A stretch of DNA of 64,000 bases, taken from the NCBI GenBank assembly GCA_024236395.1, contig JACKKO010000001.1:17345-81344 (forward strand), in the 5' to 3' direction. Below are positions 1 through 64,000 of the stretch, in pieces; within the stretch, counting starts at the first letter, position 1; each line of letters opens with the position of its first letter. The position numbers and the translations under genes were made by a program. The notes beneath the pieces were generated by a model. That model ran no database searches and was not told the origin of the DNA. It saw nothing but the letters and a program-made list of their open reading frames with translations. The stretch comes from Hyphomicrobiales bacterium. Lineage in GTDB: Bacteria > Pseudomonadota > Alphaproteobacteria > Rickettsiales > JACKKO01.

Positions 1-1326
1 TGGCGAGGGGCCATTGCCGGAAAGGCGCTGGCAATTGTTTTTCCCACTTCCACTGAGCAAGTCGCTGGCACGGTAGCGCTTTGCGCACAGCACCATATCC
101 CGCTGGTACCGCAGGGCGGCAATACCGGTCTGGCCGGGGGTAGTGTGCCCGATACCAGCGGGACGGAAATTGTGCTCAGTCTTTCACGCATGAAACGCAT
201 CCGTGAGATTGATACCACAAACCATACCGCCATTGTGGAGGCTGGCTGCATTCTGGCCAGCCTGCACGATGCGTTGGTGCCGCATGATCGCATCTTCCCC
301 ATGCATATTGCTTCCGAAGGCAGCGCCATGATCGGCGGGATTATCGCCACCAATGCCGGCGGCAACAACGTCCTGCGCTATGGTACCACGCGGGAACTGG
401 TGCTGGGGCTGGAAGTCGTGCTGCCAGATGGAAAGATCTGGCACGGGCTGAAGAAATTGCGCAAGGATAATACCGGCTATGATCTCAAGCAGCTTTTTAT
501 GGGGGCGGAAGGCACACTGGGGATTATCACCGCCGCCTGCCTGAAACTTTTCCACACACATCGGCAAACGGAAACCGCCTTTATTGGCCTGCCCTCTGCT
601 GAAGCCGCATTGGCATTGTTGACAAAACTGCGCCAGGCTTCCGGAGATCGTGTGCATGCGTTTGAGTATATTTCTGATACGGCGCTGACGCTGGTCACCA
701 CGCATATTCCCGGTCACCCGCACCCGCTGGGGGAAATATACCCGTGTTATCTGCTAATCGAACTTGCCACGGCACAGCCGGGGGATGATCTGCGCTCGCT
801 GCTGGAATCCACTTTAGCTGATGCGATGGCAGAAGGGCTTGTGCTAAATGCTGCGATTGCCGAGAGCACATCACAAGCGCGTCAGTTCTGGAGCCTGCGC
901 GAACATATCTCCGAGGCCGAACGGCAAATCGGTAAGGGCATTCATTTTGATATCTCGGTGCCGGTTTCTGCCGTACCGGCATTTCTGACACACGCCGATG
1001 CAGTCATTGCACACGCGATTCCGGAAGCCACCATCGTGGCCTTTGGCCATATGGGAGACGGTAATATTCATTACAATCTCTCGCTCCCCAAAACCATTAC
1101 GCCAGAGGCCTTTGCTGAAACAAAAAACACCGCCGCCAAGGTGATTTACCCATTACTCAAAACACATCACGGCAGCATCAGTGCCGAACACGGTATTGGC
1201 ACCCTGCGCCGGAGTGATTTAGCGGCGTTTAAGCCCGCGCTTGATCTTCAGCTGATGCGAAAAATCAAGCAGGCGATTGACCCGGAAAACCAGATGAATC
1301 CCGGACGGGTCATTACAACCGATTAA
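1..1326 (+). CDS. FAD-linked oxidase (GlcD / D-2-hydroxyacid dehydrogenase family), 5' end outside the window
   Basis: Frame 1 is open from nt 1 (WRGAIAGKALAIVFPTSTEQ..PQGGNTGLAGGS) and runs into the listed 145..1326 ORF. It has an FAD-binding N-domain and a C-terminal FGHMGDGNIHYN / SAEHGIG region typical of this family. Confidence 0.8.
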   Translation, partial: WRGAIAGKALAIVFPTSTEQVAGTVALCAQHHIPLVPQGGNTGLAGGSVPDTSGTEIVLSLSRMKRIREIDTTNHTAIVEAGCILASLHDALVPHDRIFPMHIASEGSAMIGGIIATNAGGNNVLRYGTTRELVLGLEVVLPDGKIWHGLKKLRKDNTGYDLKQLFMGAEGTLGIITAACLKLFHTHRQTETAFIGLPSAEAALALLTKLRQASGDRVHAFEYISDTALTLVTTHIPGHPHPLGEIYPCYLLIELATAQPGDDLRSLLESTLADAMAEGLVLNAAIAESTSQARQFWSLREHISEAERQIGKGIHFDISVPVSAVPAFLTHADAVIAHAIPEATIVAFGHMGDGNIHYNLSLPKTITPEAFAETKNTAAKVIYPLLKTHHGSISAEHGIGTLRRSDLAAFKPALDLQLMRKIKQAIDPENQMNPGRVITTD

Positions 1327-2645
1327 GCCTCAGCTTTCTCTTTACGCAACTTCGCCCAGTACTCCAGGCGTTTTTGAATTTCACGTTCAAACCCGCGTGC
1401 CACTGGTTGGTAATAGTGCTGCCTCTCCATTGCCTCGGGAAAATAATTCTGCCCGGAGAATCCTTCTTTCGTATCGTGATCGTAAGCGTAATCTTTGCCG
1501 TACCCTTCTTCCTTCATTAATTTTGTTGGCGCATTCAGGATATGTTTCGGCGGCATCAGGGAACCATGTGTTTTTGCATCCCGCATCACGGCTTTCGAGG
1601 CTTTATAGACGGCGTTGGATTTGGGCGCCGTCGCCAGATACACCGTGGCCTGCATAATTGCCAGTTCTCCTTCCGGACTCCCCAGGAAATCGTATGCTTC
1701 TTTCGCCGCCAATGCCTGATGCACCGCTTCCGGGTCTGCCAGACCAATATCTTCCACTGCGAAACGCACCAGCCGGCGCACGATATAAAGCGGGTTTTCC
1801 CCACCATCCAGCATCCGCGCCAGCCAGTAAAGGGCGGCATCCACATCCGAGCCCCGCAGACTTTTATGTAACGCACTGATAAGGTTGTAATGGCTATCCT
1901 GATGTTTGTCATACACTGGCAAACGGTGCTGTACAAACGCCCCCAGCTTTTCCGTATCCAGTATCTCCCCTTCGGGCAGAGCAAATAACGCTTCGCACAG
2001 ATTCAGCAGGTAACGCCCATCCCCATCCGCCAGTTTCGGCAGGGCAGACCGCGCCGCCTCATCCAGCGGCAGCGTACGTTTTTCAAAAGCTTCTGCCCGT
2101 TCCACCAGCATTAGCAGCGCGTCATCTTCCAGCCGTTTCAGCACCAGCACCCGGCAGCGCGAAAGCAACGCCGGGTTAAGCTCAAAGGATGGGTTCTCCG
2201 TGGTGGCACCGATCAGCGTGATCGTTCCATTTTCAATGTAAGGAAGGAACAAATCCTGCTGCGTGCGGTTGAAACGATGGATTTCATCCACCAGCAATAA
2301 TGTATTTTGTCCTTGCCGATGGCGTTTTTCCGCCTGCTCGAAGACTTTCTTCAAATCCGCCGTGGCGTGGGAAACCGCCGAGAGCGAAGCAAAATGATAT
2401 TCTCCCTGTTCGGCTAACACACGGGCAAGCGTAGTCTTGCCGCATCCCGGTGGTCCCCACAGGATGAGCGATGGCACCTGCCCCTGCTTGAGTGCTAAAT
2501 GCAATTGCGTACCTTCGGCCAGCACGGCTTCCTGTCCGATGATGTCTTTCAGCACCCGTGGACGCATGCGCTCCGCCAGCGGGCGATACCCTTTAGCATG
2601 TTCCGGTTGTGCCGGTTCGTCTAAGCCCAGCGAAAGCGGTTCCAT
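1323..2645 (-). CDS. rarA: Replication-associated recombination protein A (AAA+ ATPase)
   Basis: 440 aa. Walker A GPPGCGKTT, Walker B LLLVDEIHRFN, and a conserved MgsA C-terminal region (YDxHQDSHYNLISALHKSLRGSD). Confidence 0.9.
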   Translation of the reverse strand: MEPLSLGLDEPAQPEHAKGYRPLAERMRPRVLKDIIGQEAVLAEGTQLHLALKQGQVPSLILWGPPGCGKTTLARVLAEQGEYHFASLSAVSHATADLKKVFEQAEKRHRQGQNTLLLVDEIHRFNRTQQDLFLPYIENGTITLIGATTENPSFELNPALLSRCRVLVLKRLEDDALLMLVERAEAFEKRTLPLDEAARSALPKLADGDGRYLLNLCEALFALPEGEILDTEKLGAFVQHRLPVYDKHQDSHYNLISALHKSLRGSDVDAALYWLARMLDGGENPLYIVRRLVRFAVEDIGLADPEAVHQALAAKEAYDFLGSPEGELAIMQATVYLATAPKSNAVYKASKAVMRDAKTHGSLMPPKHILNAPTKLMKEEGYGKDYAYDHDTKEGFSGQNYFPEAMERQHYYQPVARGFEREIQKRLEYWAKLRKEKAEA

Positions 2646-2649
2646 GGCG

Positions 2650-4092
2650 TTACAGCCGTAACGTAAGGGTCAATACCTGCGGCCCACGCTTAATTTTTAG
2701 CACCCATTCCCGCTGCGGTTTGGCAACTGCGCTCCCCACTTCCTGCACCGATTCCATACGCTGATTATTGATATTAGCGATAATATCGCCTTCACTCAGG
2801 CCCAGCCGCGCCGCCGTACTCCCACGTTCCACCGCCAGAATCACCACACCGGAAACCGCATCAAGGCTCAACTCGTCGGCAATCACCGGGGATAGATTAG
2901 CAATCGTTGCCCCGGAAAGCGGATGATCACCCTTTAGTGCTGTTTCCTCACGCGGCACATTCTCCGGTGGTGGTAAAAGGGTAATATGCAATGTCTGTGC
3001 CTGGCCATCACGCAGGATAGTAATTGGCACCACCTCGCCCAGGGTTCCCGTGGCGATCCGGAAGCGCAGCGTCTGTCCGTCTGGGATAGTATGGCTACCC
3101 AGTTTGGTAATGATATCACCCACTTTAATTCCTGCCTGTGCCGCCATGCTTTCCGGATGGACATCGGTTATCAGCACGCCAACTGGCCGCTCCAGCCCCA
3201 GTGAGTCGGCAATATCTGCTGTCACGTCCTGCCCGCCAGCCCCGAGCCACGGACGCACCACGCGCCCGCCGGAAATATGGCTGTGCAGAATACTGCGTAC
3301 CATCGTCGCCGGAATAGCAAACCCAATCCCCAGTGATCCCCCGGTTTTGGAATAAATTGCGCTTGGCACCCCCACGAGCCTTCCCTGCATATCAATCAGC
3401 GCCCCGCCGGAATTCCCCGGGTTAATCGCTGCATCGGTCTGGATGAAGAACTGGTAATCCGCGACACCCACCGTCGTCCGCGCGAGTGCCGAAACAATCC
3501 CGCTGGTCACTGTCTGCCCGACGCCAAACGGGTTGCCGATCGCTAGCACCAGATCGCCCACCTGCAGATGTTCGTCATCACTCAGCGGCAGGTACGGCAG
3601 GGCTTCCTTCGGTGCAATCCGCAGCAGTGCCAGATCGGATTTCTCATCCCTGAGCACGACCTCGGCATCAAACTCGCGCCGGTCGTTGAGCACCACTTTG
3701 ATATCTTCACTATCCTGCACCACATGGAAATTAGTGATAATCAGGCCTTTTGGATCAACAATCACCCCGGAGCCCAGCGAATTGACTACCTTTTCCTTCA
3801 ACGGGCCCAGAAACAGGTTTTTATCAAAGAACTGATTAAAGAACGGGTCTTCCATAAAGGGCGAGAACCGCGACCGTACCCGGACCTTACGGCTGCTATA
3901 GATATTCACCACCGCCGGGGCCGCCCGCTTGACCAATGGGGCATAGGAAAGCTGGATTTCTGCCTGTGTGCTGGGAATTTCCCGCGTGATTTCCTGCGCC
4001 CGGGCTTGAGTTTGGCTGAAGAACGCGCTACATATAGCGGCCAGCAGGAGTATCGCCCCCGCCTTCCGCCAGATTGGGAATATCGTTTGCAT
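2650..4092 (-). CDS. degP: Do-family periplasmic serine endoprotease (DegP/HtrA) with two PDZ domains
   Basis: Catalytic motifs TNFHVV, DLALL and GNSGGAL, followed by two PDZ-like regions. The signal peptide begins at the second Met (MQTIFPIWRKAGAILLLAAICSAF), so I place the start at 4092 rather than 4140. Confidence 0.9.
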   Translation of the reverse strand: MQTIFPIWRKAGAILLLAAICSAFFSQTQARAQEITREIPSTQAEIQLSYAPLVKRAAPAVVNIYSSRKVRVRSRFSPFMEDPFFNQFFDKNLFLGPLKEKVVNSLGSGVIVDPKGLIITNFHVVQDSEDIKVVLNDRREFDAEVVLRDEKSDLALLRIAPKEALPYLPLSDDEHLQVGDLVLAIGNPFGVGQTVTSGIVSALARTTVGVADYQFFIQTDAAINPGNSGGALIDMQGRLVGVPSAIYSKTGGSLGIGFAIPATMVRSILHSHISGGRVVRPWLGAGGQDVTADIADSLGLERPVGVLITDVHPESMAAQAGIKVGDIITKLGSHTIPDGQTLRFRIATGTLGEVVPITILRDGQAQTLHITLLPPPENVPREETALKGDHPLSGATIANLSPVIADELSLDAVSGVVILAVERGSTAARLGLSEGDIIANINNQRMESVQEVGSAVAKPQREWVLKIKRGPQVLTLTLRL

Positions 4093-4104
4093 AGGTGAAA
4101 TATA

Positions 4105-5247
4105 GTGCCGCTTTCTGAGAATACAACGCCCAACACGCAAAAGCTCAACAGCCTTGGTGTGCCCAAGGCACCAAAGGATACGCGCGTGGTCGTAGCGATG
4201 TCTGGCGGGGTGGATAGCTCCACCGTTGCCGCGCTACTGGCTGAGGAAGGCTATAACGTGATTGGCCTGACCATGCAGCTTTATGATCACGGCGAAGCGC
4301 TGGCCAAAAAAGGAGCCTGTTGTGCCGGGCAGGATATTCACGATGCCCGCCAGGTAGCCGAGCAGCTGGGCTTTCCGCATTATGTACTGAATTATGAAAG
4401 CCGCTTCAAGGAAGCAGTGATGAATGCGTTTGCCGAAAGTTACCTGCGCGGGGAAACACCGATCCCCTGCGTGCGCTGTAACCAGACCGTGAAATTCCGC
4501 GATATGCTGGGCATGGCCAAAGAGCTGGGCGCAGATGTACTCGCCACCGGGCATTATGTCCACCGTACCGACGGGCCGGAGGGCCCTGAGCTCCACATCC
4601 CGGCAGACCGGCAGAAGGATCAGAGCTATTTCCTGTTTACTACCACCCGGCCACAACTGGATTTTCTTCGTTTCCCACTTGGTTTATTAACTAAAGAGGA
4701 AACAAGACTGCAGGCAAAGCGTCTGGGGCTTCTGGTGGATGATAAACCGGATAGTCAGGATATCTGTTTTGTCCCCGGCGGGAATTATGCCTCGGTGGTG
4801 GCGAAGTTGCGCCCGGAGGCCTATGACCCCGGTGAAATCGTCCATCTGGATGGCACGGTGCTGGGGAGGCATGAGGGAATTATTCATTTCACCGTGGGGC
4901 AGCGACGGGGATTGCGCGTGGCGGTGGGAGATCCGCTTTATGTCATCCGCGTAGAACCGGAAACCCGCCGGGTGATTGTCGGCCCACGAGAAGCGCTGGG
5001 GCAAACCGAACTGTGGATACAGGATATTAACTGGCTGGCCGCTCCCATCCCGGCAGACGGGCTGGAAGCCAGCGTGAAACTGCGCAGCACCATGGCGCCC
5101 GTCCCGGCCACGCTCCACCCACCCGATACGAACGGCAAAGCCCGTGTGGTGCTGCATCAGCCGGAAGACGCCATCACGCCCGGCCAGGCCTGCGTGGCTT
5201 ATGACGGCACACGTGTGCTGGGGGGTGGCTGGATTATCAGAGGGTAG
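4105..5247 (+). CDS. mnmA: tRNA 2-thiouridine(34) synthase
   Basis: PP-loop [10 protein letters not shown], conserved CxxC region (IPCVRCN) and full-length architecture. The GTG start at 4105 is uncertain. Confidence 0.9.
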
Positions 5248-5262
5248 CAGCACCAGCAGGCG

Positions 5263-5514
5263 CTACACATTCGCGCCGTAGGTATCGCGCAGGTGTTGTT
5301 TCAGCTCTTCGGAAGGCTCACCCCAGCCGGAGGCCACAATATCCCCATAATCCGGCAGATGGATGGTAGCATCCTTTTTCTTTAAAAGTGCGTCAAATCG
5401 TTTTTCCTTACCCAACGCAACATTCAATACATAGTAAGCCTTCTGGTAGGGAAACGGTTGTGTTTCAATATAGCGTATGTTTCTTCTGAGAATGGGTACT
5501 TTTCCGGTATTCAT
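5263..5514 (-). CDS. Hypothetical protein, 83 aa
   Basis: ORF starts 1 nt after the stop of the upstream 292-aa ORF, suggesting coupled translation. No family recognised. AT-richer than its neighbours. Confidence 0.5.
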   Translation of the reverse strand: MNTGKVPILRRNIRYIETQPFPYQKAYYVLNVALGKEKRFDALLKKKDATIHLPDYGDIVASGWGEPSEELKQHLRDTYGANV

Positions 5515-5515
5515 T

Positions 5516-6394
5516 TCATCGCATAATAGTTGTATAGGGTGGCTGTTGAAGATGCTTAGTTACCTCATCTGCACTTATTGTTTCTGTTGGTTTCTGCTGG
5601 ACGTTACGTAGAAATTCCTCAAAAGCACTGAGTGCATTTTCTTTCACAAATAGTTGTAAGCCTACTAATCTTTCCTCTTCTTGTTTTATTGATGTTGCCA
5701 CGATAGCGCAGCTATCCTCCCCCATTTCTTGTTTGCCAGAGGTAGGGAGCTGATCCAGCACAGTTTTAAAATGCTGGGCCATAAGTGCTTTAACATACGC
5801 CGCAGCCCCCACGCTATTTTCTTGCGGAAGATAGATATCCATTTGATAGGTTCTACCGCTAATATTTCTTTGTTTACGGTCTATTGCATCTAGAATCATC
5901 CCTGCTACATGAGGAATTGGCTTTCCCTCATGTGCAATTGCAAACTCCTTTAACTGAGTTTGCAATTTTTCATTTGTTAGGTTTAAGGTTAGCTGGGGAT
6001 TTTCCTCAAATTTAGCGGCCTGTGCTACTTTTAATATATCTTGCCTCAACGTTTTATTCGTTGGCAATCGTAAGGTTACATTCTGTGTGGTTTCATTATA
6101 CCCCACATAAAATTCTTTCCGTTTAGCTGCAGGAGGTTTGTAGGCATCCTCTATCTTCACATATCCCGCTTTTTCCAGGATACGTTTGATTTCTGCCACT
6201 ACAGCAACTCCTGTTTCCTTATTAAGTTTAAGCTGAATATTTGCAGCATAACCTTCCTTATTTATATTAATTTTCTCACCAGAACCTAGATTTAGTAATT
6301 CGACCGTACCTGTTTCGGAACCAGAACTTGGCACCTTATCCAGCGCAAAAATCATTGCAGTAGCAATATTACGGTTTTGTTTGTCTGTCTGCAT
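5516..6394 (-). CDS. Hypothetical protein, 292 aa
   Basis: Long ORF in an AT-rich segment with no competing ORF. No recognisable motif, signal peptide or TM segment. Confidence 0.55.
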   Translation of the reverse strand: MQTDKQNRNIATAMIFALDKVPSSGSETGTVELLNLGSGEKININKEGYAANIQLKLNKETGVAVVAEIKRILEKAGYVKIEDAYKPPAAKRKEFYVGYNETTQNVTLRLPTNKTLRQDILKVAQAAKFEENPQLTLNLTNEKLQTQLKEFAIAHEGKPIPHVAGMILDAIDRKQRNISGRTYQMDIYLPQENSVGAAAYVKALMAQHFKTVLDQLPTSGKQEMGEDSCAIVATSIKQEEERLVGLQLFVKENALSAFEEFLRNVQQKPTETISADEVTKHLQQPPYTTIMR

Positions 6395-6442
6395 TCTAAT
6401 CTCACTAGATTACAATAGCGTAAGGCACCTATATACATGTCA

Positions 6443-6464
6443 TATTAGCTGTTAATAGCTAATA
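6443..6464. promoter_or_regulatory. AT-rich palindrome tattagct-gttaat-agctaata between the ArsR gene and the orphan pair
   Basis: 8-bp perfect arms with a 6-nt spacer, read directly. It lies 49 nt upstream of the 292-aa ORF start. It could be an operator or a weak hairpin. Confidence 0.25.
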
Positions 6465-6496
6465 ATTCATTAAAAGAAGAAAACAGTAAAGAAAAA

Positions 6497-6853
6497 TTAG
6501 AAACCGGTATCGATCACTTCCAGCGGACGCTCAACGGCAGGCTGTTGTTCCAGCGGACGATTTTCAACGATATATTGCTCAAGGAAATGTACAAATGCCG
6601 CAGCACTGGCCACCGGAGCCATCCGTGCACGGCAGATAATGGTCGTCGCGCGGCGCTCTTTTTCCACCAGCCCGGCTTTTTCCAAAATACGAATATGCTT
6701 GGAAACTGCTGCCAGCGACATATCGAACGGCTCGGCCAGTTCACCCACACTGCATGGTTCATTCACCAGACGCGCCAGTATCTTGCGTCGCGTACTATTG
6801 GCCAGCGCACCGTAAACGGCATCAAGTTCTTGTGAGCGATATTTCTTAACCAT
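6497..6853 (-). CDS. ArsR/SmtB-family winged-helix transcriptional regulator
   Basis: HTH core LANSTRRKILARLVNEPCSVGELAEPFDMSLAAVSKHIRILEKAGLV. Start placed at internal Met 23 (MVKKYRSQ); the longer ORF extends to 6919. Confidence 0.8.
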   Translation of the reverse strand: MVKKYRSQELDAVYGALANSTRRKILARLVNEPCSVGELAEPFDMSLAAVSKHIRILEKAGLVEKERRATTIICRARMAPVASAAAFVHFLEQYIVENRPLEQQPAVERPLEVIDTGF

Positions 6854-6926
6854 GTGCGCGACTATACCAGCGTTTAATGGAGAGTCAATGGGTTTATTAA
6901 CAAAAATTAGTAAAAACACACATTTT

Positions 6927-6944
6927 TAACGCACAAGCGTTAAC
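6927..6944. promoter_or_regulatory. Palindrome TTAACGC-acaa-GCGTTAA upstream of the ArsR-family gene (candidate operator)
   Basis: 7-bp perfect inverted repeat. No U-tract on either strand, so it is not a terminator. Its position about 75-90 nt upstream of the regulator start fits autoregulation. Confidence 0.3.
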
Positions 6945-7034
6945 AACCTATCTCCCTGAGGTCATGCCAGATTATTATTTCACTCCTTTAGAAATGCTTA
7001 ATTTTATGGGGTTTTTGCGTTTTCCCTGTGTAAC

Positions 7035-7943
7035 CTATCCCAACAGGCTACGCGCAAAACCCTCCGGCTCAAAAGGCTGCAAATCTTCAATGGACTCTCC
7101 CACCCCGACGGCATGGATCGGCAGGCCAAACCGTTCAGCCAGCGCCACCACCACACCGCCCTTGGCGGTACCATCCAGCTTGGTGACGATCAGCCCGCTT
7201 ATCTGCACCATCTCACTGAACACTTCGGCCTGTTTATGGGCATTCTGCCCGGTTGTCCCATCCAGCACCAGCACGGTATCATGCGGAGCATCTGGATCCA
7301 GCTTCTTCAATACCCGCATGATTTTGACCAGTTCCTCCATCAAGCCGGCTTTATTCTGCAACCGTCCGGCGGTATCAATAAACACAATATCCACCTCTTC
7401 CGCCCGTGCTTTCTCCAGCGCGGTATAGGCCACACTGGCCGGGTCAGCCTGTGGATTGCCGCGCACCAGTTCGCACCCGGAACGCTCCGCCCACACCGCC
7501 AGCTGCTCCGCGGCGGCTGCTCGGAAGGTATCACATGCCACTAGCATGACCTTTTTCCCCTGCTGCCGTGCCCGCAGCGCCAGCTTACCCAGCGTGGTCG
7601 TCTTCCCGTTACCGTTTACCCCCACCATCATCACCACTTGCGGGCGGGCGGGCTTATCCAGTGAAAGGGGGATCGCCACCGGACGCAGCACCTCAGCGAT
7701 CTCCTGCGCCAGTGCGTTTTTTACTTCCTCCGAACTGATATCCTTGCCAAATCTTGTCCGACCAAACCGTGCCACTACCCGTGACGCCACTTCCGAACCC
7801 AGATCTGCCATGACCAGCAGATCTTCCAGCTCCTCCAGCATGGCATCATCCAGCTTGCGATGGGTGAAAATGGTGCTGATGCCTTCCGAGAGCTTACTGG
7901 AGCTTTTGGATAACCCGGCTTTTAAGCGTGAGAGCCAATTCAT
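7035..7943 (-). CDS. ftsY: Signal recognition particle receptor (short form, NG domain only)
   Basis: GVNGNGKTTTLGKLA P-loop, DTAGRL and TKLDGTAKGG SRP-GTPase motifs. 302 aa. Confidence 0.9.
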   Translation of the reverse strand: MNWLSRLKAGLSKSSSKLSEGISTIFTHRKLDDAMLEELEDLLVMADLGSEVASRVVARFGRTRFGKDISSEEVKNALAQEIAEVLRPVAIPLSLDKPARPQVVMMVGVNGNGKTTTLGKLALRARQQGKKVMLVACDTFRAAAAEQLAVWAERSGCELVRGNPQADPASVAYTALEKARAEEVDIVFIDTAGRLQNKAGLMEELVKIMRVLKKLDPDAPHDTVLVLDGTTGQNAHKQAEVFSEMVQISGLIVTKLDGTAKGGVVVALAERFGLPIHAVGVGESIEDLQPFEPEGFARSLLG

Positions 7944-8074
7944 TCCTTACCTATTTATTAATACGATTTTAACGCTATATCCGTTTTTGCCTATTTTTCT
8001 GCATTTAGTTAAAATTTTGTTAACCTTTTTTTGCTATCCTGACACTATAGAGTTAAAGGAATACGATTAGCAAC

Positions 8075-9196
8075 ATGCGCTTTCCAAATTTTACACCCAC
8101 TGAATCGATTGCTTATTTTTACAATACGTTAAAGGAACTCAATATTTTCACATTAGGAAGCTCACGTTACGAACACGCTATCTTTCGGATGTTTCGTGAG
8201 TACGATGAATCCTCTTTCGTGGAGAATGAGGAAGAAAAAAAGAAAAAGGACGAAGACGGAGAAGAACTTGCTCAAATCGGTGCCGAACAAATGCAGGCGG
8301 AGTTAGAGCAATTTTCTGTTTTTATTAAGTCACCTCTAAAATCAGCGCGGCGCTGGTGGGATAATTTATTTTCGCATCGTTCGGATACTCCCGATTACTC
8401 GGGGGAGAAGCAAGGGGGTATCCGAACTTTTTCAGAAGTGCTTAGTGGTGCGGTATTATTTACCAAACTTCATCCTTCCCTTACTCCCTATACGGCACCA
8501 TTAAATGCCTTGGCACAGGCCACATCACTAACTACTACTGGTGTTATTAGTTCTGTTGCCAGCAATATGACCTTAGCCTCAGCAATCACTTCTGACACAA
8601 TTGCCCCAACAAATACCACTCCTCCCCCCGTCCCAACAGTACCTGAAACCCTCCAAATAAGCCGCAATAGTGAACAGCACCTTCGTGCCAACGAGACACT
8701 TATCCTATTATCTCCAAGTAGTTTGCCCGAGAATCTCTATTTCTATGTACGCCCTGGTAATCCGAATGCATTACTACTTTTCCCGGACACGAGTCCAGAC
8801 ATCAATAGCACTCTGCCATTTACTTCACCGGGCAAAATGGACCTCCTGGAGGGTTTGAAGGCAGTCTTACCGGCAGAACATTATGATGCATATATTACAT
8901 CCCTGAAACAGGAGCTGAAACGGGCTCAAGAAACTAATACACCTGTCATGGTGTATGCGGGTCGTGATGCGGATGGTAATGTCACATTGCAGACCAAACA
9001 ATACCCTGTCGAAACCCATCGTTCAAACAACAATCCGCAGCCACGCCAGTTCCTGGATGCTCTGTTTAACCAAACACCTGATATATCAAGTGACCCCATT
9101 ACCCCAGCCACCTCTCTGTCTCCCCCTGCAATCGAATCCGTATCCGGGATAAAACAGCGGGAAAATGGCTACACACCGGATTTCTTCGCCCCATAA
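8075..9196 (+). CDS. Hypothetical protein, 373 aa, with an acidic/lysine cluster and a Pro/Ser/Thr-rich centre
   Basis: Only long ORF in an AT-rich segment. It is divergent from ftsY across an AT-rich 131-nt spacer. No family recognised. Confidence 0.5.
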   Translation: MRFPNFTPTESIAYFYNTLKELNIFTLGSSRYEHAIFRMFREYDESSFVENEEEKKKKDEDGEELAQIGAEQMQAELEQFSVFIKSPLKSARRWWDNLFSHRSDTPDYSGEKQGGIRTFSEVLSGAVLFTKLHPSLTPYTAPLNALAQATSLTTTGVISSVASNMTLASAITSDTIAPTNTTPPPVPTVPETLQISRNSEQHLRANETLILLSPSSLPENLYFYVRPGNPNALLLFPDTSPDINSTLPFTSPGKMDLLEGLKAVLPAEHYDAYITSLKQELKRAQETNTPVMVYAGRDADGNVTLQTKQYPVETHRSNNNPQPRQFLDALFNQTPDISSDPITPATSLSPPAIESVSGIKQRENGYTPDFFAP

Positions 9197-9254
9197 TCTA
9201 TCTCCGCCTATAAAACGACGATTTAGACTGGCCAAACCGGCCAAAATGCGTTAA

Positions 9255-10496
<1,242 letters not shown>

Positions 10497-10509
10497 GCAG
10501 TAAGAAGGA

Positions 10510-11238
10510 TTACTCCTCTTCTTCATCCTCTCCTGGTTTATCTATCGTATACCCGGCAGCGCGAACGGTACGGATCACCCGCTCCAGCCCTGGAGCAGCT
10601 TCTTCAAGCACCTTCCGGATGCGACGGATATGGACATCTACCGTGCGAACATCCACGTAGGCATCCTGCCCCCACACACTGTCCAGTAACTGTTCTCGAC
10701 TATAGACCATGCCCGGGCGCTCCATCAGCCGGCAGAGCAGGTAAAATTCCTTCGGCCCCAGATGCACCTGCTTACCCAGACACAGTACGCGATGGGCATC
10801 CAGATCAATCTCAATCCCGGCATATTCCAGCTTCTTTTCTTCCAGTACCGGGCGTGTGCGGCGTAATACGGCATGAATCCGTGCAATCAGTTCCCGCGGG
10901 GAGAACGGCTTGGCAATATAATCGTCTGCTCCACTATCCAGCCCTTTGACCTTATCAGACTCTTCCCCACGCGCTGTCAGCATAATGATCGGCACCGAGC
11001 GTGTCACATCCTTCTCGCGCATGCGGCGGCATACTTCCACCCCGGAAAGCGAGGGCAGCATCCAGTCCAGCAACACCAGGTCTGGCACGTTCTCTTCCAC
11101 CATCCATAGTGCCTCTTCACCATCGTCTGTACAGTCAACGGTGAAACCTTCTTTTTTCAGGTTATAGGCAAGCAACTCCTGAATGGCAGATTCATCCTCC
11201 ACCACCAGAATGCGTGCTTTGAGTCCTTCGTCTACCAT
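10510..11238 (-). CDS. phoB: Phosphate regulon response regulator (OmpR family)
   Basis: Receiver domain (ILVVEDE, DLVLLDWMLP) plus winged-helix output domain. It lies directly downstream of pstB. Confidence 0.9.
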   Translation of the reverse strand: MVDEGLKARILVVEDESAIQELLAYNLKKEGFTVDCTDDGEEALWMVEENVPDLVLLDWMLPSLSGVEVCRRMREKDVTRSVPIIMLTARGEESDKVKGLDSGADDYIAKPFSPRELIARIHAVLRRTRPVLEEKKLEYAGIEIDLDAHRVLCLGKQVHLGPKEFYLLCRLMERPGMVYSREQLLDSVWGQDAYVDVRTVDVHIRRIRKVLEEAAPGLERVIRTVRAAGYTIDKPGEDEEEE

Positions 11239-11241
11239 CGC

Positions 11242-12012
11242 CTAGCCAAATCGCCCTTTGAGGTAATCCTTGGTTTCTTTTTCTTTCGGGTCTTCAAAGA
11301 GTTTCTTTGTCGCACCATCCTCTATGATACGTCCCAGATGGAAAAATGCTGTATAATCCGAAATCCGCCTTGCCTGTTGCATGGAGTGCGTCACCATCAC
11401 GATGGTGTATTTCTCCTTCAGTTCTTCAATTAGTTCCTCAATGGCCTCGGTGGCAATCGGGTCCAGTGCCGAACAGGGTTCGTCCATCAGCACCACTTCC
11501 GGATTGACGGCAATGGCACGGGCAATACACAAACGCTGTTGCTGTCCACCCGAGAGTGCTGTCCCCGGCATATCCAGCCGGTCTTTTACTTCCTTCCAGA
11601 GGCCGGCACGTTTTAGCGCTTTATGCACGATGGCATCGGCTTCCTCACGGGTTTCATACAAGCCATGAATACGCGGGCCATAGAGTACGTTATCATAAAT
11701 AGATTTGGGGAACGGATTTGGCTTCTGAAAGACCATCCCGATTTTTTCCCGCAGCAGCCCCACATCCACTTCCGGCGCATAAATATCATACCCATCCAGC
11801 AGCACCCGGCCTTCCACACGGCATCCTTCAATCCGGTCATTCATCCGGTTAAGGCAGCGCAGAAACGTGGACTTCCCACAGCCAGACGGACCAATCAGCG
11901 CGGTCACGTTGTTTTTAGGAATACTCAGGCTCACACCAAATAATGCCTGCGTCGCTCCATAAAAAACGCTGACCTTCTTTGCTTCTAATCGTGCTTTCTT
12001 TTTCTTCGGCAT
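11242..12012 (-). CDS. pstB: Phosphate ABC transporter ATP-binding protein
   Basis: Walker [10 protein letters not shown], signature LSGGQQQRL, Walker B LMDEP, and a PstB-typical length of 256 aa. Confidence 0.92.
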
Positions 12013-12013
12013 A

Positions 12014-13354
12014 TTACCACTTATATTCGAATTTTCGGCGCAGGAACACCGCTAAAGCATTTAAAATCACCAAAACCCCTAGTAATACCAGAATAGCACC
12101 GGCGGTTTTCTCCATAAATGCCCGTTCCGGGCTATCTGCCCATAAATAAATCTGTACTGGTAATGCGGAAGCAGGATCCATCAGTGTGTGCGGTACATCC
12201 GCAATAAATGCCACCATGCCAATCATCAACAGCGGCGCAGTTTCCCCAAGCGCACGTGCCAGGCTGAGAATTGCACCCGTCATGATCCCCGGCAGAGCAA
12301 GCGGCAGAGTGTGGTGCAGTAATATCTGCATGGGGGATGCCCCAAGCCCAGCTGCCGCATCCCGAATGGAGGGCGGCACTGCCTTCAGGGCGTGGCGCGT
12401 GGTAATCACCATGGTAGGCAGCACCAGCATAGAGAGGGCAAGGCCCCCTACCAACGCCGAAGAACGCGGCATTTCAAACAGGTTCAGGAAAATCGCCAGC
12501 GCCAAAAGCCCAAAAATAATGGAAGGCACGGCAGCCAGATTATTGATGTTGACCTCAATGAAGTCCGTCCAGCGATTTTTGGGTGCAAATTCTTCCAGGT
12601 AGATGGCCGCCCCCACCCCCAGTGGCATCGCTACCAACAAGCAAACCAGCACAATATATAACGAACCAACAAAACTACCCAGCACCCCAGCCTGTTCCGG
12701 CTCACGGGAATCTGCACGGGTCAGGAACATCCCATTAAAACGCCGTGCCACCCGGTGTGTTTCCTGTAGTTTCTTAATAGCATCCAGCTGCTTCGGCCCC
12801 AGCTGCGCAGCCGCAGGGGTACCTGGTTTAATGCGCCCCTTCACCACCATATCTATGGTGGCAGACATCGGTACCCATACTTCCTGCCGGGTCCCCAATA
12901 ATTTCGGGTCTTTTTCTACCATGCGACGGAGCACCCTGCCAGTTTCATCACTCAGCATCCCATAGAGCTGGAAGCGCCCGGCACGTCCCGTTACGCTGGG
13001 AAACAGTTCCCGTAGTGACGCATGGGCTAATGCCCGGAAGTTTGCTTTATGGATTGATTCGCCCAGTTTTTCCGGTGCCACCCCCTGCGGCAGATGCAAT
13101 ATCTCGCGGTCAAACTGTATCGGCAACCGCACCTGCGTCTGGATAAACGCCCCCATTCCGGTTTTAATGATGGTCACCACCAGTACGATCAGGAAAAAAC
13201 AGGCAATCGTTACAGCGATCCGGCCATACCATCCGGCACGCGTCTCCTGTGCCCGGCGTTTGCGCATCAGGTCACGCTCCCCGGTACAGGCCGCCAGTGA
13301 AAGCGGGTGCAAACCAGCGTTTTCAGCAAATGTATCGGGGTGCAGATCAGTCAT
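12014..13354 (-). CDS. pstA: Phosphate ABC transporter permease PstA (long alphaproteobacterial form)
   Basis: Multi-TM permease with an EAA-loop region ([11 protein letters not shown]). It sits between pstC and pstB. Confidence 0.9.
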
Positions 13355-14543
13355 ACCGCTCCCTGAACCGTTTCACAATCACCAGTGCCGCAATGTTCAG
13401 CAATAGTGTTAATACAAATAATGTTAGCCCAAGCGCAAAGGCAGAAAGGGTTTTAGCACTATCAAATTCCTGATCTCCCACCAGCAGGGTGACGATCTGC
13501 ACGGTGACAGTGGTCACCGGTTCCAGCGGGCTAAGCGTCATATTCGCCGCCAGCCCTGCCGCCATCACCACGATCATGGTTTCCCCAATCGCCCGGGAAA
13601 TCGCCAGCAGAAATGCCCCCATAATCCCCGGCAGGGCCGCCGGAACAATCACGCGCCAGACCGTTTCTGCCCGCGTAGCACCCAGCGCATACGAACCATC
13701 ACGAAGCGCCGTTGGCACGGCATGCATCACGTCGTCCGTCAGGGACAGTACGAACGGAATAATCATGATTCCCATCACCGTTCCCGCTACAAAAGCACTT
13801 TCCGTAGCGACATCCATTCCCATCCAGCTGCATACTTCCCGCAGGGTCGGCCCGAAGAGCACCGCCGCAAAGAAACCATAAACCACGGTGGGAATTCCCG
13901 CCAGAAGCTCTAGCACCGGCTTCAGAATGGCACGGGTATGCCGCTGGGCATATTCCGAAAGATAGATCGCCGAAAACAGGCCAAGTGGCCCTGCTACACC
14001 CACGGCGATTGTCGTAACCAACAACGTTCCGGTAAAGACTGGCACGGCACCAAAATGCGTTCCCAGTGTTTCCGGCGTGGCATACCCGGCAGATTGTGGG
14101 CTCCATTTCGTACCAAAAAGAAAATCATGAAGCGGAACTTCCTGAAAGAAATGCACGGACTCCAGCAACACCGAACCTACAATTAGCAAGGTTATCAGGA
14201 TGGACATTGCGGCCGCCAATTTCAGCACCAACATCAGCCATTGCTCAACATGCTTGCGGGCATGAAAACGGGGTGAAATGAGGAGCCATACTAAAAAAAT
14301 CGCCAGCACCGCCACCAGTAATGGTAGCGTATAATTATCTTTTGCATCGGTAAATATACCCGCCAGATAAATCATACCCGCAGGTAGCACCGCCCATATT
14401 ACCGCACACCAGCCGTAATAGTGTGGCAGCGCGGCTAAACGCTCTCCTGAAACGTGCCGGCGTTTATTAACTTGTTGTTTGGTAATCTGAAACCCTAGAG
14501 AAACGATCACCAAAGCACTTATGAGAAATTGCAGGGTCGTCAT
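13347..14543 (-). CDS. pstC: Phosphate ABC transporter permease PstC
   Basis: Multi-TM permease with an EAA-like loop (SRAIGETMIV). It overlaps the pstA start by 8 nt. Confidence 0.9.
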   Translation of the reverse strand: MTTLQFLISALVIVSLGFQITKQQVNKRRHVSGERLAALPHYYGWCAVIWAVLPAGMIYLAGIFTDAKDNYTLPLLVAVLAIFLVWLLISPRFHARKHVEQWLMLVLKLAAAMSILITLLIVGSVLLESVHFFQEVPLHDFLFGTKWSPQSAGYATPETLGTHFGAVPVFTGTLLVTTIAVGVAGPLGLFSAIYLSEYAQRHTRAILKPVLELLAGIPTVVYGFFAAVLFGPTLREVCSWMGMDVATESAFVAGTVMGIMIIPFVLSLTDDVMHAVPTALRDGSYALGATRAETVWRVIVPAALPGIMGAFLLAISRAIGETMIVVMAAGLAANMTLSPLEPVTTVTVQIVTLLVGDQEFDSAKTLSAFALGLTLFVLTLLLNIAALVIVKRFRERYD

Positions 14544-14607
14544 ACGGGTTTGCCTTTAGCTACGGCCATAGTCACCCTATACGGCAGAAATTCCTCAATT
14601 GCAACCA

Positions 14608-16092
14608 TTATGCCGATGATTTTTCCTGCTTTTTTGTTTTTTCTACTATTGGAAGCAGAACGGTAAAGGTGCTTCCTTTGCCAGGGGAGCTGACAACATC
14701 CAGATAACCGCCATGACGTTCCAATATATGCTTCACAATGGCTAAACCCAGTCCTGTACCGCTTATCTTATGGGTTTTTGTACTATTGACGCGATAAAAA
14801 CGCTCCGTCAGACGTGGAATATGTTCCCGGGGAATGCCGATGCCATCATCGATTACATCCACCGTTATATAGCGCCCGGTTAGTCGCTTACCATCACATG
14901 CGAGTAAAGGATTGCCCTTTTCTTGCATGCTCACAATCACTTTACCCCCTTCTTTGCCATATTTAATGGCATTGGTAACAAGGTTATCAAATAGCATCTG
15001 TAACTGCCCGCCATCCCCATATATTTTAGGGAGCGGTGCTTCCGGTTCATTTAGTAGCAACGTTATGTGGTGTGCGTCAGAAGAAAAACGTTCCTGGTCA
15101 ATAACATCCTCAAGTATATTCCATATATTTACCCGTTCTGTAGGTGAAGAGAAGCGATTCATCTCGATTTTAGATAACGAGAGCAAATCATTTACCAGCT
15201 GCTCCATACGCTCTGCCTGTCCGGCCATTAGTTCCAGAAAATGCGCCTGTGCTTCCGGATCATCCCGTGCTGCCGTTTGCAATGTTTCCACAAAACCTTT
15301 TAGACTGGTAAGCGGGGTGCGGATTTCATGGCTGGCATTTGCTACAAAATCTGCCAGTGTTTTTTCGGTACGCTTCTGCTCTGTGACATCATGGAATGAC
15401 ATGACCAGGGCGATTCCTCCCTGTGATGGCACCGGAAAACGCTGCATACTAACCTGGTACTCACGTAAGCGACTTCCCTGATATTCTACCGTCCGACCCT
15501 TCTCTTTGAGCAAGACATTATTTGCTGCTTCCCGAATAACCGGACTTTCTATTACCTCGGGCAAATGCTCCAGCAGCTCACCGAATACACGTCTGGCAGT
15601 GTGATTTGTACGGACAACGCGCAGCTGTTCGTCCAGCATTACGACAGCATCGGGCAAAATATCCAGCAAAATTCGGTTCTCAATCACTGTACTTTCCAGC
15701 CGTGTTCTGCGCACTTCCCAGGAATGATGCAGGCGACTGATGGCTTCTGTCAGTTCTTCCACATTATTCAGAAAGCTCAGGTTTGGCGGTTGGGCCTTAT
15801 GATCCTGTGATAATTCATTTACATAATGGGTAAGTGCCAGCAGGTTAGCGATATACGGCCAGATAAACAGGACCGAAAGTATAAAGATGAATAGTGCCCC
15901 GACCAAAGCATGCGTAAGATTAAGTACACCAAAGAACACATAGGCTGCCAATAGCATGTACGCTGCCAGGCCAATGATCGCTGTTCCCTTCAGAATGGTA
16001 CGTAAGGGTACACGCTGGCTTAATCCAGGGGAGAACCACAGCGGCATTACACGTTTCCTCTCGTTGCTCTCAACCATGTCGCATTGTCTCAA
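14608..16092 (-). CDS. phoR: Phosphate regulon sensor histidine kinase
   Basis: Two N-terminal TM helices, a PAS-like region, H-box FVANASHEIRTPLT, and N, G1 and G2 boxes (NAIKY, DDGIGI, GTGLGLAIV). The start is ambiguous (16092, 16077 or 16047). Confidence 0.8.
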   Translation of the reverse strand: MRQCDMVESNERKRVMPLWFSPGLSQRVPLRTILKGTAIIGLAAYMLLAAYVFFGVLNLTHALVGALFIFILSVLFIWPYIANLLALTHYVNELSQDHKAQPPNLSFLNNVEELTEAISRLHHSWEVRRTRLESTVIENRILLDILPDAVVMLDEQLRVVRTNHTARRVFGELLEHLPEVIESPVIREAANNVLLKEKGRTVEYQGSRLREYQVSMQRFPVPSQGGIALVMSFHDVTEQKRTEKTLADFVANASHEIRTPLTSLKGFVETLQTAARDDPEAQAHFLELMAGQAERMEQLVNDLLSLSKIEMNRFSSPTERVNIWNILEDVIDQERFSSDAHHITLLLNEPEAPLPKIYGDGGQLQMLFDNLVTNAIKYGKEGGKVIVSMQEKGNPLLACDGKRLTGRYITVDVIDDGIGIPREHIPRLTERFYRVNSTKTHKISGTGLGLAIVKHILERHGGYLDVVSSPGKGSTFTVLLPIVEKTKKQEKSSA

Positions 16093-16130
16093 ATTGCTCC
16101 AACCCTGTCAAAGTAAGCCTTATCTTGAGA

Positions 16131-16158
16131 TAAAAGAAAAGGGCGCCAATAGGCGCCC
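16131..16158 (-). terminator. Rho-independent terminator of the RTX-repeat gene
   Basis: On the minus strand: GGGCGCC-tatt-GGCGCCC followed by TTTTCTTTT, 27 nt after the stop codon. Confidence 0.7.
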
Positions 16159-16184
16159 TTCCCTTTACCTTAGGTCGGATCTGA

Positions 16185-18698
16185 CTAGACGAAGTCGCCA
16201 GAGGCCAGGTCACCCGCAGTGACACCTGCCAGTTTGGCAATGACTTCAATTTCGCCAGAGTCAACGTCACCGCCGCTATCCACGGTGTCATCCCAGCGCC
16301 ACAGCACCACGTTACCGGAACCATCGTTGATGGCGAAGATCATGACATCATCCGCTGTCGCCGTGTAGTTCAGGTTGCCAATGACGTTCGCAGCACCGGT
16401 TTGCGAGGTCGCGGTTTGACCGCTGATATCCACCGCAATCACTGTACCCGTCACTGCAGTACCCACTGCGGTAACCGACTGGAAGCTGATACCTGTCGTG
16501 GTACCATCAACCAGAGCCGTACCATTGTAATCAATGTTATCATCGGAGGTTGTTCCGCCCGCGTTGAAGTTATTGATTACGTCACAGGCTGTACTGGAAG
16601 TACCGGTCACATCCGCTTCCGCGAATATGAAGGTATCCACACCATCACCACCATCCATGGTATCGTTACCCGTACCACCCGTGATGATATCGTTACCCGC
16701 ACCACCGGACAGCACGTCGTCATTCGCACCACCGGTAATACTATCAGCACCGGAGCCACCGGTAATACTGTCATTACCGTTACCGCCGGAAATGGTATCG
16801 TTACCCGTACCACCTTCCACCGTATCGGCAGAGGTGCTACCCGTAACCGTGATGGCCACACCGTCTTTACCAACAACGCGGCTACCACCCACCAGCGTTA
16901 CCGCGGAAGTGGTTCCGATAATCACATCATTGGTTGAGGTTACAGCGGAAGTATCGAGGCTGACCGCATCGTCACCCGCAATCTCCACACCGTGGCTGCC
17001 TGAAGTACCGGCCTTGTTAGTGGCATCAGAGGTTGCGACAAAGCTATCCGACAACACCAGCGTGTCCGTTCCCGAACCACCGGTCAGCGAAATCACTTCA
17101 AAACCAACAGTGTTAGCCAGATCGGTGCCGTTAATAGCGTATTCCACCGCACCGGTCAGTGACAGGGTATCCGTACCCGAGCCACCAATTAGTGAATCAT
17201 CAGTTGTCAGGTTATCGGCCGTGAATTTTACGACATCATTTCCGGCACCGCCATCAATGAAGTTATCACCGGTGCTACCATCCAGCGTATCGTTACCATC
17301 ACCACCGGAGATGGTTTCGTTACCACCGGCACCCGTGATGCTGTCGTCACCGGCATCACCACTCAGGCTGGAATTACCAGCACCACCCGTGATGATGTCG
17401 TTCCCGGCACCACCGCTGACGGTATCATCACCAGCAGAGGTGGACAGGCTGTCATCACCGTCACCACCACTGATGCTATCATCATTAGCACCACCGTCAA
17501 TGGTATCATTCCCGGCACCACCGTTAATGGTGTCGTTATTGGCACCGCCGTCAATGGTGTCATCACCCAGGTTACCATTCAGACTATCAGCACCGGCACC
17601 ACCGGAGATGGTATCGTTACCCTGACCGCCTTTCAGCGTATCCGCACCGGAACCACCGACCAGGCTGTCATCACCCGCGTTACCATTAACACTCAGCGTA
17701 CCCGTACCACCGCTGCCTGTGATGGTATCGTTACCATCACCGCCAACCACCGTGGTCACATCACTGTTTGTGGAACCCGGAGCAACGGTAATGCTGTCAT
17801 TACCCGCACCGCCATCCACGTTATCGGAACCCGAGGAACTGCTAATGGTATCGTTGCCGTCACCACCAGTAATCACATCGGCACCGGTACCGCCCGTAAT
17901 GCTGTCATCACCCAGGTCACCTCTCAGCGTATCATTCAGACCGCCACCGACGAGGGTATCATTCCCCTGGCCGCCGCGCAGACTATCACTACCTGCACCA
18001 CCACCCATACTATCGTCACCGGCGTTACCGTTGACGTTAAAGGAAGAAGCGGCACTACCCGCACCCGCCGTATTGAGAGAATCGTTACCGTCACCACCGT
18101 AGATCGTGATACCGGTCACCTGGCTTGCTGCCGTCACCGTGTCATCACCATTATCCCCGTAGATCACGTCATTACCGGTGCCGGCCGCAATCGAGTCGTT
18201 ACCCTGGCCACCGCGCAGCGTTTCACTACCCGTACCACCCGTAATGGTATCGTTCCCGGCATTACCTTGAATGTAGCTGCTGCCGGAACCGCCCGTAATG
18301 GAATCGGCACCGTCACCACCATACAGCTTGTCGCTACCACCACCGCTGGTGATGGTATCGTTACCACCCAGACCGAAGGCCAGGTCATTCACACCCGTAC
18401 CGCTAATCGAGTTGCCTACACCGTCCAGCGAGGTATTGGTTGTATTGTCACCCACCGTCACTGTGCTGCTATCGGAGAAGACCAGCGTGCTGCTTGTCAG
18501 CGCTTCGTCCGTGAAGCTGCTGATCGTCACATTACCAAGCGGCGTGCTGATCGTTAGATTCCCGCCACTTTCGGACAGCGTAATGTCCGTTGCGGAAATC
18601 AGCGTGTTATTGAAAATATCAAACGTGAGGGTATCCGTACCCGCCACGAAGCTGCTTATCGTCGTTCCAACTACCGACGAAAAATTGTAATTTGCCAT
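16185..18698 (-). CDS. RTX (hemolysin-type calcium-binding, GGxGxD nonapeptide) repeat protein, 837 aa, probable type I secretion substrate
   Basis: Dozens of GGxGxDxUx repeats (for example GGAGNDTIDGGANDDSISGGDGDD). No signal peptide. Acidic C-terminal tail ...GEIEVIAKLAGVTAGDLASGDFV of the T1SS C-terminal target type. Confidence 0.85.
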   Translation of the reverse strand: MANYNFSSVVGTTISSFVAGTDTLTFDIFNNTLISATDITLSESGGNLTISTPLGNVTISSFTDEALTSSTLVFSDSSTVTVGDNTTNTSLDGVGNSISGTGVNDLAFGLGGNDTITSGGGSDKLYGGDGADSITGGSGSSYIQGNAGNDTITGGTGSETLRGGQGNDSIAAGTGNDVIYGDNGDDTVTAASQVTGITIYGGDGNDSLNTAGAGSAASSFNVNGNAGDDSMGGGAGSDSLRGGQGNDTLVGGGLNDTLRGDLGDDSITGGTGADVITGGDGNDTISSSSGSDNVDGGAGNDSITVAPGSTNSDVTTVVGGDGNDTITGSGGTGTLSVNGNAGDDSLVGGSGADTLKGGQGNDTISGGAGADSLNGNLGDDTIDGGANNDTINGGAGNDTIDGGANDDSISGGDGDDSLSTSAGDDTVSGGAGNDIITGGAGNSSLSGDAGDDSITGAGGNETISGGDGNDTLDGSTGDNFIDGGAGNDVVKFTADNLTTDDSLIGGSGTDTLSLTGAVEYAINGTDLANTVGFEVISLTGGSGTDTLVLSDSFVATSDATNKAGTSGSHGVEIAGDDAVSLDTSAVTSTNDVIIGTTSAVTLVGGSRVVGKDGVAITVTGSTSADTVEGGTGNDTISGGNGNDSITGGSGADSITGGANDDVLSGGAGNDIITGGTGNDTMDGGDGVDTFIFAEADVTGTSSTACDVINNFNAGGTTSDDNIDYNGTALVDGTTTGISFQSVTAVGTAVTGTVIAVDISGQTATSQTGAANVIGNLNYTATADDVMIFAINDGSGNVVLWRWDDTVDSGGDVDSGEIEVIAKLAGVTAGDLASGDFV

Positions 18699-18922
18699 GA
18701 ATCTAACCCCTTATGTTAAATTACAGTTTACACCCAACTACCCTGCGGAACAGGGTACGTGGGATATATACCGCGTCCCCCTCCCTCCACAGAAGGAAGA
18801 AATCACTACGTCATGTAGACGAATCGCGTTAAAAGTACAAGCACTTTTACACGCAAAGTTCAACAGATTTTGCCAATACAACATATTTACCACACCATAA
18901 CGTGCCGCCACAAAATAAAGCT

Positions 18923-18938
18923 GTTGCATTAATGCAAC
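18923..18938 (-). terminator. Perfect 16-nt palindrome GTTGCATTAATGCAAC after the sulfotransferase gene (probable terminator)
   Basis: It starts 4 nt after the stop at 18942. On the minus strand it is followed by AGCTTTATTTTGTGG. Confidence 0.45.
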
Positions 18939-18941
18939 AAG

Positions 18942-20441
18942 CTACTTCATGCCACTTTCACCCTTTGGATAGCGTTCTTCCAAAACCATTCGCACTGATT
19001 CTGGCATCGCATATGTTGTGTTTTCAAACACACGTTTTTGCAATTCTGCATCCTGGATGTCATCATATATCTTAGCCGAGATTCCCAAATGCTGACAGAC
19101 CTTCTTCAGAAACTGACGCGGCTCCGTCTGTAACAGCTCAAATGGCAGCACACAGAACTGACTCTCCGGGAATACGGATTTCCAGCGCACCAGAATTCCT
19201 GCATAATCCCCTCGCTGGCGTGAGGCGTCAGAGATTACATGCCGCTCAAACCACTCCGGCGGCGTGGTCTCTGGCTTCCGCCCCTGTTTCGTTAAATCCA
19301 TCAGCGCATGCGACCAGGCCCGCTCCATAGGATCACGGGTGATGAACAGAATCCGTAATTTCGGATTTAACGCATAGATCTCTTTTATACGCTCCCGGCT
19401 AAGCAATGCATAGGCCGGCGTAATCTCACCCTGCACTTTCCCGGTTTCGGTAAAGTGGGAGCAATACCATTCTACCCCCCGCGCGTGATACATATCCCAG
19501 AAATGCATTTCTTTGGCTGGCATGTAGATATCCGGATGCCGTGCCAGTTGTGCATGCAGCCATGTCGTGCCTGCCTTCTGCGCACCGATACACAGAAAAT
19601 CAGGTTTGTACTGCTTTTGTATCCGGCCAAATTTCGGCAAGGAGAATATCCGTTTCTTTTTCTGCACTTCCGTTTCTTGCCGGAGAACCGTTTCATAGAG
19701 CGCCTGATCCAGCTCGGTTAGTGTTTCGATTTTTCTTTGCAATCCCGGAGCAAGTGGCTCTGGTGGCCGGGGGGCAGCATTCAGCAGCGGTACCGCTGCA
19801 TCATCAAACTGCCAGTCAAATATACGCTCCAGCCGTTCCACCATCTCAGGCAAATGCTCGGTTGTCCCGACCGCTGTGCACTGCTTTAGCCGCTCCTCTG
19901 CCAGATAAAACAAATCCGGCACATCAAGCGGCGTGTCGCCATAGGCCATTAACCGCCCGAGGCTAGGGGGTACTACCGGTTGGTCTTCATGATCCAGCAC
20001 TTCCCTGGCCAGATTCCATGTTTCGGCGAGGTTCCGCGTCTGGAAGTTGGTCACCAGCTTTACCAAGGGCGGATATTCCAGCATCTCCTCCACGGAAACA
20101 TCGCGTCCGGCAAAGACCGGGTGCATCCAGTGGCTTTGCTCGCGCTGAATATGCCGGCAATGCGAAACCGTTCGCGCCACCGGGTCACGCAACAGGGTAA
20201 TTACCCGTGGCCGCGCGGGCAGATACGGCACCAGCGTCCAGCCCATATGCCCACGGATAAAAAGGTATTCTCCCAATGTGTTGGCATCGCCCCGCCGGAC
20301 AAACTCCGCCAGCTCGTGTGTCAGGTAAACCGGTGCAATTTCCTGCTCCGTAAACCGGGATTCCAGAAGCGTACGAAAGGATGTACCCGCCGTTTTAGCA
20401 ATATGCAGGAAATAGATTTGCCGCCCGTTCCGTGTGTGCAT
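18942..20441 (-). CDS. Two-domain sulfotransferase (N-terminal and C-terminal PAPS-dependent sulfotransferase-like halves)
   Basis: N-half: HIAKTAGTS (5'-PSB-like) and LLRDPVARTVSH (3'-PB-like). C-half: IGAQKAGTTWL and ITRDPMERAWSH. 499 aa. Confidence 0.75.
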   Translation of the reverse strand: MHTRNGRQIYFLHIAKTAGTSFRTLLESRFTEQEIAPVYLTHELAEFVRRGDANTLGEYLFIRGHMGWTLVPYLPARPRVITLLRDPVARTVSHCRHIQREQSHWMHPVFAGRDVSVEEMLEYPPLVKLVTNFQTRNLAETWNLAREVLDHEDQPVVPPSLGRLMAYGDTPLDVPDLFYLAEERLKQCTAVGTTEHLPEMVERLERIFDWQFDDAAVPLLNAAPRPPEPLAPGLQRKIETLTELDQALYETVLRQETEVQKKKRIFSLPKFGRIQKQYKPDFLCIGAQKAGTTWLHAQLARHPDIYMPAKEMHFWDMYHARGVEWYCSHFTETGKVQGEITPAYALLSRERIKEIYALNPKLRILFITRDPMERAWSHALMDLTKQGRKPETTPPEWFERHVISDASRQRGDYAGILVRWKSVFPESQFCVLPFELLQTEPRQFLKKVCQHLGISAKIYDDIQDAELQKRVFENTTYAMPESVRMVLEERYPKGESGMK

Positions 20442-20450
20442 GATAGCCCT

Positions 20451-21740
20451 TTATAGCCCCTTGATTGAGGCTTGTGCTTCAAAATCGACGGTACCAGTGG
20501 CCGTCAGCTCTGCCTCATCGGCCACCCGGAACATACAGGCATCCACAATCCGGTGCAGCATCACCCGCTCACCCTCCACCATGCCACTGCATCCGGCATT
20601 GGTAAAATAATTCCCCGGCAACAACCGGCAGCAAAAACGAAAGCAGACTTCCAGCACCGTGCCTTCCGGTAGTGACGCAATGGCCTGCTTTTCGGTATGC
20701 GAGGTAGCACCCCCCAGCACCACGCCGCGCAGCGTCTTCAGATTCATGCCAAAGCGCACCCCGGAAGCCTCTTCCGTAAACGTGACCGTATAATGATACT
20801 GGTAAGTTTCGCCCCGCGTTAGTACATTGACTTCTTCCCCGGCCAGTGTCGTGATGCGTGGGTTAGAAATCTCCGCCCCGCGGGGAACATACGTGACCGT
20901 ACTTTCCGGCTGCATCCCCGCATCCAGCTGGCCACCTTCCTCCACGCCCTCCTGGGGAACACCACCACGTATTGCCTCACGGATTTCCCCTACCTGCGCC
21001 TCCGGCGCAAACAGCAAACGGTGATACTGCCCGAGCACAGCCTTGGGCGATCCATCCATCAGCATCTCGCCGCCATCCATCAGGATGGCACGGGTACAGA
21101 GCTCCTGCACGGTCCCCGGCGCATGCGATACAAATAAGATCGTTGTGCCATTCTGCTGCATCTGCTGAATCCGGGAAAAGCATTTGCGCTGGAATGCCGC
21201 ATCTCCCACCGAAAGCGCTTCGTCCACAATCAGAACCTCCGGGTCTGAGGCCACTGCTACGGCGAAGGCCAGCCGTACATACATCCCGCTGGAATAGGTT
21301 TTAACCGGTTGGGCAATATGCGCCGCATCAATGCCAGAAAACGTTACGATAGCATCGTATTTTTCGGTAATCTCCCGCCGGGACATCCCCAGCAGCGCTC
21401 CGTTCATATAAATATTCTCACAACCGGAAAATTCCGGGTTGAACCCCGCCCCCAGTTCCAGCAACGCCGAGATACGCCCATCTACCTTCACCGTCCCCCC
21501 GGTAGGAAACACCGTCCCACAGATCAGTTGCAGCAAGGTGGATTTACCCGAACCGTTCCTCCCCACAATCCCCACCGTTTCCCCACGCTTAATTGTCAAG
21601 TTCAGCGGCTTTAACGCTTCAAACGGGGTGAACCATTGCCTCCACCGGAAGATATATTGTTTCAGCCGGTCAGACGGGTGGGCATAGAGAAAATACGTCT
21701 TGGAGAGGTTCTGGATGGTAATGGCCACATCAGAGCACAT
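20451..21740 (-). CDS. wzt: ABC-2 polysaccharide/O-antigen exporter ATP-binding protein with C-terminal extension (Wzt/TagH-like)
   Basis: Walker A GRNGSGKST, signature YSSGMYVRLAFA, Walker B LIVDEALSVGD, then about 180 aa of non-NBD C-terminal domain. Start set at MCSDVAITIQNL, overlapping the wzm stop. Confidence 0.85.
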   Translation of the reverse strand: MCSDVAITIQNLSKTYFLYAHPSDRLKQYIFRWRQWFTPFEALKPLNLTIKRGETVGIVGRNGSGKSTLLQLICGTVFPTGGTVKVDGRISALLELGAGFNPEFSGCENIYMNGALLGMSRREITEKYDAIVTFSGIDAAHIAQPVKTYSSGMYVRLAFAVAVASDPEVLIVDEALSVGDAAFQRKCFSRIQQMQQNGTTILFVSHAPGTVQELCTRAILMDGGEMLMDGSPKAVLGQYHRLLFAPEAQVGEIREAIRGGVPQEGVEEGGQLDAGMQPESTVTYVPRGAEISNPRITTLAGEEVNVLTRGETYQYHYTVTFTEEASGVRFGMNLKTLRGVVLGGATSHTEKQAIASLPEGTVLEVCFRFCCRLLPGNYFTNAGCSGMVEGERVMLHRIVDACMFRVADEAELTATGTVDFEAQASIKGL

Positions 21741-22533
21741 CGGCAAACCCCCGTTGCGTTTTGCGGAACCAGACATAGCCTGAGATTGCCACCAATATGG
21801 AGACTGCCAGATATTTCAGCCACACACTCCATAGCGGCACCTGCCCCCACAGCGTCACCCGGCGCAATTCATCCACGATATAGGAAAGCGGGTTGAAGTA
21901 TACATAATCTCGCACCAATTCCGGCAAGGCCTCCGCGGGATAAAAGATCGTACTCAGAAATAGCAGGATGGTGGTCAGCACACTCATCAGCTGCGCAATA
22001 TCACGCAGATACACCCCGAGCGAGGCCAGCCACCAGCCCACTCCCAGCATGAGCACCACAAACGGGAGCAACACCACTGGCACATAAAGCGCTGTCCAGG
22101 GGATACTGCCCATGATCCAGAACATCCCGGCAAACAGCACCGCCAGCCCGACCAAAAACTGGAACCCGGCGCGCCCCACCAGCACCGGCATAAGCACCGG
22201 AAGAGGAAACACCACGCGTTTGACGTAATTACTATTGGAAAGAACCAGCGCAGGCGCTCCCATCAGGATTTCCGAGAACCAGCCATGTAGCAACAGGCCA
22301 GAGAACAGCATCAGGGAAAAACCGGCATTATTCTCCGCCGCAATCAACGGCGTCCCGCCCCAGCGCGCTTTAAATACAAACCCGAATACCAGCGTATACA
22401 CGCCCAGCATCAAAAGCGGCGTTACCAGCGCCCAGAGCACCCCCAATACTGAGCCGCGATACCGGGCGGCGATCTCCCGCCGCGTCAGCGTCCATAACAG
22501 GAAGAACCGCGAAGAGTACGTACCCGCCGCCAT
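21730..22533 (-). CDS. wzm: ABC-2 type transporter permease (Wzm-like)
   Basis: 267 aa, six predicted TM helices, and the N-terminal LTRREIAARYRGSVLGVLWA motif typical of ABC-2 permeases. Confidence 0.85.
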   Translation of the reverse strand: MAAGTYSSRFFLLWTLTRREIAARYRGSVLGVLWALVTPLLMLGVYTLVFGFVFKARWGGTPLIAAENNAGFSLMLFSGLLLHGWFSEILMGAPALVLSNSNYVKRVVFPLPVLMPVLVGRAGFQFLVGLAVLFAGMFWIMGSIPWTALYVPVVLLPFVVLMLGVGWWLASLGVYLRDIAQLMSVLTTILLFLSTIFYPAEALPELVRDYVYFNPLSYIVDELRRVTLWGQVPLWSVWLKYLAVSILVAISGYVWFRKTQRGFADVL

Positions 22534-22542
22534 ATCAGGACG

Positions 22543-23436
22543 CTAGTACGCGCCCGCCTTTCCATCATCCAGCACAAAGTAATAGCCTTGTCCCTTATGC
22601 TGTTGTTTTACCGGCATATCAACACGGTGGTTGATCCCGCTATAATGTGTGATGATCGTCCGGCGCTGAAGATTACGGTTTTTGGGCTCTGTTCCCCGAT
22701 GCATCAGACGCGAATGCCAGATTAGCACATCGCCCTTTTCCGCCAGGAAATACTGCGACTTGATGCCTTTTTCCTTCACCTTGTCTTCAAAAAGCTGTGT
22801 GAGAAACCGTTCGGATTGTTTTGGCCAGGTTTCCTTCCCCCGCTCTTCCGGGGAGATATATTCCAGTACCTTATCGCGCCGCACCAAATCCCATTTATGT
22901 GAGCCCGGTACATATTCAAACGGCCCGGCATCCGGATGAATCGTATCCAGCGCCATCCACACCGCCACATACCAGCCAGCCACCCCCGGCGGGTTCAGAT
23001 ATTCATCCTGGTGCCAGTTGCGCTCGGTACTGACCCAGCCCGTCAGGTTCAGGTGCATCCCCATAGGCTCGCCAAATAACTCTTCCAGCTTGCCTGTCAG
23101 CGGCTGATAAAGGCAAAGGTCTTTAATTTCCTCCACGTTCATGTACGGAATCGGCGTAGGATACCCGCCTGGCAAGTTTAGCCGTTCACGTTTCGCCACA
23201 TAGGCGTCTACCAGATTCTCTGGCAGGAAATCTTTCAGAATGAGGAAGCCCTGATCGCGAAAAATTTTCTGGTCTACAGTCAGCTTGGAAATATCAAGCA
23301 CCTTGCGGTCAATTAGCGGGATGCGATCATCCGGCATATCCTCCACCAGATCGTCCCAACGCGGCATCTGCTCCCATTTCGGGATGTCTGCCTGCGGCTG
23401 TTTCTTCAAGAATTTAAGCATATGTGCCTCTGTCAT
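22543..23436 (-). CDS. Phytanoyl-CoA dioxygenase (PhyH) family Fe(II)/2-oxoglutarate oxygenase
   Basis: HxD facial-triad context WHQDEY and a distal His in WHSRLMHRG. 297 aa. First gene of the wzm-wzt-sulfotransferase operon. Confidence 0.75.
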   Translation of the reverse strand: MTEAHMLKFLKKQPQADIPKWEQMPRWDDLVEDMPDDRIPLIDRKVLDISKLTVDQKIFRDQGFLILKDFLPENLVDAYVAKRERLNLPGGYPTPIPYMNVEEIKDLCLYQPLTGKLEELFGEPMGMHLNLTGWVSTERNWHQDEYLNPPGVAGWYVAVWMALDTIHPDAGPFEYVPGSHKWDLVRRDKVLEYISPEERGKETWPKQSERFLTQLFEDKVKEKGIKSQYFLAEKGDVLIWHSRLMHRGTEPKNRNLQRRTIITHYSGINHRVDMPVKQQHKGQGYYFVLDDGKAGAY

Positions 23437-23493
23437 ATGGGTTAGGCATGCACGGAGTATTACCGGATATCACGCCAAGGGTCAATGCGGGCG

Positions 23494-23856
23494 CTAGCGC
23501 AGGAGTAATGGCATAGTTACCACGCCCCACACCAGCAAGGCCAGTACCACACTTACCAGCACGGCGGCTGAAGCAGCATCCTTGGCCTTACCCGCCAGCG
23601 CGTGATGGTCTTTTGTCACCAGATCTACCACCGCTTCAACCGCGGTATTCATCAACTCGACTACCATCACTAACAGAATCGCACCAAGGAGTAATACCTG
23701 TTCCGAAATGGATACCGGCATCCACCACACCAATGGCAGTGCAACGACTAATGCTACCACCTCCAGCCGAAAAGCCTGTTCCGTTTGCCAGGAGGCCTTA
23801 AGCCCCATAAGAGCATAGGTGGTGGCTGCAATAAGTTTTATGACGACTTTATGCAT
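23494..23856 (-). CDS. dgkA: Diacylglycerol kinase (prokaryotic DgkA)
   Basis: 120 aa, three TM helices, conserved ELMNTAVEAVVD motif. Confidence 0.85.
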   Translation of the reverse strand: MHKVVIKLIAATTYALMGLKASWQTEQAFRLEVVALVVALPLVWWMPVSISEQVLLLGAILLVMVVELMNTAVEAVVDLVTKDHHALAGKAKDAASAAVLVSVVLALLVWGVVTMPLLLR

Positions 23857-23857
23857 T

Positions 23858-26800
23858 TTAAGCCGCTTTGCTTAGACCAATTTTTAGAGCCAGCCCATCC
23901 AGTGCACTTTCTGAAACATGGGTTTCATTGGCAGCATCTTCTGTGCTCAGTGCCTCTGCCAGCGTCTGGGATTGCACATAATCCCGGTTAGCCTCCAGCG
24001 CCGCCCGTACTGTATCCGGGCCTTCCACTGCTAACCGAATCGTATCGGAAATATGCAACCCGGCCGCTTTACGGGCCTCCTGCACCAATCGCACGATATC
24101 CCGCGCGATACCTTCGGCCTTCAGTTCCGGCGTGATTGCCAGATCCAGCACCACCAGCGCGTCGTTGCTGGAGAGCGCCTGTGCGCCCTTGATGCCCGGC
24201 TTTGCTTCCAGCTTGATTTCGTATTCGCCGTCCTGCAGCATTTCGCCCCCGGCTTCCACAGCACCATCGGCGTGCACCTGCCAGTTGCCCTGGCGGGCCG
24301 CACCAGCCACCGCTTTCATTTTTCCACCCAGTCGCTTCCCGGCCACGGGGAAAAAGATCGCCAGCGTACGCTCTGCCACACCTTCCAGCGCATCGGAGAA
24401 CTGCACCTGCTTGACGTTGATTTCATCGGCAATCAGTGCCGCAAAAGGCTTCAGACGTTCCGCCCCCGCGCCCAGGAAAGTGAGGGACGCCAGCGGTTGC
24501 CGCACCTTGGCATTTGCCCGGCTGCGTACCGCCAGTGCGGCGGTACATACATCGCGCACCCGGTCCATATCCGCCATCAGATCAGCCTCTTCCGGAATCG
24601 CCGACACCTCCGGGAAGTCCTGCAGATGGAGGGATGCACTCTCGCCGCCCTGCAATCCCTGCCAGACGGCTTCCAGTGTTAGTGGCAGCAACGGGGCGGC
24701 GGCACGGCACATCAGCTGCAGTACGGTAAGAAGCGTATCATACGCGGCCTGCTTATCCGAATCGGGAATCGAGAACCGGGAATCGGGAATATCGCTTCCT
24801 GATTCCGGTATCGCCCGCCAGAACCGGTCGCGGCTGCGGCGAATATACCAGTTATTCAGCACCTCAAAGAAATCCTGCACCGCCTGGCAGGCATGCGGTG
24901 TATCAAAGGCCGCCAGCGCCGAATCAATCATCTCCACCGCCTGCCGGCATTTGGCGAGGATATAACGGTCCATGAGGCTGGTTGATGATTGATGGTCTGT
25001 GGTTGATAGTGCGAGTAATGACCTGGCCTGCACCCCATCGGCATTGGCATAGAGCGTGAAGAAATGATAGGCGTTCCAGATCGGCTTGATGGCCAGCCGC
25101 ACCACGTCGCGAATATCGCTGCCGTCGGTACTGACAATCAAATCCCCGCCATGCATCACATTACCGGAAATCAGGAACCAGCGCATGGCGTCCGCGCCGT
25201 AGGTATCGAACATCTCCACCGGGTCAGCGTAGTTCTTCAGGCGCTTGGAAAGCTTTTTATGCCGGCCGAATTCGTCTTTCTGCTCGCTCAGGATCACCCC
25301 GTGGCAGATACAGTTCTTAAACGGCTCACGGTCAAATAACGCGGTGGAAAGCACCATCAGCGTATAGAACCAGCCGCGTGTCTGCGCCACATATTCCACG
25401 ATGAAATCCGCCGGGAAATGCTGCTCAAACCAGTCCTTATTTTCAAACGGGTAATGCACCTGCGCAAACGGCATGGAGCCGGACTCAAACCAGCAATCAA
25501 ACACGTCCGGCACGCGCCGCCAGACTTCACCATTTTCCTCTTTTATCAGGCTATCGATGAAGGGCTTATGCAGATCCGTTATTGTATAACGCCCCTGCTC
25601 CGGCTTACTAGCCTCCGCATTGGGCTTTAGCTCAAGGCTGCCGGATTTTACTAAATCCGCTTTTTGTTCCTCGCTCATGCTAGGTAAAAAGAACTCTTCC
25701 AACTCGGCAATGGAGCCAAACACCTTCACCTGCCCGCTCTCATTCTTCCAGACCGGGATCGGCGTTCCCCAGAAGCGGTTACGGGAAATCGACCAGTCCC
25801 GTGCATTTTCCAGCCAGTTGCCAAACAACCCGTCGCGGATATGGCCGGGAATCCAGTGGATATTCTGGTTCAGTTCCACCATGCGCTGCTTGAATTTCGT
25901 TACCTCCACATACCAACTGGGCACCGCTTTATAAATCAGCGGCTTGTCCGTCCGCCAGCAATGGGGATAATTGTGGACAATCACATCCTGCCTGATCAAT
26001 TGCCCGCGCTGCTTCAGCCAGTCGATGATCCGCAGATTCACCAGCCCGAATTTCTGCAGCTGTTCGTCTTTGTACGGCTCATCACCGGCTTTTTCCGTCG
26101 CTGCGATGACATTCAACCCTTGCAGTTTCAAATCCGGCAGATCAAAAATCTCTGCCGTATACGCGCCTTTTTCATCCACCGGACACACGATATCAATCCC
26201 GTGTTCGGCACAGACGCGCTGGTCATCCTCCCCGAATCCCGGCGCCAGATGCACCACGCCCGTGCCCTCGCCCTCTTCAATGAAATCCGCCGGAAGCACC
26301 CTAAACGCCTTCGGCTGGTCTTTGAAATACGGGAACAGCGGCTCATACGAAAGGCCGATGAGTTCATTTCCAGAAATAAATGTAATTCCTGTGTTGGTAA
26401 AATCCTCGATATGCTGCTCCGGAATTAATAGTATGTAGTAATACTCACCGTCATATGAGTATACCTTAACTTGTTTGTTTTTAGACTCTTTTGATTTTTC
26501 TAAAGAATTATTATGATTGAAACCGTAAGATCCCGTTTCAGCTATTAATATTTTATTATTTTTCTTAACTTTCTCATTACTACATCGATATCCTAGACTT
26601 TTAATTGACCTTATAAAGCAATTCTTTCCTTCCAAGTAGACTGCGTAGTCCATCTCTTCACTCACCGCCAACGCCAGATTGCTCGGCAATGTCCAGGGGG
26701 TGGTTGTCCAAGCGAGGAGGTAGTAATTTTCTGCTTCACACACGGCTTTAATTTTTTTTGGTATCTCCTTCAGCTTAAACGCCACGGTGACGGCTTTATC

Positions 26801-27550
26801 CTCACGTTCGCGGTAGGAATTATCAAGCCGGGTTTCAAAATTGGAAAGTGGGGTTTCCGCCGCCCAGCTATAGGGCATCACGCGGTAGGACTCATAAACC
26901 AGCCCTTTTGCATGCAATTGCTTGAATGCCCACAAGACCGATTCCATGTAGTCCCGGTCCATGGTTTTATAGTCATTATCAAAATCCACCCAGCGGGCCA
27001 CCCGGTGAATATAACGTTGCCACTCGCCGGTATATTTCATCACGCTTTCGCGGCAATGCGCGTTGAATTTATCCACACCGAATGCCTCAATCGCCGCCCG
27101 GCCGGAAATCCCCAGTTGCTTCTCCGATTCCATCTCCGCCGGCAGCCCGTGGCAATCCCAGCCAAAGCGGCGCTGCACGCGGTGGCCTTTCATGGTCTGG
27201 TAACGCGGGTACACATCCTTCACGCAAGAAGTCAGCAAATGCCCGTAATGCGGCAACCCGTTGGCAAAGGGCGGGCCATCGTAAAAAATCCATTCGTTGG
27301 TAACATTACCTCCCGCTTCGGCCTCCTTGCCTTCGCAATGAGGCGCGCTCAAGGCTGACTCGGACGTACTGTCCTCGCTCTTATTTCCCGATTCCCGATT
27401 CCCGGTTCCCTGTTCTGGTATTATCGCTGGACGCTGCACAACCGAAGCCTCAAACGTATGCTCGGCGTCCCATTGCTTCAGCACCTGCTCTTCCAGTTTG
27501 GGGAAGTCCGGGCTGGAGATGATATCGGGATAATAGGGTTTTTTGCTCAT
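23858..27550 (-). CDS. ileS: Isoleucine--tRNA ligase, type 2 (eukaryote-like) with lineage-specific insertions
   Basis: HIGH motif PHYGH, KMSKS variant KLSKRLKN, and editing-domain WTTTPWTLPSN. Start placed at MSKKPYYPDI (ATG 27550). The listed ORF continues to 27817, but that extension overlaps the divergent bufA gene. Confidence 0.9.
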   Translation of the reverse strand: MSKKPYYPDIISSPDFPKLEEQVLKQWDAEHTFEASVVQRPAIIPEQGTGNRESGNKSEDSTSESALSAPHCEGKEAEAGGNVTNEWIFYDGPPFANGLPHYGHLLTSCVKDVYPRYQTMKGHRVQRRFGWDCHGLPAEMESEKQLGISGRAAIEAFGVDKFNAHCRESVMKYTGEWQRYIHRVARWVDFDNDYKTMDRDYMESVLWAFKQLHAKGLVYESYRVMPYSWAAETPLSNFETRLDNSYREREDKAVTVAFKLKEIPKKIKAVCEAENYYLLAWTTTPWTLPSNLALAVSEEMDYAVYLEGKNCFIRSIKSLGYRCSNEKVKKNNKILIAETGSYGFNHNNSLEKSKESKNKQVKVYSYDGEYYYILLIPEQHIEDFTNTGITFISGNELIGLSYEPLFPYFKDQPKAFRVLPADFIEEGEGTGVVHLAPGFGEDDQRVCAEHGIDIVCPVDEKGAYTAEIFDLPDLKLQGLNVIAATEKAGDEPYKDEQLQKFGLVNLRIIDWLKQRGQLIRQDVIVHNYPHCWRTDKPLIYKAVPSWYVEVTKFKQRMVELNQNIHWIPGHIRDGLFGNWLENARDWSISRNRFWGTPIPVWKNESGQVKVFGSIAELEEFFLPSMSEEQKADLVKSGSLELKPNAEASKPEQGRYTITDLHKPFIDSLIKEENGEVWRRVPDVFDCWFESGSMPFAQVHYPFENKDWFEQHFPADFIVEYVAQTRGWFYTLMVLSTALFDREPFKNCICHGVILSEQKDEFGRHKKLSKRLKNYADPVEMFDTYGADAMRWFLISGNVMHGGDLIVSTDGSDIRDVVRLAIKPIWNAYHFFTLYANADGVQARSLLALSTTDHQSSTSLMDRYILAKCRQAVEMIDSALAAFDTPHACQAVQDFFEVLNNWYIRRSRDRFWRAIPESGSDIPDSRFSIPDSDKQAAYDTLLTVLQLMCRAAAPLLPLTLEAVWQGLQGGESASLHLQDFPEVSAIPEEADLMADMDRVRDVCTAALAVRSRANAKVRQPLASLTFLGAGAERLKPFAALIADEINVKQVQFSDALEGVAERTLAIFFPVAGKRLGGKMKAVAGAARQGNWQVHADGAVEAGGEMLQDGEYEIKLEAKPGIKGAQALSSNDALVVLDLAITPELKAEGIARDIVRLVQEARKAAGLHISDTIRLAVEGPDTVRAALEANRDYVQSQTLAEALSTEDAANETHVSESALDGLALKIGLSKAA
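24756..24790. repeat. Tandem heptamer array (tccgaat cgggaat cgagaac cgggaat cgggaat) inside ileS
   Basis: Read directly from the sequence. It translates on the coding (minus) strand to IPDSRFSIPDS. Confidence 0.8.
27384..27411. repeat. Tandem heptamer array of the same unit in opposite orientation (tttcccg attcccg attcccg gttccct) inside ileS
   Basis: Its reverse complement shares an identical 18-mer, GAACCGGGAATCGGGAAT, with 24773-24790. It translates to GTGNRESGN. Confidence 0.8.
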
Positions 27551-27571
27551 AGGCAGGGTTTTAGCCTGCCT
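27551..27571 (-). promoter_or_regulatory. Perfect 7-bp-stem hairpin abutting the ileS start codon
   Basis: AGGCAGG-gttttag-CCTGCCT occupies the 21 nt immediately 5' of the ATG. I see no obvious Shine-Dalgarno outside the stem. Confidence 0.3.
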
Positions 27572-27740
27572 GCGGCGGGAATGCCAGTCTTTTTCATTAA
27601 GGCAGCGGAATCCCGTTGGCATTCCGGCAAAAGCCATGTAACCTGCCCGCCGCCTGGCGCGAATACCAGGCAGATCGCCCCCAAATAGGTAATCATTAGG
27701 GGACATCGTTAGCGCAATGTTATTAACAACAGGAGACTGT

Positions 27741-28034
27741 ATGAAGAATTCGACAAAAATGCTGGCCGCCGCGGTGATGACCATGGGTGCTACTTCAGTA
27801 ATCGGCATGGCTGCCACCGCTGAAGAAGGTGCGGAGAAAGAAAAATGCTACGGCATTGTCAAAGCCGGGAAGAATGACTGCGGGGCCGCCGATGGTTCAC
27901 ATTCCTGTGCCGGCAGTGCCACGGCAGATAGCGGTGCCAATGAATGGATTTTCCTGCCCAAGGGCACGTGTGACCGCATTGTCGGCGGTTCTACCACCGC
28001 ACCAGGTGCTGAATCCGACGAATCCGCTTCCTAA
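27741..28034 (+). CDS. bufA: DUF2282 / BufA1-type bufferin RiPP precursor (Sec signal peptide, 4 conserved Cys)
   Basis: AGGAGA RBS 5 nt upstream of ATG 27741. Signal peptide MKNSTKMLAAAVMTMGATSVIGMAATA. Core EKCYGIVKAGKNDCGAADGSHSCAGS...EWIFLPKGTCDRIVGG matches the DUF2282 pattern. Confidence 0.8.
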   Translation: MKNSTKMLAAAVMTMGATSVIGMAATAEEGAEKEKCYGIVKAGKNDCGAADGSHSCAGSATADSGANEWIFLPKGTCDRIVGGSTTAPGAESDESAS

Positions 28035-28062
28035 GCGGTAAGGCGTACGTAGGGGAATCGCT

Positions 28063-28929
28063 GTGTCTGAGCGCATCGTTTCCCCTGCTCCGTCCCTTAC
28101 GGGTGTTGGCATCGGCCTGCGCCACCCCCATTTTCAGGATATCCTTGATACCCAGCCAGAGATTCCCTGGCTGGAAGTCCATCCGGAGAATTATTTTTTC
28201 CCTGGCAGTTCCGCCTGTCACTGGCTGGAGGCGATTCGTGCGCATTACCCCCTAAGCGCCCACTGTGTCGGGCTTTCGCTGGGCTCTGCCACACCGGTGG
28301 ATATGGAACATCTGGCCAGTTTGCAGGGTTTTATCGAACGTTACGCTCCGAGCCTCGTTTCCGACCATCTTTCCTGGAGTGCGGTAGACGGCACCTTCCT
28401 CCCGGATTTACTGCCACTACCCTATACCGAGGAGGCACTAACAGTGCTGTGCCGGAATATTAGCCAGGTGCAGGAATCGCTGAACCGGCAGATTCTGATC
28501 GAGAACCCTTCCAGCTACGCACAGTTTGCCGCCTCTTCCATCCCAGAATGGGAATTCCTTAAAGAAGTGGTGAAACGCAGCGGCTGCGGGTTGTTGCTGG
28601 ATGTGAATAATGTCTATGTCTCGTGTCAGAATCATGGCTGGAATAGTGACGTTTATCTTGAAGCCCTGCCGCACGAAGCGGTGCAGGAGTTGCACCTGGC
28701 AGGGTTCAGTATCTCCATAGAGGGCAATGACCGGCTGCTGATTGATACCCATAGCGCCCCGGTTACCCCGGAGGTGTGGGAGCTCTACGCCCAGGTCATT
28801 CGGAAACTGCCGAACGTACCGACACTCATCGAATGGGATAAAGACATCCCGCCACTGGCGACTTTACTGGCGGAAAAACAGAAGGCCGAAGCGATCGCCC
28901 GGGAGGAAAGTGTTCATCAGGCAACCTGA
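28063..28929 (+). CDS. bufB: DUF692 / MNIO-family (MbnB-like) RiPP maturase, BufB-type
   Basis: 288 aa. N-terminal GIGLRHPHF...[10 protein letters not shown], plus SDHLSW and IENPS motifs of the UPF0276/DUF692 TIM-barrel iron enzymes. It lies directly downstream of the DUF2282 gene. Confidence 0.85.
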
Positions 28930-30785
28930 GATCTGTGGCGTCCCCGCGCATGCGGTTCCTGTTCAAATAATTCCGTCAGTGCGCTGACCATGGTATCACC
29001 CAGCTCGTCAATTTCCCGGATGGTGATGGCCCGGCTATAGTAATCCCCCACATGATGGCCAATACCAATCGCCAACAACTCCACGGCCTGTGCACGCTCA
29101 ATCTCGTGGATGACGTCCCGGAGATGCCGATCTAAATAATCCCCGGTATTGGCGGAAAGCGTACTATCATCCACCGGCGCACCATCGGAAATCACCATCA
29201 GGATTTTACGGTTCTCCGCCCGCGCCAATAACCGCTGATACGCCCAGAGCAACGCTTCACCGTCGATATTCTCTTTCAGCAGCCCTTCCTTGAGCATCAG
29301 CCCCAGATGTTGCCGTGTCCGCCGCCAGGGAGCCCCGGCCGGTTTATACACAATATGGCGGATATCATTCAGCCGTCCGGGGTTCGGTGGGTTACCGGCT
29401 GCCAGCCAGTCCTTCCGCGACTGGCCGCCTTTCCACTCCACCGTGGTAAAGCCGAGCACCTCCACTTTCACCCCGCAGCGCTCCAGCGTCCGCGCGAGGA
29501 TATCCGCGCACAGTGCCGCCACCGTAATGGGCCGCCCGCGCATGGAGCCGGAATTATCAATCAGCAAACTCACCACCGTATCCTTATCCCGCGAAGGATT
29601 CTCCCAGCGATAGGGCGTGGGAAAGGAAGGATCAATAATCAGGTTCGCCAAACGGGATGGATCCAGCATCCCTTCCTCGCGATTATACTCCCAAGAGCGT
29701 AGTTGCTGTGCCAGTAACCGTCGCTGCAACCGGTTGGCCAGACGGTGTGTAATATCCCTGAGGCCCGCCAGACGGTGATCAATCTGCCCGCGCAGACGGG
29801 TTAGTTCCTCTGGGCTCGCCAGCATATCGGCCCGTACCACCTCGTCATACACCACCGTATAGGCGCGGTAAGCCATAGGCTGATTACTCTGTCGCACCTG
29901 ATAACGCGGCATGGCACCGGAGGGGATTTCTGATTCGTCTTCTGCTTCTGATGGTTTAGACGCCACCTTCGGCAATGGTGCCTTATGCTGCGGGTGGGCT
30001 GGGGCCGGGCTGGCGGTTTCCTCCACCATAGGGGCATCCGCACCAGGCAGCGTATCCTCTGCCGGTTGTTCTTCCTGCTCCCCGCTGGCACTGGCTGCCG
30101 ACGCATCCTGTGTTTCCACCTGCTCGCTGGCACCGTGGGGCAGGGAAAGCCGTGCCATCATCTGCAACATCAACCGGGCGAATTGCGCCTGATCCTCCAG
30201 CGCTGTATGTACATCCGGCAGTTGCTTCGCCAACTTCTTATCCAGAATAGCGCCCCAGCTTTTCAGGATGCGTGCCGCTTCCGGCGGCAATGCCTGCCCT
30301 TCCTGCGCACGCAGCAGAATTTCCAGCGCTTCGGCCATCGGCAAATCCTTGATCCGCGCCGGGTCGTGATAGCCATGCTGATAAAAACGCAGCACGTAGG
30401 CCGCTTCCAGATTCTTCGCCGCGCCGGGATAATACTGACTCCCCAGCAATTCCGTCCGTAAGCGTTCCATACGGTCCAGCCATTCTCCGGCAGTCCCTTC
30501 CCCGCGTAATTCCGCGTGGGTATGGGGATTATGCAGGCGCATCCATAACGCGGCGGCGTCGTAATGCCCGCGTGTACGCGCGAGATCTTCCGAGGTCAAT
30601 GGCTCCCGGATAGGAAGCACGGCCTGTTTTTCAGTACGGTCTATTGAAACCGGTGGAAGTACGGAACCGGAAGACACCGGCACGGTCTGGAATACTGTTT
30701 CCTTGATCGCTTCCCCGGCCAGTGCACGAAACGCCGCAGCCAGTGATTCGCGCGCGATGCCGGACTGGTCATCCCCTGATGCCAT
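28917..30785 (-). CDS. cobT: CobT-like protein (aerobic cobaltochelatase subunit homologue, C-terminal vWA domain)
   Basis: C-terminal vWA/MIDAS region ([11 protein letters not shown]). It is paired with cobS, whose stop lies 1 nt before this start. The 3' end overlaps the bufB 3' end by 13 nt (convergent). Confidence 0.8.
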
Positions 30786-30786
30786 A

Positions 30787-31776
30787 TCAGGCCGCCATGG
30801 TTTCCGGCAATTCCATACCAAAACAGCGCTGGAAATATTCCGCAATGGTGGCGCGCTCCAGCTCGTCGCATTTATTCAGGAAGGCCAACCGGAAGGCCTG
30901 CACCAAATCGCCCCCAAAAATCTGCTGGTTTTCTGCCCAGGCAATCACCGTACGCGGCGACATCACCGTGGAAATATCGCCCTTGGCAAATCCTTCCCGC
31001 GTTAGCCCGGCCAGCCGTACCATGCGTTCCACTTCCTTGGGCTTGGCTTTGGCAACTTTGGCCCGTATAATCTTGACTTCCTCCTCCTGTGGCAGGTAGT
31101 TCAGCTGCACCACGATATTCCAGCGATCCATCTGCCCCTGGTTAATCGGGTTGGTGCCGTGATACAGTCCGCTGGCATCACCGAGCCCAATCGTGTTAGC
31201 CGTAGCAAACAGGCGGAAATTTGGGTGCGGTGTCACCACCTTATTCTGCTCGGTCAATGTCAGCCTGCCGTGTGATTCCAGCAAACGCTGGATGACAAAC
31301 ATTACGTCCGGCCGCCCGGCATCGTATTCATCAAACACCAGTGCAATCCCATGATGCATGGCAAATGGCAGCAACCCTTCGCGGAACCGCGTGACCTGTT
31401 TTCCCTCTTCCAGCACGATAGCATCCCGGCCAATCAGATCAATCCGGCTGATATGCCCATCCAGATTAAGCCGGATCAGTGGCCAGTTGAGACGTGCCGC
31501 CACCTGCTCGATATGGGTGGATTTACCCGTCCCGTGATAACCCTGGATCAACACCCGTCGGTTATGCACAAACCCGGCCAGAATCGCCCGGGTACATTCT
31601 TCGTTGAAGTGGTAGTCCGGATCCATGGCGGGAGTAAACGTGGAAGGCTCTGAAAACGCCTTTATTTTCATATCTGGTTTTATATGGAATAGTTTAGAGG
31701 CAGAAACGCTTTTGGTAGGGGCTTCTTCCGGCGTTATTGGGTTTTCGTCCGTCTGGTTAATCATGTTTATTTCCAT
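30787..31776 (-). CDS. cobS: CobS-like AAA+ (MoxR-type) ATPase
   Basis: Walker [10 protein letters not shown] and Walker B ALVFDEYD. High overall conservation. The start is ambiguous (31809, 31776 or 31764). Confidence 0.85.
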
Positions 31777-31841
31777 TTTTGAGAATGTTAGCCGCGCGCA
31801 TACTGCCATATTCTGTGCCTAATGCCAAGCAGTATGCCCGC

Positions 31842-32420
31842 TTACGTAAAGAGGGGCGAGCGAACCAGAAGACGGTAAGCTTCGTTGATACGGCGGAAGC
31901 GTTCCGCGTGCCCGTTTTCACTATCGGGATGAAATCGCTTTGCCATTTTGCGGTATTGCCGCTTGATTTCCTCAAGGCTCACCGGCCAGCCCAGCGAAAG
32001 GATCGCCAGCGCCTTGCGTTCTTCTTCCCGCAGGCCGATGGGTATGGGCTTTTCCGGCATGGGACGCATGCCTGCACTATGCCGCCACTGTGCCGCCTGC
32101 TCCAGCAGGGAGGCCTGCATCGCCATGAAGTGGGCACGCGGCCACGTCGGCCGGTTGCCATAGACAATCTGATGCTGCAGTGTTTCGATTTCCTCGGCAC
32201 TGCGGCCGGAAAGATAATCCCACGCTTCATTATAGCGACGTATATGCTCCTGACAGAACATATATTCCTTCCCATCAGAGTACTCCGTCTTCACTGTTCG
32301 TGATGATTTTGGTGCTTTATACATGCCATTGCTACCGCACCCCGGCCAATCGCAAACCGGCGTGGCTTCCTCTTTTGGGAAAAATTGTACTCTGCTGATC
32401 GTGTGTTTAGGCATTGTCAC
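31842..32420 (-). CDS. J-domain-containing protein
   Basis: C-terminal J domain with an HPD motif (EIKRQYRKMAKRFHPD). It sits upstream of cobS. Confidence 0.75.
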   Translation of the reverse strand: MTMPKHTISRVQFFPKEEATPVCDWPGCGSNGMYKAPKSSRTVKTEYSDGKEYMFCQEHIRRYNEAWDYLSGRSAEEIETLQHQIVYGNRPTWPRAHFMAMQASLLEQAAQWRHSAGMRPMPEKPIPIGLREEERKALAILSLGWPVSLEEIKRQYRKMAKRFHPDSENGHAERFRRINEAYRLLVRSPLFT

Positions 32421-32461
32421 TGATTATGACGCAGCGCCTTATTTACGGCAAGGATTGTTTC

Positions 32462-33457
32462 TTAGTGGGTTATTTCAAACTGTTTTTTCTGAAATGAACG
32501 CTCTGCAAGGTATGAGCAATCCTCTTTATCACGATTCTCCTGCATGCTGTCTAGCCGAAGATTTTTTGCCTCTAGAAGGATAATATCTGAGTAATCCCCT
32601 TTATTAAATTGCATCGCCATAGCGTCTGTTATTGGTGTATCACATGTAAAGGTACAGTCTGATGGTACACGGATCTGCTTAAATTCATTCCATAATTTCT
32701 CCAGCTTAGGATATACCGGCTCACCCGGTGTATTAATCATATTCTCTACAACTGTTTCCTGCATCCTTTTGAGGAGAACACGTTGTTCAGAATGGGAAAA
32801 ATCAAATACCAGAAGCACCCTCTCGCCAAAATACGGGTGATTCCCGAGCCATTTATCTTTATATTTCCCCCAGTCAAACTCCGGATGCTTTTCTTCTAAC
32901 TCCTCCCATGCGGCTTGAGATACTTTCTTTTTATCCAGCCCCTGTTCCGTAAGGTACTTTGCCGCCAGATAATCCATATAGATATGGTCGTTTTTTGTGA
33001 CGCGCGAAATATGCTGGAACGTTTCTTTACTTAAGTTGAGATACCTGTCCATATCCACGCGGGTTTCTCTCACTCTTACCGCCATCGCCGCGAACGATCC
33101 CAGCAGTCCCATCTGCTGGTCCGGTGAAGCACTCAGTAATTTTTTCATATCCTTAGTAAATTGTTCATCAAAGCTAATAACACCTGAAGCCTTGAAATAC
33201 TTACCGCGAACCACCTCTGCTCTTTTCTCAAACTCACCCAGAATTTGATACTCATCCTTTATCTTGCTTTCTAATTGCTCCAGCAATACCGGGTTTAATG
33301 TTTTGCCATCTGCATTGGTAACGTGGTCTCTGATAATTCTTTGTAATGCCTCATAATCCTCTTCAGGCATGACATCTTTCAGCGCCCTGAGCGCACGGGC
33401 AAAGGTTATCAGGCTTTTTATCTGTGGCGGTTGAGGTTGGGAAATAGCGTCATTCAT
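32462..33457 (-). CDS. Hypothetical protein, 331 aa
   Basis: Long ORF in an AT-rich segment. No motif recognised, and no signal peptide or TM segment. Confidence 0.5.
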   Translation of the reverse strand: MNDAISQPQPPQIKSLITFARALRALKDVMPEEDYEALQRIIRDHVTNADGKTLNPVLLEQLESKIKDEYQILGEFEKRAEVVRGKYFKASGVISFDEQFTKDMKKLLSASPDQQMGLLGSFAAMAVRVRETRVDMDRYLNLSKETFQHISRVTKNDHIYMDYLAAKYLTEQGLDKKKVSQAAWEELEEKHPEFDWGKYKDKWLGNHPYFGERVLLVFDFSHSEQRVLLKRMQETVVENMINTPGEPVYPKLEKLWNEFKQIRVPSDCTFTCDTPITDAMAMQFNKGDYSDIILLEAKNLRLDSMQENRDKEDCSYLAERSFQKKQFEITH

Positions 33458-33540
33458 ATGACTGCATTATACAAGAATTTAATTAAAACTTTATTAACAG
33501 CGCGCTGTATTTTAGTTGTAAATTCTTTGCAAATTCAACC

Positions 33541-34734
33541 CTAGCGCGGATTTAGGCGAAAGCGCAGTGCATTGAGGCGAATAAAGCCCGCGGCATCACG
33601 CTGATCATAGGCAGTATCTTCCTCAAACGTGGCAATATCAGAATTATAAAGACTGTTGGGTGATTTCCGGCCGATTACCGTAGCACACCCTTTATAGAGC
33701 TTTACTTTTGCTGTTCCTGTTACCCGCTGCTGACTATGATCGATTGCAGCTTGTAACATCTCCCGCTCCGGCGACCACCAATAGCCATTATAAATCAGTT
33801 CTGCATAGCGCGGCATCAACTCATCTTTCAGATGGGCCGCCCCGCGATCCAGCGTCAGGCTTTCCACCGAACGGCGCGCTTCCAGCAGGATCGTCCCGCC
33901 CGGCGTTTCATACACGCCACGGGATTTCATCCCCACATAGCGGTTTTCCACGATATCAATCCGCCCTACTCCATGCTTACCGCCCAGCGTATTGAGCGCT
34001 TCCAGCAACGCGGCAGGCGATAATTTTTTGCCATTGACCGAAACCGGGTCACCCTGCTCAAAATCAATTTCGATGATTTCCGGTACGTCCGGCGCAGCCT
34101 CCGGAGCGACACTCCGGGTAAACATACTCTCTTCATAGGGTTGCCATGGATCTTCCAGTACGTTACCCTCATAGGAGGTATGCAGCAGGTTTGCATCCAT
34201 GGAATACGGTGGGGCATTGCGCTTTTCTGCCGGCACTGGAATATTATGATCGCGGGCAAACGCCAGCAGTTTGGTGCGGGAATTCAAATCCCACTCACGC
34301 CAGGGTGCAATGACCTTAATATCTGGCTTGAACGCGTAATAACCCAGCTCAAACCGCACCTGGTCATTTCCCTTCCCGGTGGCACCGTGTGAAACGGCAT
34401 CCGCACCGGTTTCCAGCGCGATTTCAATCTGGCGCTTGGCAATCAGCGGCCGGGCGATGGACGTCCCCAGCAGATATATACCTTCATAAAGCGCATTGGC
34501 ACGGAACATCGGGAAGACGTAATCCCGCACGAATTCTTCGCGCAGATCTTCAATATATATTTCCTTGATGCCCGCAGCCTCGGCTTTGGCACGCGCCTCT
34601 TCCACCTCACCCCCCTGTCCAAGATCAGCCGTAAATGTCACAATCTCGCAATCATAGACATCACGCAACCAATGCAGAATCACCGAGGTATCCAGACCGC
34701 CGGAATAGGCCAGTACTACTTTCTTCACTGTCAT
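33541..34734 (-). CDS. argG: Argininosuccinate synthase
   Basis: N-terminal [11 protein letters not shown]-loop and full-length conservation over 397 aa. Confidence 0.93.
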
Positions 34735-34759
34735 AGGGACTTATCTAGGGGGTGCCGCG

Positions 34760-35083
34760 CTAGGCGTCAACGGTTTCTTTTGCAGTTTCCTTATGCCGAT
34801 CTGCTTTGACACGTTTTTCAGCATCACGACGTTCTTTCGCCGTCATTTTAACCATTTTCTGGTTCTTAGTATCCCATCGGTACTGATAAACAACGGTTTT
34901 CGTGCCGGTTGTAATAATATCGCCATTTTCCAGCTGCAGAACATCAAAGCCTTTTTGCAGCGCATCAGTGATGATTGACGAAGATTTTCGCAGATATTCA
35001 GCATCCTGCATCAGTTCAATACCAGATGTAGTATCGTCAGATGTAGTGCTATTCTTGATAATCTCTTTAATGTCACGTATCAT
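34760..35083 (-). CDS. Hypothetical protein, 107 aa
   Basis: AT-richer ORF 25 nt upstream of argG. No family recognised. Confidence 0.45.
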   Translation of the reverse strand: MIRDIKEIIKNSTTSDDTTSGIELMQDAEYLRKSSSIITDALQKGFDVLQLENGDIITTGTKTVVYQYRWDTKNQKMVKMTAKERRDAEKRVKADRHKETAKETVDA

Positions 35084-35234
35084 GGCTAGAAAGTTTAACT
35101 CTTTGTTAATACGTCAAGAATACGGTTAATTTATTCAGGGGTCAAGCAGGAAGTCGCCATCTTGTTATAAACTCGTGGTAGAACAATTCTGTGTGATGCT
35201 AAAATGCGGCACTGCATAGCTTCACACTCTTATC

Positions 35235-36665
35235 TTAGAAACTATACCGCACCCCGGCATAGATATTGCTCGTATCCTCAAACTGCCCAAAGAAGGAGGT
35301 ATGGCGCTGGCCGTAAAATAGGTTCAGCCCTGTCTCCAGTTGCCAGTGGTCGTCCAGCTTGTAATTGACGCTGGCACGTGTATACCCGTCACCTGCCGAG
35401 GGGCTGTAGAAATTAAACAGGGAAAGTTTCAGGTTCTGCTGCATCAGCAGCTGGGTCAGACGCAGGGTCAGCACCTGGTGATTTGCATCCTCTACCACCG
35501 CCCCAGCCGGCAGGCTTTGCCGATAGGCCGTATGATCCTGCATATGCTCTATGTAATATTGCATTGACCCGGTTAATTCCGGCACCAGCTCCTGCTCATA
35601 CCCCACCAGCACCCGCCATTCGCTGTTACGCACCAGCGGGTTGACACCTCTCCGGTCATCGCGGCTGTCATAATAACCAAGTTCGGCATTGGCAATCCCT
35701 GCCAGCACTGGCCCACGTACACTGGCACCATAGACGGAAAGACGCGGGAACGTATACCGCCCACTTAAAGGGTTCTGCCCGGCCGGGCTTTTCCAGTAGC
35801 CCTGATAGTAATAGAGCGCGGTTTCATAAGCCTCTACCAACCGGTGCAGACGCAGCGCCAGTTCATCCCCATGGAACCAGCCATCCCGCGCCTCGGTATT
35901 TACCGGAAGGTTTCGCCCCGCCACCGAGCCAGCTCCGGCATTGTAATACGAGATGCGCCGCCCATCGATAAAACGGTCAGCATCAAAGCGTGGGGTATAC
36001 ACCACATCCAGATTCACTTCCGGGTGATAAAACGCCAGCTTCACCGCATCTGAAGGCGCTTTCAGATATTCCACATCGCGCCCGATGAAAAAACTGTTCC
36101 AGTCCTTCGGGAATAAATCGTTGATGAAAAGCAGATCGCCCGTCCCCCAGGTCAGAATCTGCCGCCCCAGCTTCACATCCGCATTCTCAGCCGGACGGAA
36201 AAGCACATAAGCCTCACGTACATCCAGCACCCCGTCTCCATTTTCCAGATCGGGTTCGTATTCATCTGCCACCGGATCATAGAGCAGGTCCCCGCTCAGC
36301 CCTACAGTCAACGATTCGTTACTCTGGAGAGCCTGGAGGTGTAAGCGCCCTTCGCCCAGGCTAGCGCGTTTCTGCTGCGTATCCCGATGCAGGCGCATGC
36401 CATAGCGCGTCTCTATGAACCCACTCAGGTCAAACGGTAATGCATCCCGCCACACATCTGCCCGCTCTTGCGCAACGGCTTCCTCTTTATTGCCATCCCC
36501 AAGACCCATCGGCAGCGATGGTTCGGAAGAAAGCCCTTGCGGTAACGCTGGCACATCTGCAGGCGATACCACGCCCAGTCCCATAGGCAGGGCGGGCTCT
36601 TCTGCATGTGCGACCGGGTTCAGAAGCATACACCCCAGCAGAGAAAAGAGCACCGGTCGCTTCAT
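35235..36665 (-). CDS. Outer-membrane beta-barrel protein (porin-like) of the RND/LolA-like cluster
   Basis: Signal peptide, alternating beta-strand pattern and terminal ...GVRYSF. The N-terminus carries three (P)ALP(M/Q)GL(G/S) repeats. Confidence 0.6.
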   Translation of the reverse strand: MKRPVLFSLLGCMLLNPVAHAEEPALPMGLGVVSPADVPALPQGLSSEPSLPMGLGDGNKEEAVAQERADVWRDALPFDLSGFIETRYGMRLHRDTQQKRASLGEGRLHLQALQSNESLTVGLSGDLLYDPVADEYEPDLENGDGVLDVREAYVLFRPAENADVKLGRQILTWGTGDLLFINDLFPKDWNSFFIGRDVEYLKAPSDAVKLAFYHPEVNLDVVYTPRFDADRFIDGRRISYYNAGAGSVAGRNLPVNTEARDGWFHGDELALRLHRLVEAYETALYYYQGYWKSPAGQNPLSGRYTFPRLSVYGASVRGPVLAGIANAELGYYDSRDDRRGVNPLVRNSEWRVLVGYEQELVPELTGSMQYYIEHMQDHTAYRQSLPAGAVVEDANHQVLTLRLTQLLMQQNLKLSLFNFYSPSAGDGYTRASVNYKLDDHWQLETGLNLFYGQRHTSFFGQFEDTSNIYAGVRYSF

Positions 36666-36674
36666 GGGTATTCC

Positions 36675-37460
36675 TTATCGCAGGTATTTCCGTGGGGCCG
36701 CACGCAGATAGCGCTCGGTGAAAATATCCTCCGGCAGTCCGATATCATAGCCAACTTTGCCGTATTCCATGACCGTATACCCACCAAGATTCTTATCCGA
36801 CATCTTAGACTGCGTCACCGTGGCATGCCCATCAATCGTATCCACCTTCAGCGCCTCATAGGTACGATACGCGGTATCGGCACTGTCATAGAATTCCGTT
36901 TTCACCGGGATAAAAGTCGTCTTATGAATCCAGTTTTTGTAATAGGCAAATTCCACCGCGTCCTTTTTCTTCGGCACACTTTTCAGCACGTAGAAATTAT
37001 CGGTTTCCTCCACCAACGTATGCGTATCCTCACTGGGGGTGCGGCCGGAAACATCTTCATAGAAGAAATGCGACCCCACAAAACTGGTGCGCTCATCGCT
37101 GGCAGCGATCCGTTTCACCAAATCCAGCGCTGGCAAATATAGCCAGCGGTCATCCTCTGCCTTGGTATGTTTCCATACCAGAAATGCCGTTTTATTGACG
37201 TCTGCCGGGCGGGAAAAATACACGTAGAATTTCTGTTCGGTATCCCCCTTATCGTCCGTGTCGGTACGCAGGATCGTGAAATCGCGCGTGCGCTCGCGGC
37301 CCTGCGCATCCGTAATCACCATATGCACGCTGGCACGGCCATCCTTACCCTGATAATAGGCGGCATGATTTGCCTTCGCCACAATCTCCTCCACCGAAAG
37401 CGCCCAGGCCGGCGTGGTGAGCAATGCCAGCAGAATGGTCAGTATATATCGACTACGCAT
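36675..37460 (-). CDS. Outer-membrane lipoprotein-sorting (LolA-like) protein
   Basis: Signal peptide MRSRYILTILLALLTTPAWA. The sequence pattern is that of LolA_like proteins usually found next to MMPL/RND exporters. Confidence 0.7.
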   Translation of the reverse strand: MRSRYILTILLALLTTPAWALSVEEIVAKANHAAYYQGKDGRASVHMVITDAQGRERTRDFTILRTDTDDKGDTEQKFYVYFSRPADVNKTAFLVWKHTKAEDDRWLYLPALDLVKRIAASDERTSFVGSHFFYEDVSGRTPSEDTHTLVEETDNFYVLKSVPKKKDAVEFAYYKNWIHKTTFIPVKTEFYDSADTAYRTYEALKVDTIDGHATVTQSKMSDKNLGGYTVMEYGKVGYDIGLPEDIFTERYLRAAPRKYLR

Positions 37461-37462
37461 AT

Positions 37463-40042
37463 TTAGTTCCCCTTCTTCTTGTTCTTAAACAGGGTTTTTT
37501 CAAAAAGTGCAATCAGCGCAGGCAATAATAACAGCGATGCCGCTCCCGCAATCACCAGTATCGCCGAGATGAAGAATCCCACCGTCTGATACGGCACCAA
37601 CGGCGCGGCCAGCAACGGCAGGAAGCCCATACCGATCACGATCACATTTCGCGCAATGGCGCGGGAAGGCTCCCCGAATATCGCGGGAATCGCTTTTTCC
37701 CAACTGCCATACTGCGCCACCATCTCGCGGCTCCGTGCCAGGAAATGAATGGCATAGTCCACGGCCAGCCCCAGGCTAAGCGCCGAGAGCACCGCCACCG
37801 GCATGTCGTAATCTTTCCCGACCAGCCCGATCACCCCATAGATCAATGCGATCGTCACGGTTAGCGGAATCATTGAAAGAATCCCCCACCATAGCGACCG
37901 GAACAGGAACACCATCATCACCAGCACAATCACAAAACTCCCGGCAAACGCTTCCAGCATTCCTGCCACCATCTTCTGTTGCCAGATGACATTGATGTAG
38001 GTCAGGCCGAACCATTGATGGGTTAAGGCCAGCGGCGGGGGATTATCAGCGATAAACGCATCCACCGCATCCACCAGCTGCTGCATGTCTTTGTTGTCAC
38101 CACTCTTCAGCTGAATCCACAGATTCGTCTTGCGGTAATCCGGCGTCACAAAATGCCAGAGATCCTGCGGGCGGTGACTGCCCTGATAGGTAATCAGGGT
38201 TTGCGCGACCGCCGCCGCTGTATCCGGAATATGGAACGCATCTTCCTTGCCAAGGAATAGCTCACGGTGCACCGTCTTCACCACGTCTGGCAAGGCGTTG
38301 CTTTTTCCCACCAGCCCGGTCGTCAGCATATGCTCCTGCAAGTTGGCGAGATAACGCAGCACGTCCGGACGTTTAAACACTTCCTGTTGTTGCTGCCTGG
38401 CTTCCAGCCGGAGTGCCACCGCATCCCATGCTTCCCAGTCAGCATCCGATACCGCGGCATCCTGCGCGGCAAGGATGGTTTCCTGCACGTCTTTCAGCGG
38501 ACTCCCCAGCAGAGGCTTTAGTACCGTAACGACCTGCTCTGGCAACCCGTCCAGATCTACCTCTTCTAGTACCGGCCCGGCCCCTTCGGGTGCTTCCAGC
38601 GTCAGGTACGCCATATACGTTCCGGCAAAGGCTTTATTCAGTGCTGCATCGGCCACGCGGATCGGGTGCTGTTCCTCAAACCATTTCACCGGGTTATCAT
38701 TGATGGTAATCCGGCTGATCCCATATGCTGCCACCCCACCAAGCACCACCGTGACCAGCAGGATCGCCTTCGCATAGCGGTAGGTCGCCGGCCCCATGCG
38801 CATCAACAGCCGCGCCAGCGGTGAGAGCGCCGCACCGTCTTCCCCCATGCCGAACCCTTCCAGCGAGCGCGCCGGCAGCAGCATGATATACGCCGGTACC
38901 AATGTCACTGTCAGCAGCCAGGCAAGGAACACACCGATAGCAATAAAAATACCGAATACCTGCACCGGCGGTATTGGCGTAAACGCCAGTGACCCAAAAC
39001 CCGCGCAGGTGGTCAGGGATGTGAACAACATCGGTTTAGAAAGCTCATCCATGACATGACGAAGTGTGTGTGTGCGGTCTTTTGTTTTCGGGTAACGATC
39101 AAAAAAATCCGAAAGAATATGCACTGCATCCAGCACCGCAATCGGCATGATAAAAATCGGGATCATGGAACTCATGATGTGCACCGTGTTCCCGGTGACA
39201 ACCAGCAGCCCCATCGTCAGGATTACGGAGATCATTGCCACAATCATCGGCGCGATAATCAGTGTCACGTGGCGGAAGAAATACCACATCAGCAGAAAGA
39301 TCAGCAGCATCGCCAACGGTGCAGAAATCGCCATCTGCTTGAACATCTCCACCCCAAACTGATCCTGCGCGATCGGCAGGCCGGTGATGTGGTAGGTATC
39401 CTTTGCTCCAATCTCGGCTATTTTAGCACGCAGCTTTTCGGCCACCGTGTAACTATCCGATTTAAACGCAATCGGCAGATAAAGCGCCAGTGCTTTTCCG
39501 TCCTCCGACACCAGCGTATTATTCAGGAACGGGATGTGCTTGGCTTTCATGGCAATAGACGCCGCCCCTTCCGGCGTTTCCGGTGGGGTTTTCATCAACC
39601 ATTCAAACCGCACCGTACCCAGCCCGGCCTGCTCGATATTATCCATTGTGGAAGGTGCAATCACATCCGCCCCAATCACACCGTGCCGAACCCCGCCTTC
39701 TTCCCATACCAGCGTTTTGGCGTAGTCCGTTAGAGCATGAATATCGCTTAACGACTGTGGATTAAACACCCCCTCGGGGCGGGCATCATTCACTACGCCC
39801 ACCACCACCATATCGTACATGGAAAATTCCGACTTCATGCGGTTATGGAACACGCGCACCGGCTCATCGCCTGCCAGCATATTTTCCGGGTCGGTATCAA
39901 TATGCAGCGGATTCAGGTACGCCGTCAGCGCAGGGAACACCACCGGTAGACCCACCAGCACCAGCATCAGCACACTCAGCACTACCGAACCCCTAAACCA
40001 CCCGGCAGGATGCCGGACCGCATGCTCCGAAAGTAATTGCAT
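37463..40042 (-). CDS. RND-superfamily / MMPL-type exporter, 12 TM with two large periplasmic loops
   Basis: 859 aa with duplicated 6-TM modules. An AGGAGG RBS overlaps the stop codon of the upstream DUF2892 gene. ATG at 40042. Confidence 0.85.
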   Translation of the reverse strand: MQLLSEHAVRHPAGWFRGSVVLSVLMLVLVGLPVVFPALTAYLNPLHIDTDPENMLAGDEPVRVFHNRMKSEFSMYDMVVVGVVNDARPEGVFNPQSLSDIHALTDYAKTLVWEEGGVRHGVIGADVIAPSTMDNIEQAGLGTVRFEWLMKTPPETPEGAASIAMKAKHIPFLNNTLVSEDGKALALYLPIAFKSDSYTVAEKLRAKIAEIGAKDTYHITGLPIAQDQFGVEMFKQMAISAPLAMLLIFLLMWYFFRHVTLIIAPMIVAMISVILTMGLLVVTGNTVHIMSSMIPIFIMPIAVLDAVHILSDFFDRYPKTKDRTHTLRHVMDELSKPMLFTSLTTCAGFGSLAFTPIPPVQVFGIFIAIGVFLAWLLTVTLVPAYIMLLPARSLEGFGMGEDGAALSPLARLLMRMGPATYRYAKAILLVTVVLGGVAAYGISRITINDNPVKWFEEQHPIRVADAALNKAFAGTYMAYLTLEAPEGAGPVLEEVDLDGLPEQVVTVLKPLLGSPLKDVQETILAAQDAAVSDADWEAWDAVALRLEARQQQQEVFKRPDVLRYLANLQEHMLTTGLVGKSNALPDVVKTVHRELFLGKEDAFHIPDTAAAVAQTLITYQGSHRPQDLWHFVTPDYRKTNLWIQLKSGDNKDMQQLVDAVDAFIADNPPPLALTHQWFGLTYINVIWQQKMVAGMLEAFAGSFVIVLVMMVFLFRSLWWGILSMIPLTVTIALIYGVIGLVGKDYDMPVAVLSALSLGLAVDYAIHFLARSREMVAQYGSWEKAIPAIFGEPSRAIARNVIVIGMGFLPLLAAPLVPYQTVGFFISAILVIAGAASLLLLPALIALFEKTLFKNKKKGN

Positions 40043-40051
40043 CAACGCCTC

Positions 40052-40252
40052 CTAGAACGCTGCACCGGGCTTGAACCCCAGCTTCTTCAGGATGATCGCC
40101 AGCGGACAAAAGCCCGTAAACGCGGCCTGAAGCATATTCAGCCCCACAAACCCTGTGAGAAAAAACCAGTACGGGTGCATAAAATACCCCAACAGCACAC
40201 TCCCCACAACCACCGTTCCGGCAAACGCCAGAATAAAACGATCAATATTCAT
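40052..40252 (-). CDS. DUF2892 (YgaP-like) small membrane protein
   Basis: 66 aa from [12 protein letters not shown]..., with a GGAGG RBS. Two TM helices and the conserved ...[13 protein letters not shown] end. Confidence 0.7.
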
Positions 40253-40347
40253 AGAACCTCCGAAACCGATAAGATTAGCTAGATATAATATTACCATCTT
40301 CTAATTTTATACTTTACTAATGTTACTAGTCAAGCTATCATTTCATC

Positions 40348-40674
40348 ATGGCATCTAAGAAATTATTTTTTGATACAAAAGACGGCGCCGCATTAATGAA
40401 AGCCGTGGATATGCTGAAACTACTCAGCAACCCGCACCGCCTGGCCATTCTCTGCCATATCGGTGAAGAAGCGCTTTCTGTTAATGAGATCGCAGAGCAT
40501 ATCGGTATGAGTCAGTCTGCCCTTTCCCAGCATCTGGCACGGCTGAAGAACGCCGGACTCGTCTCGTGCCGTCGGGAGCATAATAAAATCTATTACGCAC
40601 TCAGCAGCAAGGAAACCGAGTCCATCATTACCTTGCTGCGCAAACTTTATTGCCAATCCATCACGTCTTGTTGA
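40348..40674 (+). CDS. ArsR-family regulator, BigR/SqrR-like (candidate persulfide sensor)
   Basis: HTH core LLSNPHRLAILCHIGEEALSVNEIAEHIGMSQSALSQHLARLKNAGLV. Cys in helix alpha2 (AILCH) and near the C-terminus (LYCQSITSC). It lies adjacent to sqr. Confidence 0.75.
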   Translation: MASKKLFFDTKDGAALMKAVDMLKLLSNPHRLAILCHIGEEALSVNEIAEHIGMSQSALSQHLARLKNAGLVSCRREHNKIYYALSSKETESIITLLRKLYCQSITSC

Positions 40675-40698
40675 TACTACAGGAAAAGAGGGGGTATT

Positions 40699-41967
40699 AT
40701 GGTGCATGTTGTGATTATCGGAGCGGGCATCGGGGGCATTCCAGCCGCATTTGAAATCCGCGAAGCGCTGGGGACTAACGTTGATATTACTGTCATCTCC
40801 GATAGTGATACGTTCCATTTTGTTCCATCTAACCCGTGGGTCGCGGTTGGCTGGCGGAAACCGGAAGCCATCAAGATACCGCTTGCCCCCATCTTTCAGA
40901 AAAAGAATATCGCTTTTAAAGTCTCCGCCGCCAAGCAGGTACAGCCGGAAACCAATACTGTCCTGTGCGCGGATGGCGAAACCGTCTCCTACGATTATCT
41001 GGTGATTGCCACCGGGCCGGAGCTTGCCTTTGATGAAATCGAGGGACTGGGACCAGAGCATTATACCCACTCCATCTGCCACGTGGACCATGCCGAAAAA
41101 ACCTTTTCCGCCTGGCAGGATTTTATCGAGAATCCCAGCCATATTGTGGTGGGTGCCACGCAGGGCGCCTCCTGTTTTGGCCCGGCTTATGAGTTTGCCT
41201 TTATTCTGGATACGGAACTGCGTAAACGCAAAATCCGCCATAAAGTCCCCATGACCTTCGTCACCCCGGAACCCTATATCGGCCATCTCGGCCTGGGCGG
41301 TGTCGGTGATACCAAAGGATTGCTGGAATCCGCCTTACGTGAGCGGCATATCAAATGGATTACCAATGCCAAGCTTACGAAAGCAATTAAGGGCCACCTA
41401 CACGTCATGGAATGCGATGCCAAGGGTGAACCAGCTGCCGAGCATGTGCTGGAATCCCGCTACGCCATGTTCATTCCGCCCTTTAGAGGCATTCCTGCGG
41501 TTCGGGAAGTCAAAGGACTTTCCAACCCACGTGGGTTCATCCTGATTGATGAGTACCAGCGCAACCCTACCTACCCGAATGTGTATGCCATTGGGGTGTG
41601 CGTGGCCATTCCCCCGGTGGAAACGACGCCCGTCCCTACGGGTTGTCCCAAAACCGGCTATATGATTGAAAGCATGGTTACGGCCACGGCACAGAATCTA
41701 AAACAGGCCCTTCAGGGTGAGGCCCCCTCGCATAAAGCCAGCTGGAATGCGATCTGCCTGGCGGATTTTGGCGATACGGGTGTCGCGTTTGTAGCGCTGC
41801 CACAAATCCCACCACGCAATGTCAACTGGTCCGCTTCCGGTAAATGGGTGCACCTGGCCAAAATCGCATTTGAGAAATATTTCCTGCGTAAAGTCCGGAA
41901 CGGTGTCAGCGAAACGATCTACGAAAAATACCTCCTGAAAACCATCGGTGTCGAACGGTTGGAGTAG
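40699..41967 (+). CDS. sqr: Sulfide:quinone oxidoreductase (type I-like flavoprotein)
   Basis: FAD fold VVIIGAGIGG and redox Cys contexts GASCFGPAYE and TGCPKTG. 422 aa. Confidence 0.85.
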   Translation: MVHVVIIGAGIGGIPAAFEIREALGTNVDITVISDSDTFHFVPSNPWVAVGWRKPEAIKIPLAPIFQKKNIAFKVSAAKQVQPETNTVLCADGETVSYDYLVIATGPELAFDEIEGLGPEHYTHSICHVDHAEKTFSAWQDFIENPSHIVVGATQGASCFGPAYEFAFILDTELRKRKIRHKVPMTFVTPEPYIGHLGLGGVGDTKGLLESALRERHIKWITNAKLTKAIKGHLHVMECDAKGEPAAEHVLESRYAMFIPPFRGIPAVREVKGLSNPRGFILIDEYQRNPTYPNVYAIGVCVAIPPVETTPVPTGCPKTGYMIESMVTATAQNLKQALQGEAPSHKASWNAICLADFGDTGVAFVALPQIPPRNVNWSASGKWVHLAKIAFEKYFLRKVRNGVSETIYEKYLLKTIGVERLE

Positions 41968-41987
41968 TATGTTTGATGACCGCAAAA

Positions 41988-42063
41988 TGGTGATCCCGAC
42001 AGGATTCGAACCTGTGACCCACTGATTAAAAGTCAGTTGCTCTACCGACTGAGCTACGGGATC
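41988..42063 (-). tRNA. tRNA-Lys (anticodon UUU), CCA encoded
   Basis: Manual cloverleaf: acceptor GATCCCG/CGGGATC, D arm GCTC-agtcggta-GAGC, anticodon arm ACTGA-cTTTTaa-TCAGT, T arm ACAGG-ttcgaat-CCTGT. 76 nt. Confidence 0.9.
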
Positions 42064-42250
42064 CACGTGCCCTCAGGCAAAAAGAATCCGAGCGTTATAA
42101 ACGAAGCCTCTGCAGATGGCAAGTATTTCGGCGCGTATCCTGCTGTTTTTGGTGCCATTTACCATACTTGGCACCGGCTCCTGTGCCCAAACGGCCCTTT
42201 TACGCCGGCTTGGGCTATACCCGTTGCTGAAAATATGCTAATCACAGCGC

Positions 42251-43852
42251 ATGAGCGCACCACTCCTTGCTATTGAAGATCTTTCCGTTGCCTTTCAAGG
42301 CAGTGGCGGCACAGTCATCGCGGCACAGAATGTCTCGCTGGCGATCAGCCGGGGGGAAATCCTGGCATTGGTGGGGGAAAGCGGTAGCGGAAAAACGATT
42401 ACCGCACTTTCCGTGCTCAAACTGCTACCCTATCCCAAGGCCTCACATCCCTCCGGCAAAATCCTGCTGGAAGGGAAGAACCTGCTGGATCAGACCGAAG
42501 CACAGATTCGTACCGTCCGTGGCCAGCGTATCAGCATGATTTTTCAGGAGCCTATGACCTCGCTCAACCCGCTACATACGATCGGACGGCAATTATCGGA
42601 GATCGTGCAGCTGCATACGCCAACCCTTACCAAACCAGAAATCCGCACACGAATTCATCAGTTGCTGGCGGATGTTGGGCTGGAGAAATTACAAGCCCGG
42701 CTGGATGCTTACCCGTTTGAACTTTCCGGCGGGCAACGTCAGCGTATTATGATTGCCATGGCACTGGCCAACGCACCGGATTTGCTGATTGCTGACGAAC
42801 CCACCACCGCACTGGATGTTACGGTACAAGCGCAGATTCTGAAATTATTGCTGAAGCTCCGTAAGGAACGCAACATGGCGATTCTGCTTATTACCCATGA
42901 CCTCTCGCTGGTGCGTCGCGTAGCCGACCGCGTGGCCGTTATGCAGCAGGGAAAGGTAGTGGAGCAGAATACGGTAAACGCACTCTTTGCCGCGCCACAG
43001 CATATCTATACCAAGCAATTGCTGGCTGCTACGCCCGGTGGTGCCCCGGCACCCGCCCCGGATGATGCACCACCCTTGCTTACCGTAGAGCATCTGGATG
43101 TGCATTTCCCGGTAAAAAAAGGGGCGTTTGGCCGGGTACGCGACTGGGTACGCGCCGTGGATGATGTGACCCTCACCGTGCGCAAAGGCCATACGCTGGG
43201 GATCGTGGGAGAAAGCGGCAGCGGCAAAACCACTCTGGCACAGGCCGCCTTACGGCTGATTGCATCCAAGGGAACTATTCACTATCGCGATATCCTGCTT
43301 TCCGGACTGCGCTACCGGGAGTTACGCCCGTTGCGTCAGGAATTGCAGTTTGTGTTCCAGGATCCATTCAGCAGCCTCAACCCCCGGCTGAACGTTTCCC
43401 GTATCTTACGCGAGGGACTGATCGCCCACCGTATCGGCACCCGGCAGGAACAGGAAGAACGTGTGGCACAGGCACTCACCGAGGTGGGGCTGAAGCCGGA
43501 AATGCAGTGGCGCTATCCGCATGAATTTTCCGGTGGCCAGCGGCAACGGATTTCCATTGCCCGTGCGCTAGTGCTCCGGCCCCGCTGTATCGTGTTTGAT
43601 GAACCGACCTCGGCGCTTGATGTTTCTACCCAGTCCGATATTCTGAAGCTGCTCAAGTCTCTACAGCAGAAGTACCAGCTGACCTACCTGTTCATCAGCC
43701 ACGACCTGCGGGTGATCCGCGCACTGGCACATGATGTGATCGTGATGCGCCATGGAAAGATTGTGGAACAGGGCAGCCGCGAGACTATTTTCAACCACCC
43801 CAGAAATGCCTACACCAAAGCGTTGCTGGAAGCTGCCCTGCTGGATGCCTAG
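42251..43852 (+). CDS. yejF: Peptide ABC transporter, fused double ATP-binding protein (YejF-like)
   Basis: Two complete NBDs (GESGSGKT twice, LSGGQRQR twice). 533 aa. Confidence 0.85.
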
Positions 43853-44787
43853 CGGGATTTATTCCGTCGTTTTTCAATCGCATCCCAGAGCCTGGCATGG
43901 TAATTCACCCCATCTAACGCATTATGCACCTGCATTCCACCGGGGCAGGTGGTATTAATTTCTATAAGATACTTACCAATAATATCAATTCCAACGTGAA
44001 AAAGTCCGCGTTCTATGAATACTATGCCTAGTTTCTGAGCCATTTCTTTTTCATGATTACTTAGGGAGTGACGCGTTTGTATCCAGTTTTCACTATTATC
44101 TTTCGTGCCATCAATATACTCGATTTTACGTGCCGTAACCGGTTCACCATCAATGAAGAAAACCCGTATACGACCATTCTTAATTTCTTTGAGGTATTTC
44201 TGAAAGACAAGAGGATAAATTGTTTGCTTAAGCATGTAGCCAATAATTGCTTCGATATTTTCATCCCCCGGCTGAAGGCGCATCACGCCGTGTCCATAAT
44301 AATCATACGGTGGTTTCAAAATAACATCGCCATGCTTTTCTAGGAATTTTGCAATTTCTTTCTTATCCCGTGTAATCAGTGTCGGCGGCATGAATTCCGG
44401 GAATTCAAACGGAAATAATTTCTCCGGACAATTACGTACCCAGTAGGGATCGTTAACAAACAATACCTTCTCACGCAACCGCTCCAGCATATAGGTAGCG
44501 CTCAGATATTTCATGTCAAACGGCGGGTGGTTCCGCATGAAAATGACATCCATCTCACCAAGCATTAATGTTTCATCTTCACCTAACCGGTAATAGTCTT
44601 TCTTCGATTGATCTACCCACACCCGGCGTGCGGTGGCATGCACATCGTTATTAGAAAGCGACAGTTCTTCTGGTGCATATTGCCAGACGTCGTAGCTTCG
44701 CTTCTGTGCTTCTTCGATAAAGAATAACGAGTTGGTGAAACCTTTCTCGCTTTCTGTCAGCGGCTCCATCTGAAAGGCTACCTTCAT
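43849..44787 (-). CDS. Divergent glutathione synthetase-like ATP-grasp ligase
   Basis: N-domain DVIFMRNHPPFDMKYLSATYMLERL and C-domain GIDIIGKYLIEINTTCP resemble prokaryotic GshB. The Gly-rich loops are not conserved. AT-rich gene. Confidence 0.65.
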   Translation of the reverse strand: MKVAFQMEPLTESEKGFTNSLFFIEEAQKRSYDVWQYAPEELSLSNNDVHATARRVWVDQSKKDYYRLGEDETLMLGEMDVIFMRNHPPFDMKYLSATYMLERLREKVLFVNDPYWVRNCPEKLFPFEFPEFMPPTLITRDKKEIAKFLEKHGDVILKPPYDYYGHGVMRLQPGDENIEAIIGYMLKQTIYPLVFQKYLKEIKNGRIRVFFIDGEPVTARKIEYIDGTKDNSENWIQTRHSLSNHEKEMAQKLGIVFIERGLFHVGIDIIGKYLIEINTTCPGGMQVHNALDGVNYHARLWDAIEKRRNKSR

Positions 44788-44789
44788 AA

Positions 44790-45230
44790 TTACTTACTCC
44801 GGTTATTTTGTTCATTACGCCGCCGCGCATTGCGGATCTTCCAGTCTTCTACATACTGGTGCAGATCATCGAGTTTTTTATAGGGATCCTTCACATTCGG
44901 GTGCAGCAACTCCGCGCGCGAAACTTCCTTCTCTTCCACCTCTACATGATGCCTGAGCAATTCTTTTAGAAGCGCCCCGGCACGCATCATTACCTCATGC
45001 GGCACCTTGCCTGCCTTCAGGGTTTTCTGCCGCAAATCTTCCTCGATGAAGCGCCGCACCAATCGCTTATTATCCTCGGTGGGTAGCACTCCCAGCACCC
45101 GCAGTACTTCCATGAAGATATCAAATTCCTGCGCATCCACCACGTTATCTTCCATGAAATGTTCGATCAGCGGTTCCAGTTTCTGGTAGATCGCGTAAAT
45201 GGCGTCTTCGTTTTCGGGTAATATACTCAT
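44790..45230 (-). CDS. Hypothetical protein, 146 aa
   Basis: ORF packed between yejE (6-nt gap) and the ATP-grasp gene (2-nt gap). Predicted helical and charged. No family recognised. Confidence 0.45.
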   Translation of the reverse strand: MSILPENEDAIYAIYQKLEPLIEHFMEDNVVDAQEFDIFMEVLRVLGVLPTEDNKRLVRRFIEEDLRQKTLKAGKVPHEVMMRAGALLKELLRHHVEVEEKEVSRAELLHPNVKDPYKKLDDLHQYVEDWKIRNARRRNEQNNRSK

Positions 45231-45236
45231 GGTTCC

Positions 45237-46256
45237 TTACTTCTTTGGGTTTAACGCATCACGGACGGCTTCGCCGATAAAAATCAGCAGGCTCAGCATC
45301 ACCGCCAGCACCATGAATGCCGTCATCCCAAGCCATGGTGCCTGCAGATTATTTTTCCCCTGCGCCAGCAATTCCCCCAGCGAGGCCGAACCGGGGGGCA
45401 GACCAAAGCCCAGGAAATCCAGCGAGGTCAGGGTGGTAATCGCACCGTTCAGCATGAACGGCAGAAAGGTCAGTGCGGCCACAATACTATTGGGCAGGAT
45501 ATGCCGGAACAAAATCACCGGCTCACGTACCCCCAGTGCACGGGCCGCTTTGACATAATCCTGCTTGCGCGTCTTCAGCACTTCCGCCCGCACCACCCCC
45601 ACAATCCCGATCCAGGAAAACAGCGCCATGATCCCTAAGAGCCACCAGAAATTCGGTTCCACGAAACTGGCCAGAATAATCAATAGAAAGAGCGTCGGCA
45701 GACCACTCCAGATTTCAATCACGCGCTGGAACAGCAGGTCTGTCCAGCCGCCAAAATACCCCTGCAGCGCCCCGGCAATCGTCCCGACCGTGACGGAGAT
45801 CGCCGTCAGTGCCAGCCCAAACAATACCGATATCCGGAACCCGTAAATCAGCCGCGCGACCACATCGCGCCCCTGATCATCTGTCCCCAGCCAGTTCTCC
45901 CCGGTGGGCGGCGAGGGTGCCGCCGTCGGCAAATCGTAATTCACCGTGCGATAACTGAACCGCACCGGCGGCCATACCATCCAGCCCCCTGAATCCCTGA
46001 TGAGGTTTATCAGATACGGGTCACGGTAATCGGCTTCGGTTTCAAACTGCCCCCCAAGCTCTACTTCCGTATACATCTTGAATACCGGGAAGTAGAATTG
46101 TCCCTGATGGTAGACCAGGATAGGCTTATCATTGGCGATCACTTCCGCCAGCAGCGCCAGCACAAACAGCACAAGGAAAATCCATAGGCTCCAAAAGCCA
46201 CGTGCATTGGTCTTAAAACGCCGCCATTGTTGCTGCCGCAGGGACTCGCCCATCAT
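45237..46256 (-). CDS. yejE: Peptide ABC transporter permease (YejE-like)
   Basis: Binding-protein-dependent permease with an EAA-type loop (KAARALGV). Confidence 0.85.
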
Positions 46257-47365
46257 ACCTCCCGGCTTTCAAAATCAATGCGCGGATCCACCAGCACGTA
46301 CGTCAGGTCACTAATCAGCGCAACCACCAACCCCAGCAGCGAATAGATAAACAACGTGCCGAACACCACCGGGTAATCACGCCCGATAGCCGCTTCAAAC
46401 CCCATCAGCCCAAGCCCGTTCAGCGAGAAAATAATCTCAATCAGCAGCGAACCGGTAAACAGGATCGAAAGAAACGCCCCCGGAAACCCGGCAATGACAA
46501 TCAGCATCGCATTGCGGAACACATGCCCGTAAAGCACCTGCCGCTCGGTGCAGCCCTTGGCACGGGCGGTCAGCACATATTGCTTGCTTAGTTCCTCAAT
46601 GAACGAGTTCTTGGTCAGCATCGTCATGCTGGCAAACCCGCTGATGACCATGGCGATAATCGGCAGCGTCATATGCCAGAAATAATCGAGGATTTTTTCC
46701 GGCCAGCGCATCAGCTCCCACCCTTCCGAGGTCAAGCCCCGCAGGGGAAAAACATTCCAGAAACTCCCCCCGGCAAACACTACAATCAATAGCACCGCGA
46801 ACAGGAAGCTGGGGATGGCATACCCAATCACCACCACTGCACTGCTCCAGATATCAAAGGCTTCCCCATCGCTCACCGCCTTGCGTATCCCCAGCGGGAT
46901 GGAAACCAGATAGACCAGCAACGTTGTCCACAGACCCAGCGAAATGGAAACGGGTAGCCGTGCAAAAATCATATCCACCACTTTTTCACTGCGGAAAAAA
47001 CTCTCCCCAAAATCAAAATGGGAATAATCGTTGAGCATTTTAAAGAAGCGTTCATGCGCAGGCTTATCAAACCCATACATTTTTTCGATGCGGGCAATCA
47101 GCTCCGGGTCCAGTCCTTGTGCCCCGCGATATTTGCTGCTGGTATTGGTGCTGTTGGCCTGCTTGAGCATCCCGGCACCACCCATTGTTTCATGCCCGCC
47201 CCCGGCAATCCGTTCCGTCGCACTACCCTGCATCCCGGTTATTTCGGCAATCGCCTGTTCCACCGGCCCGCCGGGTGCAGCCTGCACAATAAGGAAACTC
47301 ACCAGCACAATGCCAAACAAGGTGGGGATCATCAACAGCAGGCGTTTGAGAATATAGGCGTACAT
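46253..47365 (-). CDS. yejB: Peptide ABC transporter permease (YejB-like)
   Basis: N-terminal [19 protein letters not shown] typical of DppB/YejB permeases. It overlaps the yejE start by 4 nt. Confidence 0.85.
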
Positions 47366-47418
47366 GGGCGGAATCTAGCGTGGTTACTGGCCAGCGTCCA
47401 GCAAAGATGTCCGGAGCA

Positions 47419-48072
47419 TCAGGCCGTGCGTTTTAACGTACCGGCAATGGTAAAATGCGCTTCGGTTTTCTCACGGATTTCATCGACCGTGACATCATGC
47501 GCATGCTCCGTCAGCACCAACCCATCGCCGGAGACATCAAACACACCCAGCTCGGTGATGACCCGATCTACCACGCGTTTCCCGGTCAGTGGTAACTGGC
47601 ATTGTTTGAGCAACTTCGGCGCGCCACTTTTTGCAGTATGCGACATCAGCACCACCACGCGCTTCACCCCGGCCACCAGATCCATCGCGCCACCGGGGCC
47701 TTTGACCATCTTCCCCGGAATCATCCAGTTGGCCAGATCGCCATGTTCGGACACTTCCAGCGCACCGAGAATGGAAAGATCAATATGCCCCCCGCGAATC
47801 ATGCCAAACGAGGTGGCGCTATCGAAATAGCTACTCTCCGGCAGGGCGGTGATCGTCTGTTTGCCGGCATTGATCAGATCCGCATCTACTTCCGCTTCCG
47901 TGGGAAACGGCCCCATGCCGAGCATGCCGTTTTCACTCTGCAGCGTGACCTGTACACCGGGAGGGATATAATTCGCCACTTCCGTTGGCATCCCGATTCC
48001 CAGATTCACATAGCACCCGTCAAAAAATTCACGCGCCGCAATCTTGCACATCTCTTCGTTTGTATATGGCAT
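47419..48072 (-). CDS. scoB: 3-oxoacid CoA-transferase subunit B
   Basis: Conserved SENG motif ([12 protein letters not shown]). 217 aa. Confidence 0.88.
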
Positions 48073-48779
48073 CAGGCGGCAACCTCCCGTGTGGTACGGC
48101 GTTCAATGCGTTTTTCATAGGCACCGCCTTTGAACAGACGCTGCACGAAAATACCCGGCGTGTGAATATCCTCGGCAGCCAGTTCCCCCACTTCCACGAT
48201 TTCTTCCACTTCCGCCACCGTGATACGGGCGGCCGTGGCCATGATAGGATTAAAGTTACGCGCTGTTTTGCGGTAGACCAGATTTCCCGCTTTATCGGCC
48301 TTCCAGGCTTTCACGATCGCCAGATCGGCGAACAAACCAAATTCCATCACATACGGTTCACCATCGAACTCGCGGGTCTCCTTACCTTCTGAAAGCACGG
48401 TACCGTAGGCAGTTTTGGTGTAAAATGCCGGAATGCCTGCCCCCCCTGCGCGGATACGCTCTGCCAAGGTGCCTTGCGGATTGAGCTCTAGTTCCAGCTC
48501 ACCATCCAGATATTGCTTTTCGAAGGTTTTATTCTCCCCGACATAGGAGGAAATCATCTTACGGATCTGCCGCGTCTGCAGCATGATGCCGAGGCCAAAA
48601 TCATCCACCCCGCAATTATTGCTGATGACCGTCAGGTTTTTCACCCCCGAATCGCGAACCGCCAGAATACAATGTTCCGGGATACCGCATAGCCCAAAGC
48701 CACCTGCCATAATGGTCATCCCGTCTTTTAACAGGCCATGTAAGGCGGTGTTGGCATTTTCAAACAGTTTATTGCTCAT
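48072..48779 (-). CDS. scoA: 3-oxoacid CoA-transferase subunit A
   Basis: [16 protein letters not shown] motif. Start set at [13 protein letters not shown] (ATG 48779); the listed ORF extends to 48872. Confidence 0.88.
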
Positions 48780-48892
48780 GTGCCTATTCCTAGCGCAAAA
48801 ATAACGACCCGAGCAAGAAAAAAGACTTGTACATTTGTATCTGTACGCGTATACGTCCACTTTATATTCCATATATGTGCATTTTTAGAAGT

Positions 48893-49105
48893 ATGAAGTA
48901 TTTGTCTCTGTTTTTCCTTGCTCTCCCTGCCTGCAGTGCTGATCTTTCTTATCTCAATCACTCGCGTATCGATTCCAATTATGTATCCATATATGAACGT
49001 TACGTCGTACAGCCCTGCGCCGGGGATACGACATGTATGCAGCAACGCAATAAAGATTACTTGCAAATGGTAGAAAATAGTAACTTCTCTTTTGCAGCGC
49101 GTTGA
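48893..49105 (+). CDS. Possible small secreted Cys-containing peptide, 70 aa
   Basis: Internal Met of the listed 48827 ORF gives MKYLSLFFLALPACSA, a signal-peptide-like N-terminus. The mature part contains PCAGDTTC. The RBS is weak, so coding status is uncertain. Confidence 0.35.
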   Translation: MKYLSLFFLALPACSADLSYLNHSRIDSNYVSIYERYVVQPCAGDTTCMQQRNKDYLQMVENSNFSFAAR

Positions 49106-49168
49106 CGTATCTTTGCGCATACTTCCAACGAATACCCGTAGGAAGTTATTTTTTGACGGAGGTTTCGT

Positions 49169-49417
49169 ATGAAAAAGAATATGGGAAAAACAGATAAATC
49201 GATTCGTTTAGTGGCTGCCGTTATTTTGATAGCCCTGATTGCAACAGGAAACGTCACCGGCACTCTGGCGATTATTCTGGGAGTGGTCGCTGCTGTGTTT
49301 ATCGCCACTTCTCTAATTAGTTTCTGCCCGCTTTACCCCATCCTCGGCATCTCCACCTGCGGCAAATGCTGCGGGGGCGGATGTAAAAAAGACAGCGATG
49401 CCGGAAACGCCGCCTAA
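49169..49417 (+). CDS. DUF2892 membrane protein with a Cys-rich C-terminal tail
   Basis: Two TM helices and the ...SFCPLYPILGISTC end typical of DUF2892, followed by the extra tail GKCCGGGCKKDSDAGNAA. It overlaps the DUF2063 start by 20 nt. Confidence 0.6.
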   Translation: MKKNMGKTDKSIRLVAAVILIALIATGNVTGTLAIILGVVAAVFIATSLISFCPLYPILGISTCGKCCGGGCKKDSDAGNAA

Positions 49418-50186
49418 TCATACTTCGCTGGCACAGCTTCAGCAGGCATTTTGTCGCCTGATTCTGGATGACGCACCTGTGGCTTCCGGCATGCTTGCCA
49501 GTGCTCATCGCGACCCGGCACGTATCCAAAATGTTTATCGCAACAACCTACTGGGTGCGGCAGGGGGTGCGCTGGCACTGACATACCCCGTCTCACAGGC
49601 TTTGGTGGGAGATCGTTTTTTTCAACATGTCATCACTCGCTATATCCAGAAGAACCCACCCACAACAGGCAATCTGGATTGTTACGGGGAAGATATTCCC
49701 ACCTATCTAAGCACACTCCCGGACGTTGCATCACTGCCATACCTGCCCGATGTCGCCTGGCTGGAATGGGCCTGGCACCAAAGTAGCCTGGCGGAAAACG
49801 CCCCGGTACTGATGCCGGAAGCACTGCAATCCCTACCGCCTGAGACCCTGCCGGAACTGTGTTTCATCCCGCACCCGGCGCTGCGCATGCTCCACTCGGA
49901 ATATCCTGTACACCGCATCTGGGCACTGCATCAGGACGAAGCCAACCAAGCATCCACCGTGGATCTTTCAGAGGGTCCGTGCCAGCTGGCCATCACCCGC
50001 CCGGCCCGCCAGATCCTAATATCGCCGCTGGAAGAACCAGAATACCAACTGCTTTCCCGAATGGTTAAAGGGAACTGCCTGGGTGATGCCGTGGAGAAAA
50101 TCTACGCGGCGTTTCCGCATTTTGACCTTGCATTTTCACTGGAGCGGCTTATCGTAACGGGCTGTTTCAGCGGCATAAAGCCCTGA
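49398..50186 (+). CDS. bufC: DUF2063 protein (BufC/HvfC-type RiPP maturation partner)
   Basis: The pattern LAQLQQAF...VYRNNL...LTYPV...LG...F...YLPDVAWLEWAWH matches DUF2063. It is followed by DoxX, as in bufferin operons. Confidence 0.75.
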   Translation: MPETPPNHTSLAQLQQAFCRLILDDAPVASGMLASAHRDPARIQNVYRNNLLGAAGGALALTYPVSQALVGDRFFQHVITRYIQKNPPTTGNLDCYGEDIPTYLSTLPDVASLPYLPDVAWLEWAWHQSSLAENAPVLMPEALQSLPPETLPELCFIPHPALRMLHSEYPVHRIWALHQDEANQASTVDLSEGPCQLAITRPARQILISPLEEPEYQLLSRMVKGNCLGDAVEKIYAAFPHFDLAFSLERLIVTGCFSGIKP

Positions 50187-50205
50187 TATAAACTGGGAGA
50201 ATTGT

Positions 50206-50691
50206 ATGGCACGGCATCATAAGGAATTACCCCTTTGGCTCCGCGTGGCAGATATTAAACTGCGCGTGGCCGAACAATTTACTGATCCGGTAATCCTGGG
50301 TATTCGCCTGTGGCTGGCCAAGGTCTTCTGGACATCGGGCACCCTGAAGCTGGATACGGGCTTTCTGGGCATCGGCCAGGGCAACTGGGAATCGACACTG
50401 ATTCTGTTTGAATACGAATACCAGGTACCGATTCTGACACCTCAGGCCGCCGCCTATCTCTCCACCGCGGCAGAACTGATCTTCCCGATCCTGTTGGTAT
50501 TGGGACTGGGGAGCCGGATTGCTGCCTTTGGCCTGTTGTTTATGACCGCCGTGATCGAGTTTACGTACCAACACAGCCCCGAACATGTGATCTGGGCGTT
50601 ATTTCTGGGTACCGTACTGACCTACGGGCCGGGCCGTATCGCACTGGATTTCCTTATCAGCCGTCGTTTTCTCCCCCATCGGCACGACTAA
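50206..50691 (+). CDS. DoxX-family membrane protein
   Basis: 161 aa, four TM helices, DoxX-like GIRLWLAKVFWTSG...ELIFPILLVLGLGSR. Confidence 0.75.
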   Translation: MARHHKELPLWLRVADIKLRVAEQFTDPVILGIRLWLAKVFWTSGTLKLDTGFLGIGQGNWESTLILFEYEYQVPILTPQAAAYLSTAAELIFPILLVLGLGSRIAAFGLLFMTAVIEFTYQHSPEHVIWALFLGTVLTYGPGRIALDFLISRRFLPHRHD

Positions 50692-50715
50692 CAGCACACG
50701 AATACGAAAGCATTT

Positions 50716-53301
50716 ATGAAAGAACTACCGAAGCAATACGACCACAAGGTCACCGAGAAACACTGGCAGCAATACTGGGAAACCACTAAGACCTACGCAT
50801 GGGATGAAACCGCTCCGCGCACCGATACGTTTGTGATTGATACCCCACCGCCGACGGTTTCAGGCGTATTGCATATGGGGCATATTTTCTCCTACACGCA
50901 GGCGGATTTTGTCGCACGCTATCAGCGTATGTCGGGCAAGACCGTATTCTACCCGATGGGGTTTGACGATAACGGGCTGCCCACCGAGCGGCTGGTGGAA
51001 AAGGTCAAGAAGATCAACGCCCATAAATACATGCAGGAACATGGACGGGAAGGGTTTATCGAGCTGTGTGAGGGCGTGGCGGAAGAGGCTCGCAAGGAAT
51101 TCCGCCGCTTGTTTGAATCGGTGGCACTTTCGGTGGACTGGCGGCAGGAATATCATACGATTTCCGAAGAATCACGCCGCATTTCCCAACTTTCTTTCCT
51201 TGATCTGTTCCATAAACAGCATGCGTACCGGAAGCTCCAACCCATGCTGTGGGATCCGGTGGACCAGACCGCCATCGCCCAGGCCGAAGTAGTGGATCAG
51301 GAAATCGAGAGCCACTGGAATGATATTACGTTCGGGCTGGAGGGCAGTGATAGCGAGATCATCATCGGCACCACCCGTCCGGAATTGCTGGCGGCCTGCG
51401 TTGCCGTATTCTACCACCCGGAGGATGCACGCTATCAGCACCTGAACGGCAAAACGGCCATTACCCCGCTCTTTGGGGTGCCTGTCCCCATCCTGCCAGA
51501 CGAAGACGTGCAGCAGGATAAAGGCACCGGGCTGGTGATGTGCTGTACCTTTGGCGACGAGCAGGATATTCGCTGGTGGGAGCGGCACAATCTGCCCACG
51601 CGCGTAGTGCTCAATACCTATGGCAAACTGGATTTCACCCAGGCCAGTGATCCGGCCGACTGGGCCAGCGCCCCACGGGAAGCCATCGAGAAACGCAAGA
51701 CCTCCAATAAGGATCCGAAACATCCCGGTGCGCGGGAAGTCACCCTGGAGCTGCTGAAGGAAGCTGGACTCTTGGTCAAACAGGAACCCATCACCCATGC
51801 CGTGAATTGTGCGGAGCGCTCTGGTGCACCCCTGGAAATCCTGCCCACGCATCAATGGTTCGTCCGCGTGCTGGATAAAAAAGACGCATTGAAACAACGC
51901 ACCAAGGAATGCACCTGGTACCCGGATTTCATGCGGTTGCGCTGTGAGCAATGGATCGACGGGCTGAACTGGGACTGGTGTATTTCACGCCAGCGTTTCT
52001 TCGGCGTCCCCTTCCCGGTGTGGTATTCCAAACGTGCCGGTGAAGAAGGTAAAATCCTGATTGCCGATAAAGACCAGCTCCCGGTGAACCCGCTGGTGGA
52101 TCTGCCAAAAGGCTACACGCGAGAAGAAGTAGAAGCCGAAGCCGATGTCATGGATACCTGGGCAACCTCGTCGGTCAGCCCGCAGCTTTCCAGCAAGGCG
52201 ATCTCCAACGAATACGCGGTGGATTACGCGCGCCATCAAAAGCTCTTTCCGGCGGATTTACGACCGCAGGCGCATGAGATCATCCGCACCTGGGCATTTT
52301 ACACCATCGTGAAAGCACATCTGCACGAAGAGACGATTCCGTGGAAGAACCTGATGATTTCCGGGTGGTGCCTGGCCAGCGACAAAACCAAAATGTCAAA
52401 ATCCAAGGGCAATGTGGTGACGCCGGTGGATTTGATCGAGGAAAAAGGTGCAGATGTGGTGCGCTACTGGGCCAGCACCTCGCGGCTGGGCGCGGATACG
52501 GCTTTTTCCGAAGACGTACTGAAGATTGGCCGCAAACTGGTCACAAAACTTTGGAACGCGTCCAAATTCGCCGCCATTCAGCTGGAAGCCGTCCCCCGCG
52601 ACAGCTACCCGCTGGAGGCCGTAACCGAGCCGCTGGATCGCTGGGTCTTGACCCGCCTGCATCGTGCCATTGCGAATGCCACCGCCGCGTTTGAAAAGTT
52701 TGAGTATTCCGGCGCCCGTGCCGCGGTAGAGGATTTCTTCTGGAATGATTTCTGCGATAACTACCTGGAAATGATTAAAGGCCGCGCTTATGGTGGCGAA
52801 GACGTTTCCGAGGTCGCACAGCACAGCGCGGTGATTACGGTATATCACTGTCTGGAAGCCGTGCTCCGGCTTTTTGCGCCCATCCTGCCGCACATCACCG
52901 AAGAACTCTACAGCCATATCTTCGCGGCAGAACATCAGAAACTGGGCAGCCTGCACGCGCGGGGCACCTGGCCAAAGGCGGAGGATTATCCGCTGGACGA
53001 AACCGCAGAGGCGATTGGCATTGCCGCGCGGCAAATCCTGGATGTGGTACGCAAGCAGAAGGCCGAGGCCAATGTGTCCCTGAAATATCCGCTGACTAAG
53101 TTATGCATTGCACCAGCCGGGAAGCAGGCAGGCAAACAACAAGTGGATATGACACGCTGTCTGGCCGACCTGACCAACGTCACCAACACGGCGGAGATTG
53201 TCCTTGGTGATGCCACCGACGGCGACCTCAGCGAAGATGAAAACTGGCGGATTACGATTGAACTCGCGGCAGAGGCTGATACCAAAACCGCCATACAGTA
53301 A
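50716..53301 (+). CDS. valS: Valine--tRNA ligase, archaeal/rickettsial-like type (no C-terminal coiled coil)
   Basis: PPPTVSGVLHMGH (HIGH), GFDDNGLPTE rather than the bacterial DHAGIATQ, and KMSKSKGN. 861 aa. Confidence 0.9.
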   Translation: MKELPKQYDHKVTEKHWQQYWETTKTYAWDETAPRTDTFVIDTPPPTVSGVLHMGHIFSYTQADFVARYQRMSGKTVFYPMGFDDNGLPTERLVEKVKKINAHKYMQEHGREGFIELCEGVAEEARKEFRRLFESVALSVDWRQEYHTISEESRRISQLSFLDLFHKQHAYRKLQPMLWDPVDQTAIAQAEVVDQEIESHWNDITFGLEGSDSEIIIGTTRPELLAACVAVFYHPEDARYQHLNGKTAITPLFGVPVPILPDEDVQQDKGTGLVMCCTFGDEQDIRWWERHNLPTRVVLNTYGKLDFTQASDPADWASAPREAIEKRKTSNKDPKHPGAREVTLELLKEAGLLVKQEPITHAVNCAERSGAPLEILPTHQWFVRVLDKKDALKQRTKECTWYPDFMRLRCEQWIDGLNWDWCISRQRFFGVPFPVWYSKRAGEEGKILIADKDQLPVNPLVDLPKGYTREEVEAEADVMDTWATSSVSPQLSSKAISNEYAVDYARHQKLFPADLRPQAHEIIRTWAFYTIVKAHLHEETIPWKNLMISGWCLASDKTKMSKSKGNVVTPVDLIEEKGADVVRYWASTSRLGADTAFSEDVLKIGRKLVTKLWNASKFAAIQLEAVPRDSYPLEAVTEPLDRWVLTRLHRAIANATAAFEKFEYSGARAAVEDFFWNDFCDNYLEMIKGRAYGGEDVSEVAQHSAVITVYHCLEAVLRLFAPILPHITEELYSHIFAAEHQKLGSLHARGTWPKAEDYPLDETAEAIGIAARQILDVVRKQKAEANVSLKYPLTKLCIAPAGKQAGKQQVDMTRCLADLTNVTNTAEIVLGDATDGDLSEDENWRITIELAAEADTKTAIQ

Positions 53302-53303
53302 GG

Positions 53304-53834
53304 CTATTCGTCGTTAAACTGCGCCAGATACTCACCGTAACCCTCTTCTTCCAGCTTGTCTTTGGGGATGAAACGCAGCGCCGCGGAATTGATGCAGTAG
53401 CGCATCCCGCCTTTTTCCTTCGGCCCGTCATTGAATACGTGCCCCAGGTGGGAATCCCCCACATTGGAACGCACCTCCATCCGCGACATTCCGTGACTGG
53501 TATCTGCTGCCTCTTTGAGGCTTTGCTGCGCTATTGGCTTGGTAAAACTGGGCCAGCCCGTACCGGAGTCAAACTTATCCCTCGAGGAAAATAACGGTTC
53601 GCCTGTTACCGCATCTACGTAAATTCCTTCCGCGTGATTATCCCAGTACGCGTTCTGAAACGGCGGCTCGGTACCGCTTTCCTGCGTTACATGGTATTGC
53701 ATCGTGTCCAGCTGTTCAATGGCCTCCGGTGTTCTGGTATAGGTTTTTTCCAGCATCATGGTTTCTCCTTCTGCAGCAAATGCCATGACCGGACCTAACA
53801 TTCCGGCAAGCACGATCATACGTATTGATTTCAT
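53304..53834 (-). CDS. msrB: Peptide-methionine (R)-S-oxide reductase with signal peptide
   Basis: GWPSF and catalytic RYCINS motifs. N-terminal [23 protein letters not shown] looks like a Sec signal. Confidence 0.9.
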
Positions 53835-53843
53835 AACGTCCTC

Positions 53844-54446
53844 CTACTCAGATTGCCATATCTTACGCAGCGTATCCTCGCGCTTACTGGCATCGTGGTA
53901 CGCCTTGAAGCGTAACGGGTGTTTCTGATGATAATTTTGATGATGCGCTTCAGCAGGGTAAAATGGCCCGGCAGGTTCGATGGTTGTTACGATTTTTACA
54001 CCTAGGCGCTCCTCCGCCACCACCTTAGACGCCTCTGCCGCAGCACGTTCCTCTGCATCTTGTACGAAAATTGCTGTACGATATTGTGGCCCACGGTCAT
54101 AGAACTGCCCGCCTTTGTCCGTCGGGTCGATACTCCGCCAAAAAACCTCCAACAGCTGATCATAGGAGACTTTTGTTGGATCATAGGTCACCCGCAACGC
54201 CTCAGCGTGACCGGTGCGCCCGGTGCCTACTGCTTCATAGGAGGGATTTTCCACATGCCCGCCGGTATAACCGGACGTAGTTTCTGTTACTCCCTCCACT
54301 GCGTCAAACGCTGCTTCGGTACACCAGAAGCACCCACCGGCAAAAATCGCCTGTTTGGTTGCTTCTTCAGCCACGGGGGCCTCCGCATGCACAGAAAACG
54401 CCATCAGCCCCCACAGGGGAAACACCCATAACCATCTGAATAACAT
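53844..54446 (-). CDS. msrA: Peptide-methionine (S)-S-oxide reductase with signal peptide
   Basis: Catalytic GGCFWC motif. N-terminal MLFRWLWVFPLWGLMAFSVHAEA looks like a Sec signal. Confidence 0.9.
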   Translation of the reverse strand: MLFRWLWVFPLWGLMAFSVHAEAPVAEEATKQAIFAGGCFWCTEAAFDAVEGVTETTSGYTGGHVENPSYEAVGTGRTGHAEALRVTYDPTKVSYDQLLEVFWRSIDPTDKGGQFYDRGPQYRTAIFVQDAEERAAAEASKVVAEERLGVKIVTTIEPAGPFYPAEAHHQNYHQKHPLRFKAYHDASKREDTLRKIWQSE

Positions 54447-54544
54447 AGCATGCTTCCTGTTTTCTCATGATACCTATTGTCACAGGGAGACTCCCCTGCT
54501 TTCATAAGTATATTCGCAGAAAACCCGGAAAACGTTACATAGCC

Positions 54545-55573
54545 TCAAAGCTTGTCAATCAAGGTGGTAAGCGGGGTCACCGGACGGGCACCAAGAAACT
54601 TCACAACCTCTGCCGCACACAAACTGCCCAGCCGACCGCATTTTTCCAGCGGATACCCGCTGACATACCCAAACAGAAACCCGCTGGCATAGAGATCGCC
54701 AGCCCCGGTCACGTCATAGACTTCTTCCACCCGCTCAGCGTCCACGTTGTGGATGGCTTCCCCTTGTAGGATATACGATCCTTTTTCACTTCGGGTTACC
54801 ACGGCCAGTTCACAGAGTTCTTTTGCGCGGTAGAGCTGACGGCGGATATCCGGCTCACCCAGTAGCGCACCAATTTCATGCTCATTGCAGAAAAGAATAT
54901 CCACATGGTTGGCGATAAAATCCAGGAAGGTTTCTTTATGCCGCTCCACCAGCAGCGCATCGGAAAGGGCAAACGCCACCTTCGTCCCCCCTTCCTTGGC
55001 CGCGTGCACGGCTTTATAGATGGCTTCCACGGCATCCGGTCCATCCCACAGATAGCCCTCAATAAACAATACTACCGCCTGCTGCACTAACTGGGCATCC
55101 ACATCGTCAGCATGCAACTCCGTACAGGATCCCAGATACGTTGCCATCGTGCGCTCCACACGGGTGACGGGGCCTTCCGGATTGAACCGGTTCTGCTCCT
55201 GCGTCACAAACACCAGACAGCGGGCCGTCGCCTTCCCGGTTTTGCACGGTGCGGTAGGGAAATGCACATTCTCAGATTTCACGTCGTGACGGAAAATACT
55301 GCCAAACTGGTCATCACTCACCCGGCCAATAAACGCTGCACGTCCGCCCAGACGGGCGATCCCCGTCACGGTATTGGCTACCGATCCGCCAGAGCATTCT
55401 GTTGCCGCACCCATTTTTTCGTAGAGTTCAGCCGCACGTTTTTCATTCACCAGCGTCATCGCGCCAATAGGAAGCTTGTTCTTTTCCAGAAACGTTTTTT
55501 CAGCGTAGGCCAGGATATCTACAATTGCATTGCCAATTCCTACTACGTCATATCGTTTTATGGCATCATTCAT
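54545..55573 (-). CDS. PfkB-family kinase (adenosine kinase-like)
   Basis: N-terminal GIGNAIVD, a GG dipeptide (SGGSVANT), and the C-terminal DVTGAGD ATP-site motif. Confidence 0.75.
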   Translation of the reverse strand: MNDAIKRYDVVGIGNAIVDILAYAEKTFLEKNKLPIGAMTLVNEKRAAELYEKMGAATECSGGSVANTVTGIARLGGRAAFIGRVSDDQFGSIFRHDVKSENVHFPTAPCKTGKATARCLVFVTQEQNRFNPEGPVTRVERTMATYLGSCTELHADDVDAQLVQQAVVLFIEGYLWDGPDAVEAIYKAVHAAKEGGTKVAFALSDALLVERHKETFLDFIANHVDILFCNEHEIGALLGEPDIRRQLYRAKELCELAVVTRSEKGSYILQGEAIHNVDAERVEEVYDVTGAGDLYASGFLFGYVSGYPLEKCGRLGSLCAAEVVKFLGARPVTPLTTLIDKL

Positions 55574-56312
55574 CGTATTCCCCTAATAGCTTGCGTGCTT
55601 TTTCCAGATCTTCCGGCGTATCCACCCCAAACGGCACTGTATGGGAGATGGCCACCCCAATCACCATGCCTGCTTCCAGGGCGCGTAATTGCTCCAGTCG
55701 CTCCTGCTGCTCCAGCGGACTGGCTGGCAAGGCGGTGAACCGCCGTAATGTCTCCCGCCGATAGGCATAAATTCCAATATGGTGCCAATGCGGCCCTTCT
55801 CCGGAAGGGGCCGGCGCACGGGTAAAATACAGTGCCCGGCCCGTATCCCTCTTCTCATCGAATGACACCACCGCCTTTACCACATTCGGATTGTGCAATT
55901 CTTCAGCGGATTCAATCGGGGCCACCAATGTGGCCATATCCATTTCCGGGTTGACCAGTGGACGAAGGACGTCCTGGATAATCTGGGGGGACATGGTGGG
56001 CAAATCTCCCTGAACATTTACCACCACATCATAATGGTGATCGGGATCTATTTTTTCCAGTGCCTCTGCAATACGATCCGTACCGCTTGGGTGATCCGGG
56101 CAAGTCAGCACCGCATTGCCACCCTGTGCCGCAACGGCATCGGCAATTTCCTGTTCAGCACACGCGACATAAACCGGCCCGGTTTCTGCCCGCTCTGCCG
56201 CTCGCAATACGTGCACAATCATTGGCGCACCGGCAATCGTTGCCAACGGCTTACCGGGCAGGCGTGTAGACGCCATCCGGGCCGGAATAATACTGATTGC
56301 CTGTATCACCAT
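55566..56312 (-). CDS. kdsB: 3-deoxy-manno-octulosonate cytidylyltransferase
   Basis: IIPARMASTRLPGKPL N-terminus and VNVQGDLP motif. 248 aa. Confidence 0.9.
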   Translation of the reverse strand: MVIQAISIIPARMASTRLPGKPLATIAGAPMIVHVLRAAERAETGPVYVACAEQEIADAVAAQGGNAVLTCPDHPSGTDRIAEALEKIDPDHHYDVVVNVQGDLPTMSPQIIQDVLRPLVNPEMDMATLVAPIESAEELHNPNVVKAVVSFDEKRDTGRALYFTRAPAPSGEGPHWHHIGIYAYRRETLRRFTALPASPLEQQERLEQLRALEAGMVIGVAISHTVPFGVDTPEDLEKARKLLGEYDE

Positions 56313-56390
56313 TTACGCTTGTAAAACCACTTTTTATCCTGTAAATAACCCCCATCTTAACCCGTAATCACATGGAGTGAAAGAAAAGAG

Positions 56391-56933
56391 ATGAAAGGTC
56401 TTGATTTCAATAAACTGGCAGCGGGCGTACTGGTTGCTGGAGTAATTGCCATGGTGGCAGGGTTTACAGCCAATGGTCTGTATCAGCCGCCGCATTCAGA
56501 AGAACGGGGTTTCCGTATTGAAGTCGTGGCCAACGAAGCCTATGCAGATGAAGCGGAAGCCGCTGCACATGCAGAAAAGCTGGATATTGCCGCTCTTCTT
56601 AGTGCTGCTGATGCCGAAGCAGGAAAAGCAGTAGCCAAGAAATGTGCTGCATGCCATGTCTTTGAAAAGGGTGGTCCAAACCGTGTCGGGCCACGTCTGT
56701 GGGGTATTGTTGGCGCCAATAAGGCACACACGGAAGATTTTAGCTACTCCAAGGCTCTGAAAGAAGCTGGTGGTACGTGGGATTATGAAGCCCTGTTTGC
56801 CTATCTGGAAAACCCGAAGAAAGCCGTTCCCGGGAATAAAATGGCCTTTGCCGGCATCAAAAAGCCAACGGATTTGGCTAACCTGGTCGCTTATCTGCGT
56901 ACTTTGAGCGATAATCCATTGCCGCTACCGTAG
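56391..56933 (+). CDS. Membrane-anchored c-type cytochrome (CycM-like)
   Basis: N-terminal TM anchor, heme site CAACH, and distal Met context NKMAFAGIKK. Confidence 0.8.
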   Translation: MKGLDFNKLAAGVLVAGVIAMVAGFTANGLYQPPHSEERGFRIEVVANEAYADEAEAAAHAEKLDIAALLSAADAEAGKAVAKKCAACHVFEKGGPNRVGPRLWGIVGANKAHTEDFSYSKALKEAGGTWDYEALFAYLENPKKAVPGNKMAFAGIKKPTDLANLVAYLRTLSDNPLPLP

Positions 56934-56954
56934 TTCTGCAGTAAACTTCAGCGT

Positions 56955-57455
56955 ATGCTGGAGTCGCTGCACACATACGCTACTACAAATCCAGAGATAT
57001 TCTGGTTGGTGGTGGCTGGCGTATGCCTTGTGGTAGAAGTTTTCTTCATACCTGCCATTGGATTTCTTTTTGCTGGATTTGCTGCACTCACACTTGGGGG
57101 TATGTTGGCATTCAAATATTTTGATGATAGTGCTGCAGTTTATCATGACCTCTATACACAGATCGCCTGGTTTTTTGGTCTGACGGTCAGCTGGGCTATT
57201 TTGCTATGGTACCCGTTAAAACGTATGCAAAAGAGCCAGGCAGAACACCGCTTTAACGATATGGTGGGTACAACTGCGTTTGTTGGACCGGAACCCTTAA
57301 TAAAGGGCAAGACCGGAACGATTCGCTGGTCCGGTACTACTATGCGCGGTCGATTAGATCCGGAATACTCTGGTGAAACGGTAGAGGCCTTTACCGAACT
57401 AAACGTTGTAAATGTGAACAGCAATATCATTATTGTCCGCCCGCGGGAGGACTAA
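56955..57455 (+). CDS. NfeD-family membrane protein
   Basis: N-terminal TM helices plus a C-terminal OB-like soluble domain. It sits immediately upstream of an SPFH gene, which is the canonical pairing. Confidence 0.7.
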   Translation: MLESLHTYATTNPEIFWLVVAGVCLVVEVFFIPAIGFLFAGFAALTLGGMLAFKYFDDSAAVYHDLYTQIAWFFGLTVSWAILLWYPLKRMQKSQAEHRFNDMVGTTAFVGPEPLIKGKTGTIRWSGTTMRGRLDPEYSGETVEAFTELNVVNVNSNIIIVRPRED

Positions 57456-57479
57456 TGACATCACGAGAAAGGGATTTAA

Positions 57480-58475
57480 ATGCCTGTTGATACGTCTACC
57501 CTGTTTACGATTGTTTTTTTACTGATCTTTATGATCGCCCTGGTCAAAGGGGTAAAGAAGGTGCCACAACAACAGGCGTGGATTGTAGAACGGCTGGGAC
57601 GCTTTCAACGTAAATTAGAGCCAGGTCTGAATTTTCTTATCCCGTTTATTGATGAGGTGCGTTACAAACATTCGCTGAAAGAACAGGCCATTGACGTACA
57701 ACAGCAAACAGCGATTACCAAGGATAACGTTACACTGCGCATTGACGGCGTACTGTATGTGAAGATTATTGATGCCGTATCCGCAGCTTATGGCGTGGAA
57801 AACGTGCATTATGCCGTGGTGCAACTGGCCCAGACCACCATGCGTTCCGAAATCGGGAAGATGAGTCTGGATACCACGTTTGAGGAACGCGAAACCCTAA
57901 ATGCCAATATCGTTACCGCCATCAATGAGGCCTCCAGCAACTGGGGCATTCAGTGCATGCGCTATGAAATTAAGGATATCGACCCACCGCAAACGGTCCT
58001 GAAAGCGATGGAATTGCAAGTAGCCGCTGAACGTCAGAAACGCGCCGAAATTCTGGAATCCGAAGGAAGACAGCAATCTATGATTAATATTGCGGAAGGG
58101 GAAAAGCGTGAAGTGGTGCTGGCCTCAGAAGCCTCAATGACCGACCAGATCAATCGCGCCAAGGGGGAGGCCGAGGCCATCCGTGCCGTGGCCGAAGCCA
58201 CCGCGCAGGGTATTCAGTTTGTGGCCGAAGCCATTAAGAAAGAAGGTGGCAGTGACGCTGTCTCCCTGCGTGTTGCCGAGCAATATGTGAAGGCCTTTGA
58301 AAAACTGGCCAAGGAAAGTAATACGCTCCTGCTGCCAGCTAGTGCTAACGATGCCGGAAGCATGGTGGCACAGGCGCTGACGGTGTTTGATGCCATCCGT
58401 CGTGGCAAGAGGCCTTCTGGAAAAGGCGCGCCAAAGATATCTTCTGCAAGTCCTTCTCCTTGGGGCGAGGATTAG
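57480..58475 (+). CDS. SPFH/Band 7 (stomatin/paraslipin-like) protein
   Basis: N-terminal TM helix, an SPFH core (IVERLGRF...TKDNV...YVKIID) and a coiled-coil AEAEA region. Confidence 0.85.
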   Translation: MPVDTSTLFTIVFLLIFMIALVKGVKKVPQQQAWIVERLGRFQRKLEPGLNFLIPFIDEVRYKHSLKEQAIDVQQQTAITKDNVTLRIDGVLYVKIIDAVSAAYGVENVHYAVVQLAQTTMRSEIGKMSLDTTFEERETLNANIVTAINEASSNWGIQCMRYEIKDIDPPQTVLKAMELQVAAERQKRAEILESEGRQQSMINIAEGEKREVVLASEASMTDQINRAKGEAEAIRAVAEATAQGIQFVAEAIKKEGGSDAVSLRVAEQYVKAFEKLAKESNTLLLPASANDAGSMVAQALTVFDAIRRGKRPSGKGAPKISSASPSPWGED

Positions 58476-59314
58476 CGAAGCCTCCCGGTGTTTAAATAAG
58501 TAGTCACATCTTCCGCCGCCAGGTAATGCATCGTAAGCGAGTTTGCAACGGCTCCCGCATTGAGCGTAAGTGTTTTCTGACCACCAAGCCCCGATTCCAG
58601 CTTCACACTATTAGTGAAAAAATCAGGATTCGTGCCACAAACATCCGCTTTCGTCAGCACCTTACTTAGCGCAGCGTGGATGGCATCAATTTTACTCTCC
58701 GGTCCCTCAAATTGCAGTGCTGCGAGTCTTTCTCTGGGCTGTTTTATATCCCAATTATTACCTACCCTGATAACCTTCCCACCCAAATCATCTTTGTCAG
58801 TTCTTTCCAGCATACGAATAGATTGATTAGGTACCGTCGTAAGGTCTTCGATCATATTCTCAAAAAGCGCGATCACCTCTTCTGCCGAAACCTCCATCGG
58901 CGTGTACAAATCCAGCTTGCGGGGATCAAACCGGTATTTCAGCACCAGCCGCGCTATTTTCCTTGCCGTCACGTCACCGCCTAATCTCCCCTGAAACCTC
59001 TCTGAGCTAAGCTGTAATGAGTATTGATCCCCCACACCTTTTTCGTTTGTTTTCTCATAGAATAGATGCGCACCTAAACCGTCTTTTTCTAACGCCTCTT
59101 TTATCCCTTCCAATACCTCACCGATCCCGGCATCATGCGTCTGCAGAACAACGATCTGGTAGCCCTGCCAGTGTTCTGCCCGCTGGAATAGACAATATGC
59201 GCTCACTTCATCCCCATAATCACGCGATCCCCCCATACCTCCCGCGGTAGCGTCATAGGCATAGGTCATAAGCTCACGCATGTTTCTGAGCAACTCGTGT
59301 TTATTACTCGCCAT
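58472..59314 (-). CDS. Hypothetical protein, 280 aa
   Basis: Start set at MASNKHELL (ATG 59314). The longer ORF to 59467 would overlap the divergent yejA start. No family recognised. Confidence 0.45.
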   Translation of the reverse strand: MASNKHELLRNMRELMTYAYDATAGGMGGSRDYGDEVSAYCLFQRAEHWQGYQIVVLQTHDAGIGEVLEGIKEALEKDGLGAHLFYEKTNEKGVGDQYSLQLSSERFQGRLGGDVTARKIARLVLKYRFDPRKLDLYTPMEVSAEEVIALFENMIEDLTTVPNQSIRMLERTDKDDLGGKVIRVGNNWDIKQPRERLAALQFEGPESKIDAIHAALSKVLTKADVCGTNPDFFTNSVKLESGLGGQKTLTLNAGAVANSLTMHYLAAEDVTTYLNTGRLR

Positions 59315-59394
59315 GTTCACTCCGTTTCTTATCTTATACTCCGGGGGGCCGTCCGGGGATAAGGATTCGCCTTGACGCCCCGGCCGGATCGTGG

Positions 59395-61281
59395 ATGTTA
59401 GGGGGGATGCATCGGATCCGGTCTCTTTTCGGCGTTTTATGTCTGCTGGCGGCGTTCCCGTCCGCAAGCATCAGTGCCGAATGCCCGGATTATGCCACAT
59501 GTAGCCATGGCCTGTCTATATGGGGAGACCTTAAATACCCCAAAGATTTCGACCATTTCGATTACACCAACCCCGCTGCCCCCAACGGCGGGCGTATCCG
59601 CTATGCCGAAACCGGCACATTTGACAGCCTGAATAAATTTATCCTCAAAGGCGTGGATGCTGCCGGGCTTGACCTGATTTACGATACCTTACTCACCTCC
59701 TCCTATGACGAACCCTTCTCGGAATATGGGCTGCTGGCGGAAACAGTGACGCTGGCCAAGGATCGCAGCTGGGTGATCTTTGATCTGCGCAAGCAGGCCA
59801 AATGGCACGATGGCACCCCCATTACCGCCGAGGATGTTGCCTTCACCTTCCATACGCTGATGGAAAAAGGGCATCCCTATTACCGCGCCTATTACGCGGA
59901 AATCAGCGGAGTGGAGGTGCTGGGCAAACACCGGGTAAAATTCACCTTTGCCAACAAGGATAACCGAGAATTACCCTTGATTATCGGCCAACTGCCCATC
60001 CTGCCCAAACATTACTATGACACCCAGGATTTCGAGGTCAGCACCCTTAATCCGCCGCTGGGCAGTGGCCCCTACCGGATTGACGGGGTAGAAGCCGGCA
60101 AATGGCTGCAATACCGCCGCGTGGAGGATTATTGGGGCAAAGACCTACCGGTGAATCGCGGGCGTAATAACATAGATATCCTTCGTTACGATTACTATCG
60201 CGATGCTGCGGTGGCCGTGGAAGCCTTCAAGGCCGGGGAGTACGATTTCCGGCTGGAAAATATGTCCAAAATCTGGGCGACCGCCTATAACGACTTCCCG
60301 GCGCTGGCACAGGGGCGCGTCAAAAAGGAACGGCTGCGGCACGAACTGCCCAGCGGCATGCAGGGCTACGTGTTCAATACCCGCCGCCCCATGTTTGCCG
60401 ACCGGCGGGTGCGCAAGGCCATCGCACTGGCGTTTGATTTTGAATGGTCGAACCGCAACCTGTTCTATGATGAATACCAGCGCACCACCAGCTTCTTCGC
60501 CAATTCCGATTTCGCCGCCAGCGGCACGCCCAGCCCGGCCGAACGGGCGCTGCTGGAACCGTTCCGCGACCAGCTGCCGGAAGCCGTCTTCGCGGAAGCC
60601 TATACCCCGCCCGTCACGGATGGTTCCGGGAATATCCGCACCCTGCTGTTGGAAGCCGATCACTTGCTGAAAGAGGCCGGGTGGGTCGTACGCGATGGCG
60701 TGCGCGTGAACGCCGCAACCGGAGAACCGCTGACGTTTGAATTCCTGTTTATCTCCCCGGCGTTTGAGCGCGTTACCGGCCCCTATATCCGTAACCTGAA
60801 ACGACTGGGCATCAATGCCCGCATGCGGGTGGTGGATAGCTCGCAATATGCGCGGCGGGTAGAGGATTTTGATTACGACATCATTATCAATGTCTATGGC
60901 CAGTCACTCTCCCCGGGCAATGAACAGGTGGATTACTGGCATTCGGCAAAGGCCGATGTGAAGGGTAGCCGCAACCTGGCTGGCATCCGCAACCCGGCCG
61001 TGGATGCCATGATTGAGGCACTGCTCAAAGCCAAAAGCCGCGAGAAGCAACTCACCGCCCTGCATGCGCTGGATCGCATCCTGCTGGCGGAGCATTACCT
61101 GATTCCGCATTTCCATAGCCGTTATTTCCGTATCCTCTACCGCAATGCGTACGATCGGCCCCAAACCCCGCCCAAATACAACCTGGGGCTGGACTTATGG
61201 TGGGCAAATCCGGAAAAAGAAGCCTGCCTGCAGCAACCGGGGGATGTGCACGCCTGCCTGGAGAAGGCAGAAAGCCACTAG
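59395..61281 (+). CDS. yejA: Peptide ABC transporter periplasmic substrate-binding protein (YejA-like, family 5 SBP)
   Basis: Signal peptide MHRIRSLFGVLCLLAAFPSASISA. A 600+ aa family-5 SBP with the YejA-type N-terminus. Start at 59395 or 59407. Confidence 0.8.
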   Translation: MLGGMHRIRSLFGVLCLLAAFPSASISAECPDYATCSHGLSIWGDLKYPKDFDHFDYTNPAAPNGGRIRYAETGTFDSLNKFILKGVDAAGLDLIYDTLLTSSYDEPFSEYGLLAETVTLAKDRSWVIFDLRKQAKWHDGTPITAEDVAFTFHTLMEKGHPYYRAYYAEISGVEVLGKHRVKFTFANKDNRELPLIIGQLPILPKHYYDTQDFEVSTLNPPLGSGPYRIDGVEAGKWLQYRRVEDYWGKDLPVNRGRNNIDILRYDYYRDAAVAVEAFKAGEYDFRLENMSKIWATAYNDFPALAQGRVKKERLRHELPSGMQGYVFNTRRPMFADRRVRKAIALAFDFEWSNRNLFYDEYQRTTSFFANSDFAASGTPSPAERALLEPFRDQLPEAVFAEAYTPPVTDGSGNIRTLLLEADHLLKEAGWVVRDGVRVNAATGEPLTFEFLFISPAFERVTGPYIRNLKRLGINARMRVVDSSQYARRVEDFDYDIIINVYGQSLSPGNEQVDYWHSAKADVKGSRNLAGIRNPAVDAMIEALLKAKSREKQLTALHALDRILLAEHYLIPHFHSRYFRILYRNAYDRPQTPPKYNLGLDLWWANPEKEACLQQPGDVHACLEKAESH

Positions 61282-61420
61282 ATTACAGAGGGTTAAAAAA
61301 TGATTAACAGCGCGCGTTGGGAGATAGGAAAAATTTGATGAAAATATGATTTTTATTAATGTTTCTTTAATAAAGACGCGGTATAATAAATTTATAAGGA
61401 AGTTAAAGGAATAAAATACA

Positions 61421-61645
61421 ATGCCCGCACTTTTTCCATTTCAAGGTGGTATAGGTCTAGACGATATGCTCGAGCAAGTTGGCGCCCCCGGAAAGAAGCT
61501 TGCTGCCGGGATACAGTTCCTTCAAGGACCCGGTGGTGGGGCCGATATAATGGCCGGTGGTGGTGGCCACGATTACTCAGGTAGCCACATGACAAATAAT
61601 CTTATGGCAATGATGGCTTCCCGTGGCGGTGGCCATGGACGATAA
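61421..61645 (+). CDS. Possible small Gly-rich peptide, 74 aa
   Basis: ORF with AAGGAA/AAAGGAA purine tracts upstream, preceded by an AT-rich 139-nt spacer and followed by a strong terminator. No homology recognised, so coding status is uncertain. Confidence 0.3.
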   Translation: MPALFPFQGGIGLDDMLEQVGAPGKKLAAGIQFLQGPGGGADIMAGGGGHDYSGSHMTNNLMAMMASRGGGHGR

Positions 61646-61700
61646 TAATTAGAAAGAATTTTGGTATACGCGGAGAATGATTTAACCCTACATAACCACT

Positions 61701-61718
61701 TTCTTCCGTTTCTTCCGT
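61701..61718. repeat. Tandem 9-mer TTCTTCCGT x2 (with a degenerate third copy following)
   Basis: Read directly. It lies between the Gly-rich ORF and the terminator. Confidence 0.6.
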
Positions 61719-61731
61719 TTCATTCTTCGCG

Positions 61732-61768
61732 AAAGCCCGCGTCCCTTCCAACGCGGGCTTTTCCTTTC
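61732..61768 (+). terminator. Rho-independent terminator
   Basis: AAAGCCCGCG-tcccttccaa-CGCGGGCTTT followed by TCCTTTCC. Confidence 0.65.
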
Positions 61769-61783
61769 CATCCGGAGAGAACA

Positions 61784-62428
61784 ATGGCCAGGTATTATAT
61801 TGATTCAACATTTCCCCCCAACACGGTGATCCTGGAAGAAGGTGATGTTACCATGTCCTTATCGCGTACTTCGCTAACAAACGACCAGAACGAACCGCTT
61901 TATCTTAAAATCAGTACCGACCATGGCAGTACACCTGCAGAAGGCAGCGTTTCGTATATCAGCGAACGGGAGGCGCTGGCATTTCTGGACGAAAAGTTCT
62001 CGGTGGCACTGGCGGTGATACGTAACCAGATGCACCACGAAGCGGGGAGTGACCCATATGAGGGTCTTACCCCTGAAGAAGCCTCGCAGTTCACCCATAA
62101 CCTCGCGCAGGCAAAGGACGATCACTATTTCTTCAAGGCACGTTCTTCGTATAACGAAGAACCGCGCAAAGACACCCATGACTATAATTACGCGGAGATC
62201 ATCTCCCTGCATCAGCGTACCCGGGAAGCCTTAGATGGAAAAAAGCCTGACGAGAAGGCAACACCACTCTATTCCGGTAGCAAGAAATTCGTTGCCATCG
62301 ATCCGGAAACCCTTTCTGCATTACCCGTTGCGAATATAACGGATACCAATCATCCAACGCCCGGCCACCTACAAGGACTGCCCGATGCGCGTGAAGTCCA
62401 AACGGGAGACCTCCCTCCCATGGGTTAA
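61784..62428 (+). CDS. Hypothetical protein, 214 aa
   Basis: Start set at MARYYIDSTF (GGAGAG RBS). The upstream part of the listed ORF spans the terminator. No family recognised. Confidence 0.4.
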   Translation: MARYYIDSTFPPNTVILEEGDVTMSLSRTSLTNDQNEPLYLKISTDHGSTPAEGSVSYISEREALAFLDEKFSVALAVIRNQMHHEAGSDPYEGLTPEEASQFTHNLAQAKDDHYFFKARSSYNEEPRKDTHDYNYAEIISLHQRTREALDGKKPDEKATPLYSGSKKFVAIDPETLSALPVANITDTNHPTPGHLQGLPDAREVQTGDLPPMG

Positions 62429-62526
62429 CCGCATCGCATCCACATACATTACGCAATTCCTGCAAAAAACCCTTATATTTTGTAATCCTCTTTGAGTTTC
62501 GGTCGGTTCTGGCGTATAATAAAGCT

Positions 62527-64000
62527 ATGGCGCTGGCAAAGAAAATCTCCAAGAAATCGGAGAAGAAAAAACCAACCCGTATCGCTCCATCCCAGCGAAC
62601 GGCCAATGAGGTGATGAGTGAATCTGAGGTGGAGGAATTCCTCCCCTATACCTGCCACTATGACCCTCATACGCTGCTCACCAAGAACGGCGAACTGGTA
62701 CAGGTTATCAAACTGACCGGTTTCAATTTTGAAAGTATCGCTTCTGCTAATCAGGAGCGTCTGCCGGTACGTACCGCCATTCGCAAAGCCATTGCCGAAG
62801 CGATCCAGGTGCCGGAATATGCTATTTGGCTTCACACGGTGCGACGGCGCACAAACCTCGCCCCAACCGGGAACCATAAGGACACATTCAGCAAAATGCT
62901 CAACCAGGCATGGGTGGAGCGGCACGACTGGACCCATAAATACATGAATGAGCTCTATATTACTGTCATCATTCAGGGTACCTCTCTGGCGCTTAGCGAG
63001 CCAAAAAACTTCCTGCGCAGTTTGGCCGTGTGGAAAGAGCGGCGCTATCACACGCAATTTCTGGAAAATTCCTGTGCCAAACTTACTGAAGCCGTAGACA
63101 TCCTTCTTGAAAATTTGCGCCCGTTTGGCGCACGCCGCCTGAGTACGATCAAGGGCCGGGACGGCATTTACTATTCTGAGCCGATGCAGTTCTTCTGTAA
63201 AATCATCAATCTTGAGGAAGAGCCATTCCCAATGGCGCTCCAGGATCTTTCCGAGGTGATGCCACAACGGCACCAGGTATTCTTTGGTTTTAATGCACTG
63301 GAAGTCAAAAGCCCTAAGAGCCGGCATTACGGCGCGATCCTGACGGTAAAAGAATACCATGAGGTGACCACCAGTTTTATCGACCGTTTTCTGCAACTGC
63401 CACACCGTTTTGTCATTACGGAAACATTTGATTTTGTGAACAACGAAAAGGCCCTGGCACATTTCGAACAACAACACACTTATTATACGCTTTCCAAAGA
63501 CTCCGAAATGGAGAAACTTTCCGGCATTCGTGATATTTTAGACTCCGATACCGGTTCTCCCGTAGATTTCGGTGAACACCAGATCAATATCCTGTTACTG
63601 GATGACGATTTGCCGGAACTGGAAGAAAGCGTACGCGATATGGTTAACGCGTTTCGGCAGCTAGGCATTGTGGTTTTCCGGGAAGATTTGTGTATGGAAG
63701 ATTGTTTCTGGGCACAATTGCCGGGTAATTTTGAGTTTATCCGCCGTATGTCCTATATCAATACACGGCGGATTGGCGGTTATGCCTCACTGTACAATTT
63801 CCCGGCGGGAAAAATTAATGGCAATCACTGGGGGCCAGCGGTCACCATATTTTATACAACCCAGCAAACCCCCTATTTTTTCAATTTCCATTACGAAGAT
63901 AACGGGCATACGATGATTATCGGCCCCTATGGCGGGGGCAAAACGGTTCTGTTGAACTTCCTGCTCTCTGAAGCACAGAAGTTTCAGCCGCGCTTATTTT
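62527..64000 (+). CDS. virB4: Type IV secretion system ATPase VirB4 (CagE/TrbE family), 3' end outside the window
   Basis: Frame 1 is open from ATG 62527 to the window end, so it is absent from the ORF track, which lists only terminated ORFs. My translation gives ...EFLPYTCHYDPHTLLTKNGELVQVIKLTGF...YINTRRIGGYASLYNFP...MIIGPYGGGKTVLLNFL (Walker A). Confidence 0.85.
   Translation, partial: MALAKKISKKSEKKKPTRIAPSQRTANEVMSESEVEEFLPYTCHYDPHTLLTKNGELVQVIKLTGFNFESIASANQERLPVRTAIRKAIAEAIQVPEYAIWLHTVRRRTNLAPTGNHKDTFSKMLNQAWVERHDWTHKYMNELYITVIIQGTSLALSEPKNFLRSLAVWKERRYHTQFLENSCAKLTEAVDILLENLRPFGARRLSTIKGRDGIYYSEPMQFFCKIINLEEEPFPMALQDLSEVMPQRHQVFFGFNALEVKSPKSRHYGAILTVKEYHEVTTSFIDRFLQLPHRFVITETFDFVNNEKALAHFEQQHTYYTLSKDSEMEKLSGIRDILDSDTGSPVDFGEHQINILLLDDDLPELEESVRDMVNAFRQLGIVVFREDLCMEDCFWAQLPGNFEFIRRMSYINTRRIGGYASLYNFPAGKINGNHWGPAVTIFYTTQQTPYFFNFHYEDNGHTMIIGPYGGGKTVLLNFLLSEAQKFQPRLF

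Follow-up and report, generated by a model that had tools for sequence, protein, structure and literature searches.

The locus analysed here raises the question of whether a sulfate group can act as the cap that licenses glycan export. For O-antigens and related glycans, capping ties the end of chain growth to length control and export, and to our knowledge the only demonstrated caps are methyl, methyl-phosphate and Kdo, plus the non-obligatory pyruvate. The window, that is, the whole stretch of DNA analysed, covers 64 kb of the Hyphomicrobiales bacterium contig JACKKO010000001.1 (positions 17,345 to 81,344; all coordinates below are window-based) and contains a minus-strand unit encoding, in order, a PhyH-family dioxygenase, Wzm, Wzt and a two-domain sulfotransferase (ST). 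A preliminary description had proposed that the ST installs a sulfate cap, possibly together with a PhyH-catalysed hydroxylation, and that this cap permits export.

Coordinates and sequence agree on the compact four-gene layout claimed for this unit (Table 1). As read from the sequence, phyH and wzm are joined by TAG, 9 nt and ATG, and wzt and the ST gene by TAA, 9 nt and ATG, whereas wzm and wzt overlap by 11 nt, given a Wzt start at ATG 21740; the longest Wzt ORF begins at 21776 (441-aa numbering). The 11-nt overlap is also called in three related loci (L001, L002 and L008). The terminator-like hairpin (18940-18921), the longest stem in the region, begins directly past the ST stop codon and has a T-run behind the stem, a placement suggestive of a terminator role. 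Terminator-like sites occur at chance level (5 found versus 5.6 expected) and the hairpin fold z-score is only -1.25, so that the palindromic terminator said to end the unit is present as a T-tailed palindrome but is statistically unexceptional.

Table 1. Features of the phyH-wzm-wzt-ST unit and its immediate surroundings, in window coordinates.
Feature	Position	Strand	Basis
phyH, PhyH-family Fe(II)/2-oxoglutarate dioxygenase, 297 aa, first gene of unit	22543..23436	minus	PF05721, 1e-19
wzm, ABC-2 permease, 267 aa	21730..22533	minus	PF01061, 5.5e-24
wzt, ATPase with C-terminal carbohydrate-binding domain (CBD), 429 aa from ATG 21740	20451..21740	minus	ABC_tran 4e-22, Wzt_C 3.3e-29
Wzt_C CBD, residues 299-431 (441-aa numbering)	20484..20882	minus	Pfam Wzt_C, 8-142 of 143 model positions
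Tandem ST gene	18942-20441	minus	Sulfotransfer_1/_3
ST N-domain, residues 1-262	19656..20441	minus	HIAKTAGTS (5'-PSB), H65, LRDPVARTVS (3'-PB)
ST C-domain, residues 277-492	18966..19613	minus	Sulfotransfer_1 5e-17, Sulfotransfer_3 9e-21
Terminator-like hairpin (TTGTTGCATTAATGCAACAG) then CTTTATTTTG	18911..18940	minus	8 pairs, 4-nt loop
Candidate promoter-like site TTGACC, 18 nt, AATACT	23456..23485	minus	dgkA-phyH spacer (57 nt); 9/12 positions match, number of such sites at chance
dgkA, context, outside module	23494..23856	minus	PF01219, 9e-34
ileS, context	23858..27817	minus	conserved anchor in all four related lineages

The wzm-wzt-ST module adjoining ileS is a conserved unit, found in three lineages at 54-67% identity. 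L001 and L002 keep the three genes tightly coupled (Wzt 67%, ST 55% and IleRS 60% identical; 59-62% for Wzm and 57-60% for ileS across the two loci). The dgkA gene, which is a mere neighbour of the module, lies upstream in both at only 38-44% identity and is missing in L045, where the DUF5915 tail of ileS precedes phyH.

The transporter combines an ABC-2 permease, matched by PF01061 over 3-208 of 211 model positions, with a Wzt/TagH-type nucleotide-binding domain (NBD), the pairing that marks Wzm/Wzt ABC-2 glycan exporters. Group 2/3 capsule export by KpsMT was rejected: the KpsM model, whose cut-off is 300 bits, gives the window Wzm only 35.8, and the window holds no kps genes (kpsE/D/S/C). 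The best solved relatives of the NBD are O-antigen Wzt and TagH (A. aeolicus Wzt, 8dku, 1e-71; TarH/TagH, 1e-54). Since the 8dku alignment covers residues 8-249 of 429, about 180 C-terminal residues remain, as originally noted, and the profile check bears out their Wzt_C-like character: beyond the Pfam match, a profile built from 29 related CBDs finds three solved Wzt CBDs (2R5O, 2.8e-8; 8DKY/6O14, 5e-8; 5HNO, 0.011). Judged from sequence, the extension is a genuine Wzt CBD; its AF2 model (pLDDT 52) was unusable. The CBD contains the motif HRIVDA, and the invariance of HRI[LV]DA among loci L011-L044 is by construction, because the motif was one of the search patterns that retrieved them. In a profile alignment, R409 (codon 20550-20552) falls opposite Trp362 of A. 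aeolicus Wzt, a cap-pocket residue that stacks on the methyl cap (PMC9445017). By this mapping, which is one of aligned sequences, Arg occupies the position in the window, L001, L002, P0121/P0122, L008 and E. coli O9a, which carries a methyl-phosphate cap (PMC9445017).

The ST is a tandem enzyme, as the preliminary description had it, with PAPS-binding and catalytic motifs kept in each domain. K16TAGTS, H65 and R85DPxxRxxS93 of the N-domain are invariant in three orthologs, as are K289AGTT and R369DPxERxxS377 of the C-domain, which carries the motifs GAQKAGTTW, KEMHFWD and TRDPMERAWS. The nearest solved relatives of both domains are carbohydrate O-sulfotransferases; the N-domain matches heparan sulfate 6-O-ST weakly (6e-3), and the C-domain matches heparan sulfate 3-O-ST-1 at 8.5e-16, with the PSB loop, the catalytic Glu of E311-x-HF and RDPxER..S aligned. 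Single-domain homologs of the N-domain adjoin wzm-wzt in L004, and C-domain homologs make up the N-terminal domain in proteins of 850-1290 aa that carry glycosyltransferase (GT) modules. By a crude heuristic (not DeepCoil or COILS), the window ST has no coiled-coil-like segment, and the same heuristic finds segments of 70-190 aa in the ST proteins of L006, L008, L017, L022, L024, L031, L041 and L044. The proposal that the ST is a bifunctional terminator is only partly upheld: both domains are motif-intact, but the coiled-coil ruler found in every characterised terminator is missing.

To survey the surroundings of related CBDs, 34 metagenome loci were retrieved solely via Wzt hinge or CBD peptides. 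An ST-domain gene directly follows wzt (same strand, within 700 bp) in 14 of the 25 loci having at least 1 kb downstream, a figure that describes these relatives rather than Wzt_C transporters at large. L016, L024 and L009 are further ST-adjacent cases, and about 40% of the related CBD loci (L015, L023, L025-28, L030, L036 and L043) are without an adjacent ST; with near-identical loci counted once, about 12 ST-positive lineages stand against 8 ST-negative ones. The wzt-adjacent ST domains span at least three families (the GMHRSGTS type, Sulfotransfer_2 and the window's types), so that their common feature is sulfation rather than one particular gene. Most of these proteins have a 70-190 aa coiled-coil-like segment behind the ST domain, and many run on into WbsX, GT2, GT1 or RgpF modules, a coiled-coil (and GT) layout that is a hallmark of the WbdD and WbbB terminators (PMC11231755). 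Two loci were also found from the ST side, namely L008, with the order wzm-wzt(CBD)-ST-ST-[ST-ST-coiled coil]-epimerase-GT2x3, and L004, in which seven ST genes flank wzm-wzt on both sides. Relatives of the CBD and of both ST domains sit in GT-rich clusters. In A. salmonicida an ST likewise adjoins wzt, yet O-antigen sulfate is not reported (PMC4483657).

Pfam confirms that GT, polymerase, ligase and sugar-nucleotide genes are absent from the unit and indeed from all 64 kb, the sole related gene in the window being kdsB (55566-56312); the window likewise holds no PAPS genes. The GT-free state loses its standing as a special feature, however, as orphan wzm-wzt pairs are known elsewhere, in L015 and in Microcystis (PMC4390846).

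Our leading reading, held with slightly less than even confidence, is that of a vertically inherited wzm-wzt-ST module adjoining ileS in an uncultured alphaproteobacterial lineage (MAGs labelled Rickettsiales), in which a sulfate cap would be read by the Wzt CBD and license export. GTs encoded elsewhere would build a polyprenol-linked glycan on the cytoplasmic side of the inner membrane. To this putative acceptor the two-domain ST, whose motifs are intact, would add one or two O-sulfates from PAPS. The CBD would then bind the sulfated non-reducing end, a ligand to which the genomic link between this CBD clade and ST-coiled-coil terminator-like proteins points, and this binding would license export via WzmWzt. 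Without a coiled-coil ruler, the window ST would cap chains of unmeasured length. Since related CBDs are mostly followed by terminator-like ST proteins, it is plausible that this clade as a class reads a sulfate cap. What stands of the checkpoint as first proposed is the true CBD, the intact ST motifs and the ST adjacency of the clade, whereas the missing coiled coil of the window ST and the part given to PhyH count against it. Somewhat more tentatively, sulfate may represent an uncharacterised class of chain-terminating, export-licensing cap, read by an Arg-for-Trp CBD clade and installed by widespread environmental ST-coiled-coil(-GT) terminators, of which the window would be a stripped-down, ruler-less version with its GTs elsewhere. 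The 2019 census of Mann et al. may already predict ST terminators. The supposition that a sulfate-capped checkpoint is undescribed agrees with the known caps as listed in 2022 and 2024, among which sulfate does not figure (PMC9445017, PMC11231755).

With neither a coiled coil in its ST nor a GT nearby, the window lacks two hallmarks of capped systems, and a strong rival, by analogy with the Cobetia and M. loti capsules, is sulfation of the backbone. The ST would here sulfate internal residues before ABC export, the CBD would read another terminal feature or the sulfated repeat, and sulfate would be no terminator. Sulfated capsular polysaccharide of Cobetia marina is exported by KpsMT in a system with sulfotransferases (PMC11766843), and KpsS of Mesorhizobium loti, as cited in PMC11625862, offers a second precedent. 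The absence of a ruler fits this alternative, two putatively active ST domains suggest sulfation at two or more sites, and the several ST genes around wzm-wzt (three in L008, seven in L004) are as compatible with bulk sulfation as with capping. Decoration leaves unexplained, however, why the gene right behind wzt in this CBD clade so often encodes an N-terminal ST that leads into an extended coiled coil and then GT modules, in the terminator position, and those CBD-bearing Wzt proteins that have been characterised recognise a terminal cap (PMC9445017, PMC11231755). We consider decoration a serious contender, though somewhat less likely than capping.

That PhyH joins in capping, oxidising or hydroxylating the terminal residue to form the export signal together with sulfate, appears improbable. 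Its identity is well supported: the iron triad (H142-x-D144, H246) is intact and, with the 2OG-binding R258, invariant in 40 homologs, and the AF2 model (pLDDT 93.8) adopts a double-stranded beta-helix fold with Foldseek probability 1.0 to SnoN, MysH, PhyH and EctD. SnoN and SnoK, both among the top fold matches, act on a sugar moiety. The 9-nt junction to wzm, and the 2-nt gap in L045 (order ileS-phyH-wzm), suggest co-transcription in two genomes, and phyH is probably co-transcribed with the unit. However, of the three complete orthologous loci, L001 and L002 keep wzm-wzt-ST without phyH, no PhyH homolog occurs among the 44 loci L001-L044, and the nearest homologs (60-63% identity) stand alone in unrelated surroundings, so that what ties PhyH to capping is its adjacency. 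Between the window and L045, PhyH is more conserved than Wzm (73% versus 56% identity), which suggests an independent, constrained function. PhyH is a lineage-specific accessory, set before wzm-wzt-ST in the window's sub-lineage.

ABC-2 transporters also carry lipids, drugs and Nod factors, and the missing GTs would be accounted for if the cargo were a small lipid or glycolipid bearing sulfate, akin to NodIJ/NodH or sulfolipid systems and perhaps oxidised by PhyH. Such a cargo is very improbable: although no GT lies within 64 kb, the fold relatives of PhyH work on small molecules and dgkA adjoins in three lineages, NodIJ/NodH export was rejected on a NodI score of 85.7 bits against an NCBIfam cut-off of 424, DrrA is also far under its cut-off (108 versus 312), NCBIfam models gave no match to the ST and so no NodH-type assignment, the Wzt_C CBD and the solved relatives of the NBD point to glycans, as do the GT-rich clusters around CBD and ST relatives, and neither dgkA nor phyH is constant across the related loci.

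If sulfate capping is true, an anionic, PAPS-dependent chemistry would be added to the export checkpoint, many unannotated metagenomic ST-coiled-coil-GT giants would be accounted for, and CBDs reading sulfated sugars would be usable as glycan probes. If sulfation is decoration only, the locus would be an ordinary, split-up sulfated-polysaccharide gene set of an uncultured alphaproteobacterium.

Among known systems, the KpsMT sulfated capsules of Cobetia marina and Mesorhizobium loti (KpsS) share cytoplasmic PAPS-dependent glycan sulfation and ABC-2 exit, which the window would have too. Their transporters, however, are without a CBD, sulfate there decorates the backbone, and their clusters, unlike the window, carry kpsE/D/S/C, GT and PAPS genes (PMC11766843). 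The uncharacterised Rhodovibrionaceae bacterium A322 locus (L008) also resembles the window, its Wzt being 47% identical over the full length, HRIxDA motif included, and its ST P0022 being a tandem ST-ST with one domain 41% identical to the window ST C-domain. What the window does not share is a coiled coil at residues 555-624 of P0022 and, elsewhere in the locus, two further ST genes, one for an epimerase and three large GT2 genes.

A. aeolicus WzmWzt, which exports a methyl-capped O antigen (PDB 6O14, 8DKY, 8DKU), provides the best solved NBD homolog and a CBD matched by the clade profile, but where its methyl pocket has Thr346, Ala348 and Trp362, the aligned residues of the window CBD are Asn, Gly and Arg (PMC9445017). 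The WzmWzt-WbdD systems of E. coli O9a and K. pneumoniae O3 resemble the window in their ABC-2 permease, a CBD homologous to 2R5O, a two-domain modifying enzyme encoded next to wzt and an Arg aligned with the cap-pocket residue, although the CBDs have diverged too far for pairwise detection. WbdD consists of a kinase, a methyltransferase and a coiled coil, whereas the window enzyme is a double sulfotransferase without coiled coil or membrane-anchoring tail, in a locus without a WbdA-type polymerase or other GT. Finally, K. pneumoniae O12 WbbB has an N-terminal terminator, a coiled coil and GT polymerase modules. The window ST is fused to neither of the latter, but a WbbB-like arrangement of N-terminal ST, coiled coil and GT modules lies directly behind related Wzt proteins in L017/18, L021, L031, L035, L040/41, L044 and L006; the WbbB terminator domain is a beta-Kdo glycosyltransferase, and in these window-related proteins it would be a sulfotransferase.

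Four open reading frames on the minus strand fill positions 18942-23436 and encode a PhyH dioxygenase, the Wzm permease, the Wzt ATPase and a sulfotransferase (ST). In the sequence, phyH and wzm are 9 nt apart, wzm and wzt overlap by 11 nt (taking the ATG at 21740), and another 9 nt separate wzt from the ST gene, confirming the unit as first described. The 11-nt wzm/wzt overlap is likewise called in L001 and L002, the loci of full orthologs, and in L008, from Rhodovibrionaceae A322. The palindromic terminator proposed at the end of the unit stood only in part: a hairpin of 8 pairs with a T-run lies directly 3' of the ST stop codon and is the longest stem of the region, but terminator-like sites occur there at chance number, and its fold z-score reaches just -1.25. 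On the 5' side, dgkA follows across a 57-nt gap, and then ileS, whose longest ORF (1319 aa, GTG start) begins ~170 residues ahead of the synthetase domain; translation probably starts further into the ORF. On the 3' side, past the hairpin, lies a gene for a calcium-binding RTX-repeat protein that partly resembles SMc04171-type and serralysin C-terminal repeats; its vicinity showed no genes for type I secretion. We rejected it as a partner of the unit, given its own 243-nt leader and its position past the terminator-like hairpin; the L001 and L002 sequences end too soon after the ST gene to show any RTX gene.

Features of the window and of related loci (positions in nucleotides, or in residues for coiled-coil-like segments)
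Locus	Feature	Position	Strand	Evidence
Window	PhyH	22543-23436	minus	Pfam PF05721, 1e-19
Window	Wzm ABC-2 permease	21730-22533	minus	Pfam, 5.5e-24
Window	Wzt	20451-21740	minus	ABC_tran 4e-22; Wzt_C 3.3e-29 (model positions 8-142/143)
Window	Sulfotransferase, 499 aa	18942-20441	minus	Pfam
Window	RTX protein, 837 aa, 16 repeat stretches	16185-18698	minus	
Window	ileS	23858-27817	minus	
Window	MbnB/TglH/ChrH (DUF692) gene	28063-28929	plus	6e-107
Window	MMPL/RND, LolA-like, DUF1302 trio	35235-40045	minus	
Window	DUF2063 and DoxX genes	49398-50691	plus	
Window	kdsB	55566-56312		Pfam
L002	dgkA and wzm	257-1440		
L004	ST genes, wzm-wzt	3870-16608		
L008	wzm-wzt-ST cluster	5894-20908		
L015	wzm-wzt pair	8485-10639		
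L021	Protein after wzt: Sulfotransfer_3 + WbsX + GT1			Pfam
L035	Protein after wzt: Sulfotransfer_3 + WbsX + RgpF			Pfam
L040	Protein after wzt: Sulfotransfer_2 + WbsX + GT2			Pfam
L041	Protein after wzt: Sulfotransfer_2 + WbsX + GT2 + GT1			Pfam
L006	Coiled-coil-like segment	291-403		heuristic
L022	Coiled-coil-like segment	430-607		heuristic
L024	Coiled-coil-like segment	430-574		heuristic
L031	Coiled-coil-like segment	401-575		heuristic
L041	Coiled-coil-like segment	290-442		heuristic
L044	Coiled-coil-like segment	370-559		heuristic

A Pfam scan of about 60 ORFs covering the 64-kb window detected no glycosyltransferase (GT), polymerase, ligase, sugar-nucleotide or PAPS gene, with kdsB as the sole related gene; the absence of the first four from the unit thus holds and extends to the whole window. 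A GT-free unit is unremarkable, because orphan wzm-wzt pairs exist elsewhere: at L015, a wzm-wzt(CBD) pair stands by itself, flanked by suf Fe-S assembly genes and dus/moaA; its Wzt is 51% identical to that of the window, and no ST or GT was seen nearby. Microcystis provides another case (PMC4390846). Elsewhere in the window, the trio of MMPL/RND (sterol-sensing-domain-like), LolA-like and DUF1302 genes appears to be a lipid or outer-membrane export-type cluster unrelated to the exporter unit. A strongly matching RiPP-modification-type DUF692 gene lies between ileS and cobT; DUF2063, which we take to be its usual partner, is encoded 20 kb away, adjoining a DoxX gene.

Full-length ST homologs were limited to P0001 and P0002 (54-55% identity), encoded in L001 and L002, where the gene order is ileS-(x)-dgkA-wzm-wzt-ST, with a Wzt_C domain and without PhyH (identity to the window: IleRS 57-60%, Wzm 59-62%, Wzt 67%, DgkA 38-44%). 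In a fourth lineage, the 'Rickettsiales' MAG locus L045, ileS runs directly into phyH-wzm, without dgkA (PhyH 73%, Wzm 56% identical). Therefore, the vertically inherited core is wzm-wzt-ST beside ileS, whereas PhyH and dgkA are variable. Being less conserved between relatives than Wzt and missing in L045, dgkA was rejected as a module member; in L002 it overlaps wzm by 4 nt, which suggests co-translation there.

The window PhyH has an intact HxD...H/R set, and its confidently predicted model (pLDDT 93.8) resembles SnoN, MysH, PhyH, EctD and proline hydroxylases, with no pointer to a specific function. Its family (including L047-L051) comprises more than 1000 proteins at E 1e-3, the best 120 of which are 48-73% identical; the gene usually stands alone, is sometimes fused to methyltransferases and once forms a tandem pair (L048). 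The contribution to capping initially suggested for PhyH found no support: the gene is absent from L001 and L002, no homolog occurs in the 44 loci L001-L044, and other homologs, 60-63% identical, stand alone in unrelated surroundings.

The sulfotransferase consists, as proposed, of two domains (residues 1-262 and 277-492), each with ST motifs. The C-domain matches heparan sulfate 3-O-sulfotransferases (~1e-15) in an alignment that includes the PSB loop, the catalytic Glu (KE311MHFWD) and the RDPxER..S motif; the N-domain, with HIAK16TAGTS, H65 and R85DP...S93, weakly matches HS 6-O-ST. The motif residues of both domains are invariant across three orthologs. Fusions of the two are rare: among 1.84 billion representative proteins, searched exhaustively, one cluster matched both domains, and a metagenome scan with the ST alignment found no relatives. 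Homologs of the C-domain occur at the N-terminus of 850-1290 aa proteins that also carry GT1, GT2 or GT61 modules. No coiled coil was found heuristically in the window ST.

The ATPase domain of Wzt aligns with A. aeolicus Wzt over residues 8-249 (1e-71), leaving the ~180-residue extension that had been noted. Pairwise search with this C-terminal carbohydrate-binding domain (CBD) did not reach solved CBDs, a word-indexed search gave 2 matches only, and an AF2 model (3-sequence MSA) was all-beta and unusable (pLDDT 52), and a profile search against PDB sequences was used in its place. A profile of 29 related CBDs retrieved 2R5O (E. coli O9a, 2.8e-8), 8DKY/6O14 (A. aeolicus, 5e-8) and 5HNO (R. 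terrigena, 0.011), all spanning the whole domain; with the Pfam match, these results indicate, by sequence homology, that the extension is Wzt_C-like. NodIJ-like, DrrAB-like and KpsMT-like identities were rejected, with scores far under family cut-offs.

In the CBD profile alignment, A. aeolicus T346-V-A348-L-H350...Y-H-W362 aligns with clade N-A-G...L-H-R, so that Arg409 of the window Wzt (441-aa numbering) would correspond to Trp362, which stacks on the methyl cap and whose mutation abolishes binding (PMC9445017). E. coli O9a, with a methyl-phosphate cap, also has Arg at this position (LDRRYD), and an Arg in the putative cap pocket fits an anionic cap. HRIxDA conservation among L011-L044 was discounted because the motif HRI[LV]DA[CV]M was among the search patterns of the scan that found them; only sequences found without it (L001, L002, P0121/P0122, L008), which also have the Arg, count.

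Peptides of the Wzt hinge and CBD were the only seeds of that metagenome scan, which gave 34 loci with CBDs 31-55% identical to that of the window; in L021, L035, L040 and L041 among them, the gene directly after wzt encodes a large protein with an N-terminal ST domain fused to GT modules. Loci with 1 kb or more of sequence past wzt numbered 25, and in 14 of them the ST domains found by Pfam after wzt, used as queries, located an ST-domain gene on the same strand within 700 bp, a figure for this CBD clade rather than for Wzt_C transporters in general; L016 (partial), L024 and L009 are further cases, and counting near-identical loci once gives about 12 ST-positive versus 8 ST-negative lineages. 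HMMs built from the two domains of the window ST had almost no matches beside related Wzts, and the association emerged only once Pfam showed other ST families there; the link was also found starting from the ST side (L008, L004, C-domain homologs). The commonest type carries a GMHRSGTS motif, exceeds the Sulfotransfer_3 cut-off in L018, L021, L022 and L035, and as a profile matches almost only sulfotransferases in the PDB, weakly (5e-4 and up). Directly past the ST domain, these proteins have coiled-coil-like segments of 70-190 aa, whereas in ordinary window proteins the same heuristic marks only segments of 35-43 aa, in 3/23. L017, L018, L021, L031, L035, L040, L041, L044 and L006 encode 1150-1750 aa proteins with an N-terminal ST, a coiled coil of up to ~190 aa and WbsX, GT2, GT1 or RgpF modules, directly after a CBD-bearing wzt except in L006, where Wzt lacks Wzt_C; these predicted proteins all came without a name.

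Multiple ST genes can surround one exporter. L008 (GCA_052078155.1), which seems to belong to the genome of an isolate and would in that case be the most promising locus for an experimental test of a sulfotransferase terminator, reads wzm-wzt(CBD)-ST-ST-P0022-epimerase followed by three large GT2 genes; its Wzt is 47% identical to that of the window, and P0022 combines two ST domains, one of the window type and one of the GMHRSGTS type, with a coiled coil. L004 (Nitrospiraceae MAG NP85) forms a 'sulfotransferase island', with seven ST genes of at least three families flanking wzm-wzt(CBD) and no Pfam GT among the genes tested.

Sequence comparison gives a clear indication that a sulfated glycan is exported. 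That sulfate is a terminal cap read by the CBD, as proposed, is plausible on comparative-genomic grounds, at slightly less than even probability: the Wzt_C extension and the ST-coiled coil-GT neighbors of the CBD clade favor it, but the window ST has neither a coiled coil nor an adjacent GT, and in A. salmonicida a wzt-ST-wbbB arrangement exists, yet O-antigen sulfate is not reported (PMC4483657). Bulk sulfation of the glycan fits as well, given the many ST genes around the L004 and L008 exporters and the ABC-exported capsules with backbone sulfate known from Cobetia (PMC11766843) and from M. loti KpsS (cited in PMC11625862).

No sulfate cap is described in the searched literature naming both Wzt and sulfotransferase, and sulfotransferase terminators may already be listed in the 2019 census of terminators and CBDs by Mann, Kimber and Whitfield (Glycobiology 29:822). 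That census reportedly broadened the polymerase-terminator model to cover many species and kinds of glycan. Statements from 2022 and 2024 give the known caps as methyl, (methyl-)phosphate, Kdo and non-obligatory pyruvate, with sulfate absent (PMC9445017, PMC11231755). The signature of WbdD/WbbB-type terminators, namely, an N-terminal terminator, a coiled-coil ruler and optional polymerase modules beside a CBD-bearing Wzt, is the same layout as that of the ST-coiled coil(-GT) proteins after related wzt genes (PMC11231755). We rate the window unit as a Wzm/Wzt of the capped-glycan type whose neighboring modifier, a tandem sulfotransferase without a ruler, is rare and separated from its glycosyltransferases.

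Follow-up and report, generated by a model that had tools for sequence, protein, structure and literature searches.

The locus described here raises the question of whether two groups of buf-like genes, lying some 20 kb apart on one contig, are the parts of a single bufferin operon, and, if so, whether the enzyme encoded in one part can still act together with the partner protein encoded in the other. Bufferins, which are modified peptides that buffer copper, form a very widespread family that was described only recently. The product of a Buf1-type cluster is a periplasmic copper-chelating peptide, in which two central cysteines are converted to thiooxazoles by an MNIO-family enzyme together with its DUF2063 partner. 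The window (the whole stretch of 64,000 nucleotides, or 64 kb, that was analyzed) contains a known bufferin system in a rare arrangement, with all four genes intact, and not a new type of system. The reading that we prefer, with a probability of about 0.72, is that one Buf1-type cluster has been split in a deep-branching alphaproteobacterium and that its halves still cooperate in trans. The cobT product of this organism shares at most 51% identity with its homologues among the matches listed, all the named ones being from Alphaproteobacteria.

Arrangement and identity of the genes

Along the window strand, the first half of the system consists of bufA and bufB, separated by 28 nt and preceded, across a gap of 190 nt, by the divergently oriented ileS; behind bufB lies the convergent cobT. 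The second half, on the same strand as bufA and bufB, is a tight array of a ygaP-like gene, bufC, doxX and valS, where the ygaP-like gene overlaps bufC by 20 nt and the two following gaps are of 19 and 24 nt (Table 1). The stop codon of bufB and the start codon of bufC are separated by 20,468 nt with about 18 genes. The sequence-only reading of this DNA had described a DUF2282 precursor gene followed 28 nt later by an MNIO gene, whose 3′ end overlaps that of the convergent cobT by 13 nt, and had placed the missing half of the operon at 49398-50691, about 20.4 kb away. All of this was borne out by the Pfam and NCBIfam matches and by the coordinates: the cobT stop codon occupies 28917-28919, and the DUF2063 and DoxX matches fall in the second half, 20,468 nt from the first. 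Three features of the neighborhood are not mentioned in that reading, namely the ygaP-like gene overlapping the start of bufC, valS right after doxX, and ileS right upstream of bufA. An ORF search found no further buf-like ORFs in the 64 kb of the window.

Table 1. Genes, intervals and sequence variants of the split buf locus (window coordinates).
Feature	Position (nt)	Strand	Basis and remarks
ileS (isoleucyl-tRNA synthetase)	23858..27550	-	ORF; 55-68% identical to the bufA-adjoining ileS of L083, L084 and L092
ileS/bufA divergent intergenic region, 190 nt	27551..27740	.	Presumed ancestral buf promoter region
bufA, Buf1-type bufferin precursor (DUF2282), 97 aa	27741..28034	+	Pfam PF10048 (DUF2282/BufA1)
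bufB, MNIO-family bufferin maturase, 288 aa	28063..28929	+	Pfam and NCBIfam matches
Left-breakpoint interval	28897..28940	.	Similarity of BufB to relatives stops after ...KAEAI; CobT tail
cobT, first intervening gene, 622-aa product (same length as P0241)	28917..30785	-	Pfam CobT, CobT_C; tail length normal compared with homologues
Segment between bufB and bufC, 20,468 nt	28930..49397	.	Pfam and tRNA assignments
Low-GC scoA/ygaP intergenic region (38-44% GC)	48781..49168	.	Candidate promoter source for the second unit
Possible small lipoprotein ORF	48893-49105	+	No Pfam match
ygaP-like gene (DUF2892), two-helix membrane protein, 82 residues	49169..49417	+	Pfam PF11127, E 1e-21, residues 1-66
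Right-breakpoint interval	49372..49421	.	Between the end of the homologue-shared part of the YgaP-like protein and the first alignable BufC residues (SLAQLQ)
bufC, DUF2063-type (PME-type 1) MNIO partner	49398..50186	+	Pfam PF09836
Variant C50045A	50045	+	Y216stop in bufC; contig L086
Variant C50056A	50056	+	S to Y in bufC; contig L085
Variant C50115G	50115	+	P to A in bufC; contig L085
doxX, bufD-type DoxX membrane protein	50206..50691	+	Pfam PF07681; directly after bufC
valS	50716..53301	+	ORF; 66-72% identical to the post-doxX valS of L083 and L084

BufA matches its Pfam family with E 3e-25 (88 bits, cut-off 22), carries the four conserved cysteines (C36, C47, C56, and C77) and deviates at none of the 15 columns whose conservation among 78 relatives is 90% or more. 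Its N-terminus, read by eye, has the form of a putative Sec signal (MKNSTK, a hydrophobic run and ATA|EE), and the bufA ATG is preceded, at a distance of 5 nt, by the ribosome-binding site AGGAGA. BufB matches the Pfam family MbnB_TglH_ChrH (E 6e-107) and the NCBIfam model NF050167 MNIO_BufB (383 bits, cut-off 310), and it stays below the curated NCBIfam cut-offs of HvfB, ApyH, MbnB, and ChrH. Of 89 conserved columns it retains 84, which include the positions conserved as His, Glu, Asp, and Asn, and its best match of solved structure is the DUF692 protein 3bww (E 8e-41).

As for the second half, BufC matches PF09836 with E 2e-19 (69.9 bits, cut-off 27.2), aligns end to end with 12 relatives and keeps 11 of 13 conserved columns. 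Searches of the solved structures, made with BufC alone or with a profile of 13 sequences, gave no meaningful match, and an RRE-like fold is unsupported by these sequence searches. No record was returned when BufC and the 284-aa cluster representative of BufB were looked up as exact proteins, and a metagenome scan with BufC peptides returned no relative. DoxX (E 1.5e-14, 54.8 bits, cut-off 23.6) is 68% identical to its counterpart in L084, one of the relatives considered below, and keeps 20 of 22 conserved columns. By every sequence criterion the cluster is Buf1-type; the sole family feature that fails in the window is the partner gene adjoining the enzyme gene, that is, the usual operon order with bufC directly after bufB.

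Ancestral gene order and rarity of the split

The three nearest relatives that we could find give the reference for the ancestral arrangement. In L084 (GCA_964644885.1) the order is ileS on the opposite strand, then bufA, bufB, bufC, doxX and valS; L083 (SRR21758761) has the same order with two copies of bufA, and L092 (SRR24236065) has the order of L084 as far as doxX, after which the contig ends. Like the window, these loci have the divergent ileS upstream and, where the contig extends, valS downstream; unlike it, they are unbroken and devoid of the ygaP-like gene. Among 85 loci they gave the top matches for BufA, BufB, and DoxX, with identities to the window proteins of 55-64%, 60-63%, and 45-68%, respectively; the identities are 55-68% for IleS, 66-72% for ValS, and 33-43% for BufC. 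The window ileS starts with the ATG at 27550, giving MSKKPYYPD..., and its counterpart in L092 starts with MTKKLYYPE. This comparison shows that the ancestral order was ileS(-), bufA-bufB-bufC-doxX-valS(+), with ileS as the left and valS as the right ancestral neighbor of the buf operon, and, since in the window ileS still adjoins bufA and doxX still adjoins valS, both halves derive from one ancestral operon. The comparison of synteny with relatives, which the sequence-only reading had proposed as a check, has thus yielded a contiguous operon with matching outer flanks and supports its claim that the operon was broken by rearrangement at the bufB/bufC junction.

Alternatively, the halves might descend from two separate ancestral buf operons, with the complementary half having been lost from each. 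Genomes with several buf clusters are known (PMC12452194), that of L090 being an example in our material; however, an origin of this kind needs two reciprocal and exactly complementary losses, and BufA, BufB, and DoxX (the latter with 68% identity) find their best matches in the same relatives. Moreover, ileS-bufA and doxX-valS flank one contiguous operon in L083 and L084, and ileS-bufA does so in L092, too. In L082, a further relative, 2.4 kb separate bufA from the scoBA genes upstream of it, which recalls the window, where scoBA comes shortly before ygaP-bufC; this resemblance could be counted in favor of two operons. It is treated here as a coincidence; ileS immediately adjoins bufA in three relatives and doxX immediately adjoins valS in two of these. 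On balance, we find a double origin highly unlikely and retain a single ancestral operon.

The rarity of the split was assessed in a sample of 80 loci with BufB relatives (46-57% identity), taken from GTDB contigs with one genome per species, whose ORFs were searched with the window proteins. A BufC ORF comes directly after BufB in 78 of these loci; one of the two exceptions (L059) is a contig end, and the other (L069) is a solo BufB-like MNIO gene behind an AraC-type gene, with no partner within 10 kb. DoxX follows BufC immediately in about 55 of the 80. Six further contexts, those of the closest BufB homologues in a large protein collection (L082, L083, L084, L090, L091, and L092), are contiguous. 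The adjacency of bufB and bufC is thus seen in 84 of 85 informative related loci, which makes the split rare. According to the published survey, the core of a bufferin cluster is formed by the genes of the precursor, the MNIO, the DUF2063 protein and DoxX, with the partner gene mostly right after that of the MNIO, and, among 4072 complete genomes with DUF2282 genes, only 21 do not encode an MNIO, and a further 27 encode a precursor and an MNIO but no DUF2063 partner (PMC12452194). Such small numbers of exceptions indicate that the pairing of enzyme and partner is normally kept genome-wide.

Breakpoints and the intervening block

At the left breakpoint, the 3′ end of bufB lies inside the 3′ end of the convergent cobT, and the C-terminus of BufB is of normal length, equal to that of L084. 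The CobT tail, EPHARGR, resembles EEPHQARGR of the homologue P0247, from which we infer that the sequence from about 28940 on belongs to the cobT block. At the right breakpoint, the homology of BufC begins at SLAQLQ; the first two ancestral residues are lost, and about 10 new N-terminal residues stand instead, the new ATG being located inside the lengthened 3′ tail of the ygaP-like gene. The YgaP-like protein, in its turn, bears an extra Cys-rich tail of 14 aa (CCGGGCKKDSDAGNAA, containing CGKCCGGGCKK), which is absent from its homologues; these have 67-72 aa and end a few residues past ...STC/NTC. Since the BufB C-terminus is normal and BufC is nearly complete, the cut falls within a few tens of nucleotides of the old bufB stop and bufC start. 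The two genes overlap, stop with start, in L083 and L084, and this, together with the mapped breakpoint intervals, places the cut essentially at the former overlap. By these alignments, both breakpoints lie within about 50 nt of the former stop and start, and bufB and bufC have each taken a new end from the adjoining sequence.

The block that separates the halves contains, counting from cobT, cobS, the gene of a J-domain protein, an ORF of unknown function, argG, the genes of DUF1302, LolA-like and MMPL/RND proteins and of an FAD oxidoreductase, tRNA-Lys, the gene of an ABC ATPase, gshB, two ABC permease genes, scoB, scoA, a small ORF, and the ygaP-like gene. Its GC content is like that of the flanks except at 48.7-49.3 kb. 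The tRNA-Lys gene, which was all that an Rfam scan of the window returned, is situated in the middle of the block and not at its border. We found neither integrase or transposase genes nor end repeats in the block, and microhomology at the junctions did not go beyond chance 11-mers. Insertion of a mobile element or genomic island was therefore rejected, given the housekeeping cargo, the lack of integrase, transposase, terminal repeats and a border tRNA, and the flank-like GC content. On much the same grounds (housekeeping genes and a tRNA, no mobile genes or end repeats, GC content like that of the flanks), the block from cobT to scoA is native chromosome. The last 0.6 kb before bufC, with a GC content of 38-44%, the possible small lipoprotein ORF and the ygaP-like gene, may be foreign DNA; the best named homologues of this gene are mostly from Bacteroidota. 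A single inversion was rejected as well, both halves being on the plus strand and in the original order, and the possible routes of the rearrangement are a translocation, two inversions, or a duplication followed by loss. The CobT homologues, with their identity of at most 51%, are too distant for the native site of the block to be recovered.

Junctions and variants in other assemblies

Both junctions are real, and misassembly is excluded by independent contigs. Contig L001 (GCA_020446765.1) spans the left junction, running from the ileS-side sequence through bufA and bufB to cobT with 100% identity; L088 (ERZ28655713), which stops short of the junction, covers bufA and part of bufB with no differences. 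The right junction, in the order scoB-scoA-ygaP-bufC, is reproduced exactly in L085 (GCA_020446765.1), L086 (ERZ28655713), and L087 (ERZ27309175), and the end of bufC, doxX and valS are covered by L089 (SRR12358676). A misjoin at 28.9 or 49.4 kb, or a contig of chimeric origin, a danger to which the sequence-only reading had pointed, might be suspected because the arrangement is odd and the other assemblies are fragmented, and for no other reason; against it, the bufA-bufB-cobT junction is identical in a contig of another assembly and the scoBA-ygaP-bufC junction in contigs of three, and we regard its probability as negligible.

The compared contigs, roughly 19 kb from five other assemblies, differ from the window at three positions alone. 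Each of them lies within the final 47 codons of bufC and alters the protein, one of them being a nonsense variant; a rough calculation from the aligned lengths puts the chance that bufC would receive all three at about 0.002. Of the short-read contigs, three break off at 50022-50205, and in L085 a run of N occupies 49872-49909; the contig ends and the N run suggest strain-level variation in this part of bufC. Internal repeats of the window that would explain the contig breaks in bufC were not found. A frameshift of bufC in L085 was rejected, as it is due to the run of 39 N and not to true sequence. The variants could reflect relaxed selection on bufC. This interpretation is softened by L084 and L092, the two nearest relatives with an unbroken operon, in which BufC is naturally short (194 and 187 aa, respectively), although the operons are unbroken, and ends a few residues from Y216, at nearly the same place as the nonsense variant; to go by these sequences, the C-terminal tail of BufC may be dispensable in the clade.

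Possible functioning of the split system

All four Buf proteins are full length, with open reading frames, and score inside the range of the relatives with HMMs built from the latter. In vitro, the modification of BufA1 of Caulobacter, which consists of two thiooxazoles, needs BufB1 as well as BufC1, each purified separately, and the pair suffices for it; DoxX is dispensable there (PMC11626156). Since the separately purified proteins work together, it is plausible, by analogy, that BufB and BufC function in trans in the window. We know of no requirement for BufB and BufC to be produced from one mRNA.

About 20.5 kb of native genes and the short low-GC ygaP stretch have come between bufB and bufC, and the split system might operate as follows. 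The bufA and bufB genes would still be transcribed from the ileS/bufA intergenic region, and bufC and doxX from sequence preceding ygaP, with the essential valS probably on the same transcript. BufB and BufC would then meet in trans in the cytoplasm and modify BufA before its Sec export, and the exported modified BufA would buffer copper. Since bufC is placed for translational coupling and the compact array closes with the essential valS, transcription through bufC is likely. Scans of both units for promoter and terminator consensus sequences gave results at or near the shuffle expectation, with no convincing sites.

On the other hand, the split may have inactivated the system, in which case one or both halves would be remnants that are being lost, possibly because a further complete buf locus of the same genome has taken over. 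All three inter-assembly SNPs, including the nonsense allele, fall in bufC, as would suit such a loss, but they are confined to a C-terminal tail that the unbroken operons of the sister clade do not have. The short-read contigs tend to stop within the 3′ end of bufC, and BufC is more diverged than BufB with respect to the same relatives (it is 35-43% identical to them, vs. 44-49% among the relatives themselves, and BufB shows no comparable drop); nevertheless, none of the four ORFs is interrupted or shortened, nearly all conserved residues are kept, and the new start codon of bufC is usable and placed for translational coupling. Transcription of bufB runs head-on into cobT, with no space for a terminator between the two genes. 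No second buf gene is present in the 64-kb window, which again speaks against remnants. As to the intact frames, they could merely reflect a recent event. We consider inactivation unlikely, though it deserves to be taken seriously. The chance that modified bufferin is still made would be, by our estimate from the sequences, even or slightly better than even.

A further alternative is that BufB acts without BufC or with another partner, and that BufC and DoxX serve the YgaP-like protein, for example its Cys-rich tail. A BufB-like MNIO without a partner within 10 kb does exist in L069, but BufC was required for Buf1 maturation in the one system tested (PMC11626156). The tail of the YgaP-like protein (CGKCCGGGCKK) is new, rich in cysteine and translationally coupled to bufC; most simply, however, it is the result of read-through into junction sequence, and the ORF search with the window proteins found the ygaP-like gene in none of the 80 related buf loci. 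We therefore look upon such a change of roles as very improbable.

Within the preferred reading, in which the halves of one cluster cooperate in trans, it could be supposed that selection keeps the split: BufC and DoxX would be produced constitutively with valS behind the new YgaP-like protein, and the precursor and the enzyme would remain under their own control. We think this rather improbable. In a more speculative version, the Cys-rich tail of the YgaP-like protein would now be a second substrate. Were the split indeed selected, nature would here provide an MNIO that cooperates with its obligate partner although the two are expressed from different transcription units.

Comparison with known systems and significance

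The founding bufferin system is buf1 of Caulobacter vibrioides, bufA1-bufB1-bufC1-bufD1 (CCNA_03363-03366; PMC11626156). The window has the same four families, namely a DUF2282 protein with four cysteines and a Sec signal, a BufB-type MNIO, a DUF2063 protein and DoxX, and it keeps the A-B-C-D order along its strand. Unlike buf1, it has 20.5 kb of unrelated genes between B and C, its bufC belongs to an array that begins with the ygaP-like gene and ends with valS, sigma or anti-sigma genes were observed beside neither half, and its chemistry and copper protection are predictions from the genes. As in the HvfB/HvfC/HvfX system of Haemophilus influenzae and in the MbnB/MbnC system of methanobactin, an MNIO and its partner would act on cysteines of a copper-binding product. 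An HvfB-type or methanobactin-type identity was nevertheless rejected on the curated NCBIfam cut-offs: the window proteins score 240 vs. 360 bits for HvfB, 34 vs. 142 for HvfC and 43 vs. 80 for HvfX, and the MbnB score is 57 bits with a cut-off of 325.

Scattered genes occur in other RiPP systems, the prochlorosin precursors being encoded far from ProcM. Bufferin precursor genes that are unlinked to MNIO genes are also known (PMC12452194). In these systems, as in the window, components encoded at separate loci must meet in trans; however, what is unlinked there is the precursor, whereas the window separates the enzyme from its obligate partner, an arrangement for which we saw no parallel among the 85 informative related loci.

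The split locus reveals no new chemistry and no new type of system. It calls for caution in genome mining, as the pipelines would score it as an orphan half-cluster. For the question of whether it makes a difference that an MNIO and its partner are co-transcribed or co-translated, the locus constitutes a small natural experiment, and it offers a natural test bed in which the two would be produced from separate transcription units and the ancestral state can be recovered from the relatives.

The right junction and the bufC gene

On the scoBA-ygaP-bufC side of the split, the GC content of the window falls to 38-44% (against about 53%) in a stretch that contains a possible lipoprotein ORF, for which no Pfam match was obtained, and covers the ygaP-like (DUF2892) gene over its 5' half. 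Since the best named homologues of this gene belong mostly to Bacteroidota, the low-GC stretch may be foreign DNA. The YgaP-like protein carries a Cys-rich C-terminal extension of 14 aa (CCGGGCKKDSDAGNAA), which is absent from its homologues (67-72 aa) and probably arose by read-through into the junction.

The 3' end of bufC, encoding the DUF2063 partner, holds all three SNPs that distinguish the window from other assemblies of the same organism, one of them giving rise to a stop codon. Three short-read contigs among those matching the window (L085, L086, L087 and L089) end within the same segment, and positions 49872-49909 are a run of N in L085. No repeat accounting for this cluster was found within the window, and the segment may be a hot spot for variation between strains. 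As to the closest relatives, BufC is short in L084 and L092, where about 25 aa are deleted internally and about 40 aa are missing from the C-terminus; the operons around these genes are contiguous and otherwise intact.

Coordinates of the features discussed
Feature	Sequence	Position	Details
Low-GC stretch	window	48700-49300	
Possible lipoprotein ORF	window	48893-49105	70 aa, begins MKYLSLFFLALPAC
YgaP-like extension	window	49366-49417	
bufC 3' end	window	50022-50205	
SNP sites	window	50045 (stop), 50056, 50115	window vs other assemblies
BufC	L084	2496-3080	194 aa
BufC	L092	1896-2459	187 aa
IleS	window	23858-27550	about 1230 aa
Inverted repeat	window	27570-27630	GGAATGCC ... GGCATTCC
Solo BufB-like MNIO locus	L069	9037-10837	275 aa
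bufB-bufC-bufA-doxX	L007	9911-12581	
Sigma factor-associated buf locus	L090	1174-6594	
scoBA and buf operon	L082	4673-11408	

The ileS region

The window IleS is longer than that of the relative L083 (1105 aa) and has additional low-complexity segments, such as a Lys/Asn/Ser-rich stretch in a lower-GC part of ileS. The imperfect inverted repeat in the ileS/bufA intergenic region, which had no Rfam match, could serve as an operator or belong to a leader structure of ileS.

Gene order in other loci

In one Steroidobacteraceae genome (L069) a solo BufB-like MNIO is encoded behind an AraC-type regulator gene, with neither bufA nor bufC within 10 kb. Methylotenera (L007) has a variant gene order, and in three alphaproteobacterial loci (L047, L053, L073) DoxX is encoded on the other strand, at a distance of about 6 kb upstream. 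On one metagenomic contig (L090), genes for an ECF sigma factor and its anti-sigma factor precede bufA-bufB-bufC-doxX, after which comes a second small ORF that has an MNIO-DUF2063 pair of its own in tandem. In the relative L082, a distance of 2.4 kb separates scoB-scoA from bufA-bufA-bufB-bufC downstream, which resembles the window, where scoBA precede ygaP-bufC; this common placement may be either a coincidence or a trace of an older synteny.
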